Shown here: in pieces, positions 1-64,000 of the stretch
Position numbering within the stretch: position 1 is the first letter of the stretch
Layout of the letters: every line of letters begins with the position of its first letter
Assembly (NCBI GenBank): GCA_964384235.1
Contig: CAYLJX010000003.1
Coordinates: 72,389-136,388, forward strand
DNA length: 64,000 nt
Source: an uncultured Bdellovibrionales bacterium
Lineage (GTDB): Bacteria > Patescibacteriota > Minisyncoccia > Moranbacterales > UBA1568
Direction of reading: 5' to 3'
The notes under the pieces: model-generated
Database searches by the model: none
The model's input: only the letters and a program-made list of their open reading frames with translations
What the model was told of the DNA's origin: nothing
Program-made: the position numbers and the translations under genes

Positions 1-1068
1 ACCCGGCATCACCATCTCGGTGCCCTCCGGGAGTTCCACTTCGCCGGTCACGTCCGTGGTGCGGATGTAGAACTGCGGCTTGTAGCCCTTGAAGAACGGA
101 GTGTGGCGACCACCTTCTTCCTTGGAGAGAATATAGACCTCGCCTTCGAATTCGGTGTGCGGAGTGATGGAGCCCGGCTTGGCGAGTACCTGACCGCGCT
201 CGACGTCTTCCTTCTTGATACCGCGGATGAGGAGACCGGCGTTGTCACCAGCCTGACCACGGTCGAGCTGCTTGTTGAACATCTCGATACCGGTGACGAC
301 CGTCTTGGCCGTATCGCGGATACCGACGATTTCGACTTCTTCGTTGATGTTGACGACACCGCGCTCGATGCGACCGGTCACGACGGTACCGCGACCTTCG
401 ATCGAGAAGATGTCTTCGATCGGCATGAGGAAGTTCTTGTCGGTGTCACGGACCGGCTCGGGGATCTTTTCGTCGAGAGCCGCGATGAGGTCGAGGATCG
501 GCTTGGCCGCTTCCTCGTCGGCCGTCTTGGCCTCGAGGGCCTTGAGCGCGCTGCCGCGGATCACGGCGGCGTTGTCACCGTCGAATTCGTACTTGGAAAG
601 GAGTTCGCGGACTTCGGCCTCGACGAGCTCGACGAGTTCCGGGTCGTCCACCATGTCCACCTTGTTGAGGAAGACCACGATGTTCGGTACACCGACCTGG
701 CGGGCCAGGAGGATGTGTTCGCGGGTCTGCGGCATCGGGCCGTCGGTCGCGGACACCACGAGGATCGCACCGTCCATCTGGGCGGCACCGGTGATCATAT
801 TCTTGATATAGTCGGCGTGTCCGGGACAGTCGACGTGCGCGTAGTGGCGGGCGTCGGACTCGTACTCGCAGTGCGAGGTGGAAATGGTGATACCGCGCTC
901 GCGCTCCTCCGGAGCCTTGTCGATCTCATCCACGCCCTTCTCCTTGGCCAGACCCTTGAGGGACAGCACGTGGAGGATGGAGGCGGTGAGAGTGGTCTTG
1001 CCGTGGTCAACGTGGCCGATGGTGCCGACGTTCACGTGCGGCTTGGTTCGCTGAAATTGCTCTGCCAT
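1..1068 (-). CDS. tuf: Elongation factor Tu, 3'-partial at the window edge (C-terminal ~40 aa missing)
   Basis: Reverse-strand translation starts [29 protein letters not shown] with G-domain motifs; ATG at 1066-1068; the + strand ORF 103..1080 is its antisense shadow. Confidence 0.95.
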
Positions 1069-1287
1069 ACCTTTTGGTGAGAGACGACCGACGCTAATGC
1101 GCCGGGTATCCACGCTCTCCTAAAAAAATTATTTAATTATGATTCTGGTTTTCCTTCCGGGACTTTTTAAGAGAATACGAAAAAAGCCCTGGAAAAAGCA
1201 TCAGTAGTATCCTATCAGCGCGCGGAAATCCTGTCAAGTGTCGGAAAAGAATCAGGAGTAGAGAATCAGGAATCAAGAATGAATCGC

Positions 1288-1336
1288 ACATAAAAACAGG
1301 AAACCCACCAAGTGCAGGAGGGTCTCCTGTGGTGGG
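1288..1336 (-). terminator. Rho-independent terminator downstream of the membrane-protein gene
   Basis: GC-rich hairpin cccacc..caggagggtctcctg..ggtggg at 1304-1336, followed on the minus strand by a T-rich run. Confidence 0.55.
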
Positions 1337-1894
1337 TCAAAGGATACTGAGCACGGCGATTCCTGCATTCAGGATCAGTGCCGCCCAAGGCACGACGGTG
1401 TTAGCAAAGTCGCGCTTGGACGCACCGTAGATTGCCATGAAGCACGTGCCGACGGTACAAAGCCAAAGCCAGAGAGTCTGCGGCTGAGGTGTGCTCCAGT
1501 AATCCACCATGAGCGGAACACATGAAACGTACATCGCCACGAGATAGGCGAAAATGGCGATTTGAGCACTCAGTGTGAGCCACAGAACTGTCGCTATCCC
1601 ACAGAGCACAAGTGATGCGGTCTCCGTCCATCCCCAATGCCACGGACTCTTGCTGAGCGCGATGGCGATAAGGATACAGATCGATGCCACCGCCCAACCA
1701 AGCTGGATATATGGTTTCTTGTTTCCGGCCTTATAAACGAGGGCCAGTCCCAGAAAGTCCAGCACGAAGATCATGAGCCACGTAGCGACGTTCTGCGGGA
1801 TATTCTCCCGATACACTGTCCAGGCGAAGTAGGTCGGCAGAAGAAAACCCAGCCACCCACTCGCAATTGCCGTTCTTTCGCGAATTTGGTTCAC
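1337..1894 (-). CDS. Polytopic membrane protein (~6 TM), unknown function, inserted between tuf and fusA
   Basis: 185-aa ORF dominated by hydrophobic helices, flanked by its own terminators on both sides. Confidence 0.65.
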   Translation of the reverse strand: MNQIRERTAIASGWLGFLLPTYFAWTVYRENIPQNVATWLMIFVLDFLGLALVYKAGNKKPYIQLGWAVASICILIAIALSKSPWHWGWTETASLVLCGIATVLWLTLSAQIAIFAYLVAMYVSCVPLMVDYWSTPQPQTLWLWLCTVGTCFMAIYGASKRDFANTVVPWAALILNAGIAVLSIL

Positions 1895-1965
1895 GTCAGC
1901 CCCCTACAGGTTGTTGAAGATCAGATCACAACAGGATTATTGTGACTACAGATAATAGCATAAAT

Positions 1966-2004
1966 CAAAGAAAAAGTCAAAACCAGCCGTTTCCGGCTGG
2001 TTTT
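1966..2004 (-). terminator. Hairpin terminator downstream of fusA
   Basis: aaccagccg-tttc-cggctggtt hairpin with flanking A/T runs, immediately after the fusA stop at 2042. Confidence 0.55.
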
Positions 2005-2041
2005 ATACATGATACACAATACGAGATACAAGATACCGGTG

Positions 2042-4135
<2,094 letters not shown>

Positions 4136-4159
4136 ATTTTTTACTGTTGAAAATTTAAT

Positions 4160-4253
4160 CCGTTAACGAGTTCGCGCGTTAACGCGTTACCGAAAAAGCA
4201 AACAGGTTGCTCCCCTAAGAAAAACAACCCGTTAACACGTTAACCCGTTAACA
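4160..4253. repeat. Array of five CGTTAAC (palindromic GTTAAC) motifs in the rpsG-fusA spacer
   Basis: GTTAAC at 4162, 4178, 4231, 4239 and 4247, plus a near-copy GTTACC at 4186; the 133-nt spacer is unusually long for this junction. Confidence 0.6.
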
Positions 4254-4268
4254 TGCTTGTAAATTCTT

Positions 4269-4736
4269 TTAGGCAAAATGCGCGAAAGCCTTGTTGGCTT
4301 CGGCCATGCGGTGAGTTTCCTCGCGCTTCTTCATGGCGGTACCGATCTTGTTGGAGGCATCGATCAGTTCGTCGGCGAGCTTCTCGGCCATCGGCTTGCC
4401 CTTGCGCTTGCGGCAGGCGTCGCGGATCCATCGCATGGCGAGCACCTGGCGGCGCTCACCGGAGACCGGGACCGGCACCTGGTAGTTGGCACCACCGACG
4501 CGGCGGGACTTGAGCTGGAGGAGAGGCGAAACGTTCTTGATGGCCTGTTCGAAAGTATTGAGGCCGCCCTTCTTGGTGCGCTCGTGGATGATCTCGAAAG
4601 AGTCATGGATGATCTTTTCGGCGACGCTCTTCTTGCCGTTCCACATGATCATCCCGACGAAATGCCCGACCAACGGATTGCCATAGACGGCATCCGGTTT
4701 CCATTCACGCTGATAATTCCGCTTTCTTCGTGGCAT
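4269..4736 (-). CDS. rpsG: 30S ribosomal protein S7
   Basis: 155 aa; MPRRKRNYQREWKPDAVYGNPLV...GGANYQVPV, canonical S7. Confidence 0.97.
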   Translation of the reverse strand: MPRRKRNYQREWKPDAVYGNPLVGHFVGMIMWNGKKSVAEKIIHDSFEIIHERTKKGGLNTFEQAIKNVSPLLQLKSRRVGGANYQVPVPVSGERRQVLAMRWIRDACRKRKGKPMAEKLADELIDASNKIGTAMKKREETHRMAEANKAFAHFA

Positions 4737-4748
4737 AGTTCAAAATCC

Positions 4749-5186
4749 TTAATCCTTCTTCTTCTCCTTTTTCGCACCGTACTTGCTGCGGCTCTGCTTG
4801 CGCTGCACACCGGCAGCGTCGAAAATACCGCGGACGATGTGATAGCGCACACCCGGGAGGTCCTTCACGCGGCCGCCACGGATCATAACGATGGAGTGCT
4901 CCTGGAGGTTATGTCCCTCGCCAGGGATATACGCGGTTACTTCCATGCCGTTGGTGAGGCGCACGCGGGCGATCTTGCGGAGCGCGGAGTTCGGCTTCTT
5001 GGGAGTGGTGGTCGAGACCTTGAGGCAGACGCCGCGCTTGAACGGGCTGTCGTGGAAAGTGTTGCGGTTCTTGACCGTGTTGATGGAATAGAGCATGGCC
5101 GGCGACTTGGATTTCCTGGTGCCGGTCTTGCGGGGACGCTTGATGAGCTGGTTGATGGTAGCCACAGTACGGGATGTAGACAGCAA
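4749..5186 (-). CDS. rpsL: 30S ribosomal protein S12 (true start may be the internal GTG just before TINQLIK)
   Basis: ..[13 protein letters not shown]...[33 protein letters not shown], canonical S12. Confidence 0.95.
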
Positions 5187-5256
5187 AATTAAAAAGGCGT
5201 ACAGCCATTCGTAGAAGCAGTGTATCGCAAGAGAAAAAGGCTGTCAAGCGCCTCTC

Positions 5257-5979
5257 CTAGAGCGTGAAGCGCAGGAAGAGACTCAAGACGAAGTTGATGA
5301 ACGAACTTATCGGGCCGGAGAAGAAGAAAATGATGAAGATAAGGAAGAAGAGGCCGTACTGTTCCAGGAGAAACATCGTCTCCTGACGTATGGGAACCAG
5401 GGCGAAAAGGAGCTTGGAACCGTCGAGTGGCGGCACGGGAAGGACGTTGAAACAGGCGAGAATGACGTTCCAGAAAATGATGAGAAGCAGAAGCCCGAAG
5501 AAGATCCCCGAGAGCGATCCGGAAATGGCCTCCGCCAAAAGATTGAAACGATCCAAAAACTCACCGTGTCCGCCGATCACGCCGATGAAACGGTTGAGAA
5601 TATCGGTTTTTGCCAAAAGCGTGAGCGGGAGCATCTTGGCCAAGAGCGCCGCGATGAACGCCAGGATGATATTGGAGAGCGGTCCGGCGAGCGCCACAAA
5701 AGTCGGTCCCCACTTCTGGTTGCGCAGATTGTACGGGTTGTACGGCACCGGCTTGGCCCAGCCGAAGGCGAACCCGGTCGTCACGAAGAGAAGCACCGGC
5801 AGAATGACCGACCCGAAGGGGTCGATATGCTTCATCGGATTGAGATTGAGACGGCCGGCGTACTTGGCCGTCAGATCGCCGAGCCACAGCGCCACCACGC
5901 CGTGAGACACTTCGTGGATGATGACGGAATAGATGAGCGTCAGGAGATAGAATCCGACGAGGACGAGTTCGTTGGTCAT
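5257..5979 (-). CDS. Site-2 protease family (peptidase M50) membrane metalloprotease
   Basis: HEVSHG zinc-binding motif in a TM helix plus the NLLPVPPLDGS motif; polytopic membrane protein. Confidence 0.8.
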   Translation of the reverse strand: MTNELVLVGFYLLTLIYSVIIHEVSHGVVALWLGDLTAKYAGRLNLNPMKHIDPFGSVILPVLLFVTTGFAFGWAKPVPYNPYNLRNQKWGPTFVALAGPLSNIILAFIAALLAKMLPLTLLAKTDILNRFIGVIGGHGEFLDRFNLLAEAISGSLSGIFFGLLLLIIFWNVILACFNVLPVPPLDGSKLLFALVPIRQETMFLLEQYGLFFLIFIIFFFSGPISSFINFVLSLFLRFTL

Positions 5980-6052
5980 ACCAGACAGGAATTAGGCGTT
6001 AGGAAGTAAGACTTCGGTAAGAGACAAAAGACGGAGTGCTATCGGACGGGGG

Positions 6053-6081
6053 TTGCCAAAAGCATCATAGCATGATACACT
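6053..6081 (+). promoter_or_regulatory. Putative sigma70-type promoter for rpmB
   Basis: TTGCCA, a 17-nt spacer, then TACACT, about 75 nt upstream of the rpmB ATG. Confidence 0.35.
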
Positions 6082-6156
6082 CTCCCTTGCTATCCGGAAT
6101 CGGATTTTTTCCTATTGCCTAATCCTCCTAATTCCTATTTCCTAACCTCCTAGCAT

Positions 6157-6333
6157 ATGAGCCGAACTTGCGATCTCACCGGCCGCGGCACCCGTACCGG
6201 CAACTCCCGCAGCCACTCCAACATCGCCTCGCGCCGCACCTTCAAGGTGAACGTGCAAACCAAGCGTCTCGGCGGCATGAAGGTCAAACTCTCGACCAAG
6301 GCGCTGCGCACTTTGGCCAAATCCGCGAAATAA
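6157..6333 (+). CDS. rpmB: 50S ribosomal protein L28 (58 aa; below the ORF-track length cutoff)
   Basis: Manual translation MSRTCDLTGRGTRTGNSRSHSNIASRRTFKVNVQTKRLGGMKVKLSTKALRTLAKSAK matches the L28 family pattern; TAA stop at 6331-6333. Confidence 0.88.
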   Translation: MSRTCDLTGRGTRTGNSRSHSNIASRRTFKVNVQTKRLGGMKVKLSTKALRTLAKSAK

Positions 6334-6335
6334 CT

Positions 6336-6364
6336 AAAAACCGCTCCCTCGGGAGCGGTTTTTA
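6336..6364 (+). terminator. Rho-independent terminator of rpmB
   Basis: aaaaaccgctccc-tc-gggagcggttttt: a perfect 8-bp GC-rich stem followed by a T-run. Confidence 0.8.
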
Positions 6365-6370
6365 GATTCC

Positions 6371-6443
6371 TGTCGGGGTGCCGGGAATTGAACCCGGTCT
6401 ACATCCACCCCATGGACGCGTACTGCCGGTATACTACACCCCG
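6371..6443 (-). tRNA. tRNA-Pro (anticodon GGG)
   Basis: The reverse complement folds as a cloverleaf: acceptor CGGGGTG/CACCCCG, D-arm GTAT..GTAC, anticodon stem CGTCC/GGATG with loop ATGGGGT (GGG anticodon), T-arm CCGGG-TTCAATT-CCCGG. Confidence 0.8.
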
Positions 6444-6479
6444 ATATATTTCGAAAGCAGTTTTTAGCCTAGCAATTTT

Positions 6480-6520
6480 TTTGAGAAATGTAAAAGGGCA
6501 AGACTTGTGGCCTTGCCCTC
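6480..6520 (-). terminator. Hairpin downstream of the small ORF 6543..6761
   Basis: agggcaag..cttgccct 8-bp stem with a T-containing tail on the minus strand. Confidence 0.35.
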
Positions 6521-6542
6521 ACTATCGCGAGCTTTGCCCGCG

Positions 6543-6761
6543 CTACCCGTTCTGGGTGTCATCCGGCTCCACATGGTATTTGTACCCATGCTGACCAGGA
6601 AGCTTCATCCCCACGATATTCTTGTGATGTTCGAGGTCGTGGATACTCACCACTACCGGTTGAGATACTCCTCTGGGCGACTTCTTACGTCGACCAGGAG
6701 AATTGGCCAGATCTTCGTTATCCGGCCAGCCCAGACCACCTTCGCTGCTTCCGTCTTCCAT
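6543..6761 (-). CDS. Small hypothetical protein (72 aa)
   Basis: A GGGGG run sits 9 nt upstream of the ATG and a hairpin follows the stop; the region is lower in GC and I recognise no family. Confidence 0.3.
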   Translation of the reverse strand: MEDGSSEGGLGWPDNEDLANSPGRRKKSPRGVSQPVVVSIHDLEHHKNIVGMKLPGQHGYKYHVEPDDTQNG

Positions 6762-7159
6762 GATTGACTACCCCCGAAAGATCACTTCTTGGAACGGAAC
6801 TGCCCTTTCTTTGCTGCCTTGGAAAGCTCTTCTTGCGCCGTACGAGCACACCCACGCCGCCGGGCATTCGTACAACAATGTCCTTCGAAAACATGACTGC
6901 ATTGCGGGTCACTCTCGCAACCCCGCGGTTGCTGTTGGAAAAACGCTATCTTTGCCGATGTTTTGGAATCGGTCATTTTTTCACCCCTACTTTGTTAAAT
7001 CAACTAAACAAAAACCCCGGAAGCACATACCGGAGTTATCCTGAACATGCACCCGACTTGATTGTCGCGAGCCCCCTTGTAAGCTTTTAAGGCTTTTTTG
7101 AAGGATACTCTTGATGCACTTGCATACCTTACCTGATTTTTCTTGTTTTGTCAAGACAC

Positions 7160-7190
7160 AATAAAAAGGCTTTTTCAAGCCTTTTTATTG
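7160..7190 (-). terminator. ndk terminator
   Basis: aaaaaggcttt-ttca-aagccttttt symmetric hairpin flanked by A/T runs, immediately after the ndk stop. Confidence 0.7.
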
Positions 7191-7210
7191 GATTCCTTTG
7201 AAGTTTTTCT

Positions 7211-7816
7211 CTACTCGAGAATTCCGTCAAGATTGACATCGTACAGAATCTGCTCCTGCACCAGGCGGTATTTCACGATTTCCTTTTCATCGAACCAGAT
7301 GGCGATCTCGCGCTTTCCGTCATCGGTATTGTCGGAGCAATGGATGAGATTGCGGACGGCACGGTTGTCGAGACTGGTGAGTTCGTACGAATCGATGGTG
7401 AGGTCGCCGCGGATGGTGCCGACATCCGAGGTGGTCGGTTCGGTGCCGCCGACGAGTTTCTTGACGATGGCGACCGACTGGTTGCCCTCCACTACCATGG
7501 CGAGCACCGGTCCGGACGTGAAGTACTTCACGATCGTATCGATGATGCCCTTACCGTATTCCTTCGGTTCCTTCTCGACCGGCAGTCCGAGCGCCTTGCG
7601 ATCATCGATGATGCGCTGACCCTTGGTCTCGTACCACTCATCGGTCTTCTGGTAGTGCTCCCAGCACTGCTCGGCCGTCGGGACGAGGAATTTCACCGCC
7701 GAAACTTTCAGTCCCGTGCGCTCGATGCGACCGATGATCTCGCCCATAAGCGAACGCTGCACGCCGTCCGGCTTGATAATGACGAGGGTCTGCTCTTTTC
7801 GTGGATGTTCCGCCAT
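7211..7816 (-). CDS. ndk: Nucleoside diphosphate kinase with a C-terminal extension
   Basis: LVIIKPDGVQRSLMGEIIGRIERTGLKV... NDK fold; 201 aa is longer than the usual ~140 aa. Confidence 0.88.
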   Translation of the reverse strand: MAEHPRKEQTLVIIKPDGVQRSLMGEIIGRIERTGLKVSAVKFLVPTAEQCWEHYQKTDEWYETKGQRIIDDRKALGLPVEKEPKEYGKGIIDTIVKYFTSGPVLAMVVEGNQSVAIVKKLVGGTEPTTSDVGTIRGDLTIDSYELTSLDNRAVRNLIHCSDNTDDGKREIAIWFDEKEIVKYRLVQEQILYDVNLDGILE

Positions 7817-7937
7817 AGCTGTATGTTACGATTACCTTCTAAAGAAAATATGTCACAGATATATCAAAAACGCAAGGGTTTTCGTTCCGAAGCATATCAG
7901 AACGAGTATACCTCCATTTTGTTTTTTTATCAAGACT

Positions 7938-8783
7938 TCACCGCACGAGCACGCAGCCTTGCAATTCCTCCGTGCAGCGGTACTCGATGTCACCGGACTG
8001 GTCGGTGCGCAGGATTCTGACCCCGTGTTTCTCCAACCGCTCGAGCACGTCCGGTGCCGGATGACCGTAACGGTTCTCCCCGACCGAGATGATCGCTTCT
8101 TTGGGCCGGACTAGGTCGAGAAACATATCGCTCGTCGAATACTTGGATCCGTGGTGTGCCGCCTTGAGCACGGTGACCGGCTGCTCATCTAGGAGGAACG
8201 TCTCTTCCTTTGGCAGATCCCCGGTCAGAAGAAAGCTCGTCTTTCCGAAAACGAATCGTGCGACGATGCTCCCCTCGTTCGTCTCTTTCATCTCTGTCGG
8301 CAGCGGCGAAAGCGGATACTCCACCATGAATTCCCCTCCTTCCGGAAGCGCGATCCTCGATCCCCTGAAGACGATGCTCCGGGAGACGTGTTTCTGCTCG
8401 AGCGCCTCGCGCCACAAGACGAAATCGTCCGTCTTGCTCTCCGCTCCGGTCTCCAGCACCGTCCCTATCCCGTACGTCCGGGCGAGCGCCGCAAGTCCCC
8501 CGATATGGTCGGCATCCGGATGCGTCGCGATCACCGCCTCGATCGAGCGGTCCCAGAACGGCACATGCCGGCCCAACCGGGAAAGGAGTTCTCTCCCCTC
8601 CCGGCCACCGTCGATGAGCACTTCGGTCGACCCTTGGCGGATGAGGATCGCATCGCCCTGACCCACGTCAAGAAAAACCACATGCGTCACGCCCCGATCG
8701 CGCCACACGGACCACACCAGAACACTCGCGACAAACAGTGCGAGCGCGATGAGAGAAATCCTAAACCAATGTTTCCTCTTCAT
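7938..8783 (-). CDS. comEC: ComEC/Rec2 C-terminal metallo-beta-lactamase domain protein with an N-terminal TM anchor
   Basis: VVFLDVGQGDAILIRQGSTEVLIDGG...HPDADHIGG..TGDL..AAHHGS MBL motifs; start taken at MKRKHWFRISL (8783). Confidence 0.8.
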   Translation of the reverse strand: MKRKHWFRISLIALALFVASVLVWSVWRDRGVTHVVFLDVGQGDAILIRQGSTEVLIDGGREGRELLSRLGRHVPFWDRSIEAVIATHPDADHIGGLAALARTYGIGTVLETGAESKTDDFVLWREALEQKHVSRSIVFRGSRIALPEGGEFMVEYPLSPLPTEMKETNEGSIVARFVFGKTSFLLTGDLPKEETFLLDEQPVTVLKAAHHGSKYSTSDMFLDLVRPKEAIISVGENRYGHPAPDVLERLEKHGVRILRTDQSGDIEYRCTEELQGCVLVR

Positions 8784-10251
8784 AGAGTTTTCGTTTACGA
8801 AACGTTTCGAGCCGCCAGACGACAAACAGAAGTAACACATACCACGACACCACTGCCCACAGGCCGAATGATTCCGTCGTCACGGACGCTCCCGGCCACC
8901 CGGCTATCCGTTCCGCCATCCTCGTCATCGCCGTGAGCACTCCCCATGCCGGCGCCATGAGGAAGACATGCAAGACGTCCGGCAACATCCACGAGAGAAG
9001 CGCTCCCGCAAACGACAGTCCCATTGCCACAGGTACGAGAGGGAGGAACAGGGCGTTGGCCAGGAGCACGTACGGGGAAAACATATGAAAGGAAAACAGG
9101 ATGACCGGCAGAACGAAGAGCTCGACGACCGCCGTCAGGTACGCGATTTCCACGAATCCTTTCCCGGGAAAATCTTTCGGAAAGACGAGTGGTTGCCACG
9201 ATGCCGCGAAAATGATCGCGAGCGTCGCGAGAAAAGAAAGCTGGAAACCGACGTCATAGCGAAGGAGAAGCGGATTGAAAAGAAGCATCATCACCAAGAC
9301 CAGAAGAAGCGCCCGGGATGCTCCGGTCAATCGCCCGAATTGAAAGATCAGAAACGTCAGGAATGCCATGGTACCTGCCCGTACCGCCGAAGCCGGCGCT
9401 CCGATCATGAGGACGAAGAGTACGATACCGATCGCAGCGCAGAGGGTCGCATACCTTCGCCACAGGCCGAGCGCAATGAGAAACCACAGGAGTCCCGACG
9501 CGATGAGCGCGATATTGTACCCGGACACCGCCACGACGTGCGTGAGACCGATCCGCGTGAACGCCTCCTGGAGCGAACGCGGTAGACGATCGTCCCCGCC
9601 GACCAAGAGACCCGCCGAGAGTCCTGCTTCCGGCTGCGAGAGATTCTCGGCGAGCATCCGCTCCAAAAGATGCTTGGGAGCGAAGAGTCCCTGCACGATC
9701 CGGGTACGAGCATCTCCCGGCAGGGACTGTGCCTCGCCTTTCTTGCACACGTATCCGATCCCATCCTTGGCCAGGAACATGCGGTAGTCGAAATCATCGG
9801 AAAAATTTTTCGGCAGTTCCAATGTACAGGAAAAACGATACCGATCCCCGGCCCGGATATCCTTGGCCCGGGACGCCTGCCAGAGGATTTTTTCCTCGGG
9901 ACAGAGTTCCGTCTCACAATGTTCTGCACGCAGGATGACCTCTTGATAGAAACTCTTCACCTCCGGATCGTTCACTACTCGGACCTCCCCGAAAACGGAC
10001 TTTGCCTGGAGATGCTCTTCGGCGAAACGTTCCCGTACATCGAGGCTCCGCCACGCGCCTGCCAGGAAACAAACGGAAACTATCAGTACGAACAGTCCCA
10101 CGGGACGGGAGAACGAGAGTGTCAGCGCCAAGGCAAACGCCGAAAAGACCAACGCGAAGACAAAAACATCAAACGCAAAAAAGGAGCCGTATCCGACTCC
10201 TCCCACGAAACCGATTCCTCCCCACCAGAACAGCCATTCTTTCGTCAGCAT
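8761..10251 (-). CDS. comEC: ComEC/Rec2 N-terminal competence (DNA-uptake channel) domain protein
   Basis: Polytopic membrane protein with the competence-domain signature ..LTHVVAVSGYNIALIA..; overlaps the MBL-part ORF in another frame. Confidence 0.8.
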   Translation of the reverse strand: MLTKEWLFWWGGIGFVGGVGYGSFFAFDVFVFALVFSAFALALTLSFSRPVGLFVLIVSVCFLAGAWRSLDVRERFAEEHLQAKSVFGEVRVVNDPEVKSFYQEVILRAEHCETELCPEEKILWQASRAKDIRAGDRYRFSCTLELPKNFSDDFDYRMFLAKDGIGYVCKKGEAQSLPGDARTRIVQGLFAPKHLLERMLAENLSQPEAGLSAGLLVGGDDRLPRSLQEAFTRIGLTHVVAVSGYNIALIASGLLWFLIALGLWRRYATLCAAIGIVLFVLMIGAPASAVRAGTMAFLTFLIFQFGRLTGASRALLLVLVMMLLFNPLLLRYDVGFQLSFLATLAIIFAASWQPLVFPKDFPGKGFVEIAYLTAVVELFVLPVILFSFHMFSPYVLLANALFLPLVPVAMGLSFAGALLSWMLPDVLHVFLMAPAWGVLTAMTRMAERIAGWPGASVTTESFGLWAVVSWYVLLLFVVWRLETFRKRKLYEEETLV

Positions 10252-10260
10252 ATCCTTTCG

Positions 10261-10482
10261 TCAATCCGGAATCTCCACCTTTTTGTTTCTTCCTGTCTTT
10301 CCTGAAACTATCCTGACAAGGCTTTGCGCGACATCGAAGTGTTTTGCCAAAAGCTTCACCAATTGTTCGTTAGCCTTGCCATCCGTCGGTGCGGACGTGA
10401 GCCGGACGCGGTACTCCTGCTCCCCGATTTTTTCGATTGCATTTTTCGAGGAACGCGGAACGACTTTCACGGCAATGATCAT
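10261..10482 (-). CDS. DUF167 (YggU/UPF0235) family protein
   Basis: IAVKVVPRSSKNAIE...VRLTSAPTDGKANEQLVKLLAKHF...IVSGKTGRNK family pattern. Confidence 0.8.
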   Translation of the reverse strand: MIIAVKVVPRSSKNAIEKIGEQEYRVRLTSAPTDGKANEQLVKLLAKHFDVAQSLVRIVSGKTGRNKKVEIPD

Positions 10483-10487
10483 ATTCT

Positions 10488-10934
10488 TTACTCCAGCGTC
10501 TCGATGGCTTTCTTGAAACTCTTGATGCTGCCGAAGGACTTGTACACGCTTGCGAAGCGGATATAGGCCACCTCGTCGGCTTCTTTGAGTTTTTCCATGA
10601 CGAGGCTGCCGATCTCGCGGCTCGCGATTTCGCTCACACGCTTCTCGTGGAGCGCGTACTCGATCTCGCCCATGATCCGTTCGGTCTTTTCCTCGGCGTT
10701 GGGGCGTTTCACGAAGGCGCGCCGCAGTCCCGCCTCGATCTTGCCACGGTCATACTCTTCTTTGCGGCCGTCTTTCTTGACCACGAGCAAGTGGAAAATC
10801 TCCACTTCCTCATAGGTGGAGAAACGGGCCTGGCACTTCTCACACTCGCGGCGGCGGCGGATAGCCCGCCCCTCCTGTGTCTCGCGCGAGTCGACGACCT
10901 TGGTATCCTCGAAATTGCAGAAGGGACAGCGCAT
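10488..10934 (-). CDS. nrdR: Transcriptional repressor NrdR
   Basis: MRCPFCNFEDTKVVDSRETQEGRAIRRRRECEKCQARFSTYE zinc ribbon plus an ATP-cone domain. Confidence 0.9.
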   Translation of the reverse strand: MRCPFCNFEDTKVVDSRETQEGRAIRRRRECEKCQARFSTYEEVEIFHLLVVKKDGRKEEYDRGKIEAGLRRAFVKRPNAEEKTERIMGEIEYALHEKRVSEIASREIGSLVMEKLKEADEVAYIRFASVYKSFGSIKSFKKAIETLE

Positions 10935-10938
10935 AGGA

Positions 10939-10980
10939 GCAGCTTTTTAGCTTTTAGCTTCAATAGCTTTTTAGAGCTTA
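10939..10980 (-). promoter_or_regulatory. AAGCU-repeat 5' leader motif upstream of nrdR (similar blocks lie upstream of rpsU and rpsF)
   Basis: The mRNA strand reads AAAAGCUAUUGAAGCUAAAAGCUAAAAAGCUG immediately before the ATG; matching blocks at 16366-16403 and 27981-28020. Confidence 0.4.
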
Positions 10981-11092
10981 TCCATACTCTATATGACCGG
11001 CTGGTCTTGTCAAGAAAAGAAACCAAGCCGCCCAGCATTGCCGGACGGCTTGTCGATTGACCAAACGATCGAGTAGCTCCTAGAGAAATTCT

Positions 11093-11584
11093 TCAGACAG
11101 TCTCGGCTCGGGACGGATCCACGAGCTCGGACTCGTAACTGAAAGCTCTCTTGAGATCGAGAGCTGCCGGCTTGTCGAGGTAATTCCGGAAGCACTTTTC
11201 TTCCATCCGTTGTTCTTCAGATGAAGTACGCCTTCCGGTGAAATCGAACTTGTACAAATGATCGATAAGCCCCTTCGTCATCTCCCATTCTTCCGGAGGC
11301 AAATCGATGATGACCGAGATACACTGACAATATCCATGCCAGCCGTCATAGATGACGGAATAGACGTATACGCCGCCTCGGGTCACATCCCCTTCAGAAC
11401 AGAGACGATACACTTCGTACTCCATGGCTTCTCGTTCGAGATAACCCGATCGGCCACCATCCTTCTGGCGTACGGCGAGTTCCCGATACAGACGCCGCTT
11501 CCTCGACAGATGCCCCTTGAGAGACTGGAGAATCCGAGGGCCATCCCGCCCAGATTGAAGATACAACTTCACCACTTGCATCAC
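11093..11584 (-). CDS. Hypothetical protein
   Basis: 163-aa ORF with protein-like composition; no family recognised. Confidence 0.45.
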   Translation of the reverse strand: MMQVVKLYLQSGRDGPRILQSLKGHLSRKRRLYRELAVRQKDGGRSGYLEREAMEYEVYRLCSEGDVTRGGVYVYSVIYDGWHGYCQCISVIIDLPPEEWEMTKGLIDHLYKFDFTGRRTSSEEQRMEEKCFRNYLDKPAALDLKRAFSYESELVDPSRAETV

Positions 11585-11747
11585 ATGCCCCCTTTCCTGT
11601 TGTTAAGCCGTCCGAAAGCGGACAGCACACTCTAGCATACGACCGACAAACTTGTCTACAACAAAATAACGGGTATTCGACCGCAGGGCAAGCCCTGCAC
11701 CCGAATCTCCCGCGGCAAGCCGCGGGGTATTGACCCGATTTTACCGT

Positions 11748-11805
11748 CACTCCGCTCGGAAACGAAAGTGAACTTTCGTTTCGCTCGCTACGTTTGGTAA
11801 TAAAA
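11748..11805. repeat. Intergenic repeat family A, copy 1 (hairpin gaaacgaaag-tgaa-ctttcgtttc followed by GCTCGCTACGTTTGGTAATAAAA)
   Basis: Near-identical copies at 45887-45942 (same orientation) and 25081-25128 (reverse complement). Confidence 0.7.
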
Positions 11806-11889
11806 TCCGCCACAAAGGCGGATCTATGAAAATCTGCGAGATTGAATGTGAGGATTTAAAATTCTGAGTGCAGTTCGAGGAAGAGTCGA

Positions 11890-11960
11890 GGAGTGAAGTA
11901 AGCCGTACTGATGCAAGTACGGCGTCGAGCACCGGAAACTCTGACAAAGAAATGCGCCAG
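11890..11960. repeat. Intergenic repeat family C, copy 1 (hairpin GCCGTAC-tgatgcaa-GTACGGC followed by GTCGAGCACCGGAA...ACAAAGAAATG)
   Basis: A second copy at 30345-30414 is about 85% identical; both lie just 3' of minus-strand genes. Confidence 0.7.
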
Positions 11961-11974
11961 AATTTGAAATCCGT

Positions 11975-13207
11975 CTACTTTTTCATCTTCCGACGAATGA
12001 AGGCTGGAATCTCCAGGTCTTCTTCCTCCACCAGTTCCTTGGTCTCATGACGGACGGGAGCGGTGCGCGGCTGGATCTTCTCCTCGATGATCATGACCGG
12101 CTGCTCGATCTTGCGCGTGGGGAACACGATCTCTTCTTCCGGTTCCTCTTCGGGAAGCGTTTCTTCGGCTTCTTCGCGGGTGACGGAAAGGCGCGGCTTG
12201 GCGGCGGGTGTCACGCGGTTGGTGATGAGACCCAAGGAAGGCTCCTTGCGGGCGACATCGAAACCGGTCGCCACCACCGTGATCTGGATCTCACCCTTGC
12301 GGATCGTCTCGTCCATGACCGCGCCGAAGATGACTTTGGCATTGGGATCGATGTTTTCGGTGATGATATTGGCCGCTTCGTTGATCTCGAGCATGGCGAG
12401 GTCGCTCGAACCGGAAATATTGAAGAGCACGCCCTTGGCGCCGTCGATCGAAAGCTCGAGAAGCGGGCTGTTGATGGCGGCCTTGGCAGCTTCGGCGGCC
12501 CGGTTCTCACCGGAGGCGATACCGATACCCATGAGGGCGCTTCCGGAGTCTTCCATGATGGCGCGCACGTCAGCGAAGTCGACGTTCACGATACCGGGCT
12601 TGGTGATGAGGTCGGAGATACCCTGTACGCCCTGACGCAGCACGTCGTCGACGATGCGGAAGGCGTTCACGAGCGTCATCTTGCGGTCGATGATGGAGAG
12701 CAGCTTGTCATTAGGGATGGTGATGAGCGTGTCGACGCGGTCCTTGAGATTTTCGAGGGCCTCCTCGGCGATGGCACGCCGCTGCGATCCTTCGAAGGTG
12801 AACGGCTTGGTCACGACACCGACCGTGAGTGCGCCGAGTTCCTTGGCGGTCTCCGCGACGATCGGCGCGGCACCGGAACCGGTCCCGCCACCGAGACCGC
12901 AGGCGACAAACACCATGTCGGCCCCCTTGAGGACTTCCTGGATCTCATCACGGTTCTCCTCGGCCGCCTGGCGACCGATCTCCGGATTCATCCCGGCCCC
13001 GAGACCCTTGGTCAGGTTCTTGCCGATGTGCACTTTCTCCTGTGCCTTGGAATGATGCAGAGCCTGCGCATCGGTATTGATAGCGACGAACTCCACCCCC
13101 TTGATTTTGGCATCGATCATCCGGGAAATAGCGTTGTTTCCGGATCCCCCAACGCCCACGACTTTGATCTTGGCAAAGGTCTCGATATCGGGCTTGATTT
13201 CAGCCAT
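11975..13207 (-). CDS. ftsZ: Cell division protein FtsZ
   Basis: [26 protein letters not shown]...[10 protein letters not shown] tubulin signature; start taken at the MAEIK Met. Confidence 0.95.
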
Positions 13208-13364
13208 ATGAGTGAAATGAGAAAAAATGATTCGTATGAAAAAACCCAAATCCGGAATTTCCTTGAAGCTCACTCTATCATACCAAAAGAAAGGGTGTCA
13301 AGAAAGTCCCTGCAGGAAACTGAGGGCGGAAAAAAGTTCTTTTTTTGTTTCTTTTGAGCTGTTT

Positions 13365-14621
13365 CTACGGCAGAAAACGCTTGGACCAGTGACGCACCTT
13401 ATCGAAAACGTCCTGCACTCCTTCCGGCATACCGGTCCACATCCTGTTCGGAACGAAACCCTTCTTCGTACTGTTCTGCTGCGCCAGAAGGACCAATCCG
13501 ACCGCCGTCGCGAATTGCGGGTTATCCACCTGGTCGAGGATACCGCCGAGAGCCTTCGGATATCCGACCTGAGCCGGCAACCGCAGGGTCTTCTTGGCAA
13601 GGTCGATCGTCCCAGGAAGAAGCGCTCCGCCGCCGGTGAGCACCGTACCGCCCGGAAGGAGTCCTTCGCGTCCGATGCTCTTGAGCTCGCCGTTCACGAA
13701 CGTGAAGATTTCCTCAAGGCGCGCCTCGATGATCTCGGCCACATGGCGTCGTGAGACCAATCCTTCCTCCTGCGAATCGAACATGCCGAGATCGATCTCA
13801 TCTTTCTTGTTGATCTCTTCGGGGAGAGCCGATCCATACTGGAGCTTGACCGCCTCGGCCACCTCGATCGACGTCCGCAATCCGATGGCGATGTCGTTGG
13901 TGATATGTCCGGCGCCGACGGGCAGGACGGAAAGATGCAGCAGGTCGCTGTCTTCGAACACCGCGAGTGATGTCGTGCTGCCGCCGATATTGATGAGCAC
14001 CACGCCGAGTTCCTTCTGCTTCCCGGAAAGGACGGCCTCCGCCGACGCAAGCGGTTCCACGACGAAACTCTCCGCACTCGTCCCGGCCGTCTCCAGCGTC
14101 CGGGTGATGTTCTTGAGATGAGATGTGCTCCCGCTGATGACCAGAGCGTTCATCTCGAGGCGCACCCCGCGCATCCCCAAGGGATTCTTGATATTCTTCT
14201 GGTCATCGAGACGATAGTCCTTCGGGATGACATGGATGATCTCGCGGTTGAGCGGCATGGTGAGGCGCGCCTGCACTTCTTCCAGGACACGCGTCATATC
14301 ATCCTCTGCTACCTCGCCGTCCGCCCGACCGACGGCCACCACCCCGAGGGCGTCCTGGCAGGCGATCTCCGTTCCCGAAACGCTCACCGTCACGCTCTCG
14401 GCCGGATGCCCCGCCATGCGTTCCGCGTGTTCGAGTGCGGCGTTGACCGACTTGGCCACCGCCTCGGTATCAACGACCGTTCCACGGCGGATACCGGCCG
14501 AAGGAACGACGCCGACCCCGACGACGCGAAGCGGCTCCTCGGGAGAAACCTCCTGGGCGATGATGGCACGCACATCGGAAGAACCGATATCGAGTCCGAC
14601 GTAGTAAAGCCCTTTGGACAT
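13365..14621 (-). CDS. ftsA: Cell division protein FtsA
   Basis: MSKGLYYVGLDIGSSDVRAIIAQ... actin-like ATPase, located upstream of ftsZ. Confidence 0.9.
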   Translation of the reverse strand: MSKGLYYVGLDIGSSDVRAIIAQEVSPEEPLRVVGVGVVPSAGIRRGTVVDTEAVAKSVNAALEHAERMAGHPAESVTVSVSGTEIACQDALGVVAVGRADGEVAEDDMTRVLEEVQARLTMPLNREIIHVIPKDYRLDDQKNIKNPLGMRGVRLEMNALVISGSTSHLKNITRTLETAGTSAESFVVEPLASAEAVLSGKQKELGVVLINIGGSTTSLAVFEDSDLLHLSVLPVGAGHITNDIAIGLRTSIEVAEAVKLQYGSALPEEINKKDEIDLGMFDSQEEGLVSRRHVAEIIEARLEEIFTFVNGELKSIGREGLLPGGTVLTGGGALLPGTIDLAKKTLRLPAQVGYPKALGGILDQVDNPQFATAVGLVLLAQQNSTKKGFVPNRMWTGMPEGVQDVFDKVRHWSKRFLP

Positions 14622-14730
14622 ACGAGATTGAAAGCGCTATTGCAAAAAGGAAACCAGGAGCTTCAAGGACGAAGCTCTGTAGTCCTTATTATACCCCGAA
14701 AGGTTTTTGCTGCAAAGCGGATCCCGTCCT

Positions 14731-15084
14731 TTACAGGGCTATGAGATATGGCGAGAAGATGATGAGACCGATGATCAGGGCGGCGATCGAAGTCAGAAGG
14801 ACTGCTCCCGCCATCATATCCTTGATGACCTTGGCATAAGGATGGACGCGCGGCTTGAGGATATCCATCACCCGTTCCAGGGCCGTGTTCACGAGTTCCA
14901 GCGAAAGCACCCCCACGATGGCGAAGATGAGTATCGCCCGCTCCCCCGCCGAAAGCGGCAAGACGATCATCAATATCCCGACGATCGCGGCCACCACGCA
15001 TTCGATCTGGAAATTCCGCTCCCGACGAAGCGCGAACAGGATTCCCTTGAACGCGTACCGGAAACTCTTCACGATGCGACTCAT
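14731..15084 (-). CDS. dgkA: Diacylglycerol kinase (DgkA family)
   Basis: 117-aa protein with 3 TM helices, RNFQIE..NTALE family pattern. Confidence 0.75.
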   Translation of the reverse strand: MSRIVKSFRYAFKGILFALRRERNFQIECVVAAIVGILMIVLPLSAGERAILIFAIVGVLSLELVNTALERVMDILKPRVHPYAKVIKDMMAGAVLLTSIAALIIGLIIFSPYLIAL

Positions 15085-15095
15085 ATTCGATACTG

Positions 15096-15560
15096 CTAGT
15101 GTTTGTTTTTTTTCATCATCTCCGACGTGACGGTATCCTGGATTCCGAACATCTCGTCACTGTGATCGAACCCGAGGAGGTGAAGCACGCCATGGGAGAA
15201 GATATATGCCATCTCGTGTTCGGCAGTCACCTCGTCTTCCTCGGCGGCCGAGAGGATATAATCGGTGCAGAAAATGAGGTCTCCGAGGAAGATCTCATCC
15301 TCCTTGTTTGCTTCCAGTATAGCGGTATTCTCGAATTCTCCAAAAGACAGGATGTCCGTCACGGTATCCTTTCCGCGGTACTGCGCATTGAGGGCGCGGA
15401 TTTTTTCTTCCGTCACGGACACCGCGTTCACGGACACCTTTTTCTTGGCCAGGAGCCCCGGCAAACCGGCCTGCTCGCATGTTTTCAGAGCGATGGTCCG
15501 CAGGAAATCCTCCTCGAAAGGAGTCGGGGCTTCGGGCGTGAAAGACAGGACTACCCGCAT
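15096..15560 (-). CDS. ybeY: Endoribonuclease YbeY (rRNA maturation factor)
   Basis: C-terminal HGVLHLLGFDH metal-binding motif. Confidence 0.85.
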   Translation of the reverse strand: MRVVLSFTPEAPTPFEEDFLRTIALKTCEQAGLPGLLAKKKVSVNAVSVTEEKIRALNAQYRGKDTVTDILSFGEFENTAILEANKEDEIFLGDLIFCTDYILSAAEEDEVTAEHEMAYIFSHGVLHLLGFDHSDEMFGIQDTVTSEMMKKNKH

Positions 15561-15563
15561 ACC

Positions 15564-16016
15564 CTATGACAGGAGACTCTCCACGACGGCGCGCACCTCG
15601 TCACCGGTCGCACGACCCGTGACTTTCTTCATCGCGGCTCCCATCACCTTGCCCATGTCTCCTTTCGATGTCGCGCCGGTTTCCTTGATCGTTTCTTCCA
15701 CGATCGCACGCAGTTCCGCTTCCGGCATGCTCGCCGGAAGATACCCTGACAGGAGTTCCAGCTCGGCCTGTTCCTGCGCTGCCAGATCCTCCCGTCCTCC
15801 GGCCCGGTACTGCTCGATGCTGTCCTTCCGCTGCTTGACCATCCGGCGGATCACCTCGACGATTTCCTCGTCAGAAAACTCGGCCGCCGGCTTGCGCTTA
15901 TCGATGGCCGCATTTTTCACGGCGCTCTGAAGAAGACGGAGCGTATCACGCCTCGCCGTATCACCCGACTTCATGGCTTCCTTTAGCTGGTCCCCGATGG
16001 TTTGGAAGAGAGACAT
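15564..16016 (-). CDS. GatB/YqeY domain protein
   Basis: The whole protein is a YqeY-like helical domain (MSLFQTIGDQLKEAMKSGD..). Confidence 0.75.
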   Translation of the reverse strand: MSLFQTIGDQLKEAMKSGDTARRDTLRLLQSAVKNAAIDKRKPAAEFSDEEIVEVIRRMVKQRKDSIEQYRAGGREDLAAQEQAELELLSGYLPASMPEAELRAIVEETIKETGATSKGDMGKVMGAAMKKVTGRATGDEVRAVVESLLS

Positions 16017-16092
16017 AACGTGGAAGAGTTATTGTTTTATAATCGCATAGCTCCACCAAAGACGATGAAACTATGCAGACAAGAAAACAAAT

Positions 16093-16347
16093 TTAGCGAT
16101 TCAATTTCTTCTTGATGTCGCGGAGCGCCTCATCATCGAACTTGCCCATCTTCTTCAGACGGTCGATTTCCTTGCGGATCTTCACTTTGTAGAGGGCTTC
16201 GGAGCGACGCTTGTCACGGCTCTGTTCTTCGGCACGGAAACGCAGTTTGCGGACGCGCTTCAAGACGCCGCTCTGCTGCACGCGGCGCGAAAAACGCCGA
16301 ATGAGACTTTCAGCGGTTTCCCGTTCCTTTCGTTTTACCTGGATCAT
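16093..16347 (-). CDS. rpsU: 30S ribosomal protein S21
   Basis: MIQVKRKERETAESLIRRFSRRVQQSGVLKRVRK..; AAAGGAGG Shine-Dalgarno upstream. Confidence 0.9.
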   Translation of the reverse strand: MIQVKRKERETAESLIRRFSRRVQQSGVLKRVRKLRFRAEEQSRDKRRSEALYKVKIRKEIDRLKKMGKFDDEALRDIKKKLNR

Positions 16348-16441
16348 AGAAAAACCTCCTTTCTCAAGCTAGCTTGTAGCTTCTTAGCTTTTAGCTTTCA
16401 AGAAAACCAAGAGCAAAGAAACCGCAAACGTAAAACTTCTA

Positions 16442-16795
16442 TCAATTAATGGGATGAATATTCTCCGAGAGTCTCGCCCCACCGATGAGATGTAGGTGGA
16501 GATGTGGAATCTCCTGCCCGCCATCTCTTCCGACCCGAAATAAGAGCTTATACCCTTTTTCGGAAATTTTCAAGTCCCGGGCGATATCGCGGGCCACGAG
16601 GAACATCTTCCCGACGATCCGCTCATCCCCGTCCGCCATCTCGGCGATCGAGACGATCAGCTTTTTCGGAACGATGAGAACATGGACCGGAGCGATCGGA
16701 TGGATGTCATGGAACGCCATCAGCTCGTCATCCTCGTAAAGGAATTCCTTCGGAATCTCACGGTCACGGATTTTTTCGAAGACGGTCTTTTCCAT
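16442..16795 (-). CDS. HIT-family (histidine triad) hydrolase
   Basis: C-terminal HLHLHLIGG histidine-triad motif. Confidence 0.85.
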   Translation of the reverse strand: MEKTVFEKIRDREIPKEFLYEDDELMAFHDIHPIAPVHVLIVPKKLIVSIAEMADGDERIVGKMFLVARDIARDLKISEKGYKLLFRVGRDGGQEIPHLHLHLIGGARLSENIHPIN

Positions 16796-16804
16796 ACATG
16801 ATCG

Positions 16805-18295
16805 TTACATGGACTCCTCATCAGTGATTTTCGCGATAGGAGGCAAGGTACCGAGCGCCTGATTGCTCTTCAGGATCTTTTTCACCGCATCCACGAGTCT
16901 CGCCTGGGTCACGGTTTCCTGCGTGCCGGACACCATGTCCTTGACGATGACCGTCTCGTCGAGCGCCTCTTTCTGACCGATGATGAGCGTGATCTCGACA
17001 CCGAGACGGTTGGCGACACGAAGCTGCGATTTGAGACTGCCGCGACCGAAGCTCTCCGCGATGAGGATACCGTTCTTCTCGAGTTCCGAGAACAGCTTGA
17101 GACTCTTCTTCTTGGCCATGTCGCCGAGCTGCGCGAGGAAGACGCGGGCCTTCGGCTGCTCGTAGGGCTTCACCTGGGTGCGCTTCATTTCCAACACGAT
17201 GCGGTCGAGGCCGAGACCGAAACCGATGGCCGACGTCGCCTCCCCACCCATCGACTCCACCAGGCGGTCATAACGGCCGCCGCCGCCGAGCGAGTAGCTT
17301 TTGCCTTCCTTGTCGGAAGAGCGGATCTCAAACACCGTCCGGGTGTAATAGTCGAGACCGCGCACCAGACGGGTATTGATGGAATACGGAAGCTCCAGCT
17401 CGTCGAGATACTCGAGGAGCCGCTTGAAATGCTCGCGTGATTCCGGATCGAGATAGTCCAGGGACTGCGGCGCGTGAGCGGTGAGCTGGATGCACTTGTC
17501 TTCCTTACAGTCGAGGATGCGCATCGGGTTGCTCGTCAGGCGCTCGCGGCAGTTCTGACAGAGCTTGTGCTTCTGCGATTCGAGATACCGCACCAGGGCC
17601 TTCTCATAGTCGCGCCTCGTCTCCGGCATACCGATGGAGTTCACCTGGAACTCGATGTTCTTGAGCCCCAGAGACTGCACCACGCGGTAGGCGAGCTGGA
17701 TGGTCTGGGCGTCGAGTACCGGGTCGCTCTCCCCGAACATGTCGAAGTTGGCCTGCCAGAATTCGCGGTATCGACCCTCCTGCGGACGGTCATAGCGGTA
17801 GACCGGTCCCATCGAAAAGAGGCGTACCGGCTTGGGCAGGACTCCCATGCCGTGCTCGATGAAAGCACGGGCGATGCTTGCGGTGAACTCCGGACGGAGC
17901 GCCACCTTGTCGCCGCCTCGGGTCGTGAAGAGGTACATCTCCTTGTCCACGATGTCCGTCCCCTCTCCCACCGAACGGGTGAAGAGATGCGCGTATTCGA
18001 CGAGCGGCGTATCGATCCGCTGAAAACCGTACTCGGTCGAGGCATGGGTGAGCACCTTGCGCACCCGCTCCCAGTACGGCTGCTCGTCCGGCAGGATGTC
18101 GCGCATCCCACGAAGCGCCTGGAGAAGCATCTCTTCCTGACTGGCCTGCGGCGTCGCGACCTTTTTGGCGATGGCACGCTTGGTCGAAAGCGTTTCGGTC
18201 TTCTTGCCGGAAGGTTTCTTCGAGACGGTCTTTTTCGCCGACTTCTCCTTCGCCTTCACGACTGCCTTGCTATTGGAAGCTTTTTTCTGAGCCAT
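16805..18295 (-). CDS. hisS: Histidyl-tRNA synthetase with a Lys-rich ~55-aa N-terminal extension (alternative start at 18130)
   Basis: ..LRGMRDILPDEQPYW.. class II aaRS motifs and a C-terminal anticodon-binding domain; the N-terminus reads MAQKKASNSKAVVKAKEKSAKKTVSKKPSGKK. Confidence 0.9.
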   Translation of the reverse strand: MAQKKASNSKAVVKAKEKSAKKTVSKKPSGKKTETLSTKRAIAKKVATPQASQEEMLLQALRGMRDILPDEQPYWERVRKVLTHASTEYGFQRIDTPLVEYAHLFTRSVGEGTDIVDKEMYLFTTRGGDKVALRPEFTASIARAFIEHGMGVLPKPVRLFSMGPVYRYDRPQEGRYREFWQANFDMFGESDPVLDAQTIQLAYRVVQSLGLKNIEFQVNSIGMPETRRDYEKALVRYLESQKHKLCQNCRERLTSNPMRILDCKEDKCIQLTAHAPQSLDYLDPESREHFKRLLEYLDELELPYSINTRLVRGLDYYTRTVFEIRSSDKEGKSYSLGGGGRYDRLVESMGGEATSAIGFGLGLDRIVLEMKRTQVKPYEQPKARVFLAQLGDMAKKKSLKLFSELEKNGILIAESFGRGSLKSQLRVANRLGVEITLIIGQKEALDETVIVKDMVSGTQETVTQARLVDAVKKILKSNQALGTLPPIAKITDEESM

Positions 18296-18313
18296 ACGAT
18301 CTCATGAAAAGTA

Positions 18314-19018
18314 TTAATAAATCGAGAACCGACCGACCGGCCACGCCCGCAGCAATACTCGTCCGATAATCTTGTCCTCCTTGATCGGACCGATGGCCCG
18401 CGAGTCATAGCTGAACATCCGGTTGTCTCCCATCATGAAGTATTCGTTCTCTCCCAGCTTCATCTTCGGCATATCCTGAGTCAGGATATTCGGAGAGAGA
18501 TAGGCACTCTCATCGAGCACGAAACCGTCCGGATGGATATCGTTCGTGATGATCACCTTGCCGCGCCGGATCTCCACCGTCTCACCGGGAAGCCCGATGA
18601 CGCGCTTGATGAAATACTGCTCCGGATTCTTGGGATAGTGGAACACGGCGACCTCCTGGCGTCCGATAGTCTTGAACGGCTTGACGACGAACCCCCTGGT
18701 ATCGCCGAGTGACACGTCCGTCTGCTTGTAACCGAACTCGCTGATCACCAGGTATTCGCCGTCCTCGAAGTTCGGCTCCATGCTCGATCCCTGGACAAAA
18801 AACGGCTGGAACAAAAAGACCCGAACCGGTATAATGATGACTACGGCCAAGAGAAAAACCTTGACCATCTCCATGAGCAGACCTCCGATGCCCAGATAGG
18901 CCGGCTCCTCCTCAGGCTGCGAGAAATTGTGCGGGTACTCTCCCATATTTTCCCTCCATATTACGCTAAAAACAGGCAAAAACACTTGCATTGTAACAGA
19001 TTTTTGATGCCAAAGCAA
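18314..19018 (-). CDS. lepB: Signal peptidase I
   Basis: TM anchor followed by GSSMEPNFEDGEYLVISEF (catalytic Ser box) and a GDNR..SYDSR box. Confidence 0.85.
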   Translation of the reverse strand: MLWHQKSVTMQVFLPVFSVIWRENMGEYPHNFSQPEEEPAYLGIGGLLMEMVKVFLLAVVIIIPVRVFLFQPFFVQGSSMEPNFEDGEYLVISEFGYKQTDVSLGDTRGFVVKPFKTIGRQEVAVFHYPKNPEQYFIKRVIGLPGETVEIRRGKVIITNDIHPDGFVLDESAYLSPNILTQDMPKMKLGENEYFMMGDNRMFSYDSRAIGPIKEDKIIGRVLLRAWPVGRFSIY

Positions 19019-19058
19019 GGGTGTCCTCCGCCTGAAAAAACCTTCTTTCTCGCCTCAT

Positions 19059-20672
19059 ATGGACAGCCTCCGCAGAATCCCACCCCAAAGAGCCCAGCGA
19101 GGCAAAGAAAAGCCGAAACCGAGACGTTTCGCTCTTCCTCCGAAGGAATCATTGCCGTATCCTCCTGAGATTCCCGCTCCGAAATCCGAACCCTCGAAAC
19201 GGTCCGTGTCCCGCTTTTTCCGGGTCGCATTTTTGTCCCTGTTTTTCGCTTTTCTCGGCGTCGCGCTCCTCGCCGGCCTCTTCATCGTCTTCAAAGGGTT
19301 TTCCATCGGAAAAAAGATCTCTGTCGTCAACGACAACGCCCCTTCCCTCCTCTCCCAGATCAAAAGCCTGACGACGACCTGGCTCACCGATACGCGTGTA
19401 CCCCTTCGAGGCGAAGAAGGCGGCCGCATCAACATCCTCCTCCTCGGCCGGGCCGGCGAACACTACCCCGGCAGAAATCTCACCGATACCGTCATGGTGA
19501 TGAGCATCGACACCGAGACCAAGAAGGTCGCGCTTCTCTCATTGCCGCGCGACCTCTACGTGCCCATCGCCGACACCGCCCTCTACACCAAACTGAACTC
19601 CGTCTACCAGTACGGCCTCGGCAACCAGGACGGACCGGAGACGATCCGTGGCACCATCGAGGAAGTGACCGGGCTTCCGCTTCACTACTTCGCCATCCTC
19701 GATTTCGACGGTTTCGAACAGGCGGTCGATGCCATCGGCGGCATCTCAGTGGACGTCGTACGCGATTTCTACGATCCACGCTACCCGGGCAAGAACTACA
19801 GCTACGAGACCTTTGAGATCAAGAAGGGCTGGCAGGAGCTCGATGGCAAGACAGCACTCAAATATGTGCGCGAACGTCACAACGATCCGGAGGGAGACTT
19901 CGGCCGTGCCAAACGCCAGCAGCAGGTGATCCAGGCCATCAAGGAAAAAGCGTTCTCGACCGGGACATTCCTCAACGTCTTCGCCCTCAACCGGCTCCTC
20001 GACACGCTTGGTGAAAACGTCATGACCGACATGACGCTCGACGAAATGCAAAGTTTCCTCGAACTGACGAAAACGCTCGATACCCGGAATGTCACCTCGT
20101 TCGTCGTCGATGCCTGGAAACGTGACAGTCTGCTCCGTGTCTCGCACCTGGAGCTTGGCGGCGTACGTGCCTTCATCCTCGTACCGCGCACCGGCAACTG
20201 GAGCGAGATCCATGACGTCGCGCAAAGTATCTTCTCGCTCGACGAGCTGAAGAAACGCCGCGAACGGATCGCTTCCGAAGAGCCTTCTCTCCTGGTCCTG
20301 GCGAGCCCCGACGCCCTCGCCGCCGCACAGAAATTCGCCCGCCTCGCCAAGGACGAGAGGGGTTTCCAAGAGACCGCCGTACGGACAGTGAAAGCGTTGG
20401 CTGAAACGCCGGAAAAGAGTATCATAAGAGACGACACAGGTCTCGGGAAGCCCTACAGTCTCGATGAGCTCCTGAAAAAGTTTCCTCTGGAGAAAAGCGA
20501 TACGCTCCCCTACGATGTTCCCGCCGGTATCCATCCCGATTTCGTCGTCGTCTTCGGCCAAGACCTCCGGGACGCTCTCGACTTCGATGAGACGGCCTCC
20601 GACGAGACGGTCCTCCAAAACGACAACGATTTCTCCGAACCCCTGACTCCGCAGGAAAAGAAGAAGCGTTAA
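19059..20672 (+). CDS. LytR/CpsA/Psr (LCP) family cell-envelope phosphotransferase
   Basis: N-terminal TM anchor, then INILLLGRAGEHYPGRNLTDTVMVMSIDTETKKVALLSLPRDLYVPI and ALKYVRERH LCP signatures. Confidence 0.85.
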   Translation: MDSLRRIPPQRAQRGKEKPKPRRFALPPKESLPYPPEIPAPKSEPSKRSVSRFFRVAFLSLFFAFLGVALLAGLFIVFKGFSIGKKISVVNDNAPSLLSQIKSLTTTWLTDTRVPLRGEEGGRINILLLGRAGEHYPGRNLTDTVMVMSIDTETKKVALLSLPRDLYVPIADTALYTKLNSVYQYGLGNQDGPETIRGTIEEVTGLPLHYFAILDFDGFEQAVDAIGGISVDVVRDFYDPRYPGKNYSYETFEIKKGWQELDGKTALKYVRERHNDPEGDFGRAKRQQQVIQAIKEKAFSTGTFLNVFALNRLLDTLGENVMTDMTLDEMQSFLELTKTLDTRNVTSFVVDAWKRDSLLRVSHLELGGVRAFILVPRTGNWSEIHDVAQSIFSLDELKKRRERIASEEPSLLVLASPDALAAAQKFARLAKDERGFQETAVRTVKALAETPEKSIIRDDTGLGKPYSLDELLKKFPLEKSDTLPYDVPAGIHPDFVVVFGQDLRDALDFDETASDETVLQNDNDFSEPLTPQEKKKR

Positions 20673-20870
20673 CCCGTATTCAATCGTTCAGTATCAGAAG
20701 TAATTTTTTTCCGACTCGCCAAACTCGAACGCTCTTTCGGTTCCCAAAAAAGTCCGCCCCCGGTCAACGGCGGAGAAGCCGACTTTTTTGAACCGAAAGG
20801 CCTTCTCGGACAGTGCCGAGTTCGGCGAAAAAATTCTTCTGACACTGAACGTTAACTCCCTCAGTCTCAT

Positions 20871-21425
20871 ATGAAACTCATCATCGGTCTCGGCAATCCC
20901 GGCAAAGAATACGAAACCACCCGACACAACGCGGGGTTCTTGGCATTGGATTTTCTAGGAAAGGAATGGGGTTTCAACGATTTCCGCGAGGAAAAGAACT
21001 TTCAAAGCGAGATAGCGACTGGAACACGAGACGGGGAGAAGATCCTCCTCGTGAAGCCTCTCGTCTTCATGAACCATTCCGGCGAGGCCGTACAGAAGAT
21101 CCTCGCCTACTACAAGCTCACCCCCGCCGACATCGCCATCCTCCACGACGATCTCGACATCGCGCCGGGCGAGATCCGTCTCACTGATTCGTCGCGCGCT
21201 GCCGGACACAACGGCGTCCAGGACATCATCGACCGCCTCGGCACACAGGACTTCTTCCGCATCCGCATCGGCATCGGCCGGCCGACAGAGACACTCGGCG
21301 CCTGCATACCATCACATGATTACGTCCTCCAGAAATTCTCTTCGGAAGAACTGAACAACCTTGAGAAACTCTTTCCAAGAATACAAGACGAGATTCTTCG
21401 ATGGCTTGGAAAGTCAGATACGTAG
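20871..21425 (+). CDS. pth: Peptidyl-tRNA hydrolase
   Basis: MKLIIGLGNPGKEYETTRHNAGF...HNGVQDI. Confidence 0.9.
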   Translation: MKLIIGLGNPGKEYETTRHNAGFLALDFLGKEWGFNDFREEKNFQSEIATGTRDGEKILLVKPLVFMNHSGEAVQKILAYYKLTPADIAILHDDLDIAPGEIRLTDSSRAAGHNGVQDIIDRLGTQDFFRIRIGIGRPTETLGACIPSHDYVLQKFSSEELNNLEKLFPRIQDEILRWLGKSDT

Positions 21426-21490
21426 ATTGCTAAAAGAATTTTTTTCGCACAAAAAAACTCCCGTAACAGGGAGTTTTTGTTTCAAGTCTT

Positions 21491-21596
21491 GGATTTCCGC
21501 CCTGTAGCCGACGAAGCGCTGAAAAATCAGTACTTCATACATTTCAGCCAAAAAAGGCTAGGAGGGATGCCTTTCTTCGCCCTGGGACGGAAATCC
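21491..21596. ncRNA. Candidate small structured RNA between the pth and rplY terminators (orientation unknown)
   Basis: A ~13-bp terminal helix (ggatttccgccctg / ctgggacggaaatcc) encloses two internal hairpins (gctgaaa/tttcagc and aaaggc/gccttt); terminators flank both sides and there is no ORF. Confidence 0.3.
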
Positions 21597-21702
21597 AAAA
21601 CCTGAATTTCAAAGAAGTTCCAGTATAGCAAAAAATCTGATTCTTGTCAAGAGACAAAAGAAAACCCCGACTTTCATCGGGGTCTGGAATCTTTGAGAAA
21701 TA

Positions 21703-22368
21703 CTATTTCTTCTCTTCCGCAGGGGCTTCGGCGGGGGTTTCCTTGACAACACCTTCCACCTTGGTCACGTCGGCTTCCACCTTCTCAGAGAGGGCCTCGA
21801 GTTCGGCCTGGGTGCGGGGCGCTTCGACGAGCGCGACCACCGTGTCGGCCTCGGCGAGGATTTCCACCTTGTCGGACACCTTCAGGTCCTTCACCTTAAG
21901 CTGGTCATCGAACGTCTTGAGCAAGGAGAGATCGATCTCGATCGAGTGCGGGAGATCGGCCGGGAGACACTTCACGACGACTTCCTCGAGCGGATGCACC
22001 AGGACACCGCCCAGTTCGCGGACCGCCGGCGCCTCGCCGACGAATTCGAGCGGCACGTGCGCTTCGAGCTTCTCATTCATGCGCACCTGGAAAAAATCAA
22101 TGTGCGAGAAACGGTTGGAGAGCGGGTCAAGCTGCACCTCATGTACCAGGACATTGGCTTTCTTACCGCCTTCGAGCTGGAGCTCGATGATGCTCGATTC
22201 TCCGGCCTTGGCATACGTTTTGGAGAACTCGAGGTAGTTCACCCAGAGAATCTCCGGCGTGATGCCGTGTCCGTACATGACCGCCGGGATGAGCCCGTTC
22301 TTGCGGGACGTTTCCAGGTCCTTCTTGGCCTTCTCGCGCTTCTTTACTGCCAGTGTGAATTCCGCCAT
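21703..22368 (-). CDS. rplY: 50S ribosomal protein L25 / general stress protein Ctc
   Basis: MAEFTLAVKKREKAKKDLETSRKNGLIPAVMYGHG... with an acidic C-terminal tail; start taken at the MAEFTL Met (22368), discarding the N-terminal junk of the longer ORF. Confidence 0.85.
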   Translation of the reverse strand: MAEFTLAVKKREKAKKDLETSRKNGLIPAVMYGHGITPEILWVNYLEFSKTYAKAGESSIIELQLEGGKKANVLVHEVQLDPLSNRFSHIDFFQVRMNEKLEAHVPLEFVGEAPAVRELGGVLVHPLEEVVVKCLPADLPHSIEIDLSLLKTFDDQLKVKDLKVSDKVEILAEADTVVALVEAPRTQAELEALSEKVEADVTKVEGVVKETPAEAPAEEKK

Positions 22369-22382
22369 AACTTTCAGTTCAA

Positions 22383-22703
22383 TTATATTAATGCTTCCAC
22401 GCCGCCCTGATAATTCTTGAGAAACTGGTGCACTTCGAGCACCTGGTCCGACGAGATCGCCTCGCCCTGGAACGCTCCCCTCGCCTCGCTGCTCTCCAGA
22501 TCGGTGAGTACCCCGACGCTCATGGCACCGAGCTGCCCGAGCGAAACCGAGACCAGGGTCGACACGCGGCACCCCTCGCACGTCAGGTGGAGCGTGGTGC
22601 GCTTGTCGTCCTCGTCCAGGACGAGCATCTTGACCGGCCGGTACTTCTTGTTGCAGACCGGACAGCGGATGAGAGGCTGGATGTTTTCCAACGGCATTTT
22701 CAT
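22383..22703 (-). CDS. Hypothetical small protein with a CxxC...CxxC zinc-ribbon-like motif
   Basis: CPVCNKKY ... CEGC pairing; 106 aa. Confidence 0.45.
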   Translation of the reverse strand: MKMPLENIQPLIRCPVCNKKYRPVKMLVLDEDDKRTTLHLTCEGCRVSTLVSVSLGQLGAMSVGVLTDLESSEARGAFQGEAISSDQVLEVHQFLKNYQGGVEALI

Positions 22704-23014
22704 GTACGTAGTCTATCAAAAATGCCCCAAGGGGGAAACTTTTGAGTACAAGCAGTGTATCAGAAAGCCTTTTTCCGGTCAAGAAAGGACAAAAAGAACG
22801 GGTGCCTCCGAGTTCCGGAAAGCACCCTCCTGCAGTTTTGTCCCCGACGCAGTCACGGGCAGCATCCTCCTTCGGTCTATCTCACGACAGTCCTTGACTT
22901 CCGAGGTGACGGAAAGACTGTAGCAAAGAGAAGCGGAAAGTGTCAATACGAAAAAGAGCTGACACGCGTCAGCTCTTTATACGTAATACAAAATACGTGA
23001 TACCGGATACGGCG

Positions 23015-25128
<2,114 letters not shown>

Positions 25129-25151
25129 GGTAAAAACGAGATGCAATCTCG

Positions 25152-25553
25152 TTACTCGGTATCGCTTTGCAAAAGATGTCTGAAAGAAAATTCGATGAGG
25201 AGTACTGCCGCCAGAAGAAGGAGACTGTCCCACCAGGTGAGGATGCGTCCATACTGGAACGCTGCGACAAGCACCAGATACAACGCGATGAGAAAGGCCT
25301 GCCGAAACGCCCCACCCAAGTGATGGGCCGCGCTGTGCTCGCCGAGACCCTTGCGATACATCCAGGTCATCATGAGTGTGAGAAACCCGATGAGCGTCGC
25401 GAACAGACTGACGAAAAAGAGTCCTACGCCCACGGTACTCGCCTGTTCCGGATCAAGCGCGAAGACTATCCCGAGCCAAGCCGAAAGAGCCAAGAGCGTA
25501 AACAACCGGATTCCCCACAAATACCCCGCGAGAGACATAGTCGAAAAATTCAA
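25152..25553 (-). CDS. Hypothetical membrane protein (4 TM)
   Basis: Hydrophobic 133-aa ORF. Confidence 0.5.
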   Translation of the reverse strand: MNFSTMSLAGYLWGIRLFTLLALSAWLGIVFALDPEQASTVGVGLFFVSLFATLIGFLTLMMTWMYRKGLGEHSAAHHLGGAFRQAFLIALYLVLVAAFQYGRILTWWDSLLLLAAVLLIEFSFRHLLQSDTE

Positions 25554-25672
25554 AAAAGACTCTTCTTTTTCTCAAGCCTCCATACCCTATTTTAGCCTTT
25601 TTTCAGAAAAAGAGCAACCTAAAAAAGTAGCCAATTTATGCTTTGAATGAGAGAAAAATCGTAAGGACAGAT

Positions 25673-25795
25673 CTCCTTTTTCGGAGTCTTGAAGATCCGA
25701 AAGCGGGCATGGTTCCGCCGAAGAGGCGGAGAGCGAAGGAGCTTCAGGAGTGAGGTTGCACGCCGGGCAACCGAGCGACTCCGAAAAGGGAGGCT
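25673..25795. ncRNA. Structured RNA element E, copy 1 (~120 nt)
   Basis: Terminal helix ccuuuuucggaguc / gacuccgaaaaggg plus internal stems CCGCC/GGCGG, GAAG/CUUC and GGUUGC/GCAACC; copy 2 at 49926-50047 carries compensatory stem changes. Confidence 0.5.
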
Positions 25796-25904
25796 GGCCG
25801 GCGATATGAACTACCCGTCCGTATCCGAGAACCGTACGGCGAGGAAAGAGAAACAAAGAGCGGAAAGGAAAAGAAAAACCGGCATTCAAAGCCGGTTTTT
25901 CTCA

Positions 25905-26462
25905 TTAGGCTCGAGAGACGTACGTGCCTTTTTCGGTGTTGATGATGAGGCTGTCTCCGGTCTTGATGAAGAGAGGCGTCGTCACCTGGAGACCAGTTTC
26001 GAGCGTCACCACCTTGTCCCCGCCCGAGGCCGTGTCGCCCTTGATGCCGGGAGGCGCATCGGTCACCTTGAGCGTCACCTTGACTGGGATCTCGACGTTG
26101 ATCGGCTGGCCATCGAAGTTGAGCACGGTCACTTCCGTCCCCTCGACGAGGTAGTCAGCGATATGGCCGAGCACGTTCTTGGAAAGCGAGAACTGGTCGT
26201 AGTCTTCCTGATCCATGAACTGATAGTCATCGCCCTCATGGTAGAGGTACTGGGCTTGGGATTTGACGATCTCCGTCTCCTCGACCTTGTCGGCCCCTTG
26301 GAACGTGTGGTCGATGATACCGCCCGTGAGGAGGTTCTTGAGCTTGGTCCGAAGCACCGCGCCGGCCCGCCCCATCTTGGAATGCTGGTAGTCCATGACG
26401 AGGTACGGCTCGCCGTTAAAAAGGATGCGCTTGCCGGTTTTTATTTCAGTGAGAGTCAACAT
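25905..26462 (-). CDS. efp: Elongation factor P
   Basis: MLTLTEIKTGKRILFNGEPYLVMDYQHSKMGRAGAVLRTKLKNL. Confidence 0.95.
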   Translation of the reverse strand: MLTLTEIKTGKRILFNGEPYLVMDYQHSKMGRAGAVLRTKLKNLLTGGIIDHTFQGADKVEETEIVKSQAQYLYHEGDDYQFMDQEDYDQFSLSKNVLGHIADYLVEGTEVTVLNFDGQPINVEIPVKVTLKVTDAPPGIKGDTASGGDKVVTLETGLQVTTPLFIKTGDSLIINTEKGTYVSRA

Positions 26463-26465
26463 ACT

Positions 26466-26660
26466 TTAGCGGACAAGATAAGGAATCAATGCCATGTAAC
26501 GGGCGCGCTTGATGGCGTTCGCGAGGTGGCGCTGCTCCGTAGCGGAGAGACCGTAACGCTTCGGCGGATAGATTTTTCCCTGTGAGTTGAGGAACTTGCG
26601 CAGAAAATACGCGTCCTTGTAGTCGACTTTCTGCAGTTTTTTGGTCATCGCTGCTTCCAT
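26466..26660 (-). CDS. rpsR: 30S ribosomal protein S18
   Basis: [49 protein letters not shown]. Confidence 0.9.
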
Positions 26661-26730
26661 AGGTTATATGAATGAGGAATTAGGAATAATGAGTTACGTG
26701 GCTATGACTTTTGTCTTTTGGATGAGATGC

Positions 26731-26815
26731 GAGGAAACGCCGAGCACCGAACCGAGGCGTATAGGGAAATACGGCGAGGGAGGCGCGGAGGCGATTGACA
26801 AAGCAGCTCGCCAAA
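26731..26815. repeat. Structured repeat element D, copy 1 (ssb-rpsR spacer)
   Basis: GACGCCGAGCACCGAACCGAG..hairpin..GAGGGAGG..GCGCC AAAAA; about 75% identical to copy 2 with compensatory hairpin changes (CGUAU/AUACG versus ACGUAC/GUACGU). Confidence 0.55.
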
Positions 26816-26830
26816 AACGAAAGTCAGAGC

Positions 26831-27328
26831 TTAAAAAGGGACATCTTCGATCTTAATTTCCTCCTTTTCATCATCGAGATTGATGGTCGGGATCTCTTCT
26901 TCGACCGGGGCGCTCTTCTGTGCCGCGGCTCCTGCGCCTGCTCCGGCTGCTGCCGGCGCGGCGCTCCGAGCTCCCTGGTACCCGCCCTGACCCGAGCCTT
27001 GGGCGCGATTGCCGAGCTGCATGTTCTCGCCGACGATTTCCGTCACGGAACGTTCGGTGCCGTCCTTGGCCGTGTACTTTCTCGTCTGGAGACGTCCTTC
27101 GACGAAGCATTCCTGACCCTTGGTGAGGTACTGCCCGGCGATTTCCGCGAGCCGTCCCCAGAGCACGACGTTGTGGAACTCGGTGCGTTCCTGGCGCGTG
27201 CCACCCTTGTCCGTCCAGAAGCTGTTGGTTGCCATGGAGAACGACGCGACCGACTGCCCGCCCGGCGTGGTACGGATCTCCGGATCCCTCGTGAGCCGCC
27301 CGACGATGATCGCTTTGTTGACGTTCAT
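26831..27328 (-). CDS. ssb: Single-stranded DNA-binding protein
   Basis: MNVNKAIIVGRLTRDPEIRTTPGGQSVASFSMATN..OB fold, Gly-rich linker, acidic DDEKEEIKIEDVPF tail. Confidence 0.9.
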   Translation of the reverse strand: MNVNKAIIVGRLTRDPEIRTTPGGQSVASFSMATNSFWTDKGGTRQERTEFHNVVLWGRLAEIAGQYLTKGQECFVEGRLQTRKYTAKDGTERSVTEIVGENMQLGNRAQGSGQGGYQGARSAAPAAAGAGAGAAAQKSAPVEEEIPTINLDDEKEEIKIEDVPF

Positions 27329-27382
27329 AACACTTGGTGAGATAAAGGTTGATTAAGAAAAATTTCATTTTTTGGATGCTAT

Positions 27383-27472
27383 CCGAGGAGACGCCGAGCA
27401 CCGAACCGAGACGTACACATCGGTACGTTGAGGGAGGAGCGCAGGCAGTCGACAAAGGAGAGCGCCAAAAAA
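27383..27472. repeat. Structured repeat element D, copy 2 (rpsF-ssb spacer)
   Basis: See copy 1; on the + strand it contains TCGACA-N17-ATAAAT. Confidence 0.55.
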
Positions 27473-27479
27473 TAAATTT

Positions 27480-27977
27480 TTAAATGTCCAACTTCTCCTT
27501 GAGCTGCTGATCGATCTGTTCCTGGGAAACCGGCTTAACCTCTTCCTTGGGAGCGACCGGGGCCTGCGGCATCGGACGCACCGCACCGCGGCGCTCGTAG
27601 CGGCCGCTCCGAACCTCCGTGCGCGGACGTTCCACACGCTCGATCGGTTTGAGCTCAGGCAGGTCGTCGGCCCGCACCACGATGAAACGCAGCACGTCGG
27701 CATTGAGCTGAAGGGCGCGGTTGATCGTGGTAAGCGGATGGATTTCCGTCTCAACTTCCTTCTCATCGGCGTCCGGCAGCGTAAACCGGCGGGCGATATA
27801 GGTCCCGCGCACCTCTTTCTTCACCGGGTAGGCGAGCTTGCGCTTCTCCTCGGTCTGCGGCGGGAGAAATGTTCCGCCGTTCGACACCACGGTCTGCTCC
27901 ACGCCTTCGCGGATACCCGGAAGCGAAGCTTCCTTGGACTCTCCCACGAGATAAAACAATTCGTATTCTACAGCCAT
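27480..27977 (-). CDS. rpsF: 30S ribosomal protein S6
   Basis: MAVEYELFYLVGESKEASLPGIREGVEQ...; start taken at the MAVEY Met (27977). Confidence 0.9.
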   Translation of the reverse strand: MAVEYELFYLVGESKEASLPGIREGVEQTVVSNGGTFLPPQTEEKRKLAYPVKKEVRGTYIARRFTLPDADEKEVETEIHPLTTINRALQLNADVLRFIVVRADDLPELKPIERVERPRTEVRSGRYERRGAVRPMPQAPVAPKEEVKPVSQEQIDQQLKEKLDI

Positions 27978-28182
27978 ATGACAGCTTCTAGCTTTCAGCT
28001 TCGTCAGCTTCTTAGCTTTATTAAAAAGTAAAAACCTGCCAACGAAGAAAATCTGCATCCGGCAGGATGATGCCGCTTCTATCCCTTCGATACACTCAGG
28101 GCGGAAGCCGCGTCGGACTTTCTCGGTTGTTTGCAGAGTCTATCACAGACTCTCCTTATTGGCAAGGGCCCTTTCTTGCGAC

Positions 28183-29400
28183 CTATTGCACACCGAGTCC
28201 CATCGGTGCGGCAGGCGGAGTGGTATCCCCGCCTCCACCGCTTGATGCAATAGTGATGGCGGTGCCGTTCGTGTTGCAGCTGTTGTTGTCGTCGCAGACG
28301 TACAGGTAGGCCGTGGATCCGTCGGAGAACGTTCCGGCATTCACGGTCGCGGTGATGCTCCCCGTACTCCAGACGGTCGGCTTCTGGTATTCACGCACCG
28401 TCGAGGCGGCATACGTGCTCGCGTTCCCCAACACGACACGGTTGAGACCATAGCTCAGGTAGACGTCGGCGAAGTAGCGGCGGTTGTTCGTACTGCGGGT
28501 ACGCGCATAGCCGCCGGCCGAGTCGACGACCAAACCGCCCTGTACTCCGCCGGCCAACACCGCCGTGATACCGACATAGGAATGATCGTACTGCTCCTGA
28601 TTGCGTGCCAGACTGCCGTCATTGACAAGGTCGAACCAGCCCGTCACATCGGAGTCGTCCCAGCGTGCCATGAACTCCTGCTTGATCCAGGCCTGCGTCG
28701 GGTACAGCTCGCAGCCAGACTCCCAGCAATAGATGAAGGGACCGTTGCCGTTGTTGTCCGGCCAGTCCATCGCCCGCGCACCGCAGCCGTATGGCGGTCC
28801 CGGAGTGATCTCGTCCGCATAACCATGCTGTCCCACGCCGGTGGTCGCCGAATCCCAAACCGTGCTCCCATAGCTCGTATAGAACGTGCAGCCTGAGAAG
28901 GGGGACGGTCCTGCCGTAAAAAGGTAGGTCTTAAAGTTGTTGTCGTCCCCGAACACCCAGTTCGGATGCACCCGATAGTAGAACGACATGAGCGTATAGA
29001 ATGGGTACCCGCTCGGGGTGGGTCTGTTCTTATCGATATTCACCCCGTTCGACGGGTTATCGGTATTGAGATGGACCCCGGTCAGATACTTGGTAATCCG
29101 GGGATGCGGCATCGCCACGCCGCCCACCCCTGTCGAATACGCCATATCATACGGGGCGCCGAGAGCCGTCGGACCGTACGAAGTCCACGGGGAGGACGCC
29201 AGACTCGAATACTGACCCTGATCGAACGCCACGGGAATGGCATTGGCACCGACCCCAAACCCCGAACCGCTTACCGTCACTGATCCGCCGTGCGACCAGG
29301 TACCACTCGTATTGCTAATACTCGGCGCAGCAGAAACTATGGACGGAAAAAGAACTACGGCAATGGTCAGGATGAACAGAAATGGGAGCGAATGTTTCAT
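28183..29400 (-). CDS. Secreted jelly-roll (ConA/LamG-like?) protein, paralog 1
   Basis: Signal peptide MKHSLPFLFILTIAVVLFPSIVSA; ends ...SSGGGGDTTPPAAPMGLGVQ*; related to the downstream paralog. Confidence 0.65.
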   Translation of the reverse strand: MKHSLPFLFILTIAVVLFPSIVSAAPSISNTSGTWSHGGSVTVSGSGFGVGANAIPVAFDQGQYSSLASSPWTSYGPTALGAPYDMAYSTGVGGVAMPHPRITKYLTGVHLNTDNPSNGVNIDKNRPTPSGYPFYTLMSFYYRVHPNWVFGDDNNFKTYLFTAGPSPFSGCTFYTSYGSTVWDSATTGVGQHGYADEITPGPPYGCGARAMDWPDNNGNGPFIYCWESGCELYPTQAWIKQEFMARWDDSDVTGWFDLVNDGSLARNQEQYDHSYVGITAVLAGGVQGGLVVDSAGGYARTRSTNNRRYFADVYLSYGLNRVVLGNASTYAASTVREYQKPTVWSTGSITATVNAGTFSDGSTAYLYVCDDNNSCNTNGTAITIASSGGGGDTTPPAAPMGLGVQ

Positions 29401-29404
29401 ACCG

Positions 29405-30271
29405 TCATTGTACACTAAGCCCCGTCGGCGCGGCAGGCGGAATAGTATCAGACCCGCCCTGCGTCATCGTACCGGCTGACAGAGAACCGGCACCACCTGT
29501 TCCGGTATCCGTATAGATCTCAAAGTCGTCCCAATACAGGTAGTTGACTGCATCGTGAGCACAGCAGCCTTCCGATGCACTCCAGTTCGATCCCATTAAA
29601 AACGTCGTCCAACTGGGCGTATATGAGTAAAAACCGGACTGCGTCAGGGTATAACCAGTAACCTCTTTCTGAAGAACGTCGTCTTCCCAGAGGCGGATAA
29701 TCCCATTGGAGGCATGTTCATATATGTAGACTTCTATTTTATGCCAAGCACGGTCTCCGGCGTGAGAAATATCTCCCCAATAAGTTCCCAGCCATACTTC
29801 ACTGCTCGTGTTATATCCGGAAAACGCCCCTGTAATAGCCCCGTCTATGGGGTTGTTGTCGACCTGCAGATCAAGAAAAGTGGCTGAGTTTCCGAATCTG
29901 GCAATCTTCGGTCCTGTGCCTCCGTTCAGGCTTGCGTCGCGACGAATCCAAAAGCGGTACATGACCTCATTCGTATAAGACGCCATATCATTGAGTACCA
30001 TTGCGGTCTGGGTTCCAACTCCTGCCGAATTACCATCGCTTTCCCAGTTGCAGCGCGCCATATAGCTTCCGGAACGAGTCCCGGCCAATCCATCCGCGGC
30101 CGTCGTGACTGCGGAGCACTTCTCGTTTGGCGCATCCTGCGACCAGAGATTCGTGTTCCCCGATTCCCAGCCGTCATAGAACACCCGGCCGGCAGCGGAA
30201 GCGTCACTCGCGACAAGAAAACCGATGACAAGCGACAGGAGAAATTGCACTGAGAACAAGGATCGAGTCAT
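29405..30271 (-). CDS. Secreted jelly-roll (ConA/LamG-like?) protein, paralog 2
   Basis: Signal peptide ..LLSLVIGFLVASDASA; ends ...GGSDTIPPAAPTGLSVQ*. Confidence 0.65.
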   Translation of the reverse strand: MTRSLFSVQFLLSLVIGFLVASDASAAGRVFYDGWESGNTNLWSQDAPNEKCSAVTTAADGLAGTRSGSYMARCNWESDGNSAGVGTQTAMVLNDMASYTNEVMYRFWIRRDASLNGGTGPKIARFGNSATFLDLQVDNNPIDGAITGAFSGYNTSSEVWLGTYWGDISHAGDRAWHKIEVYIYEHASNGIIRLWEDDVLQKEVTGYTLTQSGFYSYTPSWTTFLMGSNWSASEGCCAHDAVNYLYWDDFEIYTDTGTGGAGSLSAGTMTQGGSDTIPPAAPTGLSVQ

Positions 30272-30344
30272 ATTAAAACTTCATTCTCCCTACAATTATA
30301 TACAGGACGTACGTCTTTGAGCACAGTTTGAGGCGCAAGCAAGG

Positions 30345-30414
30345 AGCGGAGTAAGCCGTACTGATGCAAGTACGGCGTCAAGCACCGGAGCTTGTAACAA
30401 AGAAATGTGCCAAA
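30345..30414. repeat. Intergenic repeat family C, copy 2
   Basis: gagtaagccgtactgatgcaagtacggcgtcaagcaccggag...acaaagaaatgtgcca. Confidence 0.65.
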
Positions 30415-30424
30415 GATGTAGTCC

Positions 30425-31735
30425 CTACAGGAGTTCCTTGTAGTGATCCGCCCAGTAAAGGATGCCGTTGATATAGGGCGCGTAGCTCGTGCCGAGGTAA
30501 GCGGCGGCGGCTTTCTTCCAAGCGCTCCGGTTCCCCTGGTCGACGCCGGGGACCTTGTCGAGCTTGAGGGCCATCGCCATCACGCCGTCGGTCAGGTTCC
30601 ACGGGCTCGGCGGACGATGTCCCGTAGCCGAAGCGACGGCGGACTTGTAGGCGTTCCAGGTGTCCGGCATAAACTGCGCGACGCCCATCGCTCCCCCGGT
30701 CCCGGTATAGCCGCGCGGATTGCATGACACCTTCTGTTTCTTGTAATCGATACCGAGCTCCTTGGTGATCCCCTTGAAAAGGTCGCGGCGCCACTGAAAA
30801 GTCTGCCAGGACCGCTTGGAGAGTTTTCCGGACTTGTAGTTTTTCTCCGCACCAGCCTCCACTTCTGCGTAGGTGCAACCACCCACATTAGCCCCGAGGT
30901 TGGTCTCCATCTTGAGCACGCCGAAGAGGAACCCTTTCGGTACGCCGGTTGCCTTGCTCGCGAACTCCACCGCCTCCTTGATATCCTTGGCGTTGTAGGA
31001 CTTGCCCAAGAGCTTGGCCAAATCGCCCTGCAATTCGTTGAGCTCGCGGTTCAGGCGGTTGATATCCGCCTGCTGCTCGTTGATATCGGACTGGGTTTCC
31101 GTTTTCTCCGAAGTCAGGATCGCCTTCTGTTTGTTCTTGAGAGCGATGAGTTCCTCATGGTCTTTCTTCACGTCTTCGAGAGAGACCTTCTCATCGGCCA
31201 CCCGGGCCTTCACGCTGGCAATCCCGCGCACCACCTCCTGCATCTTCTCCTGGGTCGAAAAGAGACTGTCGTTGTCCTGGAGAAAATCACCATCTTCCGA
31301 GAACATCACCTTGGCAAAGGGGACGTCCGTCGCGAAGTACATTTCCTGAAGAAGTTTTTTCAGGACCTCGCGTTCCAGCTTAAGCTGAAGTTCCAGGGTG
31401 GCGATTTCTTGTTCCTTCTGATCGATGGTCTGCTCGGTCGAAGTGAGGAGCACGAGCGTCTTCTGGATCACCTGCTGCGTCGAGGAGAGCGAAGAATTGA
31501 TCTGGCTCAGGTCCTGTTCCAGAGCTGTCTTCTTCTTGGTCGCGTCCTTGATCTTCTTCTCAAGCTTCTCGATGTCGTCCTGGATCTCATCCGCATCCTC
31601 TTCCGCAGACGCCAAACCGGCCCCGATCGGAGAAAGGACAAGCGGCGCAGCAATCACAAGACTCCCGAACAGGGTGAGCGCAAAGAAAAATCGTTTTTGT
31701 TTTGAGACAAAACCCATAGGGTTCCAGTATATCAC
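30425..31735 (-). CDS. Secreted coiled-coil protein with a C-terminal lytic transglycosylase (MltB/SLT_2-like) domain
   Basis: Signal/TM anchor, a long EnvC-like coiled coil, then ..GAMGVAQFMPDTW.., the MltB-family signature. Confidence 0.75.
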   Translation of the reverse strand: MIYWNPMGFVSKQKRFFFALTLFGSLVIAAPLVLSPIGAGLASAEEDADEIQDDIEKLEKKIKDATKKKTALEQDLSQINSSLSSTQQVIQKTLVLLTSTEQTIDQKEQEIATLELQLKLEREVLKKLLQEMYFATDVPFAKVMFSEDGDFLQDNDSLFSTQEKMQEVVRGIASVKARVADEKVSLEDVKKDHEELIALKNKQKAILTSEKTETQSDINEQQADINRLNRELNELQGDLAKLLGKSYNAKDIKEAVEFASKATGVPKGFLFGVLKMETNLGANVGGCTYAEVEAGAEKNYKSGKLSKRSWQTFQWRRDLFKGITKELGIDYKKQKVSCNPRGYTGTGGAMGVAQFMPDTWNAYKSAVASATGHRPPSPWNLTDGVMAMALKLDKVPGVDQGNRSAWKKAAAAYLGTSYAPYINGILYWADHYKELL

Positions 31736-31786
31736 AGGCCTTTTTTCAAGCCTTTTTCAGGATTTTTCCCTGGTCTTTCTCTGGTA

Positions 31787-31815
31787 TTGACAACTTTTCA
31801 CGTTTGATGGATACT
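31787..31815 (+). promoter_or_regulatory. Putative promoter of the +-strand gene 31936..32538
   Basis: TTGACA, a 17-nt spacer, then GATACT; AGGGAAG Shine-Dalgarno before the ATG. Confidence 0.35.
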
Positions 31816-31935
31816 GGGGCGGTTGGTCATGTTACCCAATCCGACGCTTGGACACGATTCAAGGAAAGATTTCGTAGTATGATCACCCCTCTTTTTTTGT
31901 AGTTCCTTCAACAACGATCAGAGATAGGGAAGAAC

Positions 31936-32538
31936 ATGCGAGCACAACTCGATGCAGCACCTACAAACGAACAGCCGAAAAGGCATTTCATTTTCACCTG
32001 CTTCGATAATCGAATCGACGGCATCGTCCAACAAGAAGTCGAGAAAATCCGCTCCGCGGGAGGAATCATCGTCGAGAAATGCATCAACCGGCTGCCGGGG
32101 GGTGTTCATCTTCTGACGGAAAAAACCTGCCGAAACGCGTTTTACTATTCTCTTTCCACGCTTAGCGACGAGGGCATTGCCGGAATCGATGTATTCCATG
32201 TATGGCCACACACCGTCTGCAAGTTCTGCGGTATCCACCATAAGGAGAAGATCGGGACTGGAGTACAAAGCGATCTTCGTTTCCATCTCCGGAGCGCTGA
32301 AAAAATACACTCCGGAGCGCACGCACACTTCGCAACTCTTCCGATCGGTGAGCAGCCCGAGCTTGATGTCAGAATCATCCTCACCATCGATCAGAAGATC
32401 GTCACCATCGAAGAGGCCAACGAGCTTCTCCTAACCATCCCTCCTCACCACGGCCACGGTCATCCTTGCTGTCGGCCGGATGGAAAGGCCTCAATGTTCT
32501 GTTCCACTCCGAACGGCGGGGCAATCGGTCGTTTCTGA
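31936..32538 (+). CDS. Hypothetical protein with beta-carbonic-anhydrase-like motifs (possibly degenerate)
   Basis: HFIFTCFDNRID (CxDxR-like) and VWPHTVCKFCG (HxxC-like); a lone +-strand gene in a minus-strand block with lower GC. Confidence 0.4.
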   Translation: MRAQLDAAPTNEQPKRHFIFTCFDNRIDGIVQQEVEKIRSAGGIIVEKCINRLPGGVHLLTEKTCRNAFYYSLSTLSDEGIAGIDVFHVWPHTVCKFCGIHHKEKIGTGVQSDLRFHLRSAEKIHSGAHAHFATLPIGEQPELDVRIILTIDQKIVTIEEANELLLTIPPHHGHGHPCCRPDGKASMFCSTPNGGAIGRF

Positions 32539-32636
32539 TCGCGCACAGCAACCAGGCAACGTCCACAAGAAAAGGCGGCCCCTCCCGGGACCGCCTTCTT
32601 TTTTACTGTTTTCTCTTTGCTCTCTTTCCTTTCCCT

Positions 32637-33674
32637 TTACTCCCCTTCACCAGTGGAGATACTCATTTCTTTGGAAGCCTTCATGATTCCCTTCTCTATC
32701 TCCTTGGCCACCTTCGGGTTTTCCTTGAGAAAGGTCTTGGCGCTCTCGCGGCCGGCCCCGAGCTTCACGTCACCGTAGAGGAACGAGTTGCCGGATTTCT
32801 TGAGCACCTCGTACTTGACGCCCGTATCGAGGAGATCGCCCGCGAGCGAGATGCCTTCGTTGTACATGATGTCGAACTCTGCCGTCTTGAAAGGCGGGGC
32901 GACCTTGTTCTTGACCACCTTGGCTTTGACGCGGTTTCCCACCACTTCCTCACCCTTCTTGATCTGGGCGCTCCGGCGCACCTCGAGACGCACCGACGAG
33001 TAGAACTTGAGTGCCTGACCGCCAGTCGTCGTCTCGGGATTGCCGAACATGACACCGATCTTCATGCGGATCTGGTTGATGAAAATCACGACCACATTGG
33101 AACGGGCGATGATAGCGGTGAGCTTGCGCAGGGCCTGCGACATGAGGCGGGCCTGCCGACCGACATGGGTGTCGCCCATCTCGCCTTCGATCTCGGCCTT
33201 GGGGACAAGCGCCGCTACCGAGTCCACTACGATCACGTCCACCATGTTGGAACGTACGAGGGTCTCCACGATATCGAGCGCCTGCTCTCCCGAGTCCGGC
33301 TGCGAGATGAGGAGGTCGTTGATATTGACGCCGATGCGCTTGGCATATTCGGGATCGAGAGCGTGCTCCGCGTCGACGAAGGCCGCCACTCCGCCCGCCT
33401 TCTGGGCGTTTGCCACGATATGGAGGGTGAGCGTCGTCTTGCCGGAGGATTCCGGTCCGTAGATCTCGACGATGCGGCCGCGCGGCACCCCGCCGATACC
33501 GAAGGCGATGTCGAGCGAGACCGATCCGGTCGGAATCACCTCCACATCCACCTTGCGCACGTCGCCGAGCTTCATCATCATCCCCTCGCCGAACTTCTCC
33601 TGGATAGTAGAGAGGACACTGTCGATCTTCTTCTTGTCGTCCCCGTTCTTTTCGGACTTGGTTGCCTTCGCCAT
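32637..33674 (-). CDS. recA: Recombinase RecA
   Basis: [20 protein letters not shown]...[12 protein letters not shown]. Confidence 0.97.
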
Positions 33675-33746
33675 AGTATTCCGTTCATTAAAACTTATAC
33701 TGGTGTTTACTTCACTTACATACTAACATACACAGAGAAATCCTGT

Positions 33747-34727
33747 CTAGGGTTGTCTCCCATCTTTAGTGAATATCACGTCCTGTATCGCTCCTTTCTT
33801 TTCGGAAAGTGCCTTTGTTTCGCCATCGTTGAACTGGACAAGTGTCCGGCTACCGTCCTCCGACCCTATCTTGATCGTCTCTCCTGCCTCGAATGTCTTC
33901 TTGTCCTTGATCGGAAGGCTGCCACTGAATACCGTCACACCGTCCGCTTCGACCGTGATGCGCGCCGGTTTCTCCCGGGCTTCCACCACGATACGGAATT
34001 TCTCCTTGACTTCGCTCGGGGTTCCCGTGTTCTCTTGCGGCTTTTCGGGAATATACTTGGTCTCCACGGAAAGCGTCTCTCGTTTCTTCTTGTCGAAACG
34101 GTTGATGGCGACGACCGTGATACTGTTCAGTCCCGGCTGAAGGATGAGTTTTTCCGAGAACTCCCCTTCGCTTCCCACGAACACCGGCTGATCGTTGATG
34201 GAAAGCCGCACTCCCTTGTCGGTTTTCCCTTTGACCGTCACATCGCTCGTCTCGATCTGCGCGCCGCTCTGCGGTTCGAGGATGACAAGGCGCGGCGCGG
34301 CGGCGAAACTCTGGAACTCACGATAGAGATAAATGAAGGCTGAAGAGACCGAGAGCACGATAAGCACCATCACGACGGAGCGCGGCGTGATGACGACCGA
34401 AGAGATATCGAACCGCTTGGGATCGTTCGATCGGGACTCCTCATGCCCGAGATTGGCCCGGATATTCCGCTCCCGTTCGTAGAGCCTGATGAAGGCGTTC
34501 TCCTCGAGATTGAAGTAGCGCGCGTAGCTCCGCAGGAATCCGCGGACATAGACATCCGCGGGCAGTTTGTCATACTGTCCGTTTTCGAGATACTCGAGGT
34601 ATTTCGCCTGGATCTTGGTCGCCTTGGCGACATCCGTCAGACTGAGACGCAGGTCGCTTCGGAGCTTGCGAAGTTTCTCTCCGAGCGTCAGCGACGCGAC
34701 TTTCTTTCGTGTAAAACCTGAATCCAT
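33747..34727 (-). CDS. rodZ: RodZ-like cytoskeleton protein (HTH_XRE + TM + DUF4115)
   Basis: LGEKLRKLRSDLRLSLTDVAKATKIQAKYLEYLE HTH, a single TM helix, then a beta-rich C-terminal domain. Confidence 0.7.
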   Translation of the reverse strand: MDSGFTRKKVASLTLGEKLRKLRSDLRLSLTDVAKATKIQAKYLEYLENGQYDKLPADVYVRGFLRSYARYFNLEENAFIRLYERERNIRANLGHEESRSNDPKRFDISSVVITPRSVVMVLIVLSVSSAFIYLYREFQSFAAAPRLVILEPQSGAQIETSDVTVKGKTDKGVRLSINDQPVFVGSEGEFSEKLILQPGLNSITVVAINRFDKKKRETLSVETKYIPEKPQENTGTPSEVKEKFRIVVEAREKPARITVEADGVTVFSGSLPIKDKKTFEAGETIKIGSEDGSRTLVQFNDGETKALSEKKGAIQDVIFTKDGRQP

Positions 34728-34736
34728 ACCCCCTTG

Positions 34737-37112
34737 TTACAGTTGCCATTTATCGCGGTCCTGCTGCTCGGTCACATGCGCGTCATCGTACTTTTCCGCA
34801 TCTTCCACATGCACGGGCGGTTTGCCGACGAGCACCTGCTTCTTGCCGTCTATCATCCCGACGATGCCGTTTTCTTCCATAAGGTGCATGAGACGCGCCG
34901 CCCGCGGATACCCGATACCGAGCGCCGTCTGAAGGGAAGTCGTCGACGCCTTTCCGCTCTGGACGATGATTTCCTTGGCCCGCTCATACATGTCGTCCTG
35001 CTCTGCCCCGTTGTCCACCGCATCAAGCGCCGCGGTGATATCGTCTTTTTCCTCGTCGCCGCCGAAGTCTTCTCCGATCTCGTCCTCACCGAGCTCTTCC
35101 TTCTGCGTGCGCCAGAACGCCGTCACGCGCTTCACTTCGTCATCGGAAGCAAAGACACCCTGGAGACGCTTCATCTCGGTGCCTTCAGCCGGAGCATAAA
35201 GCATATCGCCGTTTCCGAGGAGTTTCTCCGCTCCGCCGCTGTCGAGAATCGTACGCGAATCGATCTGGGTCGTCACCTGGAAAGCGACACGGGTCGGAAT
35301 GTTGGCCTTGATGAGGCCGGTGAGTACCTCGACGCTCGGCCGCTGCGTCGCGAGAACGAGGTGGATACCGATAGCGCGCGACATCTGCGCGAGGCGGATG
35401 ACGAGGGACTCCACTTCCTTGCCATGAGCTACCATGAGATCGGCCATCTCGTCGATGACGATGACGATGTACGGGAGGTTCTCGAGACGCTCTTCACGGA
35501 CGCGACCGGTCTCTTCATCGACGATGGTCTTACGCTCACCTTGGGCCAACCGCTCCCGGTAGGAGAGGAGGTCACGGGCATGCACCGATTCGAGTACCTT
35601 GTAGCGGCGTTCCATCTCCCCGACCGCCCAACGCAGGGTATTGACCACCTTTTTGTTTTCCACGATGACATCGGTCTTGAGATGCGGGATGCCTTTGTAC
35701 ACGGAGAGTTCGACGCGCTTCGGATCGACGAGGATGAGCTTGAGGTCTTCCGGAGAGTTCTGATAGAGGAGCGAGAGGAGGAGCGTGTTGATACAGACGC
35801 TCTTGCCGGAACCGGTACGTCCCGCGATAAGGAGGTGCGGCATCTTGCGCAGGTCGGCGAGGACGTGCTTGCCCGCGACATCCTGACCAAGGACGAGCGT
35901 AAGATCGGATTTGCGTTCCTTGAATTCCTTGCTCTCGAGGATGGCCTTAAGGCGCACCGTCGCGACGGACTTGTTGGGCACCTCGATACCGACGAGCGAC
36001 TGTCCCGGGATGGGAGCCTCGATACGGATCGACTGCGCCGCGAGCGCGAGCGCGAGGTCGTTACTGAGCGCGGTGATGCGTGAAAGCTTGACGCCGAAGG
36101 CCGGACGGAACGTGTACTGCGTCACGGTCGGACCGACCCGCACCTCACCCGGCTCCACCTGGATGCCGAAATACTTGAGCGTGTTCTGGATGACGTGCTT
36201 GTTACGCTCGGTGTCGCCTCCCACTCCCTGACCGGTTGTCGATTCCAGGAGATCCACCGAGGGAAGTTCCCAACGATAGGTCCTGCGGGGACGGCGCTTG
36301 CGCGGCTGCATGTAGACCGGCACATCCACCGTCTCGTCATCGGATGCCTCCTCCGCCTCTTCCGGCTTCGCATCCTCCCGGAACTCGATACTCCTGATAT
36401 TGTTCGCTTCCAGATCGTTCACCTTGCTCTCCTCGAGACTGGCTTGTTCCGTCGTGGCCGCTTCCGGAGTGAGCGCCGTAGCACGCACACCCTCCTCGAC
36501 GGAAGTAAGTGTCGGGGTTTCTTCTCCTTCTGTTTTTTCCTCCCCTACGGAACGCCGCTTGAGTTTCTCCTGCAGGCGCTCGAAAAAGTGCATGAGCGAG
36601 ACATTGAAGGCGGCGATCATGCCGATCGCAAAAAGCGCCAAAAGGATAAGCGTCGCCGCCACTCGCCCGGTGAAACCAAACAGTATCGAAGCGAACCCGA
36701 AACCGATGTATCCCCCGCCCTCACCGGCTCGCGCCACCTTGAGGAGCTCCTTGGTCGTGTCGCCCGTGTAGAGATGCAGGAGCCCGAGCACCGAAAAGAA
36801 CGCAAGGAGGAGACCGACGAACTTCACCGCATCAGCGAGCGTCGTCGTGCGGCGCTTGAGAAACATCACACCGGACACCAGAAGAAGGAGCGGGAAGAGC
36901 CACTTGCCATACCCTAAGAGCGCTCCGGAACCGGCGTCCAACCACTCGCCCAATGTTCCCGCCGTTTCAAAGAACGCCAGAAGAAACAGGAGCGCGAACA
37001 CGAACAAAAAAACCGCCGCGATGCTCCGTTTCGCGTCGCTGTGGAGAATATCCTCAAACTGGAAGCCGGATTCCTCCTCCGGCTCCTCGACTTTGCTTTT
37101 CTTCCGTCCCAT
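34737..37112 (-). CDS. ftsK: DNA translocase FtsK/SpoIIIE
   Basis: N-terminal TMs, linker, then HLLIAGRTGSGKSVCINTLLLSL..DEMADLM motor and a C-terminal gamma domain. Confidence 0.95.
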   Translation of the reverse strand: MGRKKSKVEEPEEESGFQFEDILHSDAKRSIAAVFLFVFALLFLLAFFETAGTLGEWLDAGSGALLGYGKWLFPLLLLVSGVMFLKRRTTTLADAVKFVGLLLAFFSVLGLLHLYTGDTTKELLKVARAGEGGGYIGFGFASILFGFTGRVAATLILLALFAIGMIAAFNVSLMHFFERLQEKLKRRSVGEEKTEGEETPTLTSVEEGVRATALTPEAATTEQASLEESKVNDLEANNIRSIEFREDAKPEEAEEASDDETVDVPVYMQPRKRRPRRTYRWELPSVDLLESTTGQGVGGDTERNKHVIQNTLKYFGIQVEPGEVRVGPTVTQYTFRPAFGVKLSRITALSNDLALALAAQSIRIEAPIPGQSLVGIEVPNKSVATVRLKAILESKEFKERKSDLTLVLGQDVAGKHVLADLRKMPHLLIAGRTGSGKSVCINTLLLSLLYQNSPEDLKLILVDPKRVELSVYKGIPHLKTDVIVENKKVVNTLRWAVGEMERRYKVLESVHARDLLSYRERLAQGERKTIVDEETGRVREERLENLPYIVIVIDEMADLMVAHGKEVESLVIRLAQMSRAIGIHLVLATQRPSVEVLTGLIKANIPTRVAFQVTTQIDSRTILDSGGAEKLLGNGDMLYAPAEGTEMKRLQGVFASDDEVKRVTAFWRTQKEELGEDEIGEDFGGDEEKDDITAALDAVDNGAEQDDMYERAKEIIVQSGKASTTSLQTALGIGYPRAARLMHLMEENGIVGMIDGKKQVLVGKPPVHVEDAEKYDDAHVTEQQDRDKWQL

Positions 37113-37149
37113 ATGAAACCATTATATCACACGAAAGAATGCCTTTTCA

Positions 37150-37186
37150 AAACAAAAACACCCTCGATGAGAGGGTGTTTTTGAAA
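37150..37186 (-). terminator. rpoC terminator
   Basis: aaaaacaccctc-gatga-gagggtgttttt. Confidence 0.7.
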
Positions 37187-37197
37187 GAGAAGTCTCT

Positions 37198-40100
37198 CTA
37201 TGCCTTTTCGCTCTCAAGGCCGCGGTAGCCGGTACCGGCGGGGATGAGACGTCCGATGATGACGTTCTCCTTGAGACCGCGCAAGCGGTCTTCCTTGCCG
37301 GAGACGGCGGCGTTGATGAGGACGCGGGCGGTCTCCATGAAGGACGCGGCGGAGAGGAACGATTCGGTCGAGAGGGCCACCTTGGTGATCCCGAGAACCA
37401 TCGACTCGCCGGTCGCTTCCGTGCCCTTCTTGGCGCGGGCCTCTTCGTTGGCTTCCTCGAACTGGTCGCGCTCGACGACGTCGCCGGGGAGGAGCATGGT
37501 GTTGCCCGGATCGAGGACGCGGATGCGGGAGAGCATCTGGCGGATGATGACTTCGATGTGCTTGTCGTTGATGCCTTCACCCTGGCTCGCGTAGATCTCC
37601 TCGATCTCGCGGATGATGTAGCGGTGCACCGCTTCCTGGCCCATCACCTCGTAGAGTTTCTTCAGGTCGATGTGACCTTCGGAAAGGATGGAACCGACAC
37701 CGACGAGATCACCTTCCTTGACTTTGAGCGCGACGTTCTGCGGCACCTGGTACTCGTGCTCGGTCTTCTTGTTGTCGACCACCTTGATCTTGACGACCTT
37801 GGCGGAATCCTTGGCGATGGAGGTCACCTGTCCGTCCACCTCGGAGAGGATGGCTTCGGTCTTCGGATTACGGGCCTCGAAAATCTCTTCGACACGAGGC
37901 AAACCCTGAGTGATATCGGAACCGGCCACACCACCGATATGGAACGTACGCATGGTGAGCTGTGTACCCGGTTCACCGATGGCCTGCGCGGCGACGACAC
38001 CGACGGAGGCGCCGAGCTCGACCAAGGCATTGCGACCGAGGTCGACACCGTAACAGATGCGGCAGACACCGCGGCGGGACTTGCAGGTGACGAGGGTGCG
38101 GATCTTGACTCTGGTGACGCTCTTGTCGTTCTCAATGGCCTTGGCTTCTTCCTTGGTGATGAGCGTGCCCTTCTTGACGAGGGTTTCCTTGGCTTCGTTC
38201 TTGACGGCTTCGACGGTGACACGACCCTCGACACGGGCGGCAAAGCTTGCGCCGATGGCGTCGGAATCCTCACGGTAGAGGTAGGCACCTTCGGTATCGG
38301 CACAGTCCTCGTCGCGGACGATGATGTCCTGGGCCACGTCGACAAGACGGCGGGTGAGATAACCGGCGGTCGCGGTACGGAGCGCGGTATCCGCCATACC
38401 CTTGCGGGCGCCGTGGGTCGAGATGAAGTACTCGAGAACGTTGAAGCCTTCCTTGAAGGAGCTCTTGACCGGGAGCTCGATGGTCTCTCCGGTCGGTCCG
38501 GCCATGAGACCCTTCATACCGGTCATCTGCACGACGACGGATTCGGAACCACGGGCCTTGGAATAGACCATGGAGTAGACCGGGCCTTCCTTGTCGAGCG
38601 TCTCACGCACCGCATCGGTGATCTTGTTCTTGGTGTCGTTCCAGATCTCGATGACGCGGTTCTTGCGCTCGTCGTTGGTGAGGAGACCCATGTTGTACTG
38701 ATTCTTCACCTCGGCGACATGACCTTCGGCTTCGACGATGAGTTCCTGCTTGACCGACGGCACGACGAGGTCGTCCATGCCCCAGCTGAGACCGGACTTG
38801 GAAACGGAACGGAAGGCGAGGTCCTTGAGCCGGTCGGCGAAGCGGGCGGCTTCGTCCTGACCACGGGTCGTGAGGATGCGACTCATGAGGACGCGGAGGT
38901 TCTTCTTGACCATCTCCTCGTTCACGAAGCGCAGGTCTTCCGGAAGGATGTCATTGAGGAGGATACGACCGACGGACGTCTCGATGAGCGTACCCTGGTA
39001 GGAGAGCTTGATCGCGACGTTGACATCGACGAGTCCGTTCTGGTAGGCGAGGATGGCTTCGTCCATGGTACCGAACGCCTTCCCCTGTCCCTTGCCTTCC
39101 GGTTTGATGTGGGTGAGATAGTAGGCACCGAGCACCATGTCGAGACGCGCCGACACGATCGGTTCGCCCGAGGCAGGCTTCAAGAGGTTCTTGGACGAGA
39201 GCATGATGTTGGCGCTCTCTTCGCGGGCCTGATCGGTGAGCGGCACGTGGACGGCCATCTGGTCACCGTCGAAGTCGGCGTTGAAGGCCTCACACACCAT
39301 CGGGTGGAGACGGATGGCCTTGCCTTCGATGAGGACCGGCTGGAACGCCTGTATGGAGAGACGGTGGAGGGTCGGGGCGCGGTTGAGGAGCACGTAGTGG
39401 TGCTCGATGATCTCGTCGAGGATCTCATAAGCCTCTTCGGTCTCGGCATCGACCATGCGGCCGGCGGTGCGGACGTTGTGGGCGTGCTCCTTCTCGATGA
39501 GCTTGTTGATGATGAAGGGCTTGAAGAGTTCGAGGGCCATCTTCTTCGGGAGACCACACTGATGCAGCTTGAGCTTGGGACCCACGACGATCACGGAACG
39601 ACCGGAGTAGTCCACGCGCTTGCCGAGGAGGTTCTGGCGGAAACGACCCTGCTTGCCCTTGAGGGCGTCGGCGAGGGAACGGAGCGCCCGGCGCTGACCG
39701 GTCGACGCGGCGGTCGAGGCCTGGCCGCGACGGGCCGAGTTGTCGAAGAGGGCGTCCACTGCTTCCTGGAGCATGCGCTTCTCGTTTCTCGTGATGACTT
39801 CCGGCGCACCGATAGCCATCAGTTTCTTGAGACGGTTGTTGCGGTTGATGATGCGGCGGTAGAGGTCGTTCAAGTCAGAGGTCGCGAAACGTCCACCGTC
39901 GAGAGCCACCATCGGACGAAGGTCCGGCGGAATGACCGGTACGGCAGTCGGGAGCATCCACTCGAGACGAAGACTGGCCTTCTCGAAGCCTTGGTAGACC
40001 TTGAGACGCTGGAGGAGCTTCTTCTGGTCGAGCGATTCGCTCTCGGTGAGCTCCTCGCGGAGCTTCTCGAGCTGCGCCTTGATATCGATCTTCTCGAGGA

Positions 40101-40788
40101 TCTTGCGGATGGCCTCGGCACCGATGCCGGCGGTAAAGATCTGCCCGAAGCGCGAGGAGAGGTTGAAGTACTCCACTTCCGAGAGGATCTGGTAGGGACG
40201 GAGGTTCTTGATCTCTTCCTTGGTGCCACGATACTGGTCCTTGAGCTCCTCGAGGAGTTTCTCGGTGACTTTCTCGTTCTTCTCACCGGCCTTCACTTCC
40301 TTCTGCTTGCCCTTGTATTCCTTTTCGAGGGATTCGAGAGACTGGACCTTCAGCTCCTCGTTGACATCCATGATGATGTACGAGGAGAAGTAGATGACGC
40401 GCTCGAGCTCCTGCGGCGAGATGCCGAGGACGAGACCGATCTTGCTCGGCACGCCGCGGAGGAACCAGATGTGCGATACCGGTGTGGCGAGCTTGATATG
40501 GCCCATGCGCTCGCGACGGACGATGGCACGGGTCACTTCGACGCCGCACTTGTCGCAGACGATGCCCTGATAGCGGATGCGCTTGTACTTGCCGCAGTAG
40601 CACTCCCAGTCCTTGGAAGGACCGAAGATCTTCTCACAGAAGAGACCGTCCGGCTCGTAGCGCTGGGTGCGGTAGTTGATGGTTTCCGGCTTGGTGACTT
40701 CGCCGTGGGACCACTCCATGATCTGGTCGGGGCTCGCGAGGGTGAGTTTCACGCTGTCGAAGTCGCTCACTTTCGTAATGTTTTCCAT
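37198..40788 (-). CDS. rpoC: DNA-directed RNA polymerase subunit beta' (compact, 1196 aa)
   Basis: CxxC..CxxC zinc finger, NADFDGD catalytic loop. Confidence 0.97.
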
Positions 40789-40883
40789 ATGATTTGACTA
40801 ACAACTTACAACTGACGACTTACAACAGATGCATCTGTTCAGTTTTCTTGGTTGTCGGTTGTTCGTTGTTCGTTGTTAGTTGA

Positions 40884-44288
<3,405 letters not shown>

Positions 44289-44717
44289 AAAAAGACACTC
44301 ATATGCGCACTCCTTGCTTCAGGCGAAGACGAAACAAGTAGGGCCGATGAGATGAGCGGATTAATCTATTTGATTGTGGAGGAAGCGTGTCTCTTCTCCA
44401 TTCCCAATGAAAAATTTTGGAAACTAAGGGAATTTTTCTTGACCTTCCCGCTTCACCCGTATTTGAAGGCGAGAAAGTCGGTTTTTTTCATTCTTCGATA
44501 AGACTTTAGGATCACTCCGAGTCCTGTCGAAGAGTCAAAAGAAGCAAAATCGATTGTACCAGCGCAAAAAATTTCTGTCAAATGAAAACCAAAAAATGGC
44601 TCTAAAAAGCCGCTACGTCAAAAATGTCTGTTCGTTTGAAAGCGAAGCACATGCAAGGAAATACTTTTTCTTCTTTTCCTTAAAGAAGCGTCGCGAAAGT
44701 TGGAAACTCGGGAAGAA

Positions 44718-44993
44718 CTATTTGAGAGACACACCGAAAGTATACACCTTCTGGACCGTTTCGGCAATACGCCTGGAAGTGGAGAACTCCGGCAAGTCGG
44801 ACATCACTTGGAAATCAGTGATATCTTCCGCTTTCAATCCCTGCTCCCGCAGCACCTCATCGATCGCCTCGAACAGTTTCTTCCCCATATCGCGCGACTC
44901 GGGCCACTCCTTGCTCGCTACTTCCTTGCTCTCATGAAAAAGTGAGAGTTTTGATTTTTCTTTTCCAACGGTGAGTTCAAATACGTACGTCAT
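44718..44993 (-). CDS. Small protein resembling the N-terminal half of TsaB/YeaZ (truncated or degenerate)
   Basis: ..KEWPESRDMGKKLFEAIDEVLREQGLKAEDITDF.. parallels the TsaB N-terminal block, but the GPGSFTG loop is absent. Confidence 0.35.
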   Translation of the reverse strand: MTYVFELTVGKEKSKLSLFHESKEVASKEWPESRDMGKKLFEAIDEVLREQGLKAEDITDFQVMSDLPEFSTSRRIAETVQKVYTFGVSLK

Positions 44994-44999
44994 AGAAAA

Positions 45000-45770
45000 T
45001 CATTTCAAACGTTTCCAATCGAAATTCCACGGGTCGGTCTTGCGGCCGGGAGCGATGTCGGTGTGACCGACGACATGCTTGATCGGATACTGTTTCTTGA
45101 GGGAAGCAATGAGCGCGTTCACGGCCGTGTACTCTGCATCGGTATACTTCCCCTCCATCGTGTTCATGAGCTCGATACCGATGGAGAAATCATTGACATT
45201 GGTGCGGCCGTCCGGCATCTTGCTCGTCCCGGCATGATAGGCGACGTTTTGGTCCGCGACCAGACGGTAGACTCCCCCCTCGCGATCGATGAGGTAGTGG
45301 GCGCTCACGCCGTATTCCTTGTACTCGTCGATGAGTTTCGATACGGAGTACGGGTCGCCGCCAAGGGCGTTGTACGACGAGTGCAGCACCACCGTGTCGA
45401 TGCTCCGTGCTTTCTTGGGTACCGAGTATCCGAAGCCCACCAGGCGATCTACAATCGTGAAACTACTGTCTTTCGTCTCCGTCTTCGCGGGTTCGGGAGC
45501 AGGAGTCGGAGCTATTGAAGGAGTCGGCTCTGACACTTTCTCCTTTACCGACACGTCCAGCTTCTTGGGTACTTCCCTATTTTCAGAGGAAGCCTTTTCT
45601 TCCTCTTGAGGACTCACCGCCTCCTGCGGCACTTCTTCCTGCTTCGGTTCTGCGATCACCGGATTGGCATACGTCTGCGTCTTCGCCTTATCCTTCTGGA
45701 CAAAGAAAAAAACTCCTCCTCCCCCGAGAAGCACCACGACCAATACACCAAAAAATATCCCCTTGTTCAT
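45000..45770 (-). CDS. N-acetylmuramoyl-L-alanine amidase (Amidase_2/PGRP fold) with an N-terminal TM anchor
   Basis: ..VVLHSSYNALGG..AHYLIDREGGVYRLV..AYHAG...VGHTDIAPGRKTDP. Confidence 0.85.
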   Translation of the reverse strand: MNKGIFFGVLVVVLLGGGGVFFFVQKDKAKTQTYANPVIAEPKQEEVPQEAVSPQEEEKASSENREVPKKLDVSVKEKVSEPTPSIAPTPAPEPAKTETKDSSFTIVDRLVGFGYSVPKKARSIDTVVLHSSYNALGGDPYSVSKLIDEYKEYGVSAHYLIDREGGVYRLVADQNVAYHAGTSKMPDGRTNVNDFSIGIELMNTMEGKYTDAEYTAVNALIASLKKQYPIKHVVGHTDIAPGRKTDPWNFDWKRLK

Positions 45771-45886
45771 GATTTGTATTATACCACCCTCCTTTCTTTG
45801 TCATCCCCGCGGAGGCGGGGATCCAGGCATCACCAATGTTCAATATCCTTTTTACTAAGGTTAGTGGAACCTACCTGCCGGTAGAC

Positions 45887-45942
45887 AGGAAAACGAAAGC
45901 AAATTTTCATTTCACTCGCTACGCGTTGGGTAATAAAAAAAA
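45887..45942. repeat. Intergenic repeat family A, copy 2
   Basis: ggaaaacgaaagcaaattttcatttcactcgctacgcgttgggtaataaaaaaaaa. Confidence 0.6.
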
Positions 45943-45995
45943 ACGGCCCCCGACTTGTCATACTGACCAAGCCAGAGGCCTTCATGGACGTTGCC

Positions 45996-47039
45996 CTACT
46001 TCTTGACGAATCCCGTGCGCCTGTAATGTCCCTCAATGAGGCTTTCGACATCAACCCCTGCCCCCCTCAATATCTCGAGATGACTACGAAGATAGTGACG
46101 CACCGGGGTGCCGAGCCGTTGCCTGGCAATCCGATCAGCGAAGTACACGAACTCGAGTGAGTTCAGCAGATTACGCACCGTCTGCTCCGCACTCTCCTCT
46201 GTCAGCTTTTCCAGCGGCTCTGCCAGACCGAGGTCAACGAGCAACTGCCACACCCGCGCCACACTTTCATACTTGTGCTTCAGTTCTTCCACGGCCGGCG
46301 GCAAGATCTCGGTAAACAACATTCCGAAGTTCATACTGGTGCCGAGAACCTCCCTGATCCGCTCGAACGCCTCCAACGCACGAAAGGCCTCTTGCTGTTC
46401 AGTCTTGTACTGATTGACAAACTTCATTGCTCGGGCCTGCAGACTCATGTTCTCTCCCAGCTCGTCCGGAGGTGGCATAGGAATCTTGTCTCCCGGCTCG
46501 CCTAGAAGCGGCATGAGGATCTTGAACGCAGCTTCTACTGACTCCCCCTCCTTCTGCTTCACCGCCGCCGCCTTAACCTGGTCGGGCGTAGCATCACCGG
46601 TAAGATACCGGCAGAGAAGGTTCGAGTCGGCCACATGATATCCCTTTCCATGCGACCAATCTTTGTAGACCTCGCCGTCGATAATCACATAAACACCCTC
46701 AGCACTACACTGACCGATTCGGCCATCCGGAGCAATCCAGAGCTCATAGTCTTTGACGTAGAACTTCCCTTCGGAATCTTGGAAGACACCAAGGGGCAGG
46801 CCGACCCAGATGAGAAACTTTCCGTGTCGATCCGTCAGTCGGACCGTCACGAAAACGACACCGGGTTTGTCGGGATGTATCGTGAAGTAGTGTGTCTGCT
46901 CTCCCAGGGCCAGGCTCGTCGGAACAGTTGTTGCCTGTAATACGATCGCATCAGAACTCCCAGGTTTTGTTGAAACGACGATACCCTCACCGGATTGAGC
47001 ATGGTTGGGCCCCACAAACAATACCTTGTTCGGTAACAT
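45996..47039 (-). CDS. Hypothetical protein (347 aa)
   Basis: Long ORF with protein-like composition and no recognised domain. Confidence 0.55.
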   Translation of the reverse strand: MLPNKVLFVGPNHAQSGEGIVVSTKPGSSDAIVLQATTVPTSLALGEQTHYFTIHPDKPGVVFVTVRLTDRHGKFLIWVGLPLGVFQDSEGKFYVKDYELWIAPDGRIGQCSAEGVYVIIDGEVYKDWSHGKGYHVADSNLLCRYLTGDATPDQVKAAAVKQKEGESVEAAFKILMPLLGEPGDKIPMPPPDELGENMSLQARAMKFVNQYKTEQQEAFRALEAFERIREVLGTSMNFGMLFTEILPPAVEELKHKYESVARVWQLLVDLGLAEPLEKLTEESAEQTVRNLLNSLEFVYFADRIARQRLGTPVRHYLRSHLEILRGAGVDVESLIEGHYRRTGFVKK

Positions 47040-47273
47040 GACGCTTTACTCCTTCCTTGAAAGGAACGATCGGTACCCGCGGCGCGGTATACCTCAGCAA
47101 TATCCTCTCCCATTGCCGTACAGGGAGGCTTGTTCCAAGCAAAAAATCCACTTGGAACACAGCTTTTCATTATACACCAATTTCATCGTCACGTCAATAC
47201 CGGTCGAACATCAGAAAACCCACCTTGGGAGCGGGTTTTGTTACGCTGTGATGACTCTTCGGCAAGCTCAGAG

Positions 47274-47519
47274 TCACTTTTTCTTTTTGCCTCCGAGGAG
47301 CAGCGCGGCGGCGGCACCGAGAGCGGCACCGATACCGGCCGAGATCATGGCGGCCTTTTCCGGATTCTTCTTCACGAAGTCTTCGGTCTGCTTGAGCATC
47401 GTATCGACATGCTTCTTCATCTTGACGAGTTCCATCTCCGCCTGCTTCCGGCTCTTCTCGAGATTCTTCATCACCGTTTCTTTCACTTCTTCGACAGTCG
47501 TCTTCTTCTTGCTGGCCAT
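47274..47519 (-). CDS. ElaB/YqjD-like (DUF883) small protein with a C-terminal Gly-zipper TM
   Basis: Helical N-terminus plus ..AAMISAGIGAALGAAAALLLGGKKKK tail. Confidence 0.55.
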   Translation of the reverse strand: MASKKKTTVEEVKETVMKNLEKSRKQAEMELVKMKKHVDTMLKQTEDFVKKNPEKAAMISAGIGAALGAAAALLLGGKKKK

Positions 47520-47536
47520 ATCTTTGATTTGTTTAA

Positions 47537-47863
47537 TTACTTACGAGTAAACATATACAGTACGAGACTGAGGAGCAAAATGACAATCCCCATGAGCGCC
47601 TCACCCGCGCCCGGCATCTGTAGGATGGCCGAGAACAGCCGCGAGAGTCCGACCAGGAGAAACGCGATCCCAAGAAACGCGAGGAACACAATGAACGCCT
47701 GTTTCGCGAGACGTGAGGCGATCGCCTGCACCGCCTCCTCGATGCTCTCCACGGCTCCGCTCACGAACGACTGGATGCTCCCGAAGATACCGTCGAGGAG
47801 ATACGAGATCCAGAGGTGACCGTTCTCGGTCTTGCGTGTCCGGGTTGTCTTTTTCTCTTCCAT
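47537..47863 (-). CDS. YqjE-like (DUF1469 / holin-superfamily-III-like) membrane protein
   Basis: Two TM helices; adjacent to the YqjD-like gene as in the yqjDEK arrangement. Confidence 0.5.
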   Translation of the reverse strand: MEEKKTTRTRKTENGHLWISYLLDGIFGSIQSFVSGAVESIEEAVQAIASRLAKQAFIVFLAFLGIAFLLVGLSRLFSAILQMPGAGEALMGIVILLLSLVLYMFTRK

Positions 47864-47985
47864 GGATGTTGGTTTTTCCTCTGTAAAAAATTATACCACG
47901 TCTCCTCTGTTCCGCAATCTTGCAATCATCTTATTTCCCGTGCTATCAAACAACTCAGGAGGCTTATCTTTTTTTCCAGGTTGAC

Positions 47986-49887
47986 ATGAAACGCCTCCTC
48001 CTCGTGATACTTTTTGACAGTCTCTTTCTTCCTCTTCCGGTTCTGGCGGACACCGTCCCTACCATCATCATAAGCGAGGTCCAGACGAGCGGTGCGTCGA
48101 GCGATGACGAATTCATCGAGCTCTACAATCCCGGGAGCAGCACGGTGAATCTCAGCGACTACGCCCTCCGTCGCAAAACCAAGGGTGACACGAGCGCCCT
48201 GGGCACCTCCGTCAAATCCTTTTCCTCAAGCGATACCATCGGGGCGAAGGAGTATTTCCTCTGGGCCAATTCCAAGAGCGTCTTCAAGGACTTGGCCGAC
48301 GCGACGACCACGGCGAGCCTCACCGATGACAACAGTCTCGCTCTCGTAGGCAAGAATAACGTGATAGTCGACACGGTCACGTACGGCTCGGGACACGCCG
48401 CGCCGTTCTCCCCGACCGTCTCGTCCAATCCTGACAAGAAACAGTCGCTCGTCCGCGACCTTGATACGCTCGAGTGGCAAAAATCCTCGGCACCGACCCC
48501 GACAAACGGTCTCGGCGTGACGTACGAGGAACCGACCCCTTCGACTCCTTCGACGGGCTCAGGGCAAGCAGGCTCAGGGCAAGTAGGCTCGGGATCTTCG
48601 ACTCCTACCACTTCTTCGGCCGTCCGTCTCAACGAACTTCTCCCCAACCCCAAGGAGAAAGGCGAGAAAAACGAGTACATCGAACTCTACAATAGCGGGA
48701 GCGACGAAGTCTCACTCGCCAACTGGACCCTCCGTGACGCATCCAAGACCGGCAAGTACGTTTTTCCCTCAACGTCATCCATCGCCGGCCACGGCTACCT
48801 CGTCATCACGCGCGAGACGTCCGGCCTCTCGCTCAACAATTCCGACGAGACTGTTTCCCTCTTCGATGCGAGCGGCACCCTCGTCTCTTCCGTCCGCTAC
48901 GACAAGACCAAGGAAAACATCTCGCTCAATTACTCCGAAAAAGGATGGCGCGGGAGCAAGTTCCTCACGCCCGGCGCGGAGAACATCCTAAATTCTCTCC
49001 CCGACACCAAGGAGCGCATCCCCAAGAAAGGCTATGCCAAGATGCCCGTGGAATTCCACGCCAAAGGCAAGGACAAAGACGGCGACAAACTCAAGTACAC
49101 CTGGGACTTCGGCGACGGACACAAGAGTTACAAACGAGACACCGCCCATACCTACAAGAAGAAAGGCAAGTACACGATCCGTCTCACCGTGACCGACGGT
49201 TCGGAGGACACTGTCGAGACCAAGAAGATCAAGATCGAGAAATACGAATATCCCGATCTCAAGATCACGACCCTCTCACCGAACCCCGCCGGAAGCGACA
49301 CGGAAAACGAGTGGATCGTCATCGAAAACAAAGGCAAGAAAAAAGTGAATCTCAAGGATTTCGCCATCGCGACCGGCTGGAAATCCCTCGCGAACCACCC
49401 TATCCGAAGCGACCTGGTCATCAAGCCAGGGAAAACCCTCAAGCTTTCACGGAAAGACGCGCTCTTCACCCTTCCCAACAAGCAGGGCAAGATAGAACTC
49501 CGTGCCCCCGACGGTAAGACACTCCAGAAGGTCAAGTACCAACTCGCCGCGTCCGTGAAAGAGAATACCGTCTATCACAAGGAAAAGAATCTTCCGTGGG
49601 CCTGGAAACAGGTTGAGAATGTTTCCTCTCCTCAAAATGCTCCCTCCCTCACGGCGAAGAAAGAAACTTCATCCCCCGCTCCAGAAAAAAAAGAAGAGGC
49701 TCAGCAAACAAAGAAAGAAGAGGTTCAACCGGAAACCTCTCCGACAGAACAACCTTCTATCCCTCCGACTGAAACAGCACCGACCCTTCCCATCGAACAG
49801 GAACAACCTTCTTCCTTTACTCACATTCTGGAAACAATTTTCTCATCTCTAAACGGACTCTTAAACAGACTGTTCGGTGTTCAGTAA
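47986..49887 (+). CDS. Secreted multidomain protein: three lamin-tail domains (LTD), a PKD domain and a C-terminal low-complexity tail
   Basis: Signal peptide MKRLLLVILFDSLFLPLPVLA; repeated ISEV..DEFIELYN / NEYIELYN / NEWIVIEN LTD signatures; WDFGDGHKSY..YTIRLTVTDG PKD motif. Confidence 0.8.
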   Translation: MKRLLLVILFDSLFLPLPVLADTVPTIIISEVQTSGASSDDEFIELYNPGSSTVNLSDYALRRKTKGDTSALGTSVKSFSSSDTIGAKEYFLWANSKSVFKDLADATTTASLTDDNSLALVGKNNVIVDTVTYGSGHAAPFSPTVSSNPDKKQSLVRDLDTLEWQKSSAPTPTNGLGVTYEEPTPSTPSTGSGQAGSGQVGSGSSTPTTSSAVRLNELLPNPKEKGEKNEYIELYNSGSDEVSLANWTLRDASKTGKYVFPSTSSIAGHGYLVITRETSGLSLNNSDETVSLFDASGTLVSSVRYDKTKENISLNYSEKGWRGSKFLTPGAENILNSLPDTKERIPKKGYAKMPVEFHAKGKDKDGDKLKYTWDFGDGHKSYKRDTAHTYKKKGKYTIRLTVTDGSEDTVETKKIKIEKYEYPDLKITTLSPNPAGSDTENEWIVIENKGKKKVNLKDFAIATGWKSLANHPIRSDLVIKPGKTLKLSRKDALFTLPNKQGKIELRAPDGKTLQKVKYQLAASVKENTVYHKEKNLPWAWKQVENVSSPQNAPSLTAKKETSSPAPEKKEEAQQTKKEEVQPETSPTEQPSIPPTETAPTLPIEQEQPSSFTHILETIFSSLNGLLNRLFGVQ

Positions 49888-49925
49888 AAAAGCTACGAAC
49901 CTTTCCTTTCGAACGGAAGGCAAAG

Positions 49926-50047
49926 ATCCCTTTTCGGAGTCTTGAAGATCCGGAAGCGGGCATGGTTCCGACTGACAAGGAGGAGAGCGAAGGAGCTTCA
50001 GGAGGGAGCCCGTACGCCGGACGGGCGAGCGACTCCGAAAAGGGAGG
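49926..50047. ncRNA. Structured RNA element E, copy 2
   Basis: ~85% identical to copy 1, with GGUUGC/GCAACC replaced by GCCCGU/ACGGGC (both pair). Confidence 0.5.
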
Positions 50048-50142
50048 CTTTGCCGGGAGAGAGAATAAAGCACTAGAAAACTTTTCGTAAAAAACAAACG
50101 CCCGGAAGAAGACTTCTCTTCCGAGCGATACAACAGTGCGAC

Positions 50143-50655
50143 TCACTTGAAATGCAGCATGAACCGACCAGCGGGGATCTCCAACGTTTGTACCAGACTG
50201 CGGCGAAACCGACGCTTATCGATACACTGCTCCGGCACCGGTTGACCGTCGATGACGCCGTGAGGACAAGACTCGTCGGGTCTGATCTCCTCGCCGTTTA
50301 TACGATAGTCGATATCGCCTACCCGCGTAACGGTGACGCTTTCAGGAGACAACGTCGCCACGACGATTGAAGCCGATAGCCGCGCTTCCGGATACGCCTC
50401 GAACACCTGTTCGGCACCGGCCTCAAGAAACCACAGGTTGACACGCCTCGTGATCACATCCACCAGCACCTTCCCGGCAAGATGCGAGCTGAAAAGAAAA
50501 ACTCCTTGGATGACTTCAGCCAGATCCTTGCCGCTGACCCTCCCCCGTACGGAAGTGACATTTTTTGGCCACGCCTTCGGATCAGTCGTTTCGATGGCGA
50601 CAATCACCCCCGGCCACGCGGTGACCGAAAACTCTTTCTTCCGTCTTCCTGCCAT
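50143..50655 (-). CDS. Hypothetical protein with weak PP2C-phosphatase-like similarity (short)
   Basis: ..SASIVVATLSPESVTVTRVGDIDYRI.. resembles the PP2C TAVVALI..VANVGDSRA block; the N-terminal PP2C motifs are absent. Confidence 0.35.
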   Translation of the reverse strand: MAGRRKKEFSVTAWPGVIVAIETTDPKAWPKNVTSVRGRVSGKDLAEVIQGVFLFSSHLAGKVLVDVITRRVNLWFLEAGAEQVFEAYPEARLSASIVVATLSPESVTVTRVGDIDYRINGEEIRPDESCPHGVIDGQPVPEQCIDKRRFRRSLVQTLEIPAGRFMLHFK

Positions 50656-50767
50656 AGCCCCTCCTAAAAGGTTATCAGATTGTTCAAGAACGTTGCTGAC
50701 CCCTTCTCAGAGGACTTGTTATCCTAGCATCAGAACATGGTTTTGTCACTCCTATAGGGAGCAAAAA

Positions 50768-50805
50768 AAACAGAAGGGTCACGGGTGCAGAATCGCACCG
50801 GTGAC
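50768..50805 (-). terminator. Terminator of gene 50837..51238
   Basis: 13-bp palindrome gggtcacgggtgc-agaatc-gcaccggtgaccc followed by a U8 run on the minus strand. Confidence 0.7.
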
Positions 50806-50836
50806 CCTCGGATACGGAAGAGCCGCTGAAAGCGCC

Positions 50837-51238
50837 TCATAGCACCTCTCCGTCAAAGTGATACTTGATATGTTTCGCTCCGATGTCCGCGGCGAACTCC
50901 CGGATTTTCGTACGAAGCTTCTCGTAGGCTTCGGCGGGTACCGATCTCCCCACCTTCACCTGAAGCTCGTCAAAAACAGGCAACCAGACCGCGAAGAGCT
51001 CATCGGACTCGAAGTACGGCAAAGGAACGAACCACAGAAACTTCTTTTCCTCGGCCACGAACCAGTGCTCGCCCTCCGGATCCTCTGGATCACCGTTTCT
51101 CCAATATTCCGCCGTGAGCCTCCTCTTGAAATACGAACCAAGGATCTCGGCGACAGCCCGATTGAAACGGGCAAGTGTTTGATACATTTCTACTGCCCCG
51201 CCTTCGGGATCGGAAACCTGAATACTGGACATGACCAC
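50837..51238 (-). CDS. Hypothetical protein (133 aa), first gene of the accessory island
   Basis: Protein-like ORF with its own strong terminator. Confidence 0.5.
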   Translation of the reverse strand: MVMSSIQVSDPEGGAVEMYQTLARFNRAVAEILGSYFKRRLTAEYWRNGDPEDPEGEHWFVAEEKKFLWFVPLPYFESDELFAVWLPVFDELQVKVGRSVPAEAYEKLRTKIREFAADIGAKHIKYHFDGEVL

Positions 51239-51451
51239 CTCCTCACTCTTTTGTTGAAAAAACTTCCCCCATCCCCTGACGCTGCAGAAGACTCTCCATC
51301 CTATACCAGAAACGCTTTTTTGTCACGTCATAACAACAAAAGACCTGAAAAACCAGGTCTTTTCTTTAGAGCTCTTTCAGCCACCACGTTCGCACCTGGT
51401 TCGAATCCCGCGATCCCGAATTCATGGAGGTCATTCGCCAGATCCGGACGA

Positions 51452-51640
51452 TCAAAGCCATGGTGGAGGAGGCGGCTCATAGGGAGGCTCTCCCGGTTTC
51501 GGCGCTTTGTGAGACAAGAGCCAGAAGAGGTTCAGGAGCTCGAGGTACCGGCCCTTCGCCTCGGCGAAAGAAAGCACTTCGTCATAGTCCGCTTCCATTC
51601 TCGCACGGAAGCGGTCGATTGTCTCATCGGTGATCTGCAT
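51452..51640 (-). CDS. Small hypothetical protein (62 aa) with a Pro-rich tail
   Basis: Helical composition; no Shine-Dalgarno sequence seen. Confidence 0.25.
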   Translation of the reverse strand: MQITDETIDRFRARMEADYDEVLSFAEAKGRYLELLNLFWLLSHKAPKPGEPPYEPPPPPWL

Positions 51641-51830
51641 GCAACCAGAGTGCCATGCGCTGCAAACTCAGTCATGACGGGGGAATGTGCCAAGTCCGCA
51701 CACTCAGTAACCGGTGGTCCATAACGCCCTCGCAGCACCCTACATAAAGAGCGATTGGGCGGTCCGTACCGAACCAAACGTCGAACTTTCTAGGCGTGAG
51801 CCAGCGAAACTGGCCTGAGGCACTCATTCG

Positions 51831-52610
51831 TCAAGTCTTGGGGTATTCCGCATTGCACTCTTGCCGCAGGCGAGCACGTTCCGTGTCTTGGACCGGCCGC
51901 TCAATAGTGCTTCGAAGCGTCGCACGCATCCATGCACCCGGACCGAAGAGCTGTGATGGACTGGAACAGGAAATCGGAAGGCGCACACCTCGTACGACGC
52001 CGTCCTCGGCTATGAACTGGAGATCGCCAAGCTGGCCACGGCTTTCTTCTACGTTAAGAACCTCCGGTCGACCAACTATGACATAGCCGGGAGGAGCATC
52101 AAAAGCCACCACGTCTGATTGCGAGTGCCCCCCTCCACCTACGCCTGCTCCCTCGCATCTCACTTGGTTTCGAACCTCTTGTGTCTTGCGATCTTGAAAA
52201 CGAGCTACGGAGCCAGCAAGGCACTCTGCGATCTTGGCGTTTCGGTGTTCAGCAGCGTGCTGAGCCTCTTTTGCAGCGTCGAAGACTGCGTAGCCAAGGA
52301 CACATACGCCACCGAAGATGAGCACGAAGGCACCCATCTTCACGCCCCAGTGCTCTTTGCCAAAGAAGAGCCATGCCAGGAGACCGACTATGCATGCCAG
52401 CAGTGCCAAGACCCCAAGGGGTGTTTTGATCGCTGCTTCGAAGACTCTCGGGAACTGCTCAACAAGTGTTTGCAACATCCATTCCTCCCGATATCGAACT
52501 CGATCGATGACGTTCTGGTGCGCATCGCGAAATGTTTCCAATCGTGGCAATGTGCCGCCTAGGCGCGACTCGCTTCCCACGACAGAGCGCATAGCCAGCG
52601 ATTGCGACAC
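51831..52610 (-). CDS. Hypothetical 2-TM membrane protein downstream of SGNH-like paralog 1
   Basis: ..LGVLALLACIVGLLAWLFFGKEHWGVKMGAFVLIFGGVCVLGYAVF.. TM hairpin. Confidence 0.4.
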   Translation of the reverse strand: MSQSLAMRSVVGSESRLGGTLPRLETFRDAHQNVIDRVRYREEWMLQTLVEQFPRVFEAAIKTPLGVLALLACIVGLLAWLFFGKEHWGVKMGAFVLIFGGVCVLGYAVFDAAKEAQHAAEHRNAKIAECLAGSVARFQDRKTQEVRNQVRCEGAGVGGGGHSQSDVVAFDAPPGYVIVGRPEVLNVEESRGQLGDLQFIAEDGVVRGVRLPISCSSPSQLFGPGAWMRATLRSTIERPVQDTERARLRQECNAEYPKT

Positions 52611-52679
52611 TCATCCCGACCTCACAAGGAAGCATCGGTGCAGTGCGCCACGCGATCACTGATCTGTTTGGGCGACGTC

Positions 52680-53489
52680 TCACACTGCGATCGCGAGTTC
52701 CTTCAAGGTGTCGATCCAGCGTTCATTCACGATCCGCTGGAATCCCTCTCTCGTTGGGTGGAGCTCGTTGTCCCAGTCTTCGAGGTAGTTCGGGGAAACA
52801 AGACATCCGCGTGAATTGACCAAGTAGATTCGTTTGCCCGGATCCGCAAACTGCGAAAACTCCTCGGCGAGGCGGTCGATGAGGATGCGACAGATCTTCC
52901 GGCGGAGATCGGGGTCGTTCGGAACCTGTCGTTCGTCCATGGCCGGAGCGAGCCACGGCCCCGTTATCTTCAACGTCTCAAGTTTGAAGCCCCGTCCATC
53001 CGGGATGGGATAGTCGTAGGAGTGGAGGATGACGGCCGGGTGAAGCCCCTGTTTTCCGGCGGCACGCCAGACTTGATGGGTCATGGCGCCAAGGGCGGTA
53101 CCCAGTCGTCCCATCAGGGCATCCATCGCCGCCTCCTCGATACAGTCTTCCGGCGTTTGCGCTTTGGAGCAATTCCTTTTCAGCCCAAGCCCGTAATCGA
53201 CCGCATCGTTTCCTGCACCACCGATTCGGACAAACGAATAGTAGGGCATGTTCTCTGGTCGCAGTTCCCAAGCGAACTGTTTCGCGTACCTGCCGAAGAC
53301 GTACTCCTCCAGCTTGGCGCCGATGTACCCGAGCGACTGGATCTGACGATACGGATCCTGGACGCGCGGATGGGTCGCAATCGCGTAGAGGAGGTTGCTC
53401 TTCGGATACCAGAACCAGGAGTCTCCGATTGCCAGAAGTGCGGGAAATTCGCCGGGAAGCCACTGCTCGCCGGGCGCATAGATTTTCAT
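52680..53489 (-). CDS. GDSW-motif SGNH-hydrolase-like protein, paralog 1
   Basis: LLAIGDSWFWY (block I Ser), GGAGND (block III), WDNELHP (block V His); paralogous to 62572..63420. Confidence 0.65.
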   Translation of the reverse strand: MKIYAPGEQWLPGEFPALLAIGDSWFWYPKSNLLYAIATHPRVQDPYRQIQSLGYIGAKLEEYVFGRYAKQFAWELRPENMPYYSFVRIGGAGNDAVDYGLGLKRNCSKAQTPEDCIEEAAMDALMGRLGTALGAMTHQVWRAAGKQGLHPAVILHSYDYPIPDGRGFKLETLKITGPWLAPAMDERQVPNDPDLRRKICRILIDRLAEEFSQFADPGKRIYLVNSRGCLVSPNYLEDWDNELHPTREGFQRIVNERWIDTLKELAIAV

Positions 53490-53664
53490 GCTGGTCTTCA
53501 GACTCTTTGGATCGTCAGCGATCCAGTCTTTCCGTGATTCTTCGGCGGCTTTTGCATGCTTGCGTCCCTCTAGCGTAGTAACAGACGGTTAGTGACGGTA
53601 ACCAAGGTACTTCACTGATCCCCGCCGAACCGACGACGACAAAAGGGGTTGTAAGTCAACCACG

Positions 53665-55068
53665 TCACTTTGAAGTCAATCCCGCTTCCGTCATGAACTT
53701 GACGATCCGGGCCGCTGTGAGTGCTTCGTTGTAACCAAGCCTATCCTGAAACCGATTGAAGCCTTGGACGTGAATGCCGATAACCGCCCCGTCTGATAGA
53801 TCAAAAATTGGGCTGCCCGAGTTTCCGCCAGACGTGTTGGCCTTGTGCACGAACATTCCCTCATCAGTGACCTTTTTTCCCCCAGTAAAGCCACCTGAGA
53901 GCCGCTTGAACGGAAACTGGGGCGCCAACTTGTCGGGTGTTCTGAAGAACTCCACTTGTTCCGCAACGGTCATATCGTCGGGAGGTCCCGGATAGCCCAT
54001 GACCGCCACAATCATGTTCCCGGCGTATGCAGCATTAGGTCTTTCCGCAAGCGTGAGGCTTTTCGGAAACTGCTGATCGGTCGAAGTAAGGAGTATGGCC
54101 ATGTCATCTCGAGAACCTTTAGGCACTGCGTGGACTGCATTCAGAAAATATGAACGCTCCTTGTTGGGCTCCTCGCAAGCATTGTCCTTACCCAATGGGT
54201 ACTCGACGTCAAAATAGACCTTCGCTCCAGGGCGAATCTTCCAAAGATTCTTCTGTTCATCATACTGAGCAATACTTTTGAGCACGTGTAGGTTTGTAAT
54301 CAGATGATTCGATCCCACGACGAAGCCTGATCCTGCTGGACGATCGTCAAGCATTATCAGACCTACGCTTCTCCCGGCCCGAACGAGTGCGTCTTTATGA
54401 GATGAAATTGTCTTACTCCACTCCAATGGGTCTTTGGGCGCCCAGAGTTGCTCCTTGCAGACAAGGAAATAGGGATTTGAGAGCGCTGCAAACGACTCAG
54501 CAACAGCCGGCGATATTCCCTTAATCTGACCCAAAACAAATTCTCGTGCCCGTTGCTTCGTTGAAATTGCCGTGTTGATAGCGGAGAGCGCCACATTGTT
54601 GGCTGGCGTCTTCGGCTCGACGGCGTTAAGCTGCGCCAGCTCTACCTGCAACTGATCGATCTCCGATTCGATTACAGCGAGTAGCGCTTGTCTCTGCGCG
54701 GGACTTTGTTGTTCCAGCGATTCTTCCAAAGACTGAGGCGTCACGGTCCCGGAACGCGATGCCGGTGTCTTCGACAGATCACCGTTGGAACCAACGAGTG
54801 GTGCGCCAGGCAGCTTTCGAGGAATCGACTGGCTGACTAGTCGAAGTTCCACATCGCTTATTTCGCGGGCACGACTAACGGATTCCACGGTGGCGCGCCT
54901 GAGGGCGTCGCCTAAGAGGTCGCCAAAGAGATCTCCCGCTTGGACGCTCGACGTTCCTAAGGCAATCGAGCACAGTAGCAGTAGACCTTTCTCAAACCTA
55001 GGACGATTGATGTTGCGATTCATTTCGGTGGCCGGCGCGCAGCTAGTTTGTTCGTACCCGTTTTTCAT
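53665..55068 (-). CDS. Secreted trypsin-like (S1, chymotrypsin-fold) serine protease with an N-terminal coiled-coil region
   Basis: Signal peptide; ..GSGFVVGSNHLITNLHV.. (His), ..DMAILL.. (Asp), ..GNSGSPIFD.. (Ser). Confidence 0.8.
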   Translation of the reverse strand: MKNGYEQTSCAPATEMNRNINRPRFEKGLLLLCSIALGTSSVQAGDLFGDLLGDALRRATVESVSRAREISDVELRLVSQSIPRKLPGAPLVGSNGDLSKTPASRSGTVTPQSLEESLEQQSPAQRQALLAVIESEIDQLQVELAQLNAVEPKTPANNVALSAINTAISTKQRAREFVLGQIKGISPAVAESFAALSNPYFLVCKEQLWAPKDPLEWSKTISSHKDALVRAGRSVGLIMLDDRPAGSGFVVGSNHLITNLHVLKSIAQYDEQKNLWKIRPGAKVYFDVEYPLGKDNACEEPNKERSYFLNAVHAVPKGSRDDMAILLTSTDQQFPKSLTLAERPNAAYAGNMIVAVMGYPGPPDDMTVAEQVEFFRTPDKLAPQFPFKRLSGGFTGGKKVTDEGMFVHKANTSGGNSGSPIFDLSDGAVIGIHVQGFNRFQDRLGYNEALTAARIVKFMTEAGLTSK

Positions 55069-55105
55069 GAAGGCATCTTGCGCACCCTGTCGCTAATGCG
55101 GGGAC

Positions 55106-56239
55106 CTAGTCCAATGGAATACGTTTGAAGTGCGTTTCGGCAATCGCAACGCCGACGTTTTTGATAGTCCCCGCGCTGTCGCCCTCTGTCACACGATACA
55201 TTGCGACTATCCCACCAGCGGCATATAGCCGGTCACTTCGCCAGATGCTAGTCGTCTTGAGGGAAGAACCGCCCTTGGAGAGCACTTTGAGCGTGAGAGA
55301 CCGCCCCGATGCCACCTTTAGGTGTTGATCAACAACTTCCCCCACAAGGACGGAAAGCAGCAGTGGCTTTTTCGTTGCAGCGTCGACAGTTGTGAGGCGG
55401 GTTGCAAAATCGTCCACTTGTTTGATGAGTGCGTCAGCCTTCTCCTTCTTGTTCTTGTCAGCGCTCGCGGCGACGAGCGCACTGCGACGCACGAGCAGCG
55501 CCTCGAGGTTCTTCCTAAAATCCGATGTAATCTTCCCAGAAATGATGCCATCCACGGTACCCGTCGGGTACAGAACTTTTGCTTTGAGCTTGAATACGAC
55601 ATAGTCAAACAGCAACTCGTCAGGAACCGCTGCGTCCCCGAACGCCAAACTCTTATCGGTCCGCACAATCTGAGTCAATTGTGCCGCTTGCATCAGAACT
55701 GCTCCTAGCGTGACAATTGGAAGAGGGCCCTCCGGTATAGCTTCTAGTTTGACTTTGCCCAATAGCGATTCCACCCCCCTTGCGGTGCGTTCGAGCGTCG
55801 CTTTCTCGTCCCAGTAAAGCAACAATGCCACTCGATCCGTGTCAGTCATCAGGACACATGTCGCTTCGCAGTCTTTCTCGACCGCTGTCGCAATTTGGGC
55901 CGCCACCTGCGCAAACGACTCTGCTGCTCGAGCACTGACGTGGAACTTGTCGCGCTCACTGGCTTCTATCGTGAGTGATCCTTTCTTGCCAAATCCGTCT
56001 GGCAGTGCCGGATACTCGTTCTTGATTAAGGAAGCCTGTGCTTCCAATAGGTCGCTCTCGGCCTTGATCAAGGCCTTCTTGTCATTTAGGTCGTCGATGG
56101 CTGCTTGATGCGGATTTACTTGGTCCGCTGCACTACTTGCCACCGGGAAGACAACGAAGAAGACTAGAAGAAGATTCTTCGGCCAGGTTTCCAATACCCA
56201 CCTTGCCCCAGTTGCAAACACAGTTGGACAGTTCTTCAT
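55106..56239 (-). CDS. Secreted hypothetical protein (377 aa)
   Basis: Signal peptide ..LLLVFFVVFPVASSAADQ; no recognised domain. Confidence 0.55.
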   Translation of the reverse strand: MKNCPTVFATGARWVLETWPKNLLLVFFVVFPVASSAADQVNPHQAAIDDLNDKKALIKAESDLLEAQASLIKNEYPALPDGFGKKGSLTIEASERDKFHVSARAAESFAQVAAQIATAVEKDCEATCVLMTDTDRVALLLYWDEKATLERTARGVESLLGKVKLEAIPEGPLPIVTLGAVLMQAAQLTQIVRTDKSLAFGDAAVPDELLFDYVVFKLKAKVLYPTGTVDGIISGKITSDFRKNLEALLVRRSALVAASADKNKKEKADALIKQVDDFATRLTTVDAATKKPLLLSVLVGEVVDQHLKVASGRSLTLKVLSKGGSSLKTTSIWRSDRLYAAGGIVAMYRVTEGDSAGTIKNVGVAIAETHFKRIPLD

Positions 56240-56607
56240 TTCTTCCGCCTCCCCAATTCGCGCGAAATGACACTATTGGTTGTGCCATTTTCTGCATAGG
56301 CGGCAATATCCCAGGCGTCAACCTGACGGCATGACAACCGTCGGCCTATGCCATGCGATCTATTGACGCCGGATGTACTCGAAGCGTATGAGACTTCGAT
56401 ACCTGCATGGGCACGCACCGAGCGTTCTCCGCAGCAGAGTTTCGCGACAGTGCCCGATGCTGTGCGCGTGGCGTGAAGGCGTTGGGTGAGGGCATGGGAG
56501 TACTGAGCGAGGGGTCGAAAGTCAATCCGCGGACGCCTGTTCTGTCAACGTCATGAAAAGAAAAGAGGGCGAGCAATGTCACTTTCTCGCCTCCTTGAGA
56601 TCCACTT

Positions 56608-57174
56608 TCACACCATCCCTCGCTCCGCCAGACTCACCACGTCCGTCCCCGCCACCACGAAGTGATCGAGGACCTTCACATCGACAAGTCCAAGCGCCTG
56701 CTTCAAGGCACTCGTCAGCAGCTCATCCGCCCGGCTCGGTTCGGAAACGCCAGAAGGATGGTTGTGGGCGAAGATGAGAGCGGCAGCGTTGTGCCGGAGG
56801 GCCCGCTTGACGATCTCCCTTGGATACACCGACGTCTGGCTCAAGGTGCCTCGGAAGAGTTCTTCCGAAGCGATGAGGCGGTTCTGGGCATCCAAGAAGA
56901 GCGTGAGGAACGACTCGTACTCCTGAGCAACGAAATATGCCAGGAGGTAGCGCTTCACGTGCTCCGGCGAGGTGAGGAGGATCTCCTCTCGCCGCAGGTC
57001 TTCGTAGAGGAGCCGCGTGACCAACTCCTTGGCGACCTGAAGTCGCCGCTGTGCGCTCGTCCTCGCTTCGCCCGCAAAGAGCGGCACGAGACTTCCCTGA
57101 TACAACTTCTCTGCCGCCTTCGCCCCTATGAGCCTCTCCAGCAACTCGCGGTCGCTGGCCTTCTGCATGTCCAT
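56608..57174 (-). CDS. radC: RadC-like JAB-domain protein
   Basis: N-terminal helix-hairpin-helix-like region and C-terminal ..[16 protein letters not shown].. JAMM motif. Confidence 0.85.
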
Positions 57175-57311
57175 GGCAATGGTCTCCTTCTAGAGTAAAG
57201 AACCAATTCCATCGTCATGCATGCGGCATCTCTCGCGTAGGCTTGGAAACGTGCCAAGCTGACACGTTCTCCCGTCTCCGCCCAGGAGCGTCTCTCCCCT
57301 ACCGTGGGAAG

Positions 57312-58505
57312 ATGGACTTCTCTCACGATATCGCGCTCTTCGCCCGGACCAATGCCAGGCGAAGCTTCCAGCCCTTCGGCCTCCGTCAGGCCGACCGCCT
57401 GTTTCACCTGTATGCCATAGGGAAGACGGGAACGGGCAAGTCGACCCTCCTCGAGACGCTCGCCCTTCAGGACATGCGCGCGGGCCGCGGATTGGCCGTC
57501 ATCGATCCCCATGGCGACTTGGTGCTACGCCTCAAGAAGGCGATGCCGCCCTCGCGCCGAGACGATCTGCTTTTCTTCGACGTCCCGGATGTCTCCCAAG
57601 CCTTCGGCTACAACCCGCTGCGCAAGGTGCGGCCCGACAAGATTCCCCTGGCCGCCTCGGGACTCCTGGAGGCCTTCAAGAAGCTCTGGACGGATGCCTG
57701 GGGCGTACGCATGGAGCATGTCCTGCGCAATGCTCTCTTCGCGCTCCTCGAATACGGAGAGGCGACCCTTCCGGACATCCTTCGCCTCATGACGGACAAC
57801 GCCTTCCGATACCGCGTGTCAGCGACGCTCACCAACGAACAGGTGAAGGCCTTCTGGCAGAACGAGTTCCCCAAGTACCACCCTCGCTACCGCCAGGAGA
57901 GCATCGCTCCCATCCAGAACAAGGTCGGCGCCTTCCTGGCCGATCCCAGGCTCTACCGGATCTTCACGGCTCCTCCCGTCGATCTGCGTTTCCGCAGAGT
58001 CATGGACGAGGGGAAGATCCTCCTCGTCAATCTCTCCAAGGGACAACTCGGCGAAGACAGCGCCTCGCTCCTCGGGGCTCTCCTCGTCACGACGCTCTCC
58101 TTGGCGGCCTTCTCCCGGGCGGATATGCCGGAAGCGGAGCGGAAGCCTTTCTTCATCTTCGTCGACGAATTTCAGTCGTTCACGACCCTTTCGGTGGCCG
58201 GGATGATCTCGGAATTGCGTAAGTACAACGTGGGGCTCGTCCTCGCCAACCAGCACCTCCACCAGCTCGAGCCCGATGTCCGGCACGCGGTCCTGGGGAA
58301 CGTGGGAACGCTCGTCGTCTTCCGGGTCGGCCCTGAGGATGCCCGCTTCCTCGCCCATGAGTTCGAGGGAAGCTTCTCGCCCTTCGACCTCATGAGCCTC
58401 GCCAACCATGACATCTACCTTCGCCTCATAATCGACGGGACTCCCAGCCCGCCCTTCAGCGCGACCACCATCAAGCCAGATGATCTTGATCGCTTGAGGA
58501 TGTGA
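57312..58505 (+). CDS. TrwB/TraD (type IV coupling protein)-like P-loop ATPase of the FtsK-HerA superfamily, soluble form
   Basis: Walker A YAIGKTGTGKSTLLETL followed by VIDPHGD (compare TrwB GATGTGKSVLL...VIVDPNGD); Walker B FFIFVDEFQSF; ..VGLVLANQHLHQL.. sensor; no N-terminal TMs. Confidence 0.75.
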   Translation: MDFSHDIALFARTNARRSFQPFGLRQADRLFHLYAIGKTGTGKSTLLETLALQDMRAGRGLAVIDPHGDLVLRLKKAMPPSRRDDLLFFDVPDVSQAFGYNPLRKVRPDKIPLAASGLLEAFKKLWTDAWGVRMEHVLRNALFALLEYGEATLPDILRLMTDNAFRYRVSATLTNEQVKAFWQNEFPKYHPRYRQESIAPIQNKVGAFLADPRLYRIFTAPPVDLRFRRVMDEGKILLVNLSKGQLGEDSASLLGALLVTTLSLAAFSRADMPEAERKPFFIFVDEFQSFTTLSVAGMISELRKYNVGLVLANQHLHQLEPDVRHAVLGNVGTLVVFRVGPEDARFLAHEFEGSFSPFDLMSLANHDIYLRLIIDGTPSPPFSATTIKPDDLDRLRM

Positions 58506-58551
58506 GGCGCATACTCTCATGCGCTTTCCATAGGTTTCAGAGGGGGGGGAC

Positions 58552-59064
58552 ATGGGACACGCCAAGCCGACGGAGATCTTGTCGCACTGGAACACCCGCG
58601 TCGACGGCATGCAGCAGTCGTCCCACGAGTTTTACGGAGCGGTCGAACGCACCCTCGATACGCATAGTCTCAAGGACTACAAGACAGAGCGCGTGAACAT
58701 CTCGGAAGGCGGCATCTTCTCCTCGAAGCGCGAGTACCTCCAGGTGCGCCGCGCCGACATCGTCTTCCACATCTGCGCTGCGCCGTATGGCAACGGCTTC
58801 TTCCTCTCCTGGTGGCTCGGACGGATCGAGTCGGGCTTCTGGGCCTGGATCTCCGACATTCCGGTGATCGGCATGCTCGCGCAGAATTTCTTGAAACCCC
58901 TCACCTACTACAAGCTCGACACCGCCGCGATGTTCCAAGGCGTGGTCCATTCCGTCGTCCTCGAAGTCCTCGACGGCCTGACGACGGAGAAGGGCATCCG
59001 GGCGCTGGCTGAGAGCGAACGGAGGCCCGTCATGCGCGACTTCTTCGCCCGCCTCGGAGGCTAA
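58552..59064 (+). CDS. Hypothetical protein (170 aa) between the two ATPases
   Basis: Protein-like ORF with one Trp-rich hydrophobic segment. Confidence 0.45.
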   Translation: MGHAKPTEILSHWNTRVDGMQQSSHEFYGAVERTLDTHSLKDYKTERVNISEGGIFSSKREYLQVRRADIVFHICAAPYGNGFFLSWWLGRIESGFWAWISDIPVIGMLAQNFLKPLTYYKLDTAAMFQGVVHSVVLEVLDGLTTEKGIRALAESERRPVMRDFFARLGG

Positions 59065-59079
59065 CGCCGGTCTCCGAGC

Positions 59080-62000
59080 ATGTCCGGCCTCTCGCCTGCG
59101 GAAATCATCACCACGAGCTTCTATGCGTGGGAGGTACGCGGGCGCGGGTGGCAGGTAGCGGACTATCCCGTCTGCCTTGAGCCGCCGTTTCGGCATTGCT
59201 TCGTCCTGCCCGATCTCGTCGCGGAAACGAAGCCGATCGATGACGGAAAACGGCCGACGTTCCTCAGTTCCGTGGTCGAGGGCCTGCGGAGCGCCTTCGC
59301 GCTCGACGCCACCCCTGCGCCCGAGCCCGCCCCACCGTACGAGGAACCAGCCCCCTATCCGGCACTTGCGTCCGGACCGCTCACCGCGTTTTGCGTGACG
59401 GTGCCGATGGATCACAAGAGCCATCCGGAAACGACAATCCGCCTTCTCGTCGCGCTGTCGACCTGCTGCTTCCCCGTGTCCCTCGAACTCATCGGCTGCG
59501 AAGGCCAGGTCATCATCCAACTGGTCTGCGCCGACACCGACCAGGCGCATGTGGCCGCGCAGTGCCTCGCCTACCTTCCCGACGCTGCGGTCATCGAAAC
59601 CGAGGACCTCCTTGCGAGCGTCTGGGATCGACGGCGGGAGCACGCCGTCGTCGATTTCGGGCTCTCTCAGGAATTCTTTCTGCCGTTTGATGGACTGAAG
59701 AGCCAGAAGCTCGACCCGTACCTCTCCCTTGTTCCCTCCCTCGCCAGGGCGGATCGAGACGAGGCGATCCTCCTACAGGTCCTCTTCCAAGGCGTCCAGA
59801 ATCCGTGGGGCAAGGCTATCCGCGACGCCCTCGATGATGGCCAGGGCGGTTCTGTGTTCGCGGACGCCCCAGCATTTCCCCGGCTGGCCGATGAGAAGCT
59901 GAAGACCTCCCTCTTTGCCGTCTCGGTCCGTGTCGCCGCACAGGCACAGGAGGCGGAACGAGCGTGGCACTTGGCCCGTTCGACCGGCGCCTTTTTCCTC
60001 CAATTGGGCCGACCCGGAGCCAATGAACTCCTCCCGCTTGAGAACGACGGCTACCGAGAGGATCTTCATGTCGAAGCCATCCTCACGCGGCAGTCGTACC
60101 GCCTTGGGATGATCCTCTCGGCCGACGAGTTGGCGGCGCTCGCCCATCTTCCCGATGCCGCGGTCCGTCATCCGTCCCTCACGCGGGAGGAGCGGCGGAC
60201 GAAGCCTCTTCCCGTCGAAGCCTCCGGACATCCCCATGTCCTCGGCGAAAACCAGCACCGCGGGAAGATGTCCGTCGCGTCGCTCAGTGATGGGCAGCGG
60301 CTCCAGCACACCTGGATAGTCGGCGCCTCCGGGACGGGAAAGTCGACGCTTCTCCTGAACCTCATCACTGAGGACATTCGGCTCGGTCATGGTGTCGCGG
60401 TGCTGGATCCGCACGGCGACCTGATCGACGACATCTTGGCGCGGGTGCCAGACAGCCGCACGAGCGATGTCATCGTCTTCGACCCGAGCGATACTGAGTG
60501 GCCCATCGGATTCAATATCTTCTCAGCCGGAAGCGAGGGCGAGCGGGCGCTCTTGGCTGCCGATCTCGTCGGGATCTTCCGGCGGTTCTCGACATCTTGG
60601 GGCGACACCATGAGCGCGGTGCTCGGGAACGCGGTCCTCGCGATCCTCGAGCACCCGCAGGGTGGGACGCTGCTCGACCTCAGGCGGCTCCTCGTCGATG
60701 AGCGCTTCCGCCGCGCGTACCTGGAGGACGTGGCGGACGAGGAGGTCGCCTTCTTCTGGTCGCGCGAGTACCCCGTGATCGGCTCACGTTCGATCGGCCC
60801 GATCCTGACCCGGCTTGACACCTTCCTGCGGCCCAAGGTCATTCGGCATATCGTCGGACAGCCGGATGGGAAGCTCCATTTCTCCGACGTCATGGCGTCG
60901 AAGCGCATCTTTCTCGCGAAGCTCTCCCATGGCCTCATCGGCGAGGAGAATGCCTACCTCCTCGGCAGCCTCATCGTGGGAAAGTTTCTCGGACTCGCGC
61001 TCGCGCGGCAGCAGCTCGCGAAGGATGAACGCGCCGCCTTCTTCCTGTATGCCGACGAGTTTCAGCACTTCCTCACGCCCTCCATGGAAACGCTGCTCAC
61101 GGCGGCGCGAAAGTACGCGCTTGGGGCAACGCTCGCCCATCAGACGATGGCGCAGCTCCGGGACTCGCCCAAGGTGGAAGGCGCGCTTCTCGGCAACGCC
61201 TACACGCGCATCGTCTTCCGAACCGGGGAAAGCGATGCGCGGCAGCTGGCCGAGGGGTTTTCCTTCTTTGAGGGGCGCGACATCCACGGTCTGGGACGGG
61301 GCGAGGCGATCGCCCGGCTCGGATCGAGCGGAAATGACTTCAACCTGAAAACGCTGCCGCTCCCCGGCGTGCCGCCTGGGGCGGAGGAGCGGCGCTCCCA
61401 GATCATCTTCCGCTCGCGCGAGCGCTACGGGACGCCGATCGAAGCGCTGCGGGCGCTCCTCGGGGCACGGTACAGAGCAAGCGAGGAACCGGCCGAAGCG
61501 AAGCCGAGGCCGCCGCTCGAGGAGGCACCGCCCGCGCTCTCGGGTGCGGGAGAGCCGATCGCCGCTTCCTGTGAGACACCACGGGCAAGCGTTCCGGAAC
61601 CAAAGACCGGTGAGCAACTGATGGCGCGCCGGGTACCGATCAATGTCGCAGCGGTCACCCCGGGACGGGGCGGGCAGGAGCACAAATACCTCCAGCACCT
61701 CGTGAAACGCTTGGCCGAAGAGCGCGGTTTCCGCGCCACGATTGAAGAGGCCGCGGGAGATGGCCGGGCAGACGTGGTACTGAGCAAGAGTACGCAGCGA
61801 ATCGCCTGCGAGATCTCAGTGACGACGGACCATATCCACGAGGAAGAGAACTTGAGGAAGTGCCTCGCGGCCGGATTCGAACAGATCGTCTTTGTCGTAC
61901 CCGACCGGAAACGAAGGGAGAAACTGAAAGGACATTTTCAGGAGATTGCCGGAATCGACTCGTTGGCGGTGATATCGACGGAGGAGATCGTCGCGTACCT

Positions 62001-62160
62001 CGACGGGCTGGATACCGGATCGGCCGTGGCCGAATCGACCGTGCGAGGCTACAAGGTGAAAGTCACGCGGCAGACGGTCTCGCCAGAGGAGCTGGCCGGA
62101 AGGCGCTCGGCCATCGCCGAGGTGATCGCCCGGTCGCTCCTCAAACACAAGGACGTTTGA
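59080..62160 (+). CDS. Large TrwB/HerA-like ATPase fused to an unknown N-terminal domain and a C-terminal Hjc/restriction-endonuclease-like (PD-(D/E)xK fold) domain
   Basis: Walker A WIVGASGTGKSTLLLNL..VLDPHGD, Walker B FFLYADEFQHF, paralogous to 57312..58505; the C-terminus ..LVKRLAEERGFRATIE..GDGRADVVL..RIACEISVT resembles the Hjc ..KGFAVVR..PDIIA..IEVKS pattern. Confidence 0.75.
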   Translation: MSGLSPAEIITTSFYAWEVRGRGWQVADYPVCLEPPFRHCFVLPDLVAETKPIDDGKRPTFLSSVVEGLRSAFALDATPAPEPAPPYEEPAPYPALASGPLTAFCVTVPMDHKSHPETTIRLLVALSTCCFPVSLELIGCEGQVIIQLVCADTDQAHVAAQCLAYLPDAAVIETEDLLASVWDRRREHAVVDFGLSQEFFLPFDGLKSQKLDPYLSLVPSLARADRDEAILLQVLFQGVQNPWGKAIRDALDDGQGGSVFADAPAFPRLADEKLKTSLFAVSVRVAAQAQEAERAWHLARSTGAFFLQLGRPGANELLPLENDGYREDLHVEAILTRQSYRLGMILSADELAALAHLPDAAVRHPSLTREERRTKPLPVEASGHPHVLGENQHRGKMSVASLSDGQRLQHTWIVGASGTGKSTLLLNLITEDIRLGHGVAVLDPHGDLIDDILARVPDSRTSDVIVFDPSDTEWPIGFNIFSAGSEGERALLAADLVGIFRRFSTSWGDTMSAVLGNAVLAILEHPQGGTLLDLRRLLVDERFRRAYLEDVADEEVAFFWSREYPVIGSRSIGPILTRLDTFLRPKVIRHIVGQPDGKLHFSDVMASKRIFLAKLSHGLIGEENAYLLGSLIVGKFLGLALARQQLAKDERAAFFLYADEFQHFLTPSMETLLTAARKYALGATLAHQTMAQLRDSPKVEGALLGNAYTRIVFRTGESDARQLAEGFSFFEGRDIHGLGRGEAIARLGSSGNDFNLKTLPLPGVPPGAEERRSQIIFRSRERYGTPIEALRALLGARYRASEEPAEAKPRPPLEEAPPALSGAGEPIAASCETPRASVPEPKTGEQLMARRVPINVAAVTPGRGGQEHKYLQHLVKRLAEERGFRATIEEAAGDGRADVVLSKSTQRIACEISVTTDHIHEEENLRKCLAAGFEQIVFVVPDRKRREKLKGHFQEIAGIDSLAVISTEEIVAYLDGLDTGSAVAESTVRGYKVKVTRQTVSPEELAGRRSAIAEVIARSLLKHKDV

Positions 62161-62571
62161 TAGCGACTCGCGGATCGGACGGCTGGCAAAGAAGTTTCAT
62201 TGAAGATCCTTTCTCTCGCATTGACGGGCACTGCGTCTTTGGCAGGACGGGCAGTGGCCAATGTCTTGGCCGCCATTGCCGCTCAGATCCATCAAGCAGA
62301 ACGGCACAGTCCCGCCTCGAGGAGCTATGTGCGTGATCTTTCGGTACTACAACGAAGGATCCGTTACCTCCACGTTGGCGCCGCTTGCTGCCAGCACTGC
62401 CCAAGAAGCGTGAATCCCATGGCAGGCGACAACGGTCCGTCAAGTTCGAAAGCATTTTTTATAGACCACGATCGTTTCCTGTTCAATAGATCGAATGCCA
62501 GATACCACAAGGCATGCGAGAGCCATATGCTGTTCGTCCAACAGCCTCGGCGTTCATTGGAAGGTCCGCCC

Positions 62572-63420
62572 ATGCCGCAAGCCATCGTCCTTACGCCGTC
62601 GCAACTGGAAAATCCCGACCTCGGGCAACCGCATCGGTGGGAGTTCTTCGACCGACATTACCTGGCCGAAGGAGATTCGTGGTTCACTTTGGCAGCGCTC
62701 CCCGGCGGAAACCTTCTCCAGGAGCTGCATCTACAGCGATCGTCACTGGTTATCAATACCGCCTCCCCGGGAGACACGCTCTCCCATATCGTCGAATGGC
62801 GCCAAAACCGCCCGTTTGTAAAGCTACTGTCCGAACGCAAGTTTGCACAAAAATGGGATGGGGTGCTCCTGAGCGCGGGCGGCAATGACCTCATTGATGC
62901 CGCAATTTCTCGAGACGGCATCCTCCGCCGTCCGAGCCCGACGGCAACCACCGCAGGTGAGTGCATTCACGATGAGAATCTTGAATTATTGAAACGCCAT
63001 CTGTCGTTCCATCTTGAACAGATCATAGAACTCCGCGACGCTCGGAAGAGCCCCAACCAGGGCATACCGGTCTTTCTCCACACGTACGACTATCCCACTG
63101 CGAGGCCGGCGCCCGCGAAGCTCGTTGGCGTGGTAGGCGTTTCCGGACCGTGGCTGCATCGCGCGTACACAGAACACCATATCCCCGATGCATTATGGTC
63201 ACCTTTGACAGAGCATCTGATCGACTGGCTGGCCAGATTGCTTCAGGAACTGAAGCTTCCAAATGTAACCGTTATCGATACGAGAGGGACACTCGAGCGA
63301 GCTGCTGCGGGAACAACTGGAGACAGCGGTGACTGGCTCAACGAGATCCATGCGAATCAAGGCGGCCGGAAGAAGCTTGCGAAACGGTGGGCGCAGGACT
63401 TGCATCGCATTGTCGGATAG
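62572..63420 (+). CDS. GDSW-motif SGNH-hydrolase-like protein, paralog 2
   Basis: YLAEGDSWFT, SAGGNDL, HTYDYP, GPWL, WLNEIHAN, parallel to paralog 1; start taken at MPQAIV with a GGAAGG Shine-Dalgarno. Confidence 0.65.
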   Translation: MPQAIVLTPSQLENPDLGQPHRWEFFDRHYLAEGDSWFTLAALPGGNLLQELHLQRSSLVINTASPGDTLSHIVEWRQNRPFVKLLSERKFAQKWDGVLLSAGGNDLIDAAISRDGILRRPSPTATTAGECIHDENLELLKRHLSFHLEQIIELRDARKSPNQGIPVFLHTYDYPTARPAPAKLVGVVGVSGPWLHRAYTEHHIPDALWSPLTEHLIDWLARLLQELKLPNVTVIDTRGTLERAAAGTTGDSGDWLNEIHANQGGRKKLAKRWAQDLHRIVG

Positions 63421-63462
63421 AAGCAGCCTTTCGGGGCGAATCGACACGCGTGCGATTAGAGG

Positions 63463-63945
63463 TTGGAAGAGGAAGTCGATATGACAGAAGACGATCACAA
63501 ACGCGAGCGTGAATCGTTTGCGGCCATCATCGAGAGTCTTGAGAAATCAGTGAGGGCACACCGTACAGGCATAGATGGCTGGCTGTACAACGGCGGGACC
63601 GTCGTTACCCTGGTCTTGATGGCGACCGTCTCGATTCTGTCCGGGAAAATCTTCCCGACGGACACGTTTGCAGAATGGATGGCACCAATGCTTTCGGCGA
63701 CGGCGGGCCTGGTCGTCGCGCTCGAACGGTCATTGGGATTTGGGCAACGTTGGCGGTTTCACACCGAGATGAAAGCAGGCTATGTCACTGTGATTGACAT
63801 GATCCAGTTCTACTTTGCGCTTCCTCAGGATGAGCTAGAACAACGTGCCAAGCTCCGTGTGGAAATTTGGCAGTCATTGAACGCATTGCGCAGTCGTGAA
63901 TCGGCTATACCCAACTCCGGTGGAGCCGTATCCGGTGGAGCCTGA
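63463..63945 (+). CDS. Small 2-TM protein with SLATT/DUF4231-like architecture
   Basis: N-terminal helix, TM hairpin (VVTLVLMATVSILSG / MLSATAGLVVALE), then ..FGQRWRFHTEMKAGY.. helix typical of SLATT effectors; inference only. Confidence 0.4.
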   Translation: MEEEVDMTEDDHKRERESFAAIIESLEKSVRAHRTGIDGWLYNGGTVVTLVLMATVSILSGKIFPTDTFAEWMAPMLSATAGLVVALERSLGFGQRWRFHTEMKAGYVTVIDMIQFYFALPQDELEQRAKLRVEIWQSLNALRSRESAIPNSGGAVSGGA

Positions 63946-64000
63946 TCTCTTGACCCAGAACAACGCACCTCAAAGCGGTTCGTGGAACTGCATGCGTTGG

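Follow-up and report, generated by a model that had tools for sequence, protein, structure and literature searches.

We analyzed a 64,000-nt window of DNA in which positions 59080..62160 (+ strand) encode a 1026-aa protein that fuses a VirB4-like ATPase to a putative nuclease and that we call VB4N. Our leading interpretation, to which we assign a probability of roughly 45%, is that VB4N is the core enzyme of a DNA-processing/translocation module in integrative elements that carry large serine recombinases and often reside in comM. In this role, VB4N would most likely nick or cut the DNA of its own element and pump it.

The ORF begins with ATG and is a real gene, as proposed in a preliminary description of the window: its homologues number more than 2,400, and among the top 120 almost every one is full length (~980-1050 aa, 44-68% identity). 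The three-part architecture suggested at that time was borne out by domain assignments. An N-terminal domain of the Pfam family DUF8128, with a VirB4/TrwK-like fold (residues 1-392; 59080..60255, +), is followed by a TrwB/VirD4-type P-loop ATPase domain with Walker A and Walker B motifs (about residues 393-790; 60256..61449, +). A Pro/Ala/Glu-rich linker (about residues 791-855; 61450..61644, +), for which conservation is low in a profile of 121 sequences, leads to a restriction-endonuclease-like domain of the PD-(D/E)xK fold (residues 856-1026; 61645..62157, +) with the non-canonical site H868/E889/D898/E911-x-S913/E921/N924/K927.

Relatives of VB4N occur in at least 565 species genomes, among them Patescibacteria with tiny genomes, and span many phyla at 40-60% identity; some single genomes hold two divergent copies. 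Both the phyletic spread and the paired copies favor a transfer module. As a full-length homologue was present in none of 72,556 plasmids and 50,697 phages, we rejected a plasmid or phage origin of VB4N, and the same result counts against a role in transfer.

The ATPase domain exceeded the Pfam cut-offs for TrwB_AAD_bind (PF10412; 40.6 bits, cut-off 20.5) and TraG-D_C (PF12696; 23.3 bits, cut-off 22), and the residues of Walker A (G415-x2-G418-x-G420-K421-S422) and Walker B (D659-E660) are invariant among VB4N homologues. Upstream lies the gene for ATP396 (57312..58505, +), a TrwB/VirD4-like ATPase of 397 aa that also scored above both cut-offs (41.6 bits for TrwB_AAD_bind). The two ATPases are paralogous, as the preliminary description had it, with 38% identity over 357 aa (E 6e-65), and the ATG start at 57312 is that of the gene called in contigs identical to the window. 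Neither protein has an N-terminal hydrophobic segment that could serve as a membrane anchor; in a hydropathy scan, hydrophobic windows were internal only (residues 120-140 and 273-291). The ATPase had been labeled TrwB/HerA-like, and only the first half of this label stands. Pfam DUF87/HerA gave 21.9 bits on VB4N, below its cut-off of 23.2, and the PADLOC HerA models gave E values of only 0.009-0.03, leading us to reject a HerA-type defense ATPase.

The N-terminal ~390 aa, which had been described as matching nothing recognizable, indeed had no match in our local copies of Pfam, NCBIfam, and PADLOC. However, VB4N homologues carry a precomputed Pfam family, PF26449 (DUF8128), at their N termini, and the fold of the domain is like that of TrwK/VirB4. 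VB4N thus combines a VirB4-type N-terminal domain with a C-terminal P-loop ATPase, and it looks like a VirB4-like, secretion-type ATPase rather than a HerA-like one. The N-terminal domain used as the sole query matched no plasmid. We found no literature on DUF8128, and nothing specific on the combination of VirB4 with a serine recombinase or on comM islands.

Directly upstream of VB4N, on the same strand, 76 of 84 loci encode a small protein of no known family, which in the window is 170 aa long (58552..59064, +). It has 1,709 homologues, and none of the best 120 bears a Pfam family or functional name or is fused to VB4N. Of 73 copies, 58 contain a hydrophobic insert, and most relatives have two transmembrane helices; the window copy has no clear one. 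VirB3, which binds VirB4 and in some cases is fused to it, likewise has two transmembrane helices (PMC12624023). The small protein resembled neither VirB3 nor any solved protein in sequence, so its identification as VirB3 lacks sequence support; matches to GPCRs were dismissed as hydrophobic noise, and no PADLOC model matched. A transfer module is favored by the frequency of the small gene and its hydrophobic insert and by the occurrence of ATP396, usually immediately upstream, in 40 of 84 loci. The dissimilarity to VirB3 and the window copy that lacks a clear helix weigh on the other side.

We surveyed the neighborhood of VB4N in these 84 loci (±10 kb; 1,561 ORFs). In 41 of 84, a serine recombinase gene occurs no farther than 10 kb away, typically 580 nt downstream of VB4N in the same orientation and with a comM fragment after it. 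In a recurrent layout, a serine recombinase gene on the opposite strand is followed by ATP396, cargo, the small gene, VB4N, and a second serine recombinase gene, all but the first in the same orientation. Cargo between the two ATPase genes is diverse. As position and orientation beside the recombinase are fixed across phyla and the cargo is inserted between the genes of the module, we consider the module to be backbone rather than cargo. Identity matrices correlated with that of VB4N for ATP396 (r 0.71), the small protein (r 0.34), and the recombinase (r 0.31), with Mantel p ≤ 0.009, values to which host phylogeny may contribute. The recombinase linkage, the diverse cargo, and the correlated matrices argue for a transfer module, more guardedly so for the matrices if host phylogeny explains part of them.

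RadC, ArdC, DUF932, ParA, and orphan methyltransferase genes recur near VB4N, and RuvC-like and Cas4-like genes also recur in the elements. In the window, a divergent RadC-like JAB protein (56608..57174, -; Pfam RadC 1.6e-43) represents a neighbor that 15 of 84 loci share, in most cases immediately upstream of ATP396; recurrent RadC, ArdC, DUF932, ParA, and an orphan methyltransferase are a further point for the transfer reading. The preliminary description had seen in VB4N the single gene that most strongly indicates a DNA-targeting system. This reading is not supported in that form, since homologues of VB4N adjoin large serine recombinases, comM fragments, RadC, ArdC, DUF932, ParA, and orphan methyltransferases, with variable cargo between the core genes, and since the window copy lies between recombinase-associated breakpoints. 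The description had also named plasmid partition or conjugation operons as settings that would speak against it. These were found in part, as ParA, ArdC, RadC, and recombinases are present and a classical conjugation operon is not.

The copy in the window itself lies in such a setting. In contigs identical to the window, the cassette lies inside a ~20-kb segment between two recombinase-associated breakpoints, both of which fall inside recombinase genes. Comparison with these contigs identified the 3′ remnant of a large serine recombinase (last 88 codons; 51369..51633, +) with an att-like breakpoint at 51369, exactly where 100% identity to contigs with an intact 588-aa recombinase begins. At this position the constant segment that contains the cassette has its left edge, which adjoins three different left flanks; on the right, the segment joins comM or a second recombinase. 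Recombinase-linked junctions and variable flanks are what characterize a serine-recombinase element, and the placement of the cassette between such breakpoints, with one junction in comM, favors the transfer module. Within the window, tblastn detected no serine recombinase or other backbone genes, the remnant being recognized from the identical contigs only; a scan for promoters and terminators across 56.2-63.6 kb was uninformative.

Could VB4N be the ordinary VirB4 or coupling protein of a full conjugative type IV secretion system (T4SS) whose remaining genes lie elsewhere in a large integrative and conjugative element? The NCBI name of its homologues is [quoted passage not shown] conjugative elements typically carry ArdC, RadC, and DUF932, and our survey covered ±10 kb. 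Yet we found no further VirB4/VirD4-type ATPase in the 1,561 ORFs of the 84 loci and, over the same range, no conserved channel, pilus, multi-transmembrane, or T4SS-like cluster. In several loci no more than about 10 kb separates the two recombinases, too little to accommodate such a system. Together with the wide margins by which curated VirB4 and TraD cut-offs are missed and the tiny genomes of the patescibacterial carriers, these results make a full T4SS very unlikely. The lack of a second VirB4/VirD4-type ATPase within ±10 kb and of any match to a relaxase family among the proteins scanned with Pfam and NCBIfam instead favors the transfer module. That no conserved channel, pilus, or T4SS component accompanies it, by which DNA might cross one or two membranes, disfavors the same reading.

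A motor for replication, segregation, or packaging of the excised element was also considered. In this case VB4N would be an ATPase of the terminase or FtsK kind, equipped with a nuclease, that resolves, cuts, and moves element DNA inside the cell or into a helper particle and does not by itself carry it across the envelope. The union of an FtsK/HerA-superfamily ATPase with a nuclease echoes the logic of terminases and of HerA-NurA, and the elements repeatedly contain ParA, RuvC-like, and Cas4-like genes. In addition, gp91 of Bacillus phage CP-51 (PHROG 5156; 9e-57) is a distant homologue that covers part of the N-terminal domain and the ATPase at 24% identity, and its gene sits between those for a partition protein and for "replication initiation by nicking." We regard such a motor as improbable, as capsid and terminase genes are not conserved near VB4N in the 84 loci, the partner protein spans the membrane in most relatives, the N-terminal domain is specifically VirB4-like, and the 50,697 phage genomes lack a full-length homologue. 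The nicking gene that follows the CP-51 homologue also serves as a precedent for the transfer module.

The third alternative is defense or exclusion, in which a membrane-associated ATPase-nuclease, with ATP396 and the small protein, would degrade incoming DNA of phages, plasmids, or competing elements as the cargo or weapon of its element. Several observations are consistent with it. An ATPase is fused to a nuclease-fold domain whose fold neighbors include Can2, Upx, and Hna; the PADLOC mad8 profile matches both VB4N (3e-12) and ATP396 (2e-18); the neighbors include SIR2, TIR, PIN, PRTase-CE, ORC/CDC6-like, methyltransferase, and HicAB genes; and a VirB4-like ATPase is reported to accompany a small helical protein in restriction-type CoCoNuT loci (PMC11090510). 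The mad8 matches and the many defense-like neighbors likewise tell against the transfer reading, and as no classical conjugation operon is present either, defense is a live alternative. But the PADLOC matches are limited to the common ATPase domain and do not extend to the small protein, and the other MADS genes are absent among the neighbors. A weapon carried as cargo would also fit poorly with a fixed place beside the recombinase at the end of the element across phyla, with cargo lying between the genes of the module, and with an identity matrix that correlates with that of the recombinase. We therefore consider defense somewhat unlikely.

The C-terminal domain was proposed to have a restriction-endonuclease-like fold, and this is supported. 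It has the alpha-beta-beta-beta-alpha-beta core of the PD-(D/E)xK superfamily, and a fold search returned nucleases, with NgoMIV among the best matches and defense nucleases among the neighbors. By sequence, it has no significant similarity to PD-(D/E)xK nucleases (best E 0.58, to AF1548) and was found only as the C-terminal end of the VB4N family. A likeness to 6ahx (E 0.02-0.03) was judged to be chance, since the matching stretch is short and the protein, of 101 aa, is unrelated, while nucleases are what the fold search returned. When plasmids were searched with the domain by tblastn, there was a single weak match, to a "restriction endonuclease," and none to a plasmid relaxase.

The active site departs from the canonical D...(D/E)-x-K motif. 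D898 and E911 are kept, but the Lys position is Ser, and the E-I-S triplet noted previously proved to be family-wide (E911-I-S913), with Ser at 913 in 242 of 269 sequences and Lys in none. The absence of the canonical Lys speaks against a nuclease that processes DNA for transfer, and the domain may instead be catalytically dead and serve in DNA binding or recognition only, a possibility compatible with every role for the whole protein. However, a cluster of residues is near-invariant: D898 and E921 (269/269 each), E889 (268/269), H868 (265/266), E911 and K927 (263/269 each), and N924. Such conservation of acidic, His, and Lys positions is suggestive of a preserved metal-dependent active site, with K927 on the next helix after E911-x-S913. 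The superfamily tolerates replacement or relocation of the Lys, as in BamHI (E-x-E), BglII (E-x-Q), and the permuted site of NgoMIV and Cfr10I. The proposal that the domain is a mere DNA-binding module is thus weakened, and we think it unlikely.

In total, the preliminary description was correct in architecture, paralogy, C-terminal fold, and the E-x-S motif; the HerA-like label and the unknown N-terminal domain were corrected, and the defense interpretation is not supported as it was put. The VirB4-like N-terminal domain, the coupling-protein-type ATPase with intact Walker motifs, and the nuclease fold with its near-invariant cluster lead us to favor the DNA-processing/translocation module. 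By analogy with VirB3 and VirB4, the small upstream protein would tether the N-terminal domain of VB4N to the inner membrane. The TrwB-type ATPase domain would form a ring, probably a hetero-oligomer with ATP396, and pump DNA, and the C-terminal domain on its flexible linker would nick or cut the DNA being pumped, replacing the relaxase or nickase that the elements lack. We infer that the excised DNA of the element itself is the most likely substrate and that its transport serves horizontal transfer. A bolder version, which we find rather doubtful, is that the three genes constitute a minimal, self-sufficient machine for DNA export or import, derived from T4SS ATPases but operating without a T4SS, with the C-terminal domain as built-in relaxase. 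If correct, this machine would explain the spread of comM-targeting serine-recombinase islands across more than 12 phyla, including Patescibacteria.

The VB4N family looks like a widespread, uncharacterized core of mobile islands, one that couples two T4SS-type ATPases to a nuclease-fold domain right beside the island recombinase. As these islands carry no recognizable conjugation or capsid genes, the family bears on the question of how genomic islands pass from cell to cell. A module that drives transfer would amount to a novel, highly compact path for horizontal gene transfer, in which DNA is processed without a relaxase; a defense or exclusion device would be an immune module of a new kind, an ATPase-nuclease assembled from parts of secretion systems.

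Among known systems, HerA-nuclease pairs (Sir2-HerA and DUF4297-HerA) and HerA-NurA likewise join an FtsK/HerA-superfamily ring ATPase to a nuclease, but VB4N has no SIR2, DUF4297, or NurA partner and its N-terminal domain is VirB4-like rather than a HerA HAS barrel. With MADS, a system that also comprises mad1-mad7 with a methyltransferase among them, it shares the mad8-type ATPase domain alone; none of eight neighboring proteins matched another MADS model, so we rejected membership in MADS, and our literature search found no description of Mad8. In extended Type III-A CoCoNuTs, an EccE3-like/VirB4-like ATPase and a small helical protein are attached to restriction-type loci. These McrBC-type loci are a different setting, and no nuclease fusion is mentioned in the portion of the description on which this comparison is based (PMC11090510). 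CP-51 gp91 differs from VB4N in having no fused nuclease and in residing in the genome of a lytic or transducing phage.

Compared with the nucleases AF1548, NucS, Can2/Card1, NgoMIV, FokI, and Hjc, the C-terminal domain has Ser for the motif Lys and additional invariant positions at H868, E889, E921, and K927. It is also unlike the Hjc resolvases in that these are small stand-alone dimers with an E-D-E-K tetrad. MOBC relaxases (TraX of pAD1 and MobC of CloDF13) belong to the PD-(D/E)xK type and, in nicking DNA for transfer, form no covalent intermediate (PMC12857230), a precedent that favors the transfer module. As no relaxase family matched among the proteins scanned, the VB4N domain could conceivably fill a similar nicking role. 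Those proteins stand alone and have wHTH domains, whereas the VB4N domain is fused and has no relaxase match in Pfam, NCBIfam, or plasmid tblastn searches.

VirB4/TrwK, the inner-membrane ATPase of the R388 T4SS, is ~10% identical to VB4N, which falls outside the VirB4 family by sequence (TIGR00929, VirB4_CagE; 20.5 bits, cut-off 643.1), has no VirB3/6/8/9/10 genes nearby, and possesses the extra nuclease-fold domain. Its ATPase better fits the profiles of the VirD4/TrwB/TraD coupling proteins, whose TrwB-type nucleotide-binding domain both VB4N and ATP396 contain; TrwB was also found by phmmer against the PDB. Unlike coupling proteins, the two ATPases have no N-terminal transmembrane anchor and no relaxase or T4SS nearby, and they miss the curated TraD models by a wide margin. 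At 38% identity, VB4N and ATP396 are far closer to each other than to the canonical coupling proteins.

VB4N, the 1026-aa product of the ORF at 59080..62160 (+), is a VirB4-like ATPase, comprising an N-terminal domain and a ring ATPase, with a built-in predicted restriction-endonuclease-like nuclease. Its partners are a coupling-protein-like ATPase, which is its paralogue, and a small protein that in most relatives spans the membrane. The ORF, which starts with ATG as first described, is a real and widely conserved gene. A search of 5.8 billion proteins gave >2,400 matches; the best 120 homologues are nearly all full length (about 980-1050 aa) and 44-68% identical. With one genome scanned per species, at least 565 species have a relative. 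Identity to VB4N is 39-62% for the best 80 of these; the closest are from Bdellovibrionales, and other hosts include Accumulibacter, Patescibacteria, Acidobacteriota, Binatia, Planctomycetota, Bacteroidota, Verrucomicrobiota, Nitrospirota and Desulfobacterota. No full-length homologue was present on the 72,556 plasmids or 50,697 phages searched. Public annotations read [quoted passage not shown] or "hypothetical".

The preliminary description had called the central ATPase TrwB/HerA-like. At residues about 400-720, two Pfam models exceeded their thresholds, TrwB_AAD_bind with 40.6 bits (cut-off 20.5) and TraG-D_C with 23.3 bits (cut-off 22), whereas DUF87/HerA did not. The NCBIfam TraD, VirB4 and CedD models matched weakly, far under their cut-offs. 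Across 27 diverse homologues, neither the Walker A motif GxxGxGKS (residues 415-422) nor Walker B (D659-E660) varies. The stated paralogy with the upstream gene was confirmed: ATP396 (57312..58505, +; 397 aa from the ATG at 57312, the start called in identical contigs) is 38% identical to VB4N over 357 aa (E 6e-65). We rejected membership of VB4N in the curated VirB4, TraD, HerA or MADS families, for which scores lay under the cut-offs or partner genes were lacking.

Residues 1-400, thought to resemble nothing recognizable, matched none of the local Pfam, NCBIfam and PADLOC models, but precomputed assignments place VB4N homologues in PF26449 (DUF8128), of which we found no mention in the literature searched. 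The fold match of this domain, to TrwK/VirB4, is probably to the VirB4 N-terminal domain, because the query lacked the P-loop domain. PHROG 5156 (824 positions, function not known) is collinear with VB4N residues 271-794 (9e-57), an alignment that fits a VirB4-sized ancestor. One member, gp91 (911 aa) of Bacillus phage CP-51, is a distant VB4N homologue within gp96-gp90; its gene is preceded by one for a "partition protein" and overlaps that labelled "replication initiation by nicking".

For the C-terminal domain, we built an AlphaFold2 model of residues 856-1026 from 51 sequences (pLDDT 86). Secondary structure follows the order alpha(10-26), beta(30-33), beta(44-48), beta(51-57), alpha(63-75), beta(80-84). 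The predicted fold bears out the proposed Hjc/PD-(D/E)xK-like C terminus: by our count, 18 of the 25 best fold matches are restriction-endonuclease-fold proteins, and the other seven are B12-binding Rossmann-like domains. Matches (scores in parentheses) included AF1548 (10.7), VC1899 (9.8), NucS (9.7), Can2 (9.7), NgoMIV (9.6), Upx (9.3), N.BspD6I (9.2), FokI (9.0) and Hjc (7.5). At the sequence level there was no similarity, the best real relative being AF1548 (E 0.58). A profile of this domain, searched against 1.84 billion representatives, returned 2,678 proteins that carry it. The domain occupies the extreme C terminus in all 150 best of them and is therefore specific to the VB4N family; short proteins carrying it look like N-terminally truncated fragments.

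Conservation was counted over 269 family members. In the model, D898 (269/269) would begin the second core strand as the "PD" aspartate, E911-x-S913 would occupy the "(D/E)xK" position on the third strand, and E921 (269/269), N924 (259/269) and K927 (263/269) would lie on the helix that follows. E911 is kept in 263/269. The reading of E-I-S in place of E-x-K was right and applies family-wide, with serine at 913 in 242/269, otherwise mostly A, C or T, and never K. Also conserved are H868 (265/266), Y870 (264/267), Q872 (262/268), E889 (268/269) and C928 (261/269). In the PD-(D/E)xK superfamily, the motif lysine can be replaced or can migrate, as in BamHI, BglII and NgoMIV/Cfr10I. The preserved acidic cluster and relocated lysine of VB4N point to a non-canonical active site that still works, not to decay, and so away from the suggested DNA-binding module devoid of nuclease activity.

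We called and clustered ORFs within 10 kb on either side of VB4N in 84 loci. In 76 of these, a protein of ~170-270 aa is encoded directly upstream of VB4N on the same strand (gap about ±12 nt); most exceptions are contig ends or ORF-calling artefacts. Its ~90-aa N-terminal and ~60-aa C-terminal parts are conserved around a hydrophobic insert of variable length (alignment A4). A strongly hydrophobic 19-aa window is present in 58/73 of these proteins, and the about 50 hydrophobic residues of the long forms can be read as two predicted transmembrane helices. The version in the window (58552..59064, +; 170 aa) has almost no insert and only a short amphipathic stretch. We found 1,709 homologues, and the best 120 have no Pfam family, functional name or fusion to VB4N. 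The protein has no solved relative and matches no PADLOC model.

ATP396 is encoded in 40/84 loci, usually directly upstream of the small-protein gene (sm), and a large serine recombinase (SerRec; Resolvase, Recombinase and Zn_ribbon_recom) in 41/84, typically in the same direction 580 nt downstream, with a fragment of the Mg-chelatase gene comM often following it. Recurrent layouts are "RadC< ATP396> sm> VB4N>", which is that of the window, "Cas4-like< SWIM< ATP396> sm> VB4N>", "sm> VB4N> SerRec> comM_N<" and "SerRec< ATP396> [cargo] sm> VB4N> SerRec>". Cargo between the ATP396 and VB4N genes varies (e.g., ABC transporter, PRTase-like protein, secreted peptidase). RuvC-like proteins, XRE regulators, ArdC, DUF932, ParA, N6/N4 methyltransferases and tyrosine integrases also recur. 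When pairwise-identity matrices are compared, VB4N correlates with ATP396 (r 0.71), with the small protein (r 0.34) and with the recombinase (r 0.31; Mantel p <= 0.009 for each), correlations to which host phylogeny may contribute. Among all 1,561 ORFs, an ATPase profile detected no further VirB4/VirD4/FtsK-type protein, and therefore no canonical T4SS exists within these neighborhoods; that VB4N belongs to a larger, conventional T4SS is very unlikely.

Other features were seen in individual loci. In six, the recombinase is neighbored by a ~430-aa protein (cluster c11; GSGKT motif, no Pfam family) along with an XRE regulator and a RuvC-like gene; this protein may form a replication or helicase module of the elements. 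Sulfitobacter mediterraneus plasmid NZ_CP081110.1 carries a remnant of the same backbone (recombinase, DUF3768, 395-aa ATPase), with IS elements where the small-protein and VB4N genes are expected. Two genomes (OZ245025.1 and DASRFA01) hold two divergent copies of the VB4N cassette (68-79% nucleotide identity); in one, the same methyltransferase and tyrosine-integrase neighbors accompany each copy.

The window is chromosomal, with rpoB, rpoC, ftsK, gyrB and fusA upstream of 44.3 kb; ftsK, rpoC and rpoB (34737-44288) directly precede a variable region. Contigs that are identical elsewhere differ in the stretch at about 44.5-51.4 kb (amidase, LTD/PKD protein, unknowns), which may represent an integration flank or another island. 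Positions 51369-64000 are 100% identical in contigs from several metagenomes, and three flank variants lie left of a sharp junction at 51369/51370. In the first (contigs L087, L088, L090, L097, L101), an intact 588-aa SerRec spans the junction at codon 501 and is followed by further element genes, ArdC among them. The second (the window and L100) and third (L089/L099) are unrelated DNA, each distinct. Homology of the 588-aa recombinase to a relative extends past the breakpoint to residue 538, and therefore the intact gene is the native state; of this gene the window retains no more than the final 88 codons (51369-51633). Immediately to the left of the junction is a hairpin (AAAAGACCTG...CAGGTCTTTT).

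The constant segment ends on the right at window-equivalent ~71,615, outside the window (position 18135/18136 of contigs L091/L092), and is joined there to the 3′ portion of comM (PCPCGYLG...; Mg_chelatase and Mg_chelatase_C) or to the 5′ portion of a second SerRec (667 aa, with an HTH_3 domain), which recombination there would cost 156 C-terminal codons. Both site-specific, att-like breakpoints fall in the 3′ part of recombinase genes and thus place the cassette within a ~20-kb constant segment, direct evidence that the window cassette is part of a serine-recombinase mobile element. Paralogous proteins of one BLAST cluster flank the cassette (52680-53489, -; 62200-63420, +), the latter with sub-threshold Pfam GDSL-lipase matches; relatives occur in a related Bdellovibrionales locus (L004/L012). 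Also inside the segment, a trypsin-like serine protease (53665-55068, -), whose protease part matches PADLOC RT-Protease_XI models (2e-10), is paired with a 377-aa protein (55106-56239, -) whose function is not known.

The preliminary description took VB4N, for its resemblance to defense architectures, as the best single-gene sign of a DNA-targeting system. Matches to the mad8 profile and defense-like neighboring genes are consistent with a defense or exclusion nuclease-ATPase, and a similar VirB4-like ATPase with a small protein is reported from CoCoNuT loci (PMC11090510). However, the module behaves as element backbone rather than cargo, and the window copy sits in a serine-recombinase element, making this role unlikely. 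Because of this backbone-like behavior, we tentatively favor, with a probability of about 45%, that VB4N would process and pump the DNA of its own element, its nuclease domain taking the place of the absent relaxase. Pumping leaves unexplained how, in the absence of channel proteins, DNA would pass the envelope. An intracellular motor for replication, segregation or packaging is improbable, less so than a conventional T4SS.

In the abundant, uncharacterized VB4N family, ATPases of the T4SS family take on a new fusion and a new genomic role; the family may account for the mobility of a class of islands. MOBC relaxases are PD-(D/E)xK enzymes (PMC12857230), a precedent for a nuclease acting as relaxase. 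The small protein's gene stands to VB4N as virB3 stands to virB4; VirB3 has two transmembrane helices, binds VirB4 and is at times fused to it (PMC12624023). A second precedent for DNA processing is CP-51, where a nicking replication initiator comes after the distant homologue: an ATPase and a separate nickase gene that parallel the ATPase-nuclease fusion of VB4N.

Follow-up and report, generated by a model that had tools for sequence, protein, structure and literature searches.

A conjugation-derived ATPase tethered to a variant PD-(D/E)xK nuclease in a rare module of integrating mobile elements

The window analyzed here (i.e. the whole stretch of 64,000 nucleotides, from an uncultured Bdellovibrionales bacterium) carries a large gene, P0001, whose reading frame is unbroken from ATG to stop and encodes 1026 residues (Table 1). 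P0001 is a genuine, intact gene, and its product has the three-part architecture that the original prediction had described. More than 2300 relatives are found in the database; the best 120 share 44–68% identity with P0001 and are nearly all full-length, and, judged from these sequences, the size and conservation of the family far exceed chance. The family is rare yet broad, being present in ~0.5% of genera from 23–27 phyla. P0001 is a DNA-pump ATPase assembled from two components of the type IV secretion (conjugation) machinery and tethered to an unusual restriction-enzyme-like nuclease. Together with a small partner gene, P0004, it forms a rare, uncharacterized module on integrating mobile elements of more than 20 bacterial phyla.

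Table 1. Features of the P0001 locus and of the island that carries it, with positions counted from the first nucleotide of the window
Feature	Position	Strand	Basis
Mobile island with the module	51367..64000, continuing past the window		Contig matches, ORF across contig overlap, GC
RadC-like JAB gene, divergent from the cassette	56608..57174	-	Pfam RadC 1.6e-43
P0002, stand-alone paralogous T4CP-type ATPase, 420 aa	57243..58505	+	Pfam, paralogy search
P0004, obligate partner gene, 170 aa	58552..59064	+	Neighborhood census
P0001, 1026 aa: VirB4-NTD-like domain, T4CP-type motor, linker, variant PD-(D/E)xK nuclease	59080..62160	+	ORF, translation, homologs
Conserved N-terminal motif, aa 1-50 (F14, W17, E18, G21-R22-G23, E34-P35)	59080..59229	+	Conservation
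VirB4/TrwK N-terminal-domain-like fold, aa 95-374	59362..60201	+	VIA-align, Foldseek
TrwB/VirD4-type FtsK-HerA-superfamily motor, aa ~400-760	60277..61359	+	Pfam, PDB profile search, conservation
Walker A GASGTGKS of P0001	60322-60345	+	Sequence
Walker B D659-E660 of P0001	61054-61059	+	Sequence
Pro/Ala/Glu-rich low-complexity linker, aa ~790-860, poorly conserved	61447..61659	+	Sequence; consensus blank
Variant PD-(D/E)xK core, aa 862-980	61663..62019	+	AlphaFold2 model, fold searches, conservation
C-terminal beta-hairpin (RGYKVKV; G990, Y991) and long terminal helix	62029..62157	+	Model secondary structure, conservation
P0003, SGNH/GDSL-like hydrolase candidate	62200..63420	+	Weak Pfam matches below cut-off
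Serine recombinase, 667 aa, C-terminal HTH	Window-equivalent 71148-73151	-	Resolvase and HTH matches

Within residues ~400–720 of P0001, the Pfam models TrwB_AAD_bind (PF10412; 40.6 bits against a cut-off of 20.5), T4SS-DNA_transf (PF02534; 28.7 against 20.1), and TraG-D_C (23.3 against 22) all score above their cut-offs, which bears out the earlier description of a TrwB/HerA-like central ATPase. Searched against the PDB, a profile of the motor finds TrwB as its best match (2.9e-11), followed by DotL (9e-7) and DptH (9.5e-6), and also returns defense HerA proteins. Residue conservation was counted over 198 homologs, and G418, G420, K421, D659, E660, R677, Q692, and R710 are present in every one. 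The motor is thus under strong selection, since both Walker motifs and the arginines are kept throughout. Matches to VirB4 models are far weaker: TIGR00929 (cut-off 643 bits) reaches 20.5 bits, over the Walker A region only, and PF03135 is missing from the Pfam matches of P0001. With the coupling proteins TrwB, VirD4, and DotL, P0001 shares a nucleotide-binding domain with an all-alpha insertion. Unlike them, it is fused to a nuclease, does not adjoin a type IV secretion system (T4SS) or canonical relaxase, and has a globular N-terminal domain of 400 aa in place of the transmembrane anchor. Hydropathy analysis finds no such anchor at the N-terminus of P0001 or P0002, and the hydrophobic windows of P0001 fall only inside folded domains.

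P0002 encodes a second motor of this type, and its paralogy to the P0001 motor, already part of the original prediction, holds over 357 aa (38% identity, E 5e-65). Its Walker A and B motifs are intact, and translation probably begins with the ATG at 57312. An ATPase of the P0002 type lies within 10 kb of P0001 homologs in 38 of 81 loci, mostly directly upstream.

The N-terminal part of P0001, some 400 aa that had matched nothing recognizable at first reading, proves to have the fold of the VirB4/TrwK N-terminal domain. The model of this part (pLDDT 89, pTM 0.85) aligns with 7o42_A over 243 residues (VIA-align Z 14.8, rmsd 3.5 A); the runner-up, EccE3 (6lar_G), reaches Z 7.8, and the best 13 Foldseek matches are all TrwK chains. 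Precomputed matches to Pfam PF26449 (DUF8128), labeled "faint," occur in most of the homologs. Ahead of this domain, the residues of the 50-aa N-terminal motif are kept in 186–195 of the 198 sequences, with nearly all of the remainder being gaps. The model has a pLDDT of 74–94 at residues 1–45 and low values thereafter, and the invariant pair D54-D55 falls within this poorly modeled stretch.

P0001 is therefore a hybrid whose N-terminal domain is of the VirB4 kind and whose motor is of the T4CP kind. VirB4/TrwK of R388 (PDB 7o42, 8rtb, 8rtd) has the same N-terminal fold and the same order, i.e. this domain followed by a motor of the FtsK-HerA type, and its loci place virB3 upstream of virB4 much as the small P0004 gene lies upstream of P0001. 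P0001 differs in that its motor sequence is nearer to T4CPs, its locus has no T4SS genes nearby, its upstream partner lacks membrane segments, and it carries the additional N-terminal motif and the nuclease. [quoted passage not shown] 2024, PMC11090510). Unlike P0001, those EccE3-like and VirB4-like proteins have no nuclease and reside in McrBC-type operons.

Beyond the Pro-rich linker, the C-terminal domain is predicted to have a restriction-endonuclease-like core of alpha-beta-beta-beta-alpha-beta order. The AlphaFold2 model of residues 845–1026 has a pLDDT of 86, with low values over its first ~20 residues, and matches almost exclusively PD-(D/E)xK nucleases in Foldseek: AF1548 (4.5e-5), then R2 RLE, EcoT38I, Bax1, PaqCI, Can2, NucS, and Hjc. 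VIA-align gives Z scores of 10.9 for AF1548, 9.9 for Can2, 9.8 for NucS, 8.9 for FokI, and 8.1 for Hjc, and VC1899, PaqCI, and BamHI are also among the matches in the Z range of 8–11. The proposal of an Hjc/Mrr-like fold thus finds agreement in both the model and the fold searches. In sequence, Mrr_cat (PF04471) covers 44 residues only (E 0.004, 17.8 bits against a cut-off of 21), and PDDEXK_9 also stays below its cut-off.

Residues conserved in this core comprise GRGG, H868, E889, D898, E911-I-S913, E921, N924, K927, and C928. Specifically, H868, E889, D898, and E921 are found in 198 of 198 homologs, and E911 and K927 in 196. D898 and E911 occupy the canonical D and E positions. As first noted from the sequence, E-I-S (E911-I912-S913) stands in place of E-x-K, and across the 198 sequences position 913 is serine in 170, cysteine in 11, alanine or glycine in 6 each, and asparagine in 3. 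The domain could accordingly be catalytically dead, i.e. do no more than bind or recognize DNA for the motor, as the original prediction had ventured; no sequence has lysine at the canonical position, and the sequence matches to nuclease families fall short of their cut-offs. However, decayed active sites usually lose their metal-binding or catalytic residues, and here the metal-binding acids D898 and E911, together with E889, E921, and H868, vary little or not at all. Functional PD-(D/E)xK enzymes whose lysine has moved or been replaced are also known (e.g. E-x-E in BamHI, itself among the fold matches). By its conservation on the following helix, K927 is a candidate relocated lysine that may substitute for the canonical one. 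We therefore hold a dead domain to be quite unlikely, and the E-I-S site appears to be an active site of variant but conserved type, not a decayed one, since its surrounding residues are kept so consistently. The core fold and the acids at the canonical positions are common to Hjc, NucS/EndoMS, Mrr-type, and AF1548-type nucleases, from which P0001 departs by its E-x-(S or small residue) motif and by the extra invariant H868, E921, N924, K927, and C928. Hjc in particular is a stand-alone dimer of ~140 aa with E...D...E-x-K, whereas the P0001 domain is part of a much larger protein and matches it at the level of fold only.

P0001 and P0004 form an obligate pair. A P0004 homolog lies directly 5' of the P0001 homolog on the same strand in 73 of 81 loci, and a reverse census starting from P0004 recovers the large protein within 3 kb in 159 of 186 genera, compared with 0 at random. 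P0004 has no family match in Pfam, NCBIfam, PADLOC, or PHROG, falls only in "hypothetical protein" clusters of the protein atlas, and contains no transmembrane-grade hydrophobic segment (hydropathy maximum 1.34). Recurrent divergent neighbors of the cassette include RadC (its cluster in 11 of 81 loci), ArdC, orphan N6/N4 methylases, Replic_Relax (in only 6 of 81 loci), and primase-like genes, all of which are typical of conjugatively transferred DNA; a large serine recombinase and XRE regulators are also found among the neighbors.

The elements that carry the module are integrative and use a large serine recombinase for insertion. In the window, the island begins at ~51366–51369, immediately after a terminator-like hairpin. 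Contigs from two sludge-metagenome runs are ~100% identical to it from 51366/51369 to 64000, and leftward each diverges into different sequence. Genus relatives show no DNA match past ~49.6 kb except short matches to other ATPase genes, and the GC content of the cassette is 63.8%, compared with 56.7% for the window. The recombinase is reached across the junction of contigs C3 and C6, which overlap end to start by 55 nt; there, one continuous ORF carries the Resolvase and HTH matches. Elsewhere, the P0001/P0004 pair sits in integrative elements of 22–58 kb that have variable cargo and no T4SS genes. A serine recombinase is found within 10 kb in 39 of 75 close carriers (6 of 300 at random) and in 42 of 81 loci, and many loci show the gene order cassette, recombinase, comM fragment. 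Between two entire comM-inserted elements (35 and 44 kb), every gene differs except for the recombinase, the cassette, and a double-HTH regulator. Where the cassette lies within an element and which way it faces are variable, and in a Mantel test it co-diverges only weakly with the recombinase (r 0.24, P 0.06). Neither T4SS genes (VirB3/B6/B8-B10 or equivalents) nor a canonical relaxase occur in the annotated recurrent clusters within 10 kb on either side of 80 loci, and both are likewise missing among 144 flanking ORFs or the annotated genes of the two complete elements.

Distant relatives in phages provide a split counterpart of the fusion. In the "DNA translocation operon" of these phages (0305phi8-36 ORF201 and ORF200; SPO1, CP-51, JL; phrog_5156), the ATPase is homologous to P0001 in its N-terminal domain (hhalign probability 89.5%, E 2e-6), and the motor gives a match as well (8.6e-57 against phrog_5156). 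Gene maps place an adjacent or overlapping gene directly after the ATPase, which Pathria et al. (2012; PMC3357382) identified as a CloDF13-MobC-like relaxase, i.e. a separate gene of PD-(D/E)xK type. MOBC relaxases (e.g. pAD1 TraX and CloDF13 MobC) have been placed in the PD-(D/E)xK superfamily; they process transferred DNA beside a coupling ATPase such as CloDF13 MobB (PMC12857230). Their likeness to P0001, where the nuclease domain is fused to the ATPase, is at the level of the superfamily. The BFVD matches of the C-terminal model include a 274-aa protein of Bacillus phage JL (E 1.5e-3) and a 283-aa entry (E 7e-4), which by their equal lengths are probably JL gp149 and 0305phi8-36 ORF200. 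This fold match is modest and no better than that to many other PD-(D/E)xK nucleases, and hhalign of the C-terminal profile with the two phage MobC-like proteins, each a single-sequence target, gives a probability below 1%. Further differences from P0001 are the low identity (only ~24%), a nuclease-like protein that is encoded separately and bears an HTH, the absence of a detected P0004 homolog, and the setting in a lytic phage. The ATPase operon of 0305phi8-36 and JL also includes a ParM/MreB-like gene. The original prediction would have been contradicted by homologs in conjugation or partition operons; MobC-like and ParM/MreB-like neighbors in phages go partly in that direction, but no T4SS operon was found.

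Based on these data, we tentatively favor a role for P0001/P0004 in nicking and translocating DNA on behalf of their own element, while holding this to be somewhat short of an even chance. P0001 would be an ATP-driven DNA translocase-nuclease of conjugative ancestry, with a nuclease that, from its conserved residues, is probably active. Specifically, a presumably hexameric motor, with the variant nuclease tethered to it through the flexible Pro-rich linker, would act as an obligate pair with P0004 and often alongside P0002, and the cassette would serve its element as a "Dtr-like" module for DNA processing and transfer. Once the element has excised, its DNA may be nicked or cut by the nuclease domain in the manner of a MOBC-type restriction-endonuclease-like relaxase, and the motor or motors may feed that DNA into an export route, probably borrowed from a helper. 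The domain folds, the conservation of motifs, the gene linkage, the mobile-element context, and the split ATPase and MobC-like arrangement in phage relatives are direct observations, and hexamer formation, nuclease activity, the identity of the DNA substrate, and transfer are inferred. Several lines of evidence favor this role: the derivation of both the N-terminal domain and the motor from conjugation ATPases, the strongly selected Walker and nuclease residues, the pairing of the phage ATPase with a MobC-like relaxase gene, the linkage to the serine recombinase and mobile-element core, the neighbors typical of conjugatively transferred DNA, and an island with a defined left end, its own recombinase, and different flanks in two other sludge metagenomes. 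The same Dtr-like role is weakened by the lack of T4SS genes, relaxase, and membrane anchor described above, and by the finding of no oriT-like or clt-like repeat arrays near the cassette. Of 5 host genomes examined, 4 lack a match to the canonical VirB4 Pfam model. Profile comparison finds no similarity between the C-terminal domain and the phage MobC-like proteins, the fold match to them is unspecific, and the cassette and the recombinase co-diverge only weakly, all of which weaken this role further. A flexibly tethered nuclease, a patchy distribution, and occasional defense-type neighbors would suit an immune effector equally well.

The module may instead be an anti-phage or anti-plasmid defense (or exclusion) system, which the islands carry as cargo or weaponry. 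In this case, the VirB4/T4CP-like motor would load on invading DNA for cleavage by the tethered PD-(D/E)xK domain, with P0004 as sensor or regulator, in a manner likened to HerA-nuclease pairs, MAD7-MAD8, DndH/DptH, and McrBC. An ATPase with a flexibly linked PD-(D/E)xK effector is a frequent immune architecture, and the rare, very broad distribution of the family fits this role, as do the motor matches to DptH and defense HerA proteins. The nuclease model also resembles Can2 and, at Z 9.6, the nuclease at the C-terminus of the Upx entry PDB 9wuf. PADLOC returns mad8 for P0001 (3.4e-12) and P0002 (1.9e-18), and MAD7-MAD8 is an ATPase-nuclease module needed for MADS (PMC13662399). However, no PADLOC system is matched beyond the superfamily level (the best HerA match has E 0.0088, over the Walker A region only), and these matches do not establish the defense reading first proposed. 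Other MADS genes are absent: P0003 and P0004 have no PADLOC match, and the neighbors are RadC, a peptidase, and unknowns. HerA-NurA, HerA-DUF4297, MAD7-MAD8, and DndH/DptH do share the ATPase superfamily and are nuclease-coupled, but P0001 matches none of these families specifically, sits in a mobile-element core rather than a defense operon, and lacks their methylase, kinase, or dnd partner genes. SAVED, KAP NTPase, AAA_15, PLD, RES, and FRG genes are sometimes nearby, yet each such defense-type neighbor accounts for only 1–2 of 144 flanking ORFs, and the recurrent neighbors are offensive, anti-restriction, or mobile-element genes (RadC, ArdC, orphan methylases, recombinases). Furthermore, effector swapping is absent among the 198 family members, the cassette is among the few genes common to two otherwise unrelated element cargos, and in the phage relatives a relaxase-like gene accompanies the ATPase. 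We regard a defense role as a serious possibility, slightly less likely than the Dtr-like one.

A third role would be replication or maintenance after excision, comparable with that of the Cch helicase genes beside ccr in staphylococcal SCC elements; here, the nuclease would act on the excised circle as a nickase, and the ring ATPase would drive its unwinding or segregation, preventing loss of the element. The cassette adjoins the serine recombinase in many loci, the elements have no other recognizable replication or transfer gene, primase-like neighbors (DnaG_N, CHC2) occur in some loci, and the phage operons contain ParM/MreB-like genes. By contrast, motors of the FtsK/TrwB type are translocases and not replicative helicases, no origin-like iterons were found, and the variable position and orientation of the cassette also speak against such a role, which makes it an improbable one.

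Returning to the Dtr-like role, its most far-reaching form, in which P0004 and P0001 (with or without P0002) make up a self-contained nicking and pumping machine with no T4SS of its own and a PD-(D/E)xK "relaxase analog" fused to a VirB4/VirD4-hybrid motor, strikes us as unlikely. If true, it would define a previously unrecognized class of serine-recombinase integrative elements that can spread among more than 20 phyla, including the ultra-small Patescibacteria, and would explain how islands with no recognizable transfer genes move.

The gene that follows P0001 in the window, P0003, clusters with those of only 2 loci, and locus L001 has a gene of similar size at the same position. P0003 is variable cargo and lies outside the conserved module.

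Both unannotated ends of P0001, the protein under study, were modeled with AlphaFold2, and its domains were analyzed on an alignment of 46 full-length homologues. The model of residues 1–395 is confident (pLDDT 89, pTM 0.85), and in an exhaustive structural search its residues 95–374 match residues 33–433 of 7o42_A, i.e. TrwK/VirB4 of R388, with a Z of 14.8 and an rmsd of 3.5 Å over 243 aligned residues. The N-terminal domain of TrwK is the single outstanding match to this region: the second best, a chain of the ESX-3 complex (6lar_G), reaches a Z of 7.8, and the top 13 Foldseek hits obtained with the same model are TrwK chains. On the basis of these matches, the ~400 residues that the original prediction had called an unknown domain are VirB4-NTD-like. 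Sequence and profile searches with this domain return no PDB match, and we found no mention in the literature of DUF8128, the Pfam label carried by P0001 homologues. A motif of ~50 residues, nearly invariant across the family, precedes the domain. P0001 is a natural case of a VirB4 N-terminal domain outside a T4SS, which makes it useful for biochemistry.

Residues ~400–720 exceed the Pfam gathering scores for TrwB_AAD_bind, T4SS-DNA_transf, and TraG-D_C. This motor is closest in sequence to coupling proteins and not to VirB4 (TrwB, 2.9e-11; DotL, 9e-7; then HerA and DptH), with VirB4 family models scoring far under the cut-off, and its Walker A/B motifs and arginines are invariant among 198 homologues. 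As originally proposed, it is paralogous to the stand-alone ATPase P0002 (38% identity over 357 aa, E 5e-65); a membrane anchor is present in neither ATPase. A poorly conserved, Pro/Ala-rich linker (~790–860) separates the motor from the C-terminal domain, and the public annotation names the whole protein [quoted passage not shown]

Features of the cassette, its island, and the surrounding genome (window positions unless a contig is named)
Feature	Position	Strand	Remarks
RNA polymerase beta' subunit gene	37198–40788	-	
1134-aa ORF	40884–44288	-	no annotation; beta subunit suggested by position
N-acetylmuramoyl-L-alanine amidase gene	45000–45770	-	
Second short repeat	~45870–45940		further copies in this genome and its genus relatives
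655-aa protein gene	47920–49887	+	three lamin-tail domains and a PKD domain
Dispersed repeat	49890–50065		~150–170 bp; just left of the island; at least 9 copies on three contigs of this genome, 78–95% identity
Terminator-like hairpin	51344–51366		GACCTG...CAGGTC, then a T-run
Cargo left of RadC	51831–53489; 53665–55068; 55106–56239	-	among the genes, one for a trypsin-like peptidase (467 aa) and three without Pfam match
RadC-like gene	56608–57174		divergent from cassette
P0002 ORF	57243–58505	+	420 aa; upstream of P0001; likely start at ATG 57312
P0004 ORF	58552–59064	+	170 aa; upstream of P0001 on the same strand
P0001 ORF	59080–62160	+	1026 aa, uninterrupted
Serine recombinase ORF	71148–73151 (window-equivalent); C3:143536–144177 + C6:1–1420	-	667 aa, continuous; N-terminal Resolvase, C-terminal XRE HTHs
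Other TrwB-like and VirB4-like ATPase ORFs of this genome, outside the window	C1:115378–116304; C3:29271–30265; C2:38434–38634		in ORFs of 676, 840, and 858 aa, respectively

For the C-terminal end (residues 845–1026; pLDDT 86), structural matches are almost all PD-(D/E)xK nucleases, including AF1548 (Z 10.9), VC1899, Can2, NucS, PaqCI, FokI, BamHI, and Hjc (Z 8.1), as well as the nuclease domain from PDB entry 9wuf (Upx). The Hjc/PD-(D/E)xK-like fold first read from the sequence is thus borne out by the model; sequence and profile comparisons with the PDB give sub-threshold matches only (1y88, E 0.44). The reported E-I-S in place of E-x-K is correct as well, position 913 never being Lys among the 198 homologues (S170, C11, A6, G6, and N3). 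The accompanying idea of an inactive DNA-binding remnant is unlikely: H868, E889, D898, and E921 are invariant in this set, E911, K927, and C928 (each 196/198) and N924 (194/198) are nearly so, and a decayed site would not retain such a constellation. From this conservation, we read the E-x-S site as a putative, conserved variant active site in which the part of the absent Lys may be taken by K927, on the helix that follows strand 3, or by H868; that the domain is inactive is improbable, and this question is orthogonal to that of biological role. P0001 offers biochemists a conserved E-x-S/helix-Lys variant of the PD-(D/E)xK site. A hunt for short stand-alone homologues of the nuclease domain yielded apparent fragments of the P0001 family, mostly on short contigs.

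P0001 has more than 2300 relatives in the database, the best 120 of which are 44–68% identical to it and nearly all full-length (~1000–1050 aa). Genes were clustered around a neighborhood set of 80 loci from more than 12 phyla, and a gene like P0004, the small partner ORF, lies immediately 5' of the P0001 homologue on the same strand at 73/81 loci; where no such gene is called, this reflects a truncated contig or an error of ORF calling. In a census covering 36,145 genera, P0004 is present in 186 genera from 23 phyla, with a P0001 homologue within 3 kb in 159 of these genera vs 0 at random (36/51, 93/105, and 24/27 per likeness band); the top likeness band falls in class Minisyncoccia. P0002-like ATPases are found within 10 kb at 38/81 loci, and the cassette module as a whole, i.e. 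P0004 and P0001 with or without P0002, occurs in 23–27 phyla. In PLSDB (plasmids) and INPHARED (phages), matches are to the ATPase core, and none spans at least 80% of P0001. The nearest published analogue is the EccE3-like/VirB4-like ATPase and small partner of CoCoNuT loci (PMC11090510). P0004 is ruled out as a strict VirB3 analogue, having no transmembrane-grade segment.

Close relatives of the N-terminal domain are present in ~150 genera (Verrucomicrobiota 51, Bacteroidota 27, Acidobacteriota 18, Planctomycetota 15, Patescibacteriota 9, and others). Weak relatives form a much bigger set in Patescibacteriota, which suggests a VirB4-like system spread lineage-wide; the census counts them in 882/4172 genera of this phylum, including 465/708 Microgenomatia.

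Related ATPases also occur in phages. Specifically, phrog_5156 matches P0001 residues 271–794 (8.6e-57), and Bacillus phages 0305phi8-36, CP-51, and JL encode a homologous ATPase of 800–910 aa, which has the N-terminal domain in common with P0001 (hhalign probability 89.5%, E 2e-6). This gene is followed directly by one of ~280 aa, the two ORFs overlapping in 0305phi8-36 and CP-51 (2 of 3 phages). The downstream gene has been described as a CloDF13-MobC-like relaxase in a "DNA translocation operon" (Pathria et al. 2012; PMC3357382), and MOBC relaxases are members of the PD-(D/E)xK superfamily (PMC12857230). A viral structure-prediction search with our C-terminal model finds many nucleases, among them a 274-aa protein of phage JL and a 283-aa entry, which are the lengths of JL gp149 and 0305phi8-36 ORF200; by hhalign, the nuclease-domain profile has no similarity to phage ORF200 or CP-51 gp90, nor the P0004 profile to phage ORF204. 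The split arrangement in phages and the fused one in the P0001 family suggest that ATPases of this type partner a PD-(D/E)xK DNA-processing enzyme. The phage operons also contain an MreB-like gene in 0305phi8-36 and a StbA/ParM-like gene in JL.

The cassette is associated with mobile elements. A large serine recombinase (Resolvase, Recombinase, and Zn ribbon) lies within 10 kb at 42/81 loci and, in the census, at the same distance in 39/75 close carriers vs 6/300 random places. It is frequently directly downstream of the cassette and followed by a truncated comM, and whole insertions bounded by split comM halves measure 58, 44, and 35 kb. Two of these elements share no genes beyond the cassette, the recombinase, and a regulator with a double HTH; their unrelated cargo includes FRG, RES, an IS, GGDEF-EAL, subtilase, and glucodextranase genes. 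Other recurrent neighbors are RadC (11 loci), SWIM with PDDEXK_1/Cas4-like genes (7–8), tyrosine integrases (8), Replic_Relax (6), CHC2/DnaG-like (6), and ArdC (5), along with orphan N6/N4 methylases. Co-divergence of P0001 with the recombinase, P0004, and P0002 is low (Mantel r 0.24–0.38), with saturated distances that make it uninformative. One comM insertion (G003:C4:122900–159200) resembles a tandem array, with 4 copies of the double-HTH regulator, 2 serine recombinases, and 2 duplicated comM 3' fragments, the cassette being present only in its last ~13-kb unit.

We consider it likely that P0001 forms rings that actively translocate DNA, that its tethered nuclease is active, and that it depends on an obligate small subunit, the whole being carried on integrative elements. 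Its conjugative ancestry, the relaxase-type partner gene in phage relatives, the RadC, ArdC, methylase, and Replic_Relax neighbors, and its place among the few genes common to otherwise unrelated islands lead us to propose, tentatively, that the cassette may be a Dtr-like module, processing and moving the DNA of the element that carries it. A strong rival, possible if somewhat doubtful, is a defense or exclusion module. This is consistent with the effector on a tether, the patchy distribution, and the superfamily-level links of the motor to mad8, HerA, and DptH, as well as with the missing membrane anchor and transfer machinery: the 144 immediately flanking ORFs include no T4SS or canonical relaxase families, the VirB4 Pfam model is absent from 4/5 host genomes examined, and inverted and direct repeat scans around the cassette at three loci, one of them that of the window, reveal no oriT-, clt-, or iteron-like arrays. 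Defense-type domains (SAVED, KAP, AAA_15, and PLD) appear 1–2 times each in those 144 ORFs. Membership of the cassette in MADS is ruled out. A function in replication or maintenance after excision is rather unlikely.

The components of P0001 are of known kinds. We found no description, however, of the hybrid of VirB4 N-terminal domain, T4CP-type motor, and nuclease, of the E-x-S/K927 variant site, of the obligate partner P0004, or of the association with serine-recombinase islands. The cassette is a highly conserved, uncharacterized module of two to three genes, drawn from conjugation ATPases and a nuclease. To our knowledge, genomic islands mostly have no known means of transfer. If the cassette mobilizes them, its fusion of a relaxase-like PD-(D/E)xK domain with a coupling-type motor would be a new DNA-processing solution; a function in defense or exclusion would instead make it a new family in which a VirB4-like domain acts as sensor or scaffold.

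The host assembly is ~0.99 Mb in 10 contigs and probably belongs to the Patescibacteriota; genus relatives match the window up to ~49.6 kb only. Contigs from two wastewater/sludge DNA runs match positions 51366/51369–64000 at ~100% and diverge leftward, each into different sequence, which places the left end of the element at ~51367; neither run covers 48–51.2 kb. The hairpin abuts this divergence point, so the island would start directly after a host terminator. The end of C3 and the start of C6, two contigs of this genome, share an exact 55-nt overlap, and the recombinase ORF spans the joint, i.e. the assembly breaks inside the island's recombinase gene. The element is therefore no shorter than ~22 kb and encodes a serine recombinase of its own. 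Insertion in comM, the site used by relatives elsewhere, is ruled out in this genome because a different contig carries the intact gene.

The GC content of the cassette is 63.8% vs 56.7% for the window. Its sequence is identical across many wastewater metagenomes: 14 activated-sludge or wastewater runs, from 10 studies, contain every sampled cassette word, and any of these runs may be the source. Metatranscriptome contigs of one sample cover all three cassette genes, with DNA carry-over possible, so we make no claim of expression. The ORF at 62200–63420 and the cargo at 52680–53489 are weakly related (cluster 38). The repeat at 49890–50065 resembles a small dispersed element of MITE/REP type, and the genes farther left, from the RNA polymerase subunit to the lamin-tail protein, look like host core genes, fitting a small-genome host.

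Follow-up and report, generated by a model that had tools for sequence, protein, structure and literature searches.

The gene at 59080-62160 (+) is a single intact gene of 1026 amino acids in three parts, and its product, hereafter P0001, couples a VirB4-type ATPase to a tethered, non-canonical PD-(D/E)xK nuclease domain that, judging from its conserved residues, is probably active. The large gene has a near-constant small partner and the two travel on integrative elements that target comM. The P0001 family is a widespread gene module of integrating mobile elements. The features of the locus within the window, i.e., the whole 64,000-nucleotide stretch of DNA that was analysed, are as follows.

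56608..57174, minus strand: RadC-like JAB-domain gene (Pfam RadC 1.6e-43), divergent from the ATPase gene
57249..57267, plus strand: inverted repeat ACGTGCC-N5-GACACGT in the divergent region between the RadC and ATPase genes, unique in the window, with 0 matches in 100 shuffles
57312..58505, plus strand: P0002, free-standing TrwB-like ATPase (Pfam TrwB_AAD_bind 41.6 bits)
58552..59064, plus strand: P0003, small partner (170 aa) that belongs to no known family and ends in a stop codon 15 nt ahead of the large gene's start
59080..62160, plus strand: P0001, candidate large subunit, ATG-start ORF of 1026 aa with full-length homologues at E = 0
59080..60273, plus strand: N-terminal domain of P0001, aa 1-398, which is DUF8128 in homologues and whose AF2 model folds like the N-terminal domain of VirB4/TrwK
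60274..61449, plus strand: TrwB/VirD4-type P-loop ATPase domain, aa ~399-790, with Pfam matches above cut-off and invariant Walker residues
61450..61659, plus strand: variable Pro/Ala/Glu-rich linker, aa ~791-860, without consensus in a 37-sequence alignment
61660..62157, plus strand: predicted PD-(D/E)xK-fold domain (aa 861-~980) and conserved beta-hairpin/helix tail (V-R-G-Y-K-V-K), from AF2, Foldseek and VIA-align

Homologues of P0001 are 1000-1040 aa long, share 44-68% identity with it and align across 99-100% of its length at E = 0, which confirms the gene as well as its start codon. The order of parts is a VirB4-type N-terminal domain, a TrwB-like ATPase, a Pro/Ala-rich linker and a C-terminal domain of PD-(D/E)xK fold, and the three-part architecture proposed in the initial annotation is thus borne out by the ORF, the full-length homologues and the domain matches. 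A profile of the N-terminal domain retrieved 2,709 clusters (50% identity level); in a collection that holds one genome per species and covers more than 15 phyla, it matched 553 stretches. The same C-terminal domain was kept in 100 of the 102 full-length representative clusters found through this profile, and the mean column identity of the family across phyla was 56% in the 37-sequence alignment. At one locus (L103) the large gene is split inside the linker region into 799 aa and 178 aa. Catalogues know the family only by its DUF number or by the misleading label "type IV secretion DNA-binding", the homologues being entered as 'type IV secretion system DNA-binding domain-containing protein', and a limited search of the literature found neither a mention of DUF8128 nor a description of this architecture.

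The N-terminal ~400 aa had been thought to match nothing. This stood for the Pfam set searched, a set without PF26449, in which the region has no match, but not further, for homologues 44-68% identical to P0001 carry PF26449 (DUF8128) over the region in precomputed matches, and the AF2 model of the domain (pLDDT 87.8, pTM 0.83) resembles the N-terminal domain of VirB4/TrwK. Foldseek matched it to TrwK/VirB4 (7o42) at 1.1e-5, and VIA-align placed it on residues 33-423 of 7o42_A with a Z of 15.0 and an rmsd of 3.4 A over 242 aligned residues; the second-best VIA-align match was the ESX-3 chain 6lar_G, which may be EccE3 (Z 7.9). The family alignment holds a conserved motif at the extreme N-terminus (F14, W17, E18 and R20-G-R-G-W24). 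Read directly, the sequence has no hydrophobic segment in its first 100 residues, and the highest 19-residue hydropathy window begins at residue 122, in helix/strand elements of the modelled domain. A paralogue in the core genome of Moranbacteria has the same N-terminal domain and ATPase together with a fused N-terminal hydrophobic helix, which supports membrane association of the P0001 family.

The central ATPase exceeded the cut-offs of three Pfam families, namely TrwB_AAD_bind (40.6 bits, cut-off 20.5), T4SS-DNA_transf (28.7 bits, cut-off 20.1) and TraG-D_C (23.3 bits, cut-off 22), and TrwB was the top sequence match in a PDB profile search (1.9e-9). Walker A (GASGTGKST, 415-423) and Walker B (YADEFQ, 655-660) are intact, with G418, G420, K421, S422, D659 and E660 invariant in the 37-sequence alignment. 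By sequence the domain therefore belongs to the FtsK-HerA superfamily and is TrwB/VirD4-like, in agreement with the initial annotation, which was also right about its paralogy with the gene at 57312-58505: P0002 aligns with P0001 residues 402-752 over 357 aa at 38% identity (E 5e-65). The ORF of P0002 is open from a TTG at 57243, with an ATG at 57312, and it has no N-terminal membrane segment. Since the N-terminal domain folds like its VirB4/TrwK counterpart and there is no HAS-barrel, the first ~800 aa of P0001 are VirB4-like in architecture, not HerA-like.

The C-terminal ~170 aa are predicted to have a restriction-endonuclease-like fold, as had been suspected from the sequence. Their AF2 model (pLDDT 81) has the secondary-structure order H-E-E-E-H-E, and the top Foldseek matches, as well as most of the top VIA-align matches, are PD-(D/E)xK-fold proteins. 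Foldseek placed AF1548 first (4.9e-5), followed by EcoT38I, Can2, Hjc and NucS, while VIA-align gave Z values of 11.1 for AF1548 (1y88_A), 10.0 for Can2, 9.6 for NucS, 8.9 for the FokI cleavage domain and 7.5 for Hjc. Like AF1548/Mrr-like proteins, Can2, NucS, FokI and Hjc, the domain has an alpha-beta-beta-beta-alpha-beta core. No Pfam family reached its cut-off here; Mrr_cat (PF04471) scored 17.7 bits against 21 (E 0.004) and PDDEXK_9 13.9 bits against 25.5, and hhalign comparison with the Replic_Relax and PDDEXK_1 neighbour families returned nothing. Where short proteins match the C-terminal domain and nothing else of P0001, they are pieces or split versions of members of the P0001 family, without Pfam annotation, and one variant of the family has an excisionase-type HTH_17 domain added after the nuclease domain.

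E911-I912-S913 stands where E-x-K would be, confirming the serine that had been noticed at the canonical lysine position, and among the 82 members checked from more than 15 phyla position 913 is S in 50, C in 14, T in 8 and G in 5, but never K. The canonical catalytic D...(D/E)-x-K motif is thus incomplete, with D898 and E911 present. It was suggested on this ground that the domain could be a mere DNA-binding module, a suggestion that loses weight given the conservation of the putative active site: H868, E889, D898 and E921 are invariant (82/82), E911 and K927 are each found in 81/82 and N924 in 80/82, with Q872 and C928 also conserved. D898 precedes strand 2, E911 lies in strand 3 and K927 is on the following helix. 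Conservation of seven of these residues (H868, E889, D898, E911, E921, N924, K927) in 80-82 of 82 members makes an active site that draws its lysine from the next helix more likely than a dead domain, and K927 may be the residue that substitutes. The family differs from canonical PD-(D/E)xK nucleases in having S/C/T/G for Lys and in the extra conserved residues H868, Q872, E889, E921, N924, K927 and C928.

A small gene for a protein of ~170 aa almost always accompanies the large gene; clustering places it immediately upstream, on the large gene's own strand, in 79 of 87 loci (median gap -7 bp), and an HMM does so in 81 of 87. In 46 of 80 members the small protein has a strongly hydrophobic, hairpin-like insert after a conserved F-F-x-S-W-W-L motif, in place of which P0003 has a short amphipathic version. 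P0003 has no Pfam, PADLOC or NCBIfam match and falls only in hypothetical-protein clusters in the Atlas. A free-standing TrwB-like ATPase homologue is found within +/-10 kb in 37/87 loci, and four of five large genomes have just one further TrwB-like match, at a distance of 1-16 kb from the large gene. RadC is present in 12/87 loci, and the layout RadC / ATPase / small / large is common to the closest relatives (L105, L106, L001, L011, L103).

The cassette was acquired horizontally and lies inside an accessory island of a ~1-Mb Moranbacteria genome. A search of 40 Moranbacteria relatives found the large and small genes in one alone, as a fragmented copy, and no cassette in the other 39; P0004 was found in none of the 40. 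Synteny with congeners stops at about 49.6 kb of the window, and the GC content is 0.63-0.65 in the cassette, while the remainder of the window has roughly 0.50-0.61. These gene counts, the synteny break and the GC shift together argue for the acquisition.

Elements carrying the module have serine, sometimes tyrosine, recombinases and are often inserted in comM. Large serine recombinases occur in 45/87 loci at a median of +92 bp downstream of the module (38/50 on the same strand), comM fragments in 12 + 7 loci, and at least one mobile-element hallmark in 63/87; the module is often at the element end, beside the comM junction. Other recurrent neighbours are RadC, ArdC, Replic_Relax (7/87 loci only) and a DnaG-type primase, and a collinear block of ATPase, Replic_Relax, primase, RadC/ArdC, small gene, large gene and recombinase is seen in L076 and L087. 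A census of the 139 nearest neighbours is led by Resolvase/Recombinase, RadC and DNA methyltransferases. No VirB6/8/9/10, pilin or lytic transglycosylase families were found among these neighbours or in the Pfam-annotated loci, the window holds neither a relaxase nor mating-channel genes, and no full-length member of the family was found in 72,556 plasmids. Four of five large host genomes have no AAA_10/VirB4-type match above cut-off that could indicate a helper system. The module is facultative within its element family: in a 301-genome sample, three of the five recombinase-carrying genomes have close relatives of the comM-targeting recombinase without the module. The pairwise-identity correlation of module and recombinase is only moderate and noisy. 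The initial annotation had named plasmid partition or conjugation operons as settings that would speak against its DNA-targeting reading, and this counter-case is borne out in part: homologues do sit on integrative mobile elements, but not in canonical conjugation operons, because no mating-channel genes were found around them.

Like VirB4/TrwK of R388 (PDB 7o42), P0001 has a ~400-aa N-terminal domain of the same fold and then a TrwB-like RecA-type ATPase. virB4 follows virB3, and VirB3 tethers VirB4 to the membrane; by analogy, the large gene comes after a small one that often encodes a membrane-inserted protein. Unlike VirB4, P0001 has an extra C-terminal PD-(D/E)xK domain and no other type IV secretion system (T4SS) genes nearby, and for the small partner no resemblance to a Pfam family could be detected. 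CagE_TrbE_VirB and AAA_10 gave no match to P0001 at E <= 0.1. TrwB/VirD4 coupling proteins (PDB 1e9r) are the best sequence match of the P0001 ATPase, and P0002 is of coupling-protein-like size; unlike them, P0001 and P0002 both lack an N-terminal transmembrane anchor. [quoted passage not shown] By that description P0001 resembles it in its general make-up, in its small partner and, if 6lar_G is EccE3, in its N-terminal domain, but no nuclease domain is mentioned there and the setting is McrBC-type CoCoNuT operons (PMC11090510). In HerA-DUF4297, SIR2-HerA and MAD7-MAD8 of MADS, too, a nuclease or another effector is coupled to a ring ATPase from this superfamily, whereas in P0001 the N-terminal domain is VirB4-like, not a HAS-barrel, and the nuclease is fused, not separate. 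Precedents also exist for the transport of element DNA by one FtsK-like, membrane-associated motor that recognises DNA through a C-terminal domain (conjugative translocases of the Streptomyces TraB type) and for restriction-endonuclease-like PD-(D/E)xK enzymes serving as conjugative nickases (MOB_C relaxases). No sequence relationship of P0001 to them was found, and its hosts are mostly unicellular diderm bacteria.

Our tentative preference, held at somewhat less than even chances, is for a DNA motor of two or three proteins that has P0001 as its large subunit, descends from type IV secretion ATPases and rides on integrative mobile elements. The large ATPase would form a ring, held to the membrane's inner face by the small protein much as VirB4 is by VirB3; this ATPase would pump DNA, and the tethered nuclease would nick or cut it, with D898/E911 binding metal and K927 of the following helix replacing the canonical lysine. 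The substrate would be the element's own DNA, in transfer or establishment, and the part of a coupling protein would fall to the free-standing ATPase. The fixed architecture (100/102 clusters, 56% mean column identity) without swapping of effectors speaks for this reading, as do the VirB4/TrwK fold, the intact ATPase motifs and the paralogue pair, the conserved nuclease-domain residues, the small partner, the serine recombinases, comM fragments and other hallmarks, the collinear L076/L087 blocks, the neighbour census, the HTH_17 variant and the horizontal acquisition. It is weakened by the lack of mating-channel families in the loci, of a helper VirB4 in four of the five large host genomes and of full-length members in the plasmids searched, by the facultative nature of the module and by a free-standing ATPase in only 37/87 loci; moreover, canonical VirB4 proteins are not known to touch DNA. 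An ordinary conjugative T4SS, with P0001 as its VirB4 or coupling protein, is largely refuted and very improbable in spite of the source names of the homologues, the T4SS-DNA_transf and TrwB_AAD_bind matches and the VirB4-like fold. The NCBIfam models reached some 20-35 bits against cut-offs of 366-647 (VirB4 TIGR00929 20.5 vs 643.1; coupling proteins TIGR03743 34.6 vs 366, TIGR03754 25.6 vs 647 and TIGR02759 18.7 vs 521), there is no membrane anchor, other T4SS genes are in none of the loci examined, no full-length member was found among the plasmids searched, and the C-terminal nuclease domain, which matched no canonical T4SS ATPase model, is not a known feature of such ATPases.

A defence role is a possible but less favoured reading of the same module; both functions are predictions. 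Here the small and large proteins (with the ATPase) would form an anti-phage/anti-plasmid defence or exclusion system carried as mobile-element cargo, in which a membrane-associated ATPase detects or reels in incoming DNA and the tethered PD-(D/E)xK domain degrades it, in parallel to HerA-nuclease systems and to MAD7-MAD8, an ATPase-nuclease module described as required for defence (PMC13662399). The ATPase-nuclease architecture itself fits, and so do the structural matches to defence nucleases (VIA-align Can2 Z 10.0, Upx Z 9.5, Cdn1 Z 9.3, NucC Z 7.7), the sporadic, horizontally spread distribution, the facultative occurrence, the ~10-12 DNA methyltransferases among the 139 nearest neighbours and the plainly defence-related surroundings at L004 (E1/JAB, PRTase-CE/ORC-CDC6-like, SIR2_2) and L009 (methyltransferase, HATPase_c, AAA_15). 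The DNA-targeting system proposed in the initial annotation finds an echo in the PADLOC mad8 model, which weakly matches P0001 (3.4e-12, 44.5 bits) and also P0002 (1.9e-18, 65.1 bits), in the ATPase part only, but it is not established; PADLOC found no defence family beyond the P-loop region. HerA models gave E 0.0088-0.033 over ~40 residues around the P-loop, there are no other mad genes, P0003 and P0004 have no PADLOC match, and the mad2 matches of neighbours are diverse methyltransferases. All but two of PADLOC's 25 commonest neighbour families are methyltransferase models, the exceptions being PglX and PD-T4-6 with two members each. Effector domains are not polymorphic, cross-phylum conservation this high is unusual in conflict proteins, the neighbour census is headed by recombinases, RadC and ArdC, and in some elements Replic_Relax, primase and ArdC form one collinear series with the module. 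Rather doubtful is another function of the element inside the cell, such as excision/integration directionality, resolution or segregation of copies by a translocase that delivers or activates the serine recombinase, as FtsK does for XerCD, or a replication initiator/helicase with a nicking domain. FtsK-XerCD is a precedent, and the serine recombinase typically immediately downstream, the position at the element end near comM and the excisionase-type HTH_17 extension agree with it; yet many loci have tyrosine integrases or are far from any recombinase, the recombinase clade also occurs without the module, the identity correlation is noisy, and a membrane-anchoring partner would not obviously be needed.

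A module that moves the DNA of its element would count as a much reduced relative of the conjugation machinery, by which genes could enter and leave Patescibacteria; as a defence system, it would stand for a new class of ATPase-nuclease associated with the membrane. A bolder and unlikely version of the motor reading is that the small protein, the VirB4-like ATPase-nuclease and the TrwB-like ATPase are a minimal self-sufficient apparatus for DNA export or transfer, with the PD-(D/E)xK domain as nickase, so that comM-targeting serine-recombinase elements could do without a conventional mating channel in spreading over more than 15 phyla, ultra-small Patescibacteria among them. The inverted repeat at 57249..57267 may be an operator or a DNA-processing site; its exact pattern is absent from the other loci searched, and a looser GTGC...GCAC palindrome stands at the same place in five related elements.

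The genes of the locus considered here are as follows (window coordinates):

52680-53489 (-): GDSL-like hydrolase gene of the accessory island
53665-55068 (-): trypsin-like peptidase gene of the accessory island
56608-57174 (-): RadC-like gene, divergent from P0002
57312-58505 (+): P0002, free-standing TrwB-like ATPase, ATG start
58552-59064 (+): P0003, small partner, 170 aa
59080-62160 (+): P0001, large protein, 1026 aa
62200-63420 (+): P0004, GDSL-like hydrolase, just downstream of P0001

P0001 is encoded by a single ORF of 1026 codons with an ATG start, and more than 100 proteins of 1000-1040 aa cover 99-100% of it at 44-68% identity (E = 0), therefore the gene, its frame and its start codon are real. 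Its central region is a TrwB/VirD4-type P-loop ATPase, as the initial annotation had proposed, scoring above the Pfam cut-offs for TrwB_AAD_bind (40.6 bits), T4SS-DNA_transf (28.7) and TraG-D_C (23.3), with TrwB itself as the best PDB sequence match (1.9e-9) and with Walker A and Walker B residues that are invariant in the alignment of homologues. The suggested paralogy with P0002 was likewise borne out by 38% identity over 357 aa (E 5e-65). Residues 740-860 gave no meaningful Pfam match.

The N-terminal ~400 aa had been described as matching nothing recognizable, which holds for our local copy of Pfam (no meaningful match for residues 1-395), but homologues carry PF26449 (DUF8128) in this region and the structure is recognizable. 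The AlphaFold model of residues 1-398 is confident (pLDDT 87.8, pTM 0.83), and its best Foldseek match is the N-terminal domain of TrwK/VirB4 from the R388 type IV secretion system (1.1e-5). VIA-align superposed it on residues 33-423 of 7o42_A with Z 15.0 and rmsd 3.4 A over 242 aligned residues, the runner-up being the ESX-3 chain 6lar_G (Z 7.9). The first ~800 residues of P0001 therefore have a VirB4 architecture; however, the protein falls far under the VirB4 sequence-profile cut-off (TIGR00929, 20.5 vs 643 bits). The closest description that we found is ‘EccE3-HerA’ of type III-A CoCoNuT loci, where an EccE3-like domain is fused to a VirB4-like ATPase and accompanied by a small operonic partner (PMC11090510), a likeness at the level of the described architecture. 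No mention of DUF8128 was found in the literature searched.

The C-terminal domain was modeled by AlphaFold from a 37-sequence alignment (residues 852-1026, mean pLDDT 81), and the Hjc/PD-(D/E)xK-like fold anticipated for it was confirmed. Top Foldseek matches are PD-(D/E)xK-fold proteins, led by AF1548 (4.9e-5) and followed by EcoT38I, the R2 endonuclease domain, Can2, Hjc and NucS, and an independent all-against-representatives alignment by VIA-align returned AF1548 (Z 11.1), Can2 (10.0), NucS (9.6), the Upx nuclease domain (9.5), FokI (8.9) and Hjc (7.5). By sequence, Mrr_cat is the sole match and lies under its cut-off. Atlas matches all point to the PD-(D/E)xK clan, with scores <0.9, and count as leads only. 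Comparison by hhalign with the neighbor gene families Replic_Relax, PDDEXK_1, SWIM, c4, c12 and c13 gave probabilities of no more than 0.3%.

The replacement of the canonical E-x-K by E-I-S was correctly noted and corresponds to E911-I912-S913; in 82 full-length members, drawn from more than 15 phyla, S, C, T or G takes position 913, and K never does. In the same members H868, E889, D898, E921 and also C928 are invariant, E911, K927 and Q872 are each kept in 81 and N924 in 80. The conservation of H868, E889, D898, E911, E921 and K927 is hard to reconcile with decay, which makes a decayed active site unlikely, and it weakens the earlier idea of a mere DNA-binding module. Catalytic residues are known to migrate within the PD-(D/E)xK superfamily. 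Judging from the alignment, K927, located on the helix after strand 3, may take the place of the canonical Lys in a non-canonical active site. Short matches to this domain alone come from fragmented or split members of the P0001 family and lack Pfam annotation; at one locus (L103) the large gene is split within the linker into 799 and 178 aa.

Two further paralogue types of the ATPase are encoded outside the window, in this genome (G000) at:

G000:C3:29012-31489 (-), equal to L093:9013-11490: 825-aa paralogue, VirB4-like N-terminal domain plus ATPase
G000:C1:115306-117333 (+), equal to L094:10307-12334: 675-aa TrwB-like ATPase with a treble-clef zinc finger

Both types have matches in all 40 Moranbacteria relatives searched and so look like core genes of the lineage. 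The 825-aa paralogue aligns to columns 130-793 of the P0001 family (probability 100%, E 2.7e-75), has no nuclease domain and starts with a hydrophobic helix, therefore the VirB4-like ATPase family appears to be membrane-associated. P0001 would reach the membrane through its small partner, whereas the 825-aa paralogue carries a fused helix.

A single-protein query for related loci gave no match, and an alignment-based scan of a one-genome-per-species collection was used instead. It returned at least 553 matching stretches, from which 80 loci were taken; with added metagenomic loci 87 were compared and all ORFs within +/-10 kb were clustered. Hosts include Pseudomonadota, Bdellovibrionales, Acidobacteriota, Binatia, Planctomycetota, Bacteroidota, Verrucomicrobiota, Gemmatimonadota, Chloroflexota, Bacillota, Nitrospirota-like bacteria, Actinomycetota, Sumerlaeota, Eisenbacteria and several Patescibacteria. 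In 79 of the 87 loci (81 when scored by HMM) the large gene is directly preceded, in the same orientation, by a small gene of ~170-190 aa, the median gap being -7 bp. Its products, P0003 among them, matched no known family in Pfam, PADLOC, NCBIfam or Atlas; they share a conserved core, marked by C-A-A-P-F-G and F-F-x-S-W-W-L motifs, and behind it a variable insert, which is strongly hydrophobic and of membrane-hairpin length in 46 of 80 members and short and amphipathic in P0003. Complex prediction of the N-terminal domain with the small protein gave ipSAE 0.00, which counts neither for nor against pairing. A free-standing P0002-like ATPase is present in 37/87 loci, and in four of five large genomes the sole other TrwB-like gene is at a distance of 1-16 kb from the large one. 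Pairwise identities of the large protein and its neighbors correlate at Spearman 0.27-0.45, too noisy for linkage.

With E <= 0.001, a profile of the N-terminal domain collected 2,709 clusters at 50% identity; of the 150 best, 102 are full length and 100 of the 102 share the same C-terminal domain, thus the architecture is essentially fixed, with no effector swapping. Some members or fragments carry an excisionase-type HTH_17 after the nuclease-like domain (P0369, 1124 aa; P0227, 209 aa). In one 1227-aa protein (P0394) the N-terminal domain and ATPase were found and the nuclease domain was not detected. At two metagenomic loci the small-large pair has recognizable defense-type genes as neighbors, namely E1/JAB, PRTase-CE with ORC-CDC6-like, and SIR2_2 at L004, and MethyltransfD12, HATPase_c and AAA_15 plus HicAB at L009.

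At least one mobile-element hallmark is found in 63 of the 87 loci. Large serine recombinases are encoded in 45, usually just downstream and in the same orientation (median +92 bp), and fragments of the Mg-chelatase-like gene comM border either the recombinase or the opposite end of the element (12 + 7 loci), which indicates insertion into comM. RadC is present in 12 loci, tyrosine integrases in 8, Replic_Relax in 7, DnaG-type primase in 6 and ArdC in 5. In a Pfam census of the 139 nearest neighbors the commonest families are Resolvase/Recombinase (15/13), RadC (6) and various DNA methyltransferases. Of 301 genomes sampled from one phylum, five have the large gene and five have 57-68% relatives of a comM-associated recombinase, only two having both; recombinase carriers without the large gene have different genes in the recombinase-adjacent regions, and the module is facultative within comM-recombinase elements. 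PADLOC mad2 matches among the neighbors were rejected as a link to MADS, being diverse methyltransferases. A Sulfitobacter plasmid match was also discarded, since it comprises only a P0002-like ATPase beside a recombinase, with interrupting transposases.

The P0001 family is catalogued but uncharacterized, and we class the module with the FtsK-HerA/T4SS-type ATPase-nuclease modules; no combination of a VirB4-type domain with a tethered non-canonical PD-(D/E)xK nuclease, an obligate small partner and comM-targeting integrative elements as carriers was described in the literature searched. Its parts and context are observed, and we tentatively read it as a DNA-processing and translocation module of mobile elements, in which the small protein would tether a P0001 ring ATPase to the membrane, the ring would pump DNA, the flexibly linked nuclease would nick or cut the pumped DNA, and P0002 would act like a coupling protein. 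This is supported by the fixed architecture, the VirB4/VirD4-like pairing, the membrane partner and the collinearity with relaxase-like, primase, ArdC and RadC genes. Two loci (L076, L087) show the order ATPase - Replic_Relax - primase - RadC/ArdC - small - large - recombinase on one strand, collinear save for short intervening ORFs. The absence of channel genes and helper systems and the facultative distribution count against it.

A defense or exclusion system carried as cargo of the mobile element is a serious and only slightly less probable rival. Literature searched on VirB4-like/TrwB_AAD_bind ATPases in defense yielded the CoCoNuT description as the sole lead, and the 25 commonest PADLOC families among the 139 neighbors are methyltransferase models, save for PglX and PD-T4-6 with two members each. 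A role in recombination control or replication is possible, though improbable. An ordinary conjugative T4SS component is essentially excluded. No mating-channel families appear in the Pfam census, four of the five large host genomes have no AAA_10/VirB4-type gene above cut-off, and 72,556 plasmids and 50,697 phages contained no full-length family member, only matches at the level of the ATPase domain.

In the present genome the module is an acquired cassette. The assembly (0.99 Mb, 10 contigs, completeness score 100%) has an RpoB 88-91% identical to Candidatus Moranbacteria sequences, and its synteny with 40 congeners ends at about window 49.6 kb, none being seen from ~49900 through 64000 up to where the contig stops (L092). 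P0001 and P0003 occur in one of the 40 relatives (G021) and P0004 in none, and GC is 0.63-0.65 over the P0001 gene vs ~0.50-0.61 elsewhere in the window. From the loss of synteny, the rarity and the raised GC, the cassette was therefore horizontally acquired. The element of the congener G021 is fragmented and more divergent, with the large gene broken into pieces of 422, 305 and 187 aa, which suggests a separate acquisition followed by decay:

G021:C6:10500-25500 (L112): ATPase fragment, primase-like gene, ArdC, RadC fragment, small gene, truncated serine recombinase

The closest relatives of P0001 (66-68% identity) lie on metagenomic contigs, and they share the RadC(-)/ATPase/small/large block with Accumulibacter and Bdellovibrionales MAG loci; the two closest relatives and the Bdellovibrionales locus have a serine recombinase 5-9 kb upstream. 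No recombinase was found on the window's contig, which ends 7.8 kb past the window, and comM is intact elsewhere in this genome. Another contig (G000:C6:1-15000, L113) opens with a serine recombinase gene truncated at the contig edge and carries a second one, together with homologues of c4, HTH_c6 and c13, neighbor families recurring in related elements. It may be the missing part of the island or a second element; its linkage to the cassette is therefore possible, but unproven. The accessory island also holds several genes without family match, and its two GDSL-like hydrolases are paralogous (31% identical). The Bdellovibrionales locus L011 likewise has a P0004-like gene close to its module.

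The exact 5-kb stretch 57200-62200 is contained whole in no fewer than 14 DNA runs, from ~10 studies (2019-2025) of activated-sludge, wastewater and bioreactor metagenomes, and the source sample may be among these runs; the strain and its cassette therefore appear widespread in such plants. Short 100%-identical contigs in four RNA libraries from three studies cover parts of P0002, P0003, P0001 and P0004, which hints only weakly at transcription, as DNA carry-over is possible; stretches without such contigs, e.g., 59214-60116, are not interpretable.

A promoter scan at the locus gave no match, and shuffled sequences had more terminator-like sites than the real one. The RadC and ATPase genes diverge, and between them lies an inverted repeat, ACGTGCC-N5-GACACGT (57249-57267), unique in the window; its exact pattern was not found in other loci, and a looser GTGC...GCAC palindrome occupies the same place in five related elements. 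The left island edge bears a ~150-nt sequence (49905-50062) that folds as a long hairpin (MFE -73.2 kcal/mol, z -5.15) and recurs at 78-95% identity in at least six other places on contigs C1 and C2; Rfam matched nothing within the window, this hairpin included. Possible identities for the hairpin are repeat element, small mobile element and structured RNA. Just inside the congener-syntenic region, the product of 47920-49887 (+), 655 aa long, combines three lamin-tail domains with a PKD domain and is probably a surface protein of this lineage.

Follow-up and report, generated by a model that had tools for sequence, protein, structure and literature searches.

Two neighbouring genes in the 64-kb stretch of DNA analysed here (the window), one for a predicted cytoplasmic SGNH/GDSL-fold esterase (gene A) and the other for a small SLATT-superfamily-like protein with two transmembrane (TM) helices (gene B), are best regarded as unrelated accessory genes that adjoin each other within the cargo of an integrative mobile element and not as a dedicated two-gene system, a reading to which we give a probability of roughly 0.6. 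Their adjacency within the mobile element is probably a matter of chance. Both genes are real, since each has a conserved family that marks it as more than a chance open reading frame (ORF). The genes and their context are as follows.

62572..63420, + strand: gene A, predicted cytoplasmic SGNH/GDSL-fold esterase, 282 aa (ORF list)
63421..63480, no strand: spacer between genes A and B, 60 nt, in which a purine-rich GAGGAAG ends 7 nt upstream of the ATG
63481..63945, + strand: gene B, SLATT-superfamily-like protein with two TM helices, 154 aa; the other start, TTG 63463, gives 160 aa
52680..53489, − strand: SGNH paralog 1 (context), 269 aa, with 27% identity to gene A by BLASTP (E = 3e-16)
51831..52610, − strand: p259, a 259-aa protein downstream of paralog 1, with adjacent hydrophobic segments at aa 56-86 and 87-114

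Gene A is a predicted esterase of a large family

The product of gene A is predicted to be a soluble cytoplasmic SGNH-fold esterase or acyl-hydrolase. A hydropathy scan revealed neither a signal peptide nor a TM or hydrophobic segment, and the start at 62572 agrees with the length of the homologs (280-288 aa). The family is large and mainly betaproteobacterial, with more than 1,500 matches, many of which carry PF13472 or PF00657 in precomputed annotation; gene A itself scores below the gathering scores of both Lipase_GDSL_2 (PF13472; E = 5.9e-5, 24.1 bits versus 32.9) and Lipase_GDSL (PF00657; E = 2.8e-4, 21.5 bits versus 23.6). A Foldseek search of the PDB with its AF2 model (pLDDT 91) returned 56 chains at E ≤ 1e-3 (best E 6.8e-8), and the top-ranked matches were almost without exception GDSL/SGNH esterases or acyltransferases. 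The motifs GDSWF, GGNDL and NEIH, by which the first-pass annotation had recognized a second SGNH paralog, are all present in gene A.

62671..62685 (aa 34-38), + strand: Block I, GDSWF, with nucleophile Ser36; G34, D35, S36, W37 and F38 invariant in 49 aligned homologs
62878..62892 (aa 103-107), + strand: Block III, GGNDL, with oxyanion Asn105; G104, N105 and D106 invariant in the 49 homologs
63331..63351, + strand: Block V region, DWLNEIH, with His260; D254, W255, E258 and H260 invariant, N257 conserved at 90% or more

Within the NEIH motif (aa 257-260, nt 63340-63351), Asn257 occupies the position of the canonical DxxH Asp (-3 from His260), and from the alignment the invariant Asp254, six residues before His260, might act as its stand-in. 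Gene A thus has the fold of SGNH/GDSL esterases such as EstL5 (8ik1), a Geobacillus GDSL esterase (7e16), the M. smegmatis aryl esterase (2q0q) and TesA, and its family keeps Blocks I and III and the catalytic His invariant, but gene A is about 70-80 residues longer than these enzymes, shares only 11-16% identity with them and has NxxH instead of DxxH in block V. Judging by sequence, gene A and the gene at 52680..53489 on the − strand are distant paralogs; the ORF at 50858-51721 was also considered as SGNH paralog 1 and was dropped as unrelated.

Gene B is a distant relative of SLATT proteins

The gap of 42 nt and the 160-aa product originally reported for gene B rest on TTG 63463. Because all 25 aligned homologs start at or after the position of ATG 63481 and most are 146-154 aa long, we prefer ATG 63481, which revises these values to 60 nt and 154 aa. 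The order of helix, TM helix, short loop, TM helix and helix that had been read from the letters is borne out by the AF2 model (pLDDT 93), in which five helices span aa 3-26, 30-54, 62-85, 87-113 and 119-140, the loop between the TM helices has seven residues and two further helices come after the second TM helix. The hydropathy of gene B is consistent with this TM hairpin and with cytoplasmic helices on either side of it; basic residues flank both TM helices on one and the same side, and both termini are predicted to be cytoplasmic. Conserved residues are concentrated in four segments.

63568..63642 (aa 30-54), + strand: TM helix 1 (AF2; hydropathy segment 35-59), which opens with YNGGT; Y36, N37, G39 and T40 invariant in the close family, N37 at 90% or more in the wider family
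63664..63735 (aa 62-85), + strand: TM helix 2 (AF2), which ends in ALERSLGF; E82 and R83 invariant in the close family, R83 at 90% or more in the wider family
63739..63783 (aa 87-101, 154-aa numbering), + strand: juxta-membrane cytoplasmic block FGQRWRFHTEMKAGY (family alignment), the best-conserved stretch of the family; F87, G88, R90, W91, H94, G100 and Y101 invariant in the close family, R90 and W91 at 90% or more in the wider family
63883..63924, + strand: conserved C-terminal tail ALRSRESAIPNSGG (family alignment); A135, L136, R137, R139, S141 and P144 invariant in the close family, P144 at 90% or more in the wider family

As a single sequence, gene B fell below the cut-offs of NCBIfam SLATT_4 (E = 1.2e-4, 21.9 bits versus 55), NCBIfam SLATT_1 (E = 0.083, 12.8 bits versus 41) and Pfam DUF4231 (E = 0.17, 12.8 bits versus 24.7), and it had no match to Pfam SLATT_4. 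At the level of the family, 25 of the 26 close homologs match both SLATT_4 and SLATT_1, and among the wider family (n = 101) SLATT_4 is matched by 50 members, SLATT_1 by 48 and DUF4231 by 6. The family profile, searched among 1.84 billion proteins, recovers P0160 (E = 1.9e-4), a bona fide SLATT_4 protein (67.3 bits versus the cut-off of 55), and hhalign aligns the two (89%, E = 2.2e-6) over 109 columns that reach past the TM helices, with the end of TM helix 2 (ALERSLGF) set against AIERKFGFG of P0160 and the C-terminal tail against its NEPTIP. The original suggestion of a SLATT/DUF4231-like two-TM protein survives as a profile-level relation, with every curated cut-off missed. Within the SLATT superfamily, gene B appears to represent a clade that is small and divergent, with SLATT_4 and SLATT_1 as its nearest families.

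PADLOC had no match for the proteins of genes A and B, Foldseek found nothing for the gene B model in the PDB at E ≤ 0.001 (generic helical bundles only), the family profile found nothing meaningful among PDB sequences, and a protein search that took the SLATT region of P0160 as its query, intended for a bona fide SLATT_4 alignment, returned no matches. A 1,161-aa match to the family (P0092) was discarded as a translated tandem repeat, and the only fusion encountered in the family is to a CPBP/Rce1-like domain, in one protein.

SLATT_4 (NCBIfam NF033632 / Pfam PF18186) is a two-TM effector of type I CBASS-like systems, and gene B shares its order of one cytoplasmic helix, two TM helices and then cytoplasmic helices, as well as, in the alignment to P0160, ER..GFG at the end of TM helix 2 and E..IP near the C-terminus. 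SLATT_4 is also the best and most consistent profile match of the gene B family, whereas gene B lies far under its cut-off, has no CD-NTase/SMODS or other signal-generating enzyme adjacent to it in the window, in L025 (a copy of the window's element) or at the other loci, and belongs to a family that circulates solo as integron cassettes. PF18186 has been listed as a lactococcal type I CBASS effector (PMC11381338). Matches of the family to SLATT_1/DUF4231 (PF14015) are weak but recurrent. DRT10 requires all three of its components (bioRxiv 10.64898/2026.04.29.721553); unlike the SLATT_5 effectors of UG17/DRT10 reverse-transcriptase systems, gene B has no RT or ncRNA partner, an Rfam search of 61900-64000 having found nothing.

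Relatives of gene B move as single-gene integron cassettes

In at least five lineages, homologs of gene B form single-gene integron cassettes with flanking attC, that is, one ORF between attC sites (RYYYAAC ... GTTRRRY imperfect palindromes). The attC-flanked homologs are at L010, L012, L013/L014, L015, L017, L018, L020, L021 and L024, and probably also at L007; one identical protein (P0020) occurs in different arrays with different neighbours. The surroundings of family members include mobile contexts and islands rich in TIR or CHAT. With 27 clusters among 5.8 billion proteins, the close family is both rare and patchily distributed, and tblastn with gene B matched neither the plasmid collection nor any of 50,697 phage records. 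Gene B is an accessory, mobile gene and not a housekeeping one.

The homologs are also autonomous. Comparison across loci revealed no neighbour common to different gene B lineages, and no signal or sensor partner (SMODS/CD-NTase, SLOG, TIR, RT or GAP1) is linked or fused to gene B in the window, in L025 or at the other gene-B loci. The absence of a conserved partner and the single-gene cassettes argue that gene B works alone or with generic host or phage factors. The literature likewise portrays SLATT proteins as mobile modules, whether effectors or accessories (PMC9226505; bioRxiv 10.64898/2026.04.29.721553), and as highly mobile ones in PMC9226505. Integron cassettes are known to encode phage-defence systems, with TM helices in about one third of 'BRiC' cassettes and pore-like oligomers predicted for some BRiCs (bioRxiv 10.1101/2024.07.02.601719). 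Relatives of gene B, being small TM proteins in single-gene integron cassettes, are like BRiCs such as Deva and BrcWGS21 in architecture, but the window copy differs in lying outside an integron.

The window copy instead belongs to the cargo of an element whose end is formed by a large (667-aa) serine recombinase. Canonical attC sites are absent from the 64-kb window and from L025, and attC scans found no attC-like site in the 60-nt spacer between genes A and B. A relaxed attC scan gave 51 matches in the window at background energy density and was too noisy to use; one relaxed match that overlaps the gene B stop (L025 11656-11749) was rejected, its 'CCCAAC' core consisting of conserved Pro-Asn codons.

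Genes A and B do not recur as a pair

When the collected loci were searched by tblastn with both SGNH paralogs, an SGNH gene adjoined gene B nowhere but in the element of the window itself (L025-L028, all 100% identical to the window). The sample of neighbourhoods is small, at about 14 lineages for gene B and about 8 for SGNH; within it, the 13 other gene-B lineages all lacked an SGNH neighbour, and the 7 other SGNH lineages all lacked gene B. The sampled SGNH homologs of gene A have no recurring neighbour and often lie among ordinary metabolic genes. The SGNH plus SLATT 'module' proposed in the first-pass annotation is thus not supported by these loci, and gene B is usually a lone integron cassette. 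Co-transcription of genes A and B is probable in the window, where they share a strand, are separated by 60 nt and have no terminator in between; the scan for promoters and terminators found no promoter-like site either. In four contexts of the 'island' type, a membrane protein of some kind comes after an SGNH gene.

These local features lend some appeal to a two-gene conflict module, in which the SGNH esterase would be a sensor, signal-processing enzyme or co-effector (acting, for example, on lipids), the two-TM protein would be the membrane-disrupting effector, and the design would be repeated with paralog 1. Consistent with this, a two-TM protein also comes after paralog 1. P0171, at 69% identity the closest SGNH homolog whose context is available, belongs to a TIR/nSTAND/LD_cluster island and has a multi-TM protein of 352 aa after it; downstream of another homolog, P0172, comes a protein whose single hydrophobic segment is close to the N-terminus. 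We nevertheless consider such a module improbable, as the pairing recurs in no other lineage of either gene and gene B elsewhere is a single-gene cassette. To judge by their length and TM layout, the downstream membrane proteins of the window and of L029 seem unrelated. Several SGNH homologs, at 43-68% identity, adjoin opposite-strand genes of metabolic or housekeeping appearance. Whether p259 shares the fold of gene B had been raised as a point to check; p259 is unrelated to gene B, with no BLASTP similarity to it and no match to NCBIfam SLATT at E ≤ 1.

Candidate roles of gene B

A role of gene B in defence or conflict is plausible, and a conflict-system reading of the island as a whole is likewise plausible, though indirect. 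Its protein would enter the inner membrane, keeping both termini cytoplasmic, and oligomerize; its cytoplasmic face (ER..GFG.RWRFH and the ALRSRESAIP tail) would sense a trigger, upon which the protein would open or perturb the membrane. The outcome would be abortive infection or an arrest of growth, which has been put forward for SLATT effectors elsewhere; alternatively, the protein might interfere with phage genome entry. The data show homology, topology, autonomy and mobility, whereas we infer pore formation, the trigger and the defence role. Taken furthest, this reading would make the 154-aa protein a whole defence system in one gene, a SLATT-type membrane effector that dispenses with a partner enzyme, whose own cytoplasmic helices and conserved tail directly sense a phage or stress cue and which has spread among environmental bacteria as a self-contained integron cassette; we put this forward tentatively, at odds of about one in four. 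In a weaker variant, cytoplasmic SGNH esterases of defence islands would repeatedly take on membrane proteins that are unrelated to one another and can stand in for one another as partners. Known SLATT effectors depend on a partner enzyme, and for this reason we know of no citable precedent for a stand-alone one.

Almost as credible, though still a minority view, is that gene B is a two-TM protein in a role outside conflict (for example in stress, transport or as an envelope accessory), its SLATT likeness reflecting very distant ancestry or composition. The missed cut-offs and the negative PADLOC result would fit such a role, as would the many non-defence functions of integron cassettes (bioRxiv 10.64898/2026.03.17.712381), but the SLATT similarity reaches polar motifs beyond the TM helices and is consistent in half or more of the family, which is moreover rare, patchy and found in mobile contexts and TIR- or CHAT-rich islands. 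Far less probable is a holin-like export or lysis protein that frees a neighbouring hydrolase across the inner membrane, here the SGNH esterase and in L005 a peptidoglycan peptidase. Gene B is small, with two TM helices and charged ends as in class II holins, gene A has no signal peptide, and the L005 homolog (64% identical) begins 19 nt past a PG_binding_1 + Peptidase_M15_4 gene; against this, no hydrolase neighbours the integron cassettes or the remaining loci besides L005, the phage records hold no match, the profile similarity is to SLATT and not to holin families, and the cytoplasmic helical domain of the family is large and modelled with confidence. The holin reading, like that of a T6SS-type effector/immunity pair, was dropped for want of a conserved neighbour.

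Implications

We caution that 'Module 2', as the pair had been labelled, should not count as evidence of a two-gene conflict system, and gene A is best treated as an ordinary member of an esterase family. The common assumption about SLATT proteins is that they serve as effectors and wait until a partner enzyme, for instance a CD-NTase, a reverse transcriptase or a TIR protein, signals to them. Their mode of activation has been described as unsettled (bioRxiv 10.64898/2026.04.29.721553), and a SLATT clade that never has a partner and spreads as a one-gene integron cassette would offer a minimal setting in which to learn what a SLATT domain senses and does alone.

Gene models and the SGNH esterase

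Two same-strand genes lie at the 3′ end of the window:

62572–63420, +, gene A, an SGNH/GDSL-like gene (282 aa)
63481–63945, +, gene B, a two-TM gene of 154 aa from ATG (listed ORF: TTG 63463, 160 aa)

For gene A, the ATG at 62572 used in the first-pass annotation is preferred over a longer alternative extending upstream to TTG 62200, because homologs are 280–288 aa long. The motifs named there, GDSWF (aa 34–38), GGNDL (aa 103–107) and NEIH (aa 257–260), are all present, and residues G34-D35-S36, G104-N105-D106, D254 and H260 are invariant across 49 aligned homologs. The canonical block V Asp is replaced by Asn (NEIH) family-wide, and the invariant D254 may stand in for it. Pfam scores fall slightly under gathering level (Lipase_GDSL_2, E = 5.9e-5; Lipase_GDSL, E = 2.8e-4); many of the 1,514 protein matches at E ≤ 0.001 carry PF13472/PF00657 or source names of SGNH/GDSL hydrolases, and the AF2 model (pLDDT 91) has 56 structural matches among PDB chains at E ≤ 1e-3, of which the top ranks are nearly all GDSL/SGNH esterases or acyltransferases. 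Gene A is thus predicted to encode an ordinary SGNH esterase, and a cytoplasmic one since neither a signal peptide nor a hydrophobic segment was found. Its paralogy with SGNH paralog 1 (53489..52680, −) proved genuine yet distant (27% identity, E = 3e-16).

The gene order given in the first-pass annotation holds for gene B, but its 160-aa length and 42-nt gap do not: all 25 aligned homologs start at or 3′ of the ATG 63481 position and most are 146–154 aa, so that 154 aa with a 60-nt spacer is the better model. The spacer contains a purine-rich GAGGAAG ending 7 nt upstream of the ATG, no terminator-like hairpin was found in it, and genes A and B are possibly co-transcribed.

Gene B as a divergent SLATT-superfamily protein

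The AF2 model of gene B is confident (pLDDT 93) and comprises an N-terminal helix (3–26), a TM hairpin (30–54 and 62–85, joined by seven residues) and, after it, helices 87–113 and 119–140. The hairpin is flanked on either side by basic residues, which by the positive-inside rule suggest that both termini are cytoplasmic. No resembling solved structure was found for the model or the family.

As a single sequence, gene B matches NCBIfam SLATT_4 at E = 1.2e-4 (21.9 bits, cut-off 55; aa 39–142 against profile positions 32–130 of 154), SLATT_1 at 0.083 and Pfam DUF4231 at 0.17, scores that alone are suggestive but not sufficient. Among close homologs, 25 of 26 match both SLATT_4 (best 4e-6) and SLATT_1. 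In the wider family, for which exhaustive profile searching of 1.84 billion proteins gave 138 representatives, SLATT_4 is matched by 50 and SLATT_1 by 48 of 101 members, among which no other family recurs. One retrieved protein, P0160, matches the gene-B profile at E = 1.9e-4 and scores 67.3 bits on SLATT_4, above the curated cut-off. Its hhalign alignment with the close family (89% probability, E = 2.2e-6, 109 columns) spans TM1 to the C-terminal tail and pairs the polar motifs ERxxGFG and E..IP as well as hydrophobic stretches. The first-pass suggestion of SLATT similarity was a good intuition that stands at family-profile level, although the single sequence stays below curated cut-offs. On these profile comparisons we treat gene B as a SLATT-superfamily member in its own clade, outside SLATT_4 proper. 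The sole domain fusion seen in the family is P0071 (457 aa), whose N-terminal part is a CPBP/Rce1-like intramembrane protease domain, unless the fusion is a gene-calling error.

Gene B homologs as integron cassettes

Contig L010 (1–10190) carries 16 near-identical attC sites of 111–114 nt (GCCTAAC ... GTTAGGC) between single small ORFs, and a gene B homolog (73% identical) fills one cassette (attC 207–317, gene 365–829, attC 824–935). The same arrangement occurs in L012, L013/L014, L015, L017, L018, L020, L021 and L024, and probably in L007. An identical 151-aa homolog, P0020, lies between differing up- and downstream cassettes in separate metagenome contigs:

L012, 6815–7270
L013, 2441–2896
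L015, 967–1422
L020, 917–1369

These copies indicate cassette shuffling and are direct evidence that this homolog moves as a one-gene unit. No canonical attC site was found in the window itself, and the gene B family had no tblastn match in plasmid or phage collections. Classic integron arrays are seen in L010 (1–10190), L012 (2528–8609), L013, L015 and L020; ORFs of the L010 array include GFA, SMR and HNH, and that of L012 contains a group II intron reverse transcriptase (4835–6091, −).

Genomic context of the A–B pair

We gathered 39 loci for neighbourhood comparison and searched the first 30 by tblastn with gene B and the two SGNH paralogs. Among these 30, the SGNH and gene B families occur together solely in L025–L028, which match the window at 100% identity and represent the same element from other samples. 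Elsewhere, gene B homologs adjoin 70-aa and 123-aa genes in Rhodoferax, a PG_binding_1 + Peptidase_M15_4 gene in L005 (an ENA contig), and unrelated small genes in L010, L011, L012–L015 and L016–L024; no neighbour was common to different lineages among the loci sampled. SGNH homologs of gene A, a family far bigger than that of gene B, occupy diverse contexts, all without gene B: within a TIR/nSTAND/LD_cluster island (P0171, 69% identity), 3′ of a Peptidase_M48 gene, in a conserved Azoarcus-type neighbourhood (Mg-chelatase-like gene on one side, BMFP/P-II/Amt on the other), beside RlmM, beside an opposite-strand dienelactone-hydrolase-like gene, and before a gene for a 228-aa protein that has a single hydrophobic segment close to the N-terminus.

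Rhodoferax-type contigs (L001 8787–10465; L002 6048–7726; L003; L004) pair the gene B homolog with the 70-aa and a four-TM 123-aa gene, with a 550-nt non-coding gap upstream of the homolog; in L002 a transposase adjoins this trio. In L005 (9191–10453) the 64%-identical homolog begins 19 nt past its neighbour, and the island also holds a giant DUF7379/LCAT/CHAT/TPR-S protein, Peptidase_M15_3 and a faint patatin match. The island of P0171, the nearest SGNH homolog whose surroundings could be read (L029 1–12813; L030), encodes an AAA_5 ATPase and four TIR_2-domain proteins, three of which each carry a further domain (FGE-sulfatase, LD_cluster2 and nSTAND1, respectively); in L029 a multi-TM protein follows the SGNH homolog.

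Some residual support for a module comes from four island-type contexts in which an SGNH gene precedes a same-strand membrane protein:

window, gene B, +, after gene A
window 52610..51831, −, 259 aa, 2 TM, after paralog 1
L029 8962–10020, 352 aa, 3–4 TM
L039 2603–3289, 228 aa, 1 TM

Chance may explain this, given that eight lineages were sampled. The four proteins are unlike in length and TM layout, and gene B and the 259-aa protein, the sole pair compared directly, share no similarity by BLASTP; the latter was not SLATT-like by BLASTP or NCBIfam. In a small sample, SGNH homologs in metabolic or housekeeping-looking neighbourhoods had no downstream membrane protein. The first-pass annotation's observations and SLATT idea largely held, but its reading of genes A and B as an SGNH/SLATT "Module 2" was not supported, because among the sampled loci the families meet only in the window's own element and their neighbours otherwise differ. 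The two genes are unlikely to work as one unit; most simply, they are independent accessory genes side by side in one mobile element.

The host element

Gene B in the window is cargo of an element with RadC and two TraD/TrwB-like ATPases. Genes noted in this part of the window are:

47920–49887, +, 655-aa protein, three lamin-tail domains plus one PKD domain, at the accessory region edge
53665–55068, −, 467-aa trypsin-like peptidase (Trypsin_2), adjoining SGNH paralog 1
56608–57174, −, RadC gene
57243–58505, +, 420-aa ATPase
58552–59064, +, 170-aa protein
59080–62160, +, 1,026-aa ATPase

In L025 the element runs on beyond the window, with HTH regulators and then a calcineurin-like phosphoesterase before a serine recombinase, so that the whole region looks like an integrative mobile element. 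Past window position 64000 (L025 11818–20898) the order is:

184-aa lipoprotein-like protein, −
222-aa multi-TM protein
HTH_92 protein
XRE-type HTH protein, −
621-aa Metallophos protein, −
18895–20898, −, 667-aa large serine recombinase

The TraD/TrwB/HerA-like ATPases, either side of the 170-aa protein and directly 5′ of gene A, give weak PADLOC 'mad8' matches (420 aa, 1.9e-18; 1,026 aa, 3.4e-12), and the C-terminus of the larger resembles a PD-(D/E)xK nuclease by eye. The protease part of the 467-aa peptidase matches PADLOC RT-Protease_XI models (1.9e-10). Elsewhere in the window, CGTTAAC (containing GTTAAC) occurs five times within ~95 nt (4161–4253), intergenic between long ORFs ending at 4135 and beginning near 4269–4278; these repeats could be a putative set of regulator binding sites.

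Possible role of gene B

PADLOC recognised neither the gene A nor the gene B protein. Partner-less and carried as a single-gene cassette, gene B would have to act alone, and we favour a role in defence or abortive infection, exerted at the membrane by this protein on its own; we infer this defence role, presumably with a trigger and pore formation. This reading agrees with published accounts of phage defence encoded on integron cassettes, often via small TM proteins (bioRxiv 10.1101/2024.07.02.601719; 10.64898/2026.03.17.712381), and with the description of SLATT proteins as effector or accessory modules that are mobile and exchangeable (PMC9226505; PMC7159879). By its family profiles, gene B is a new member of the SLATT superfamily, divergent in sequence and unusual in standing alone and being carried by cassettes, and its significance would be greater if the protein is indeed a complete single-gene defence system.
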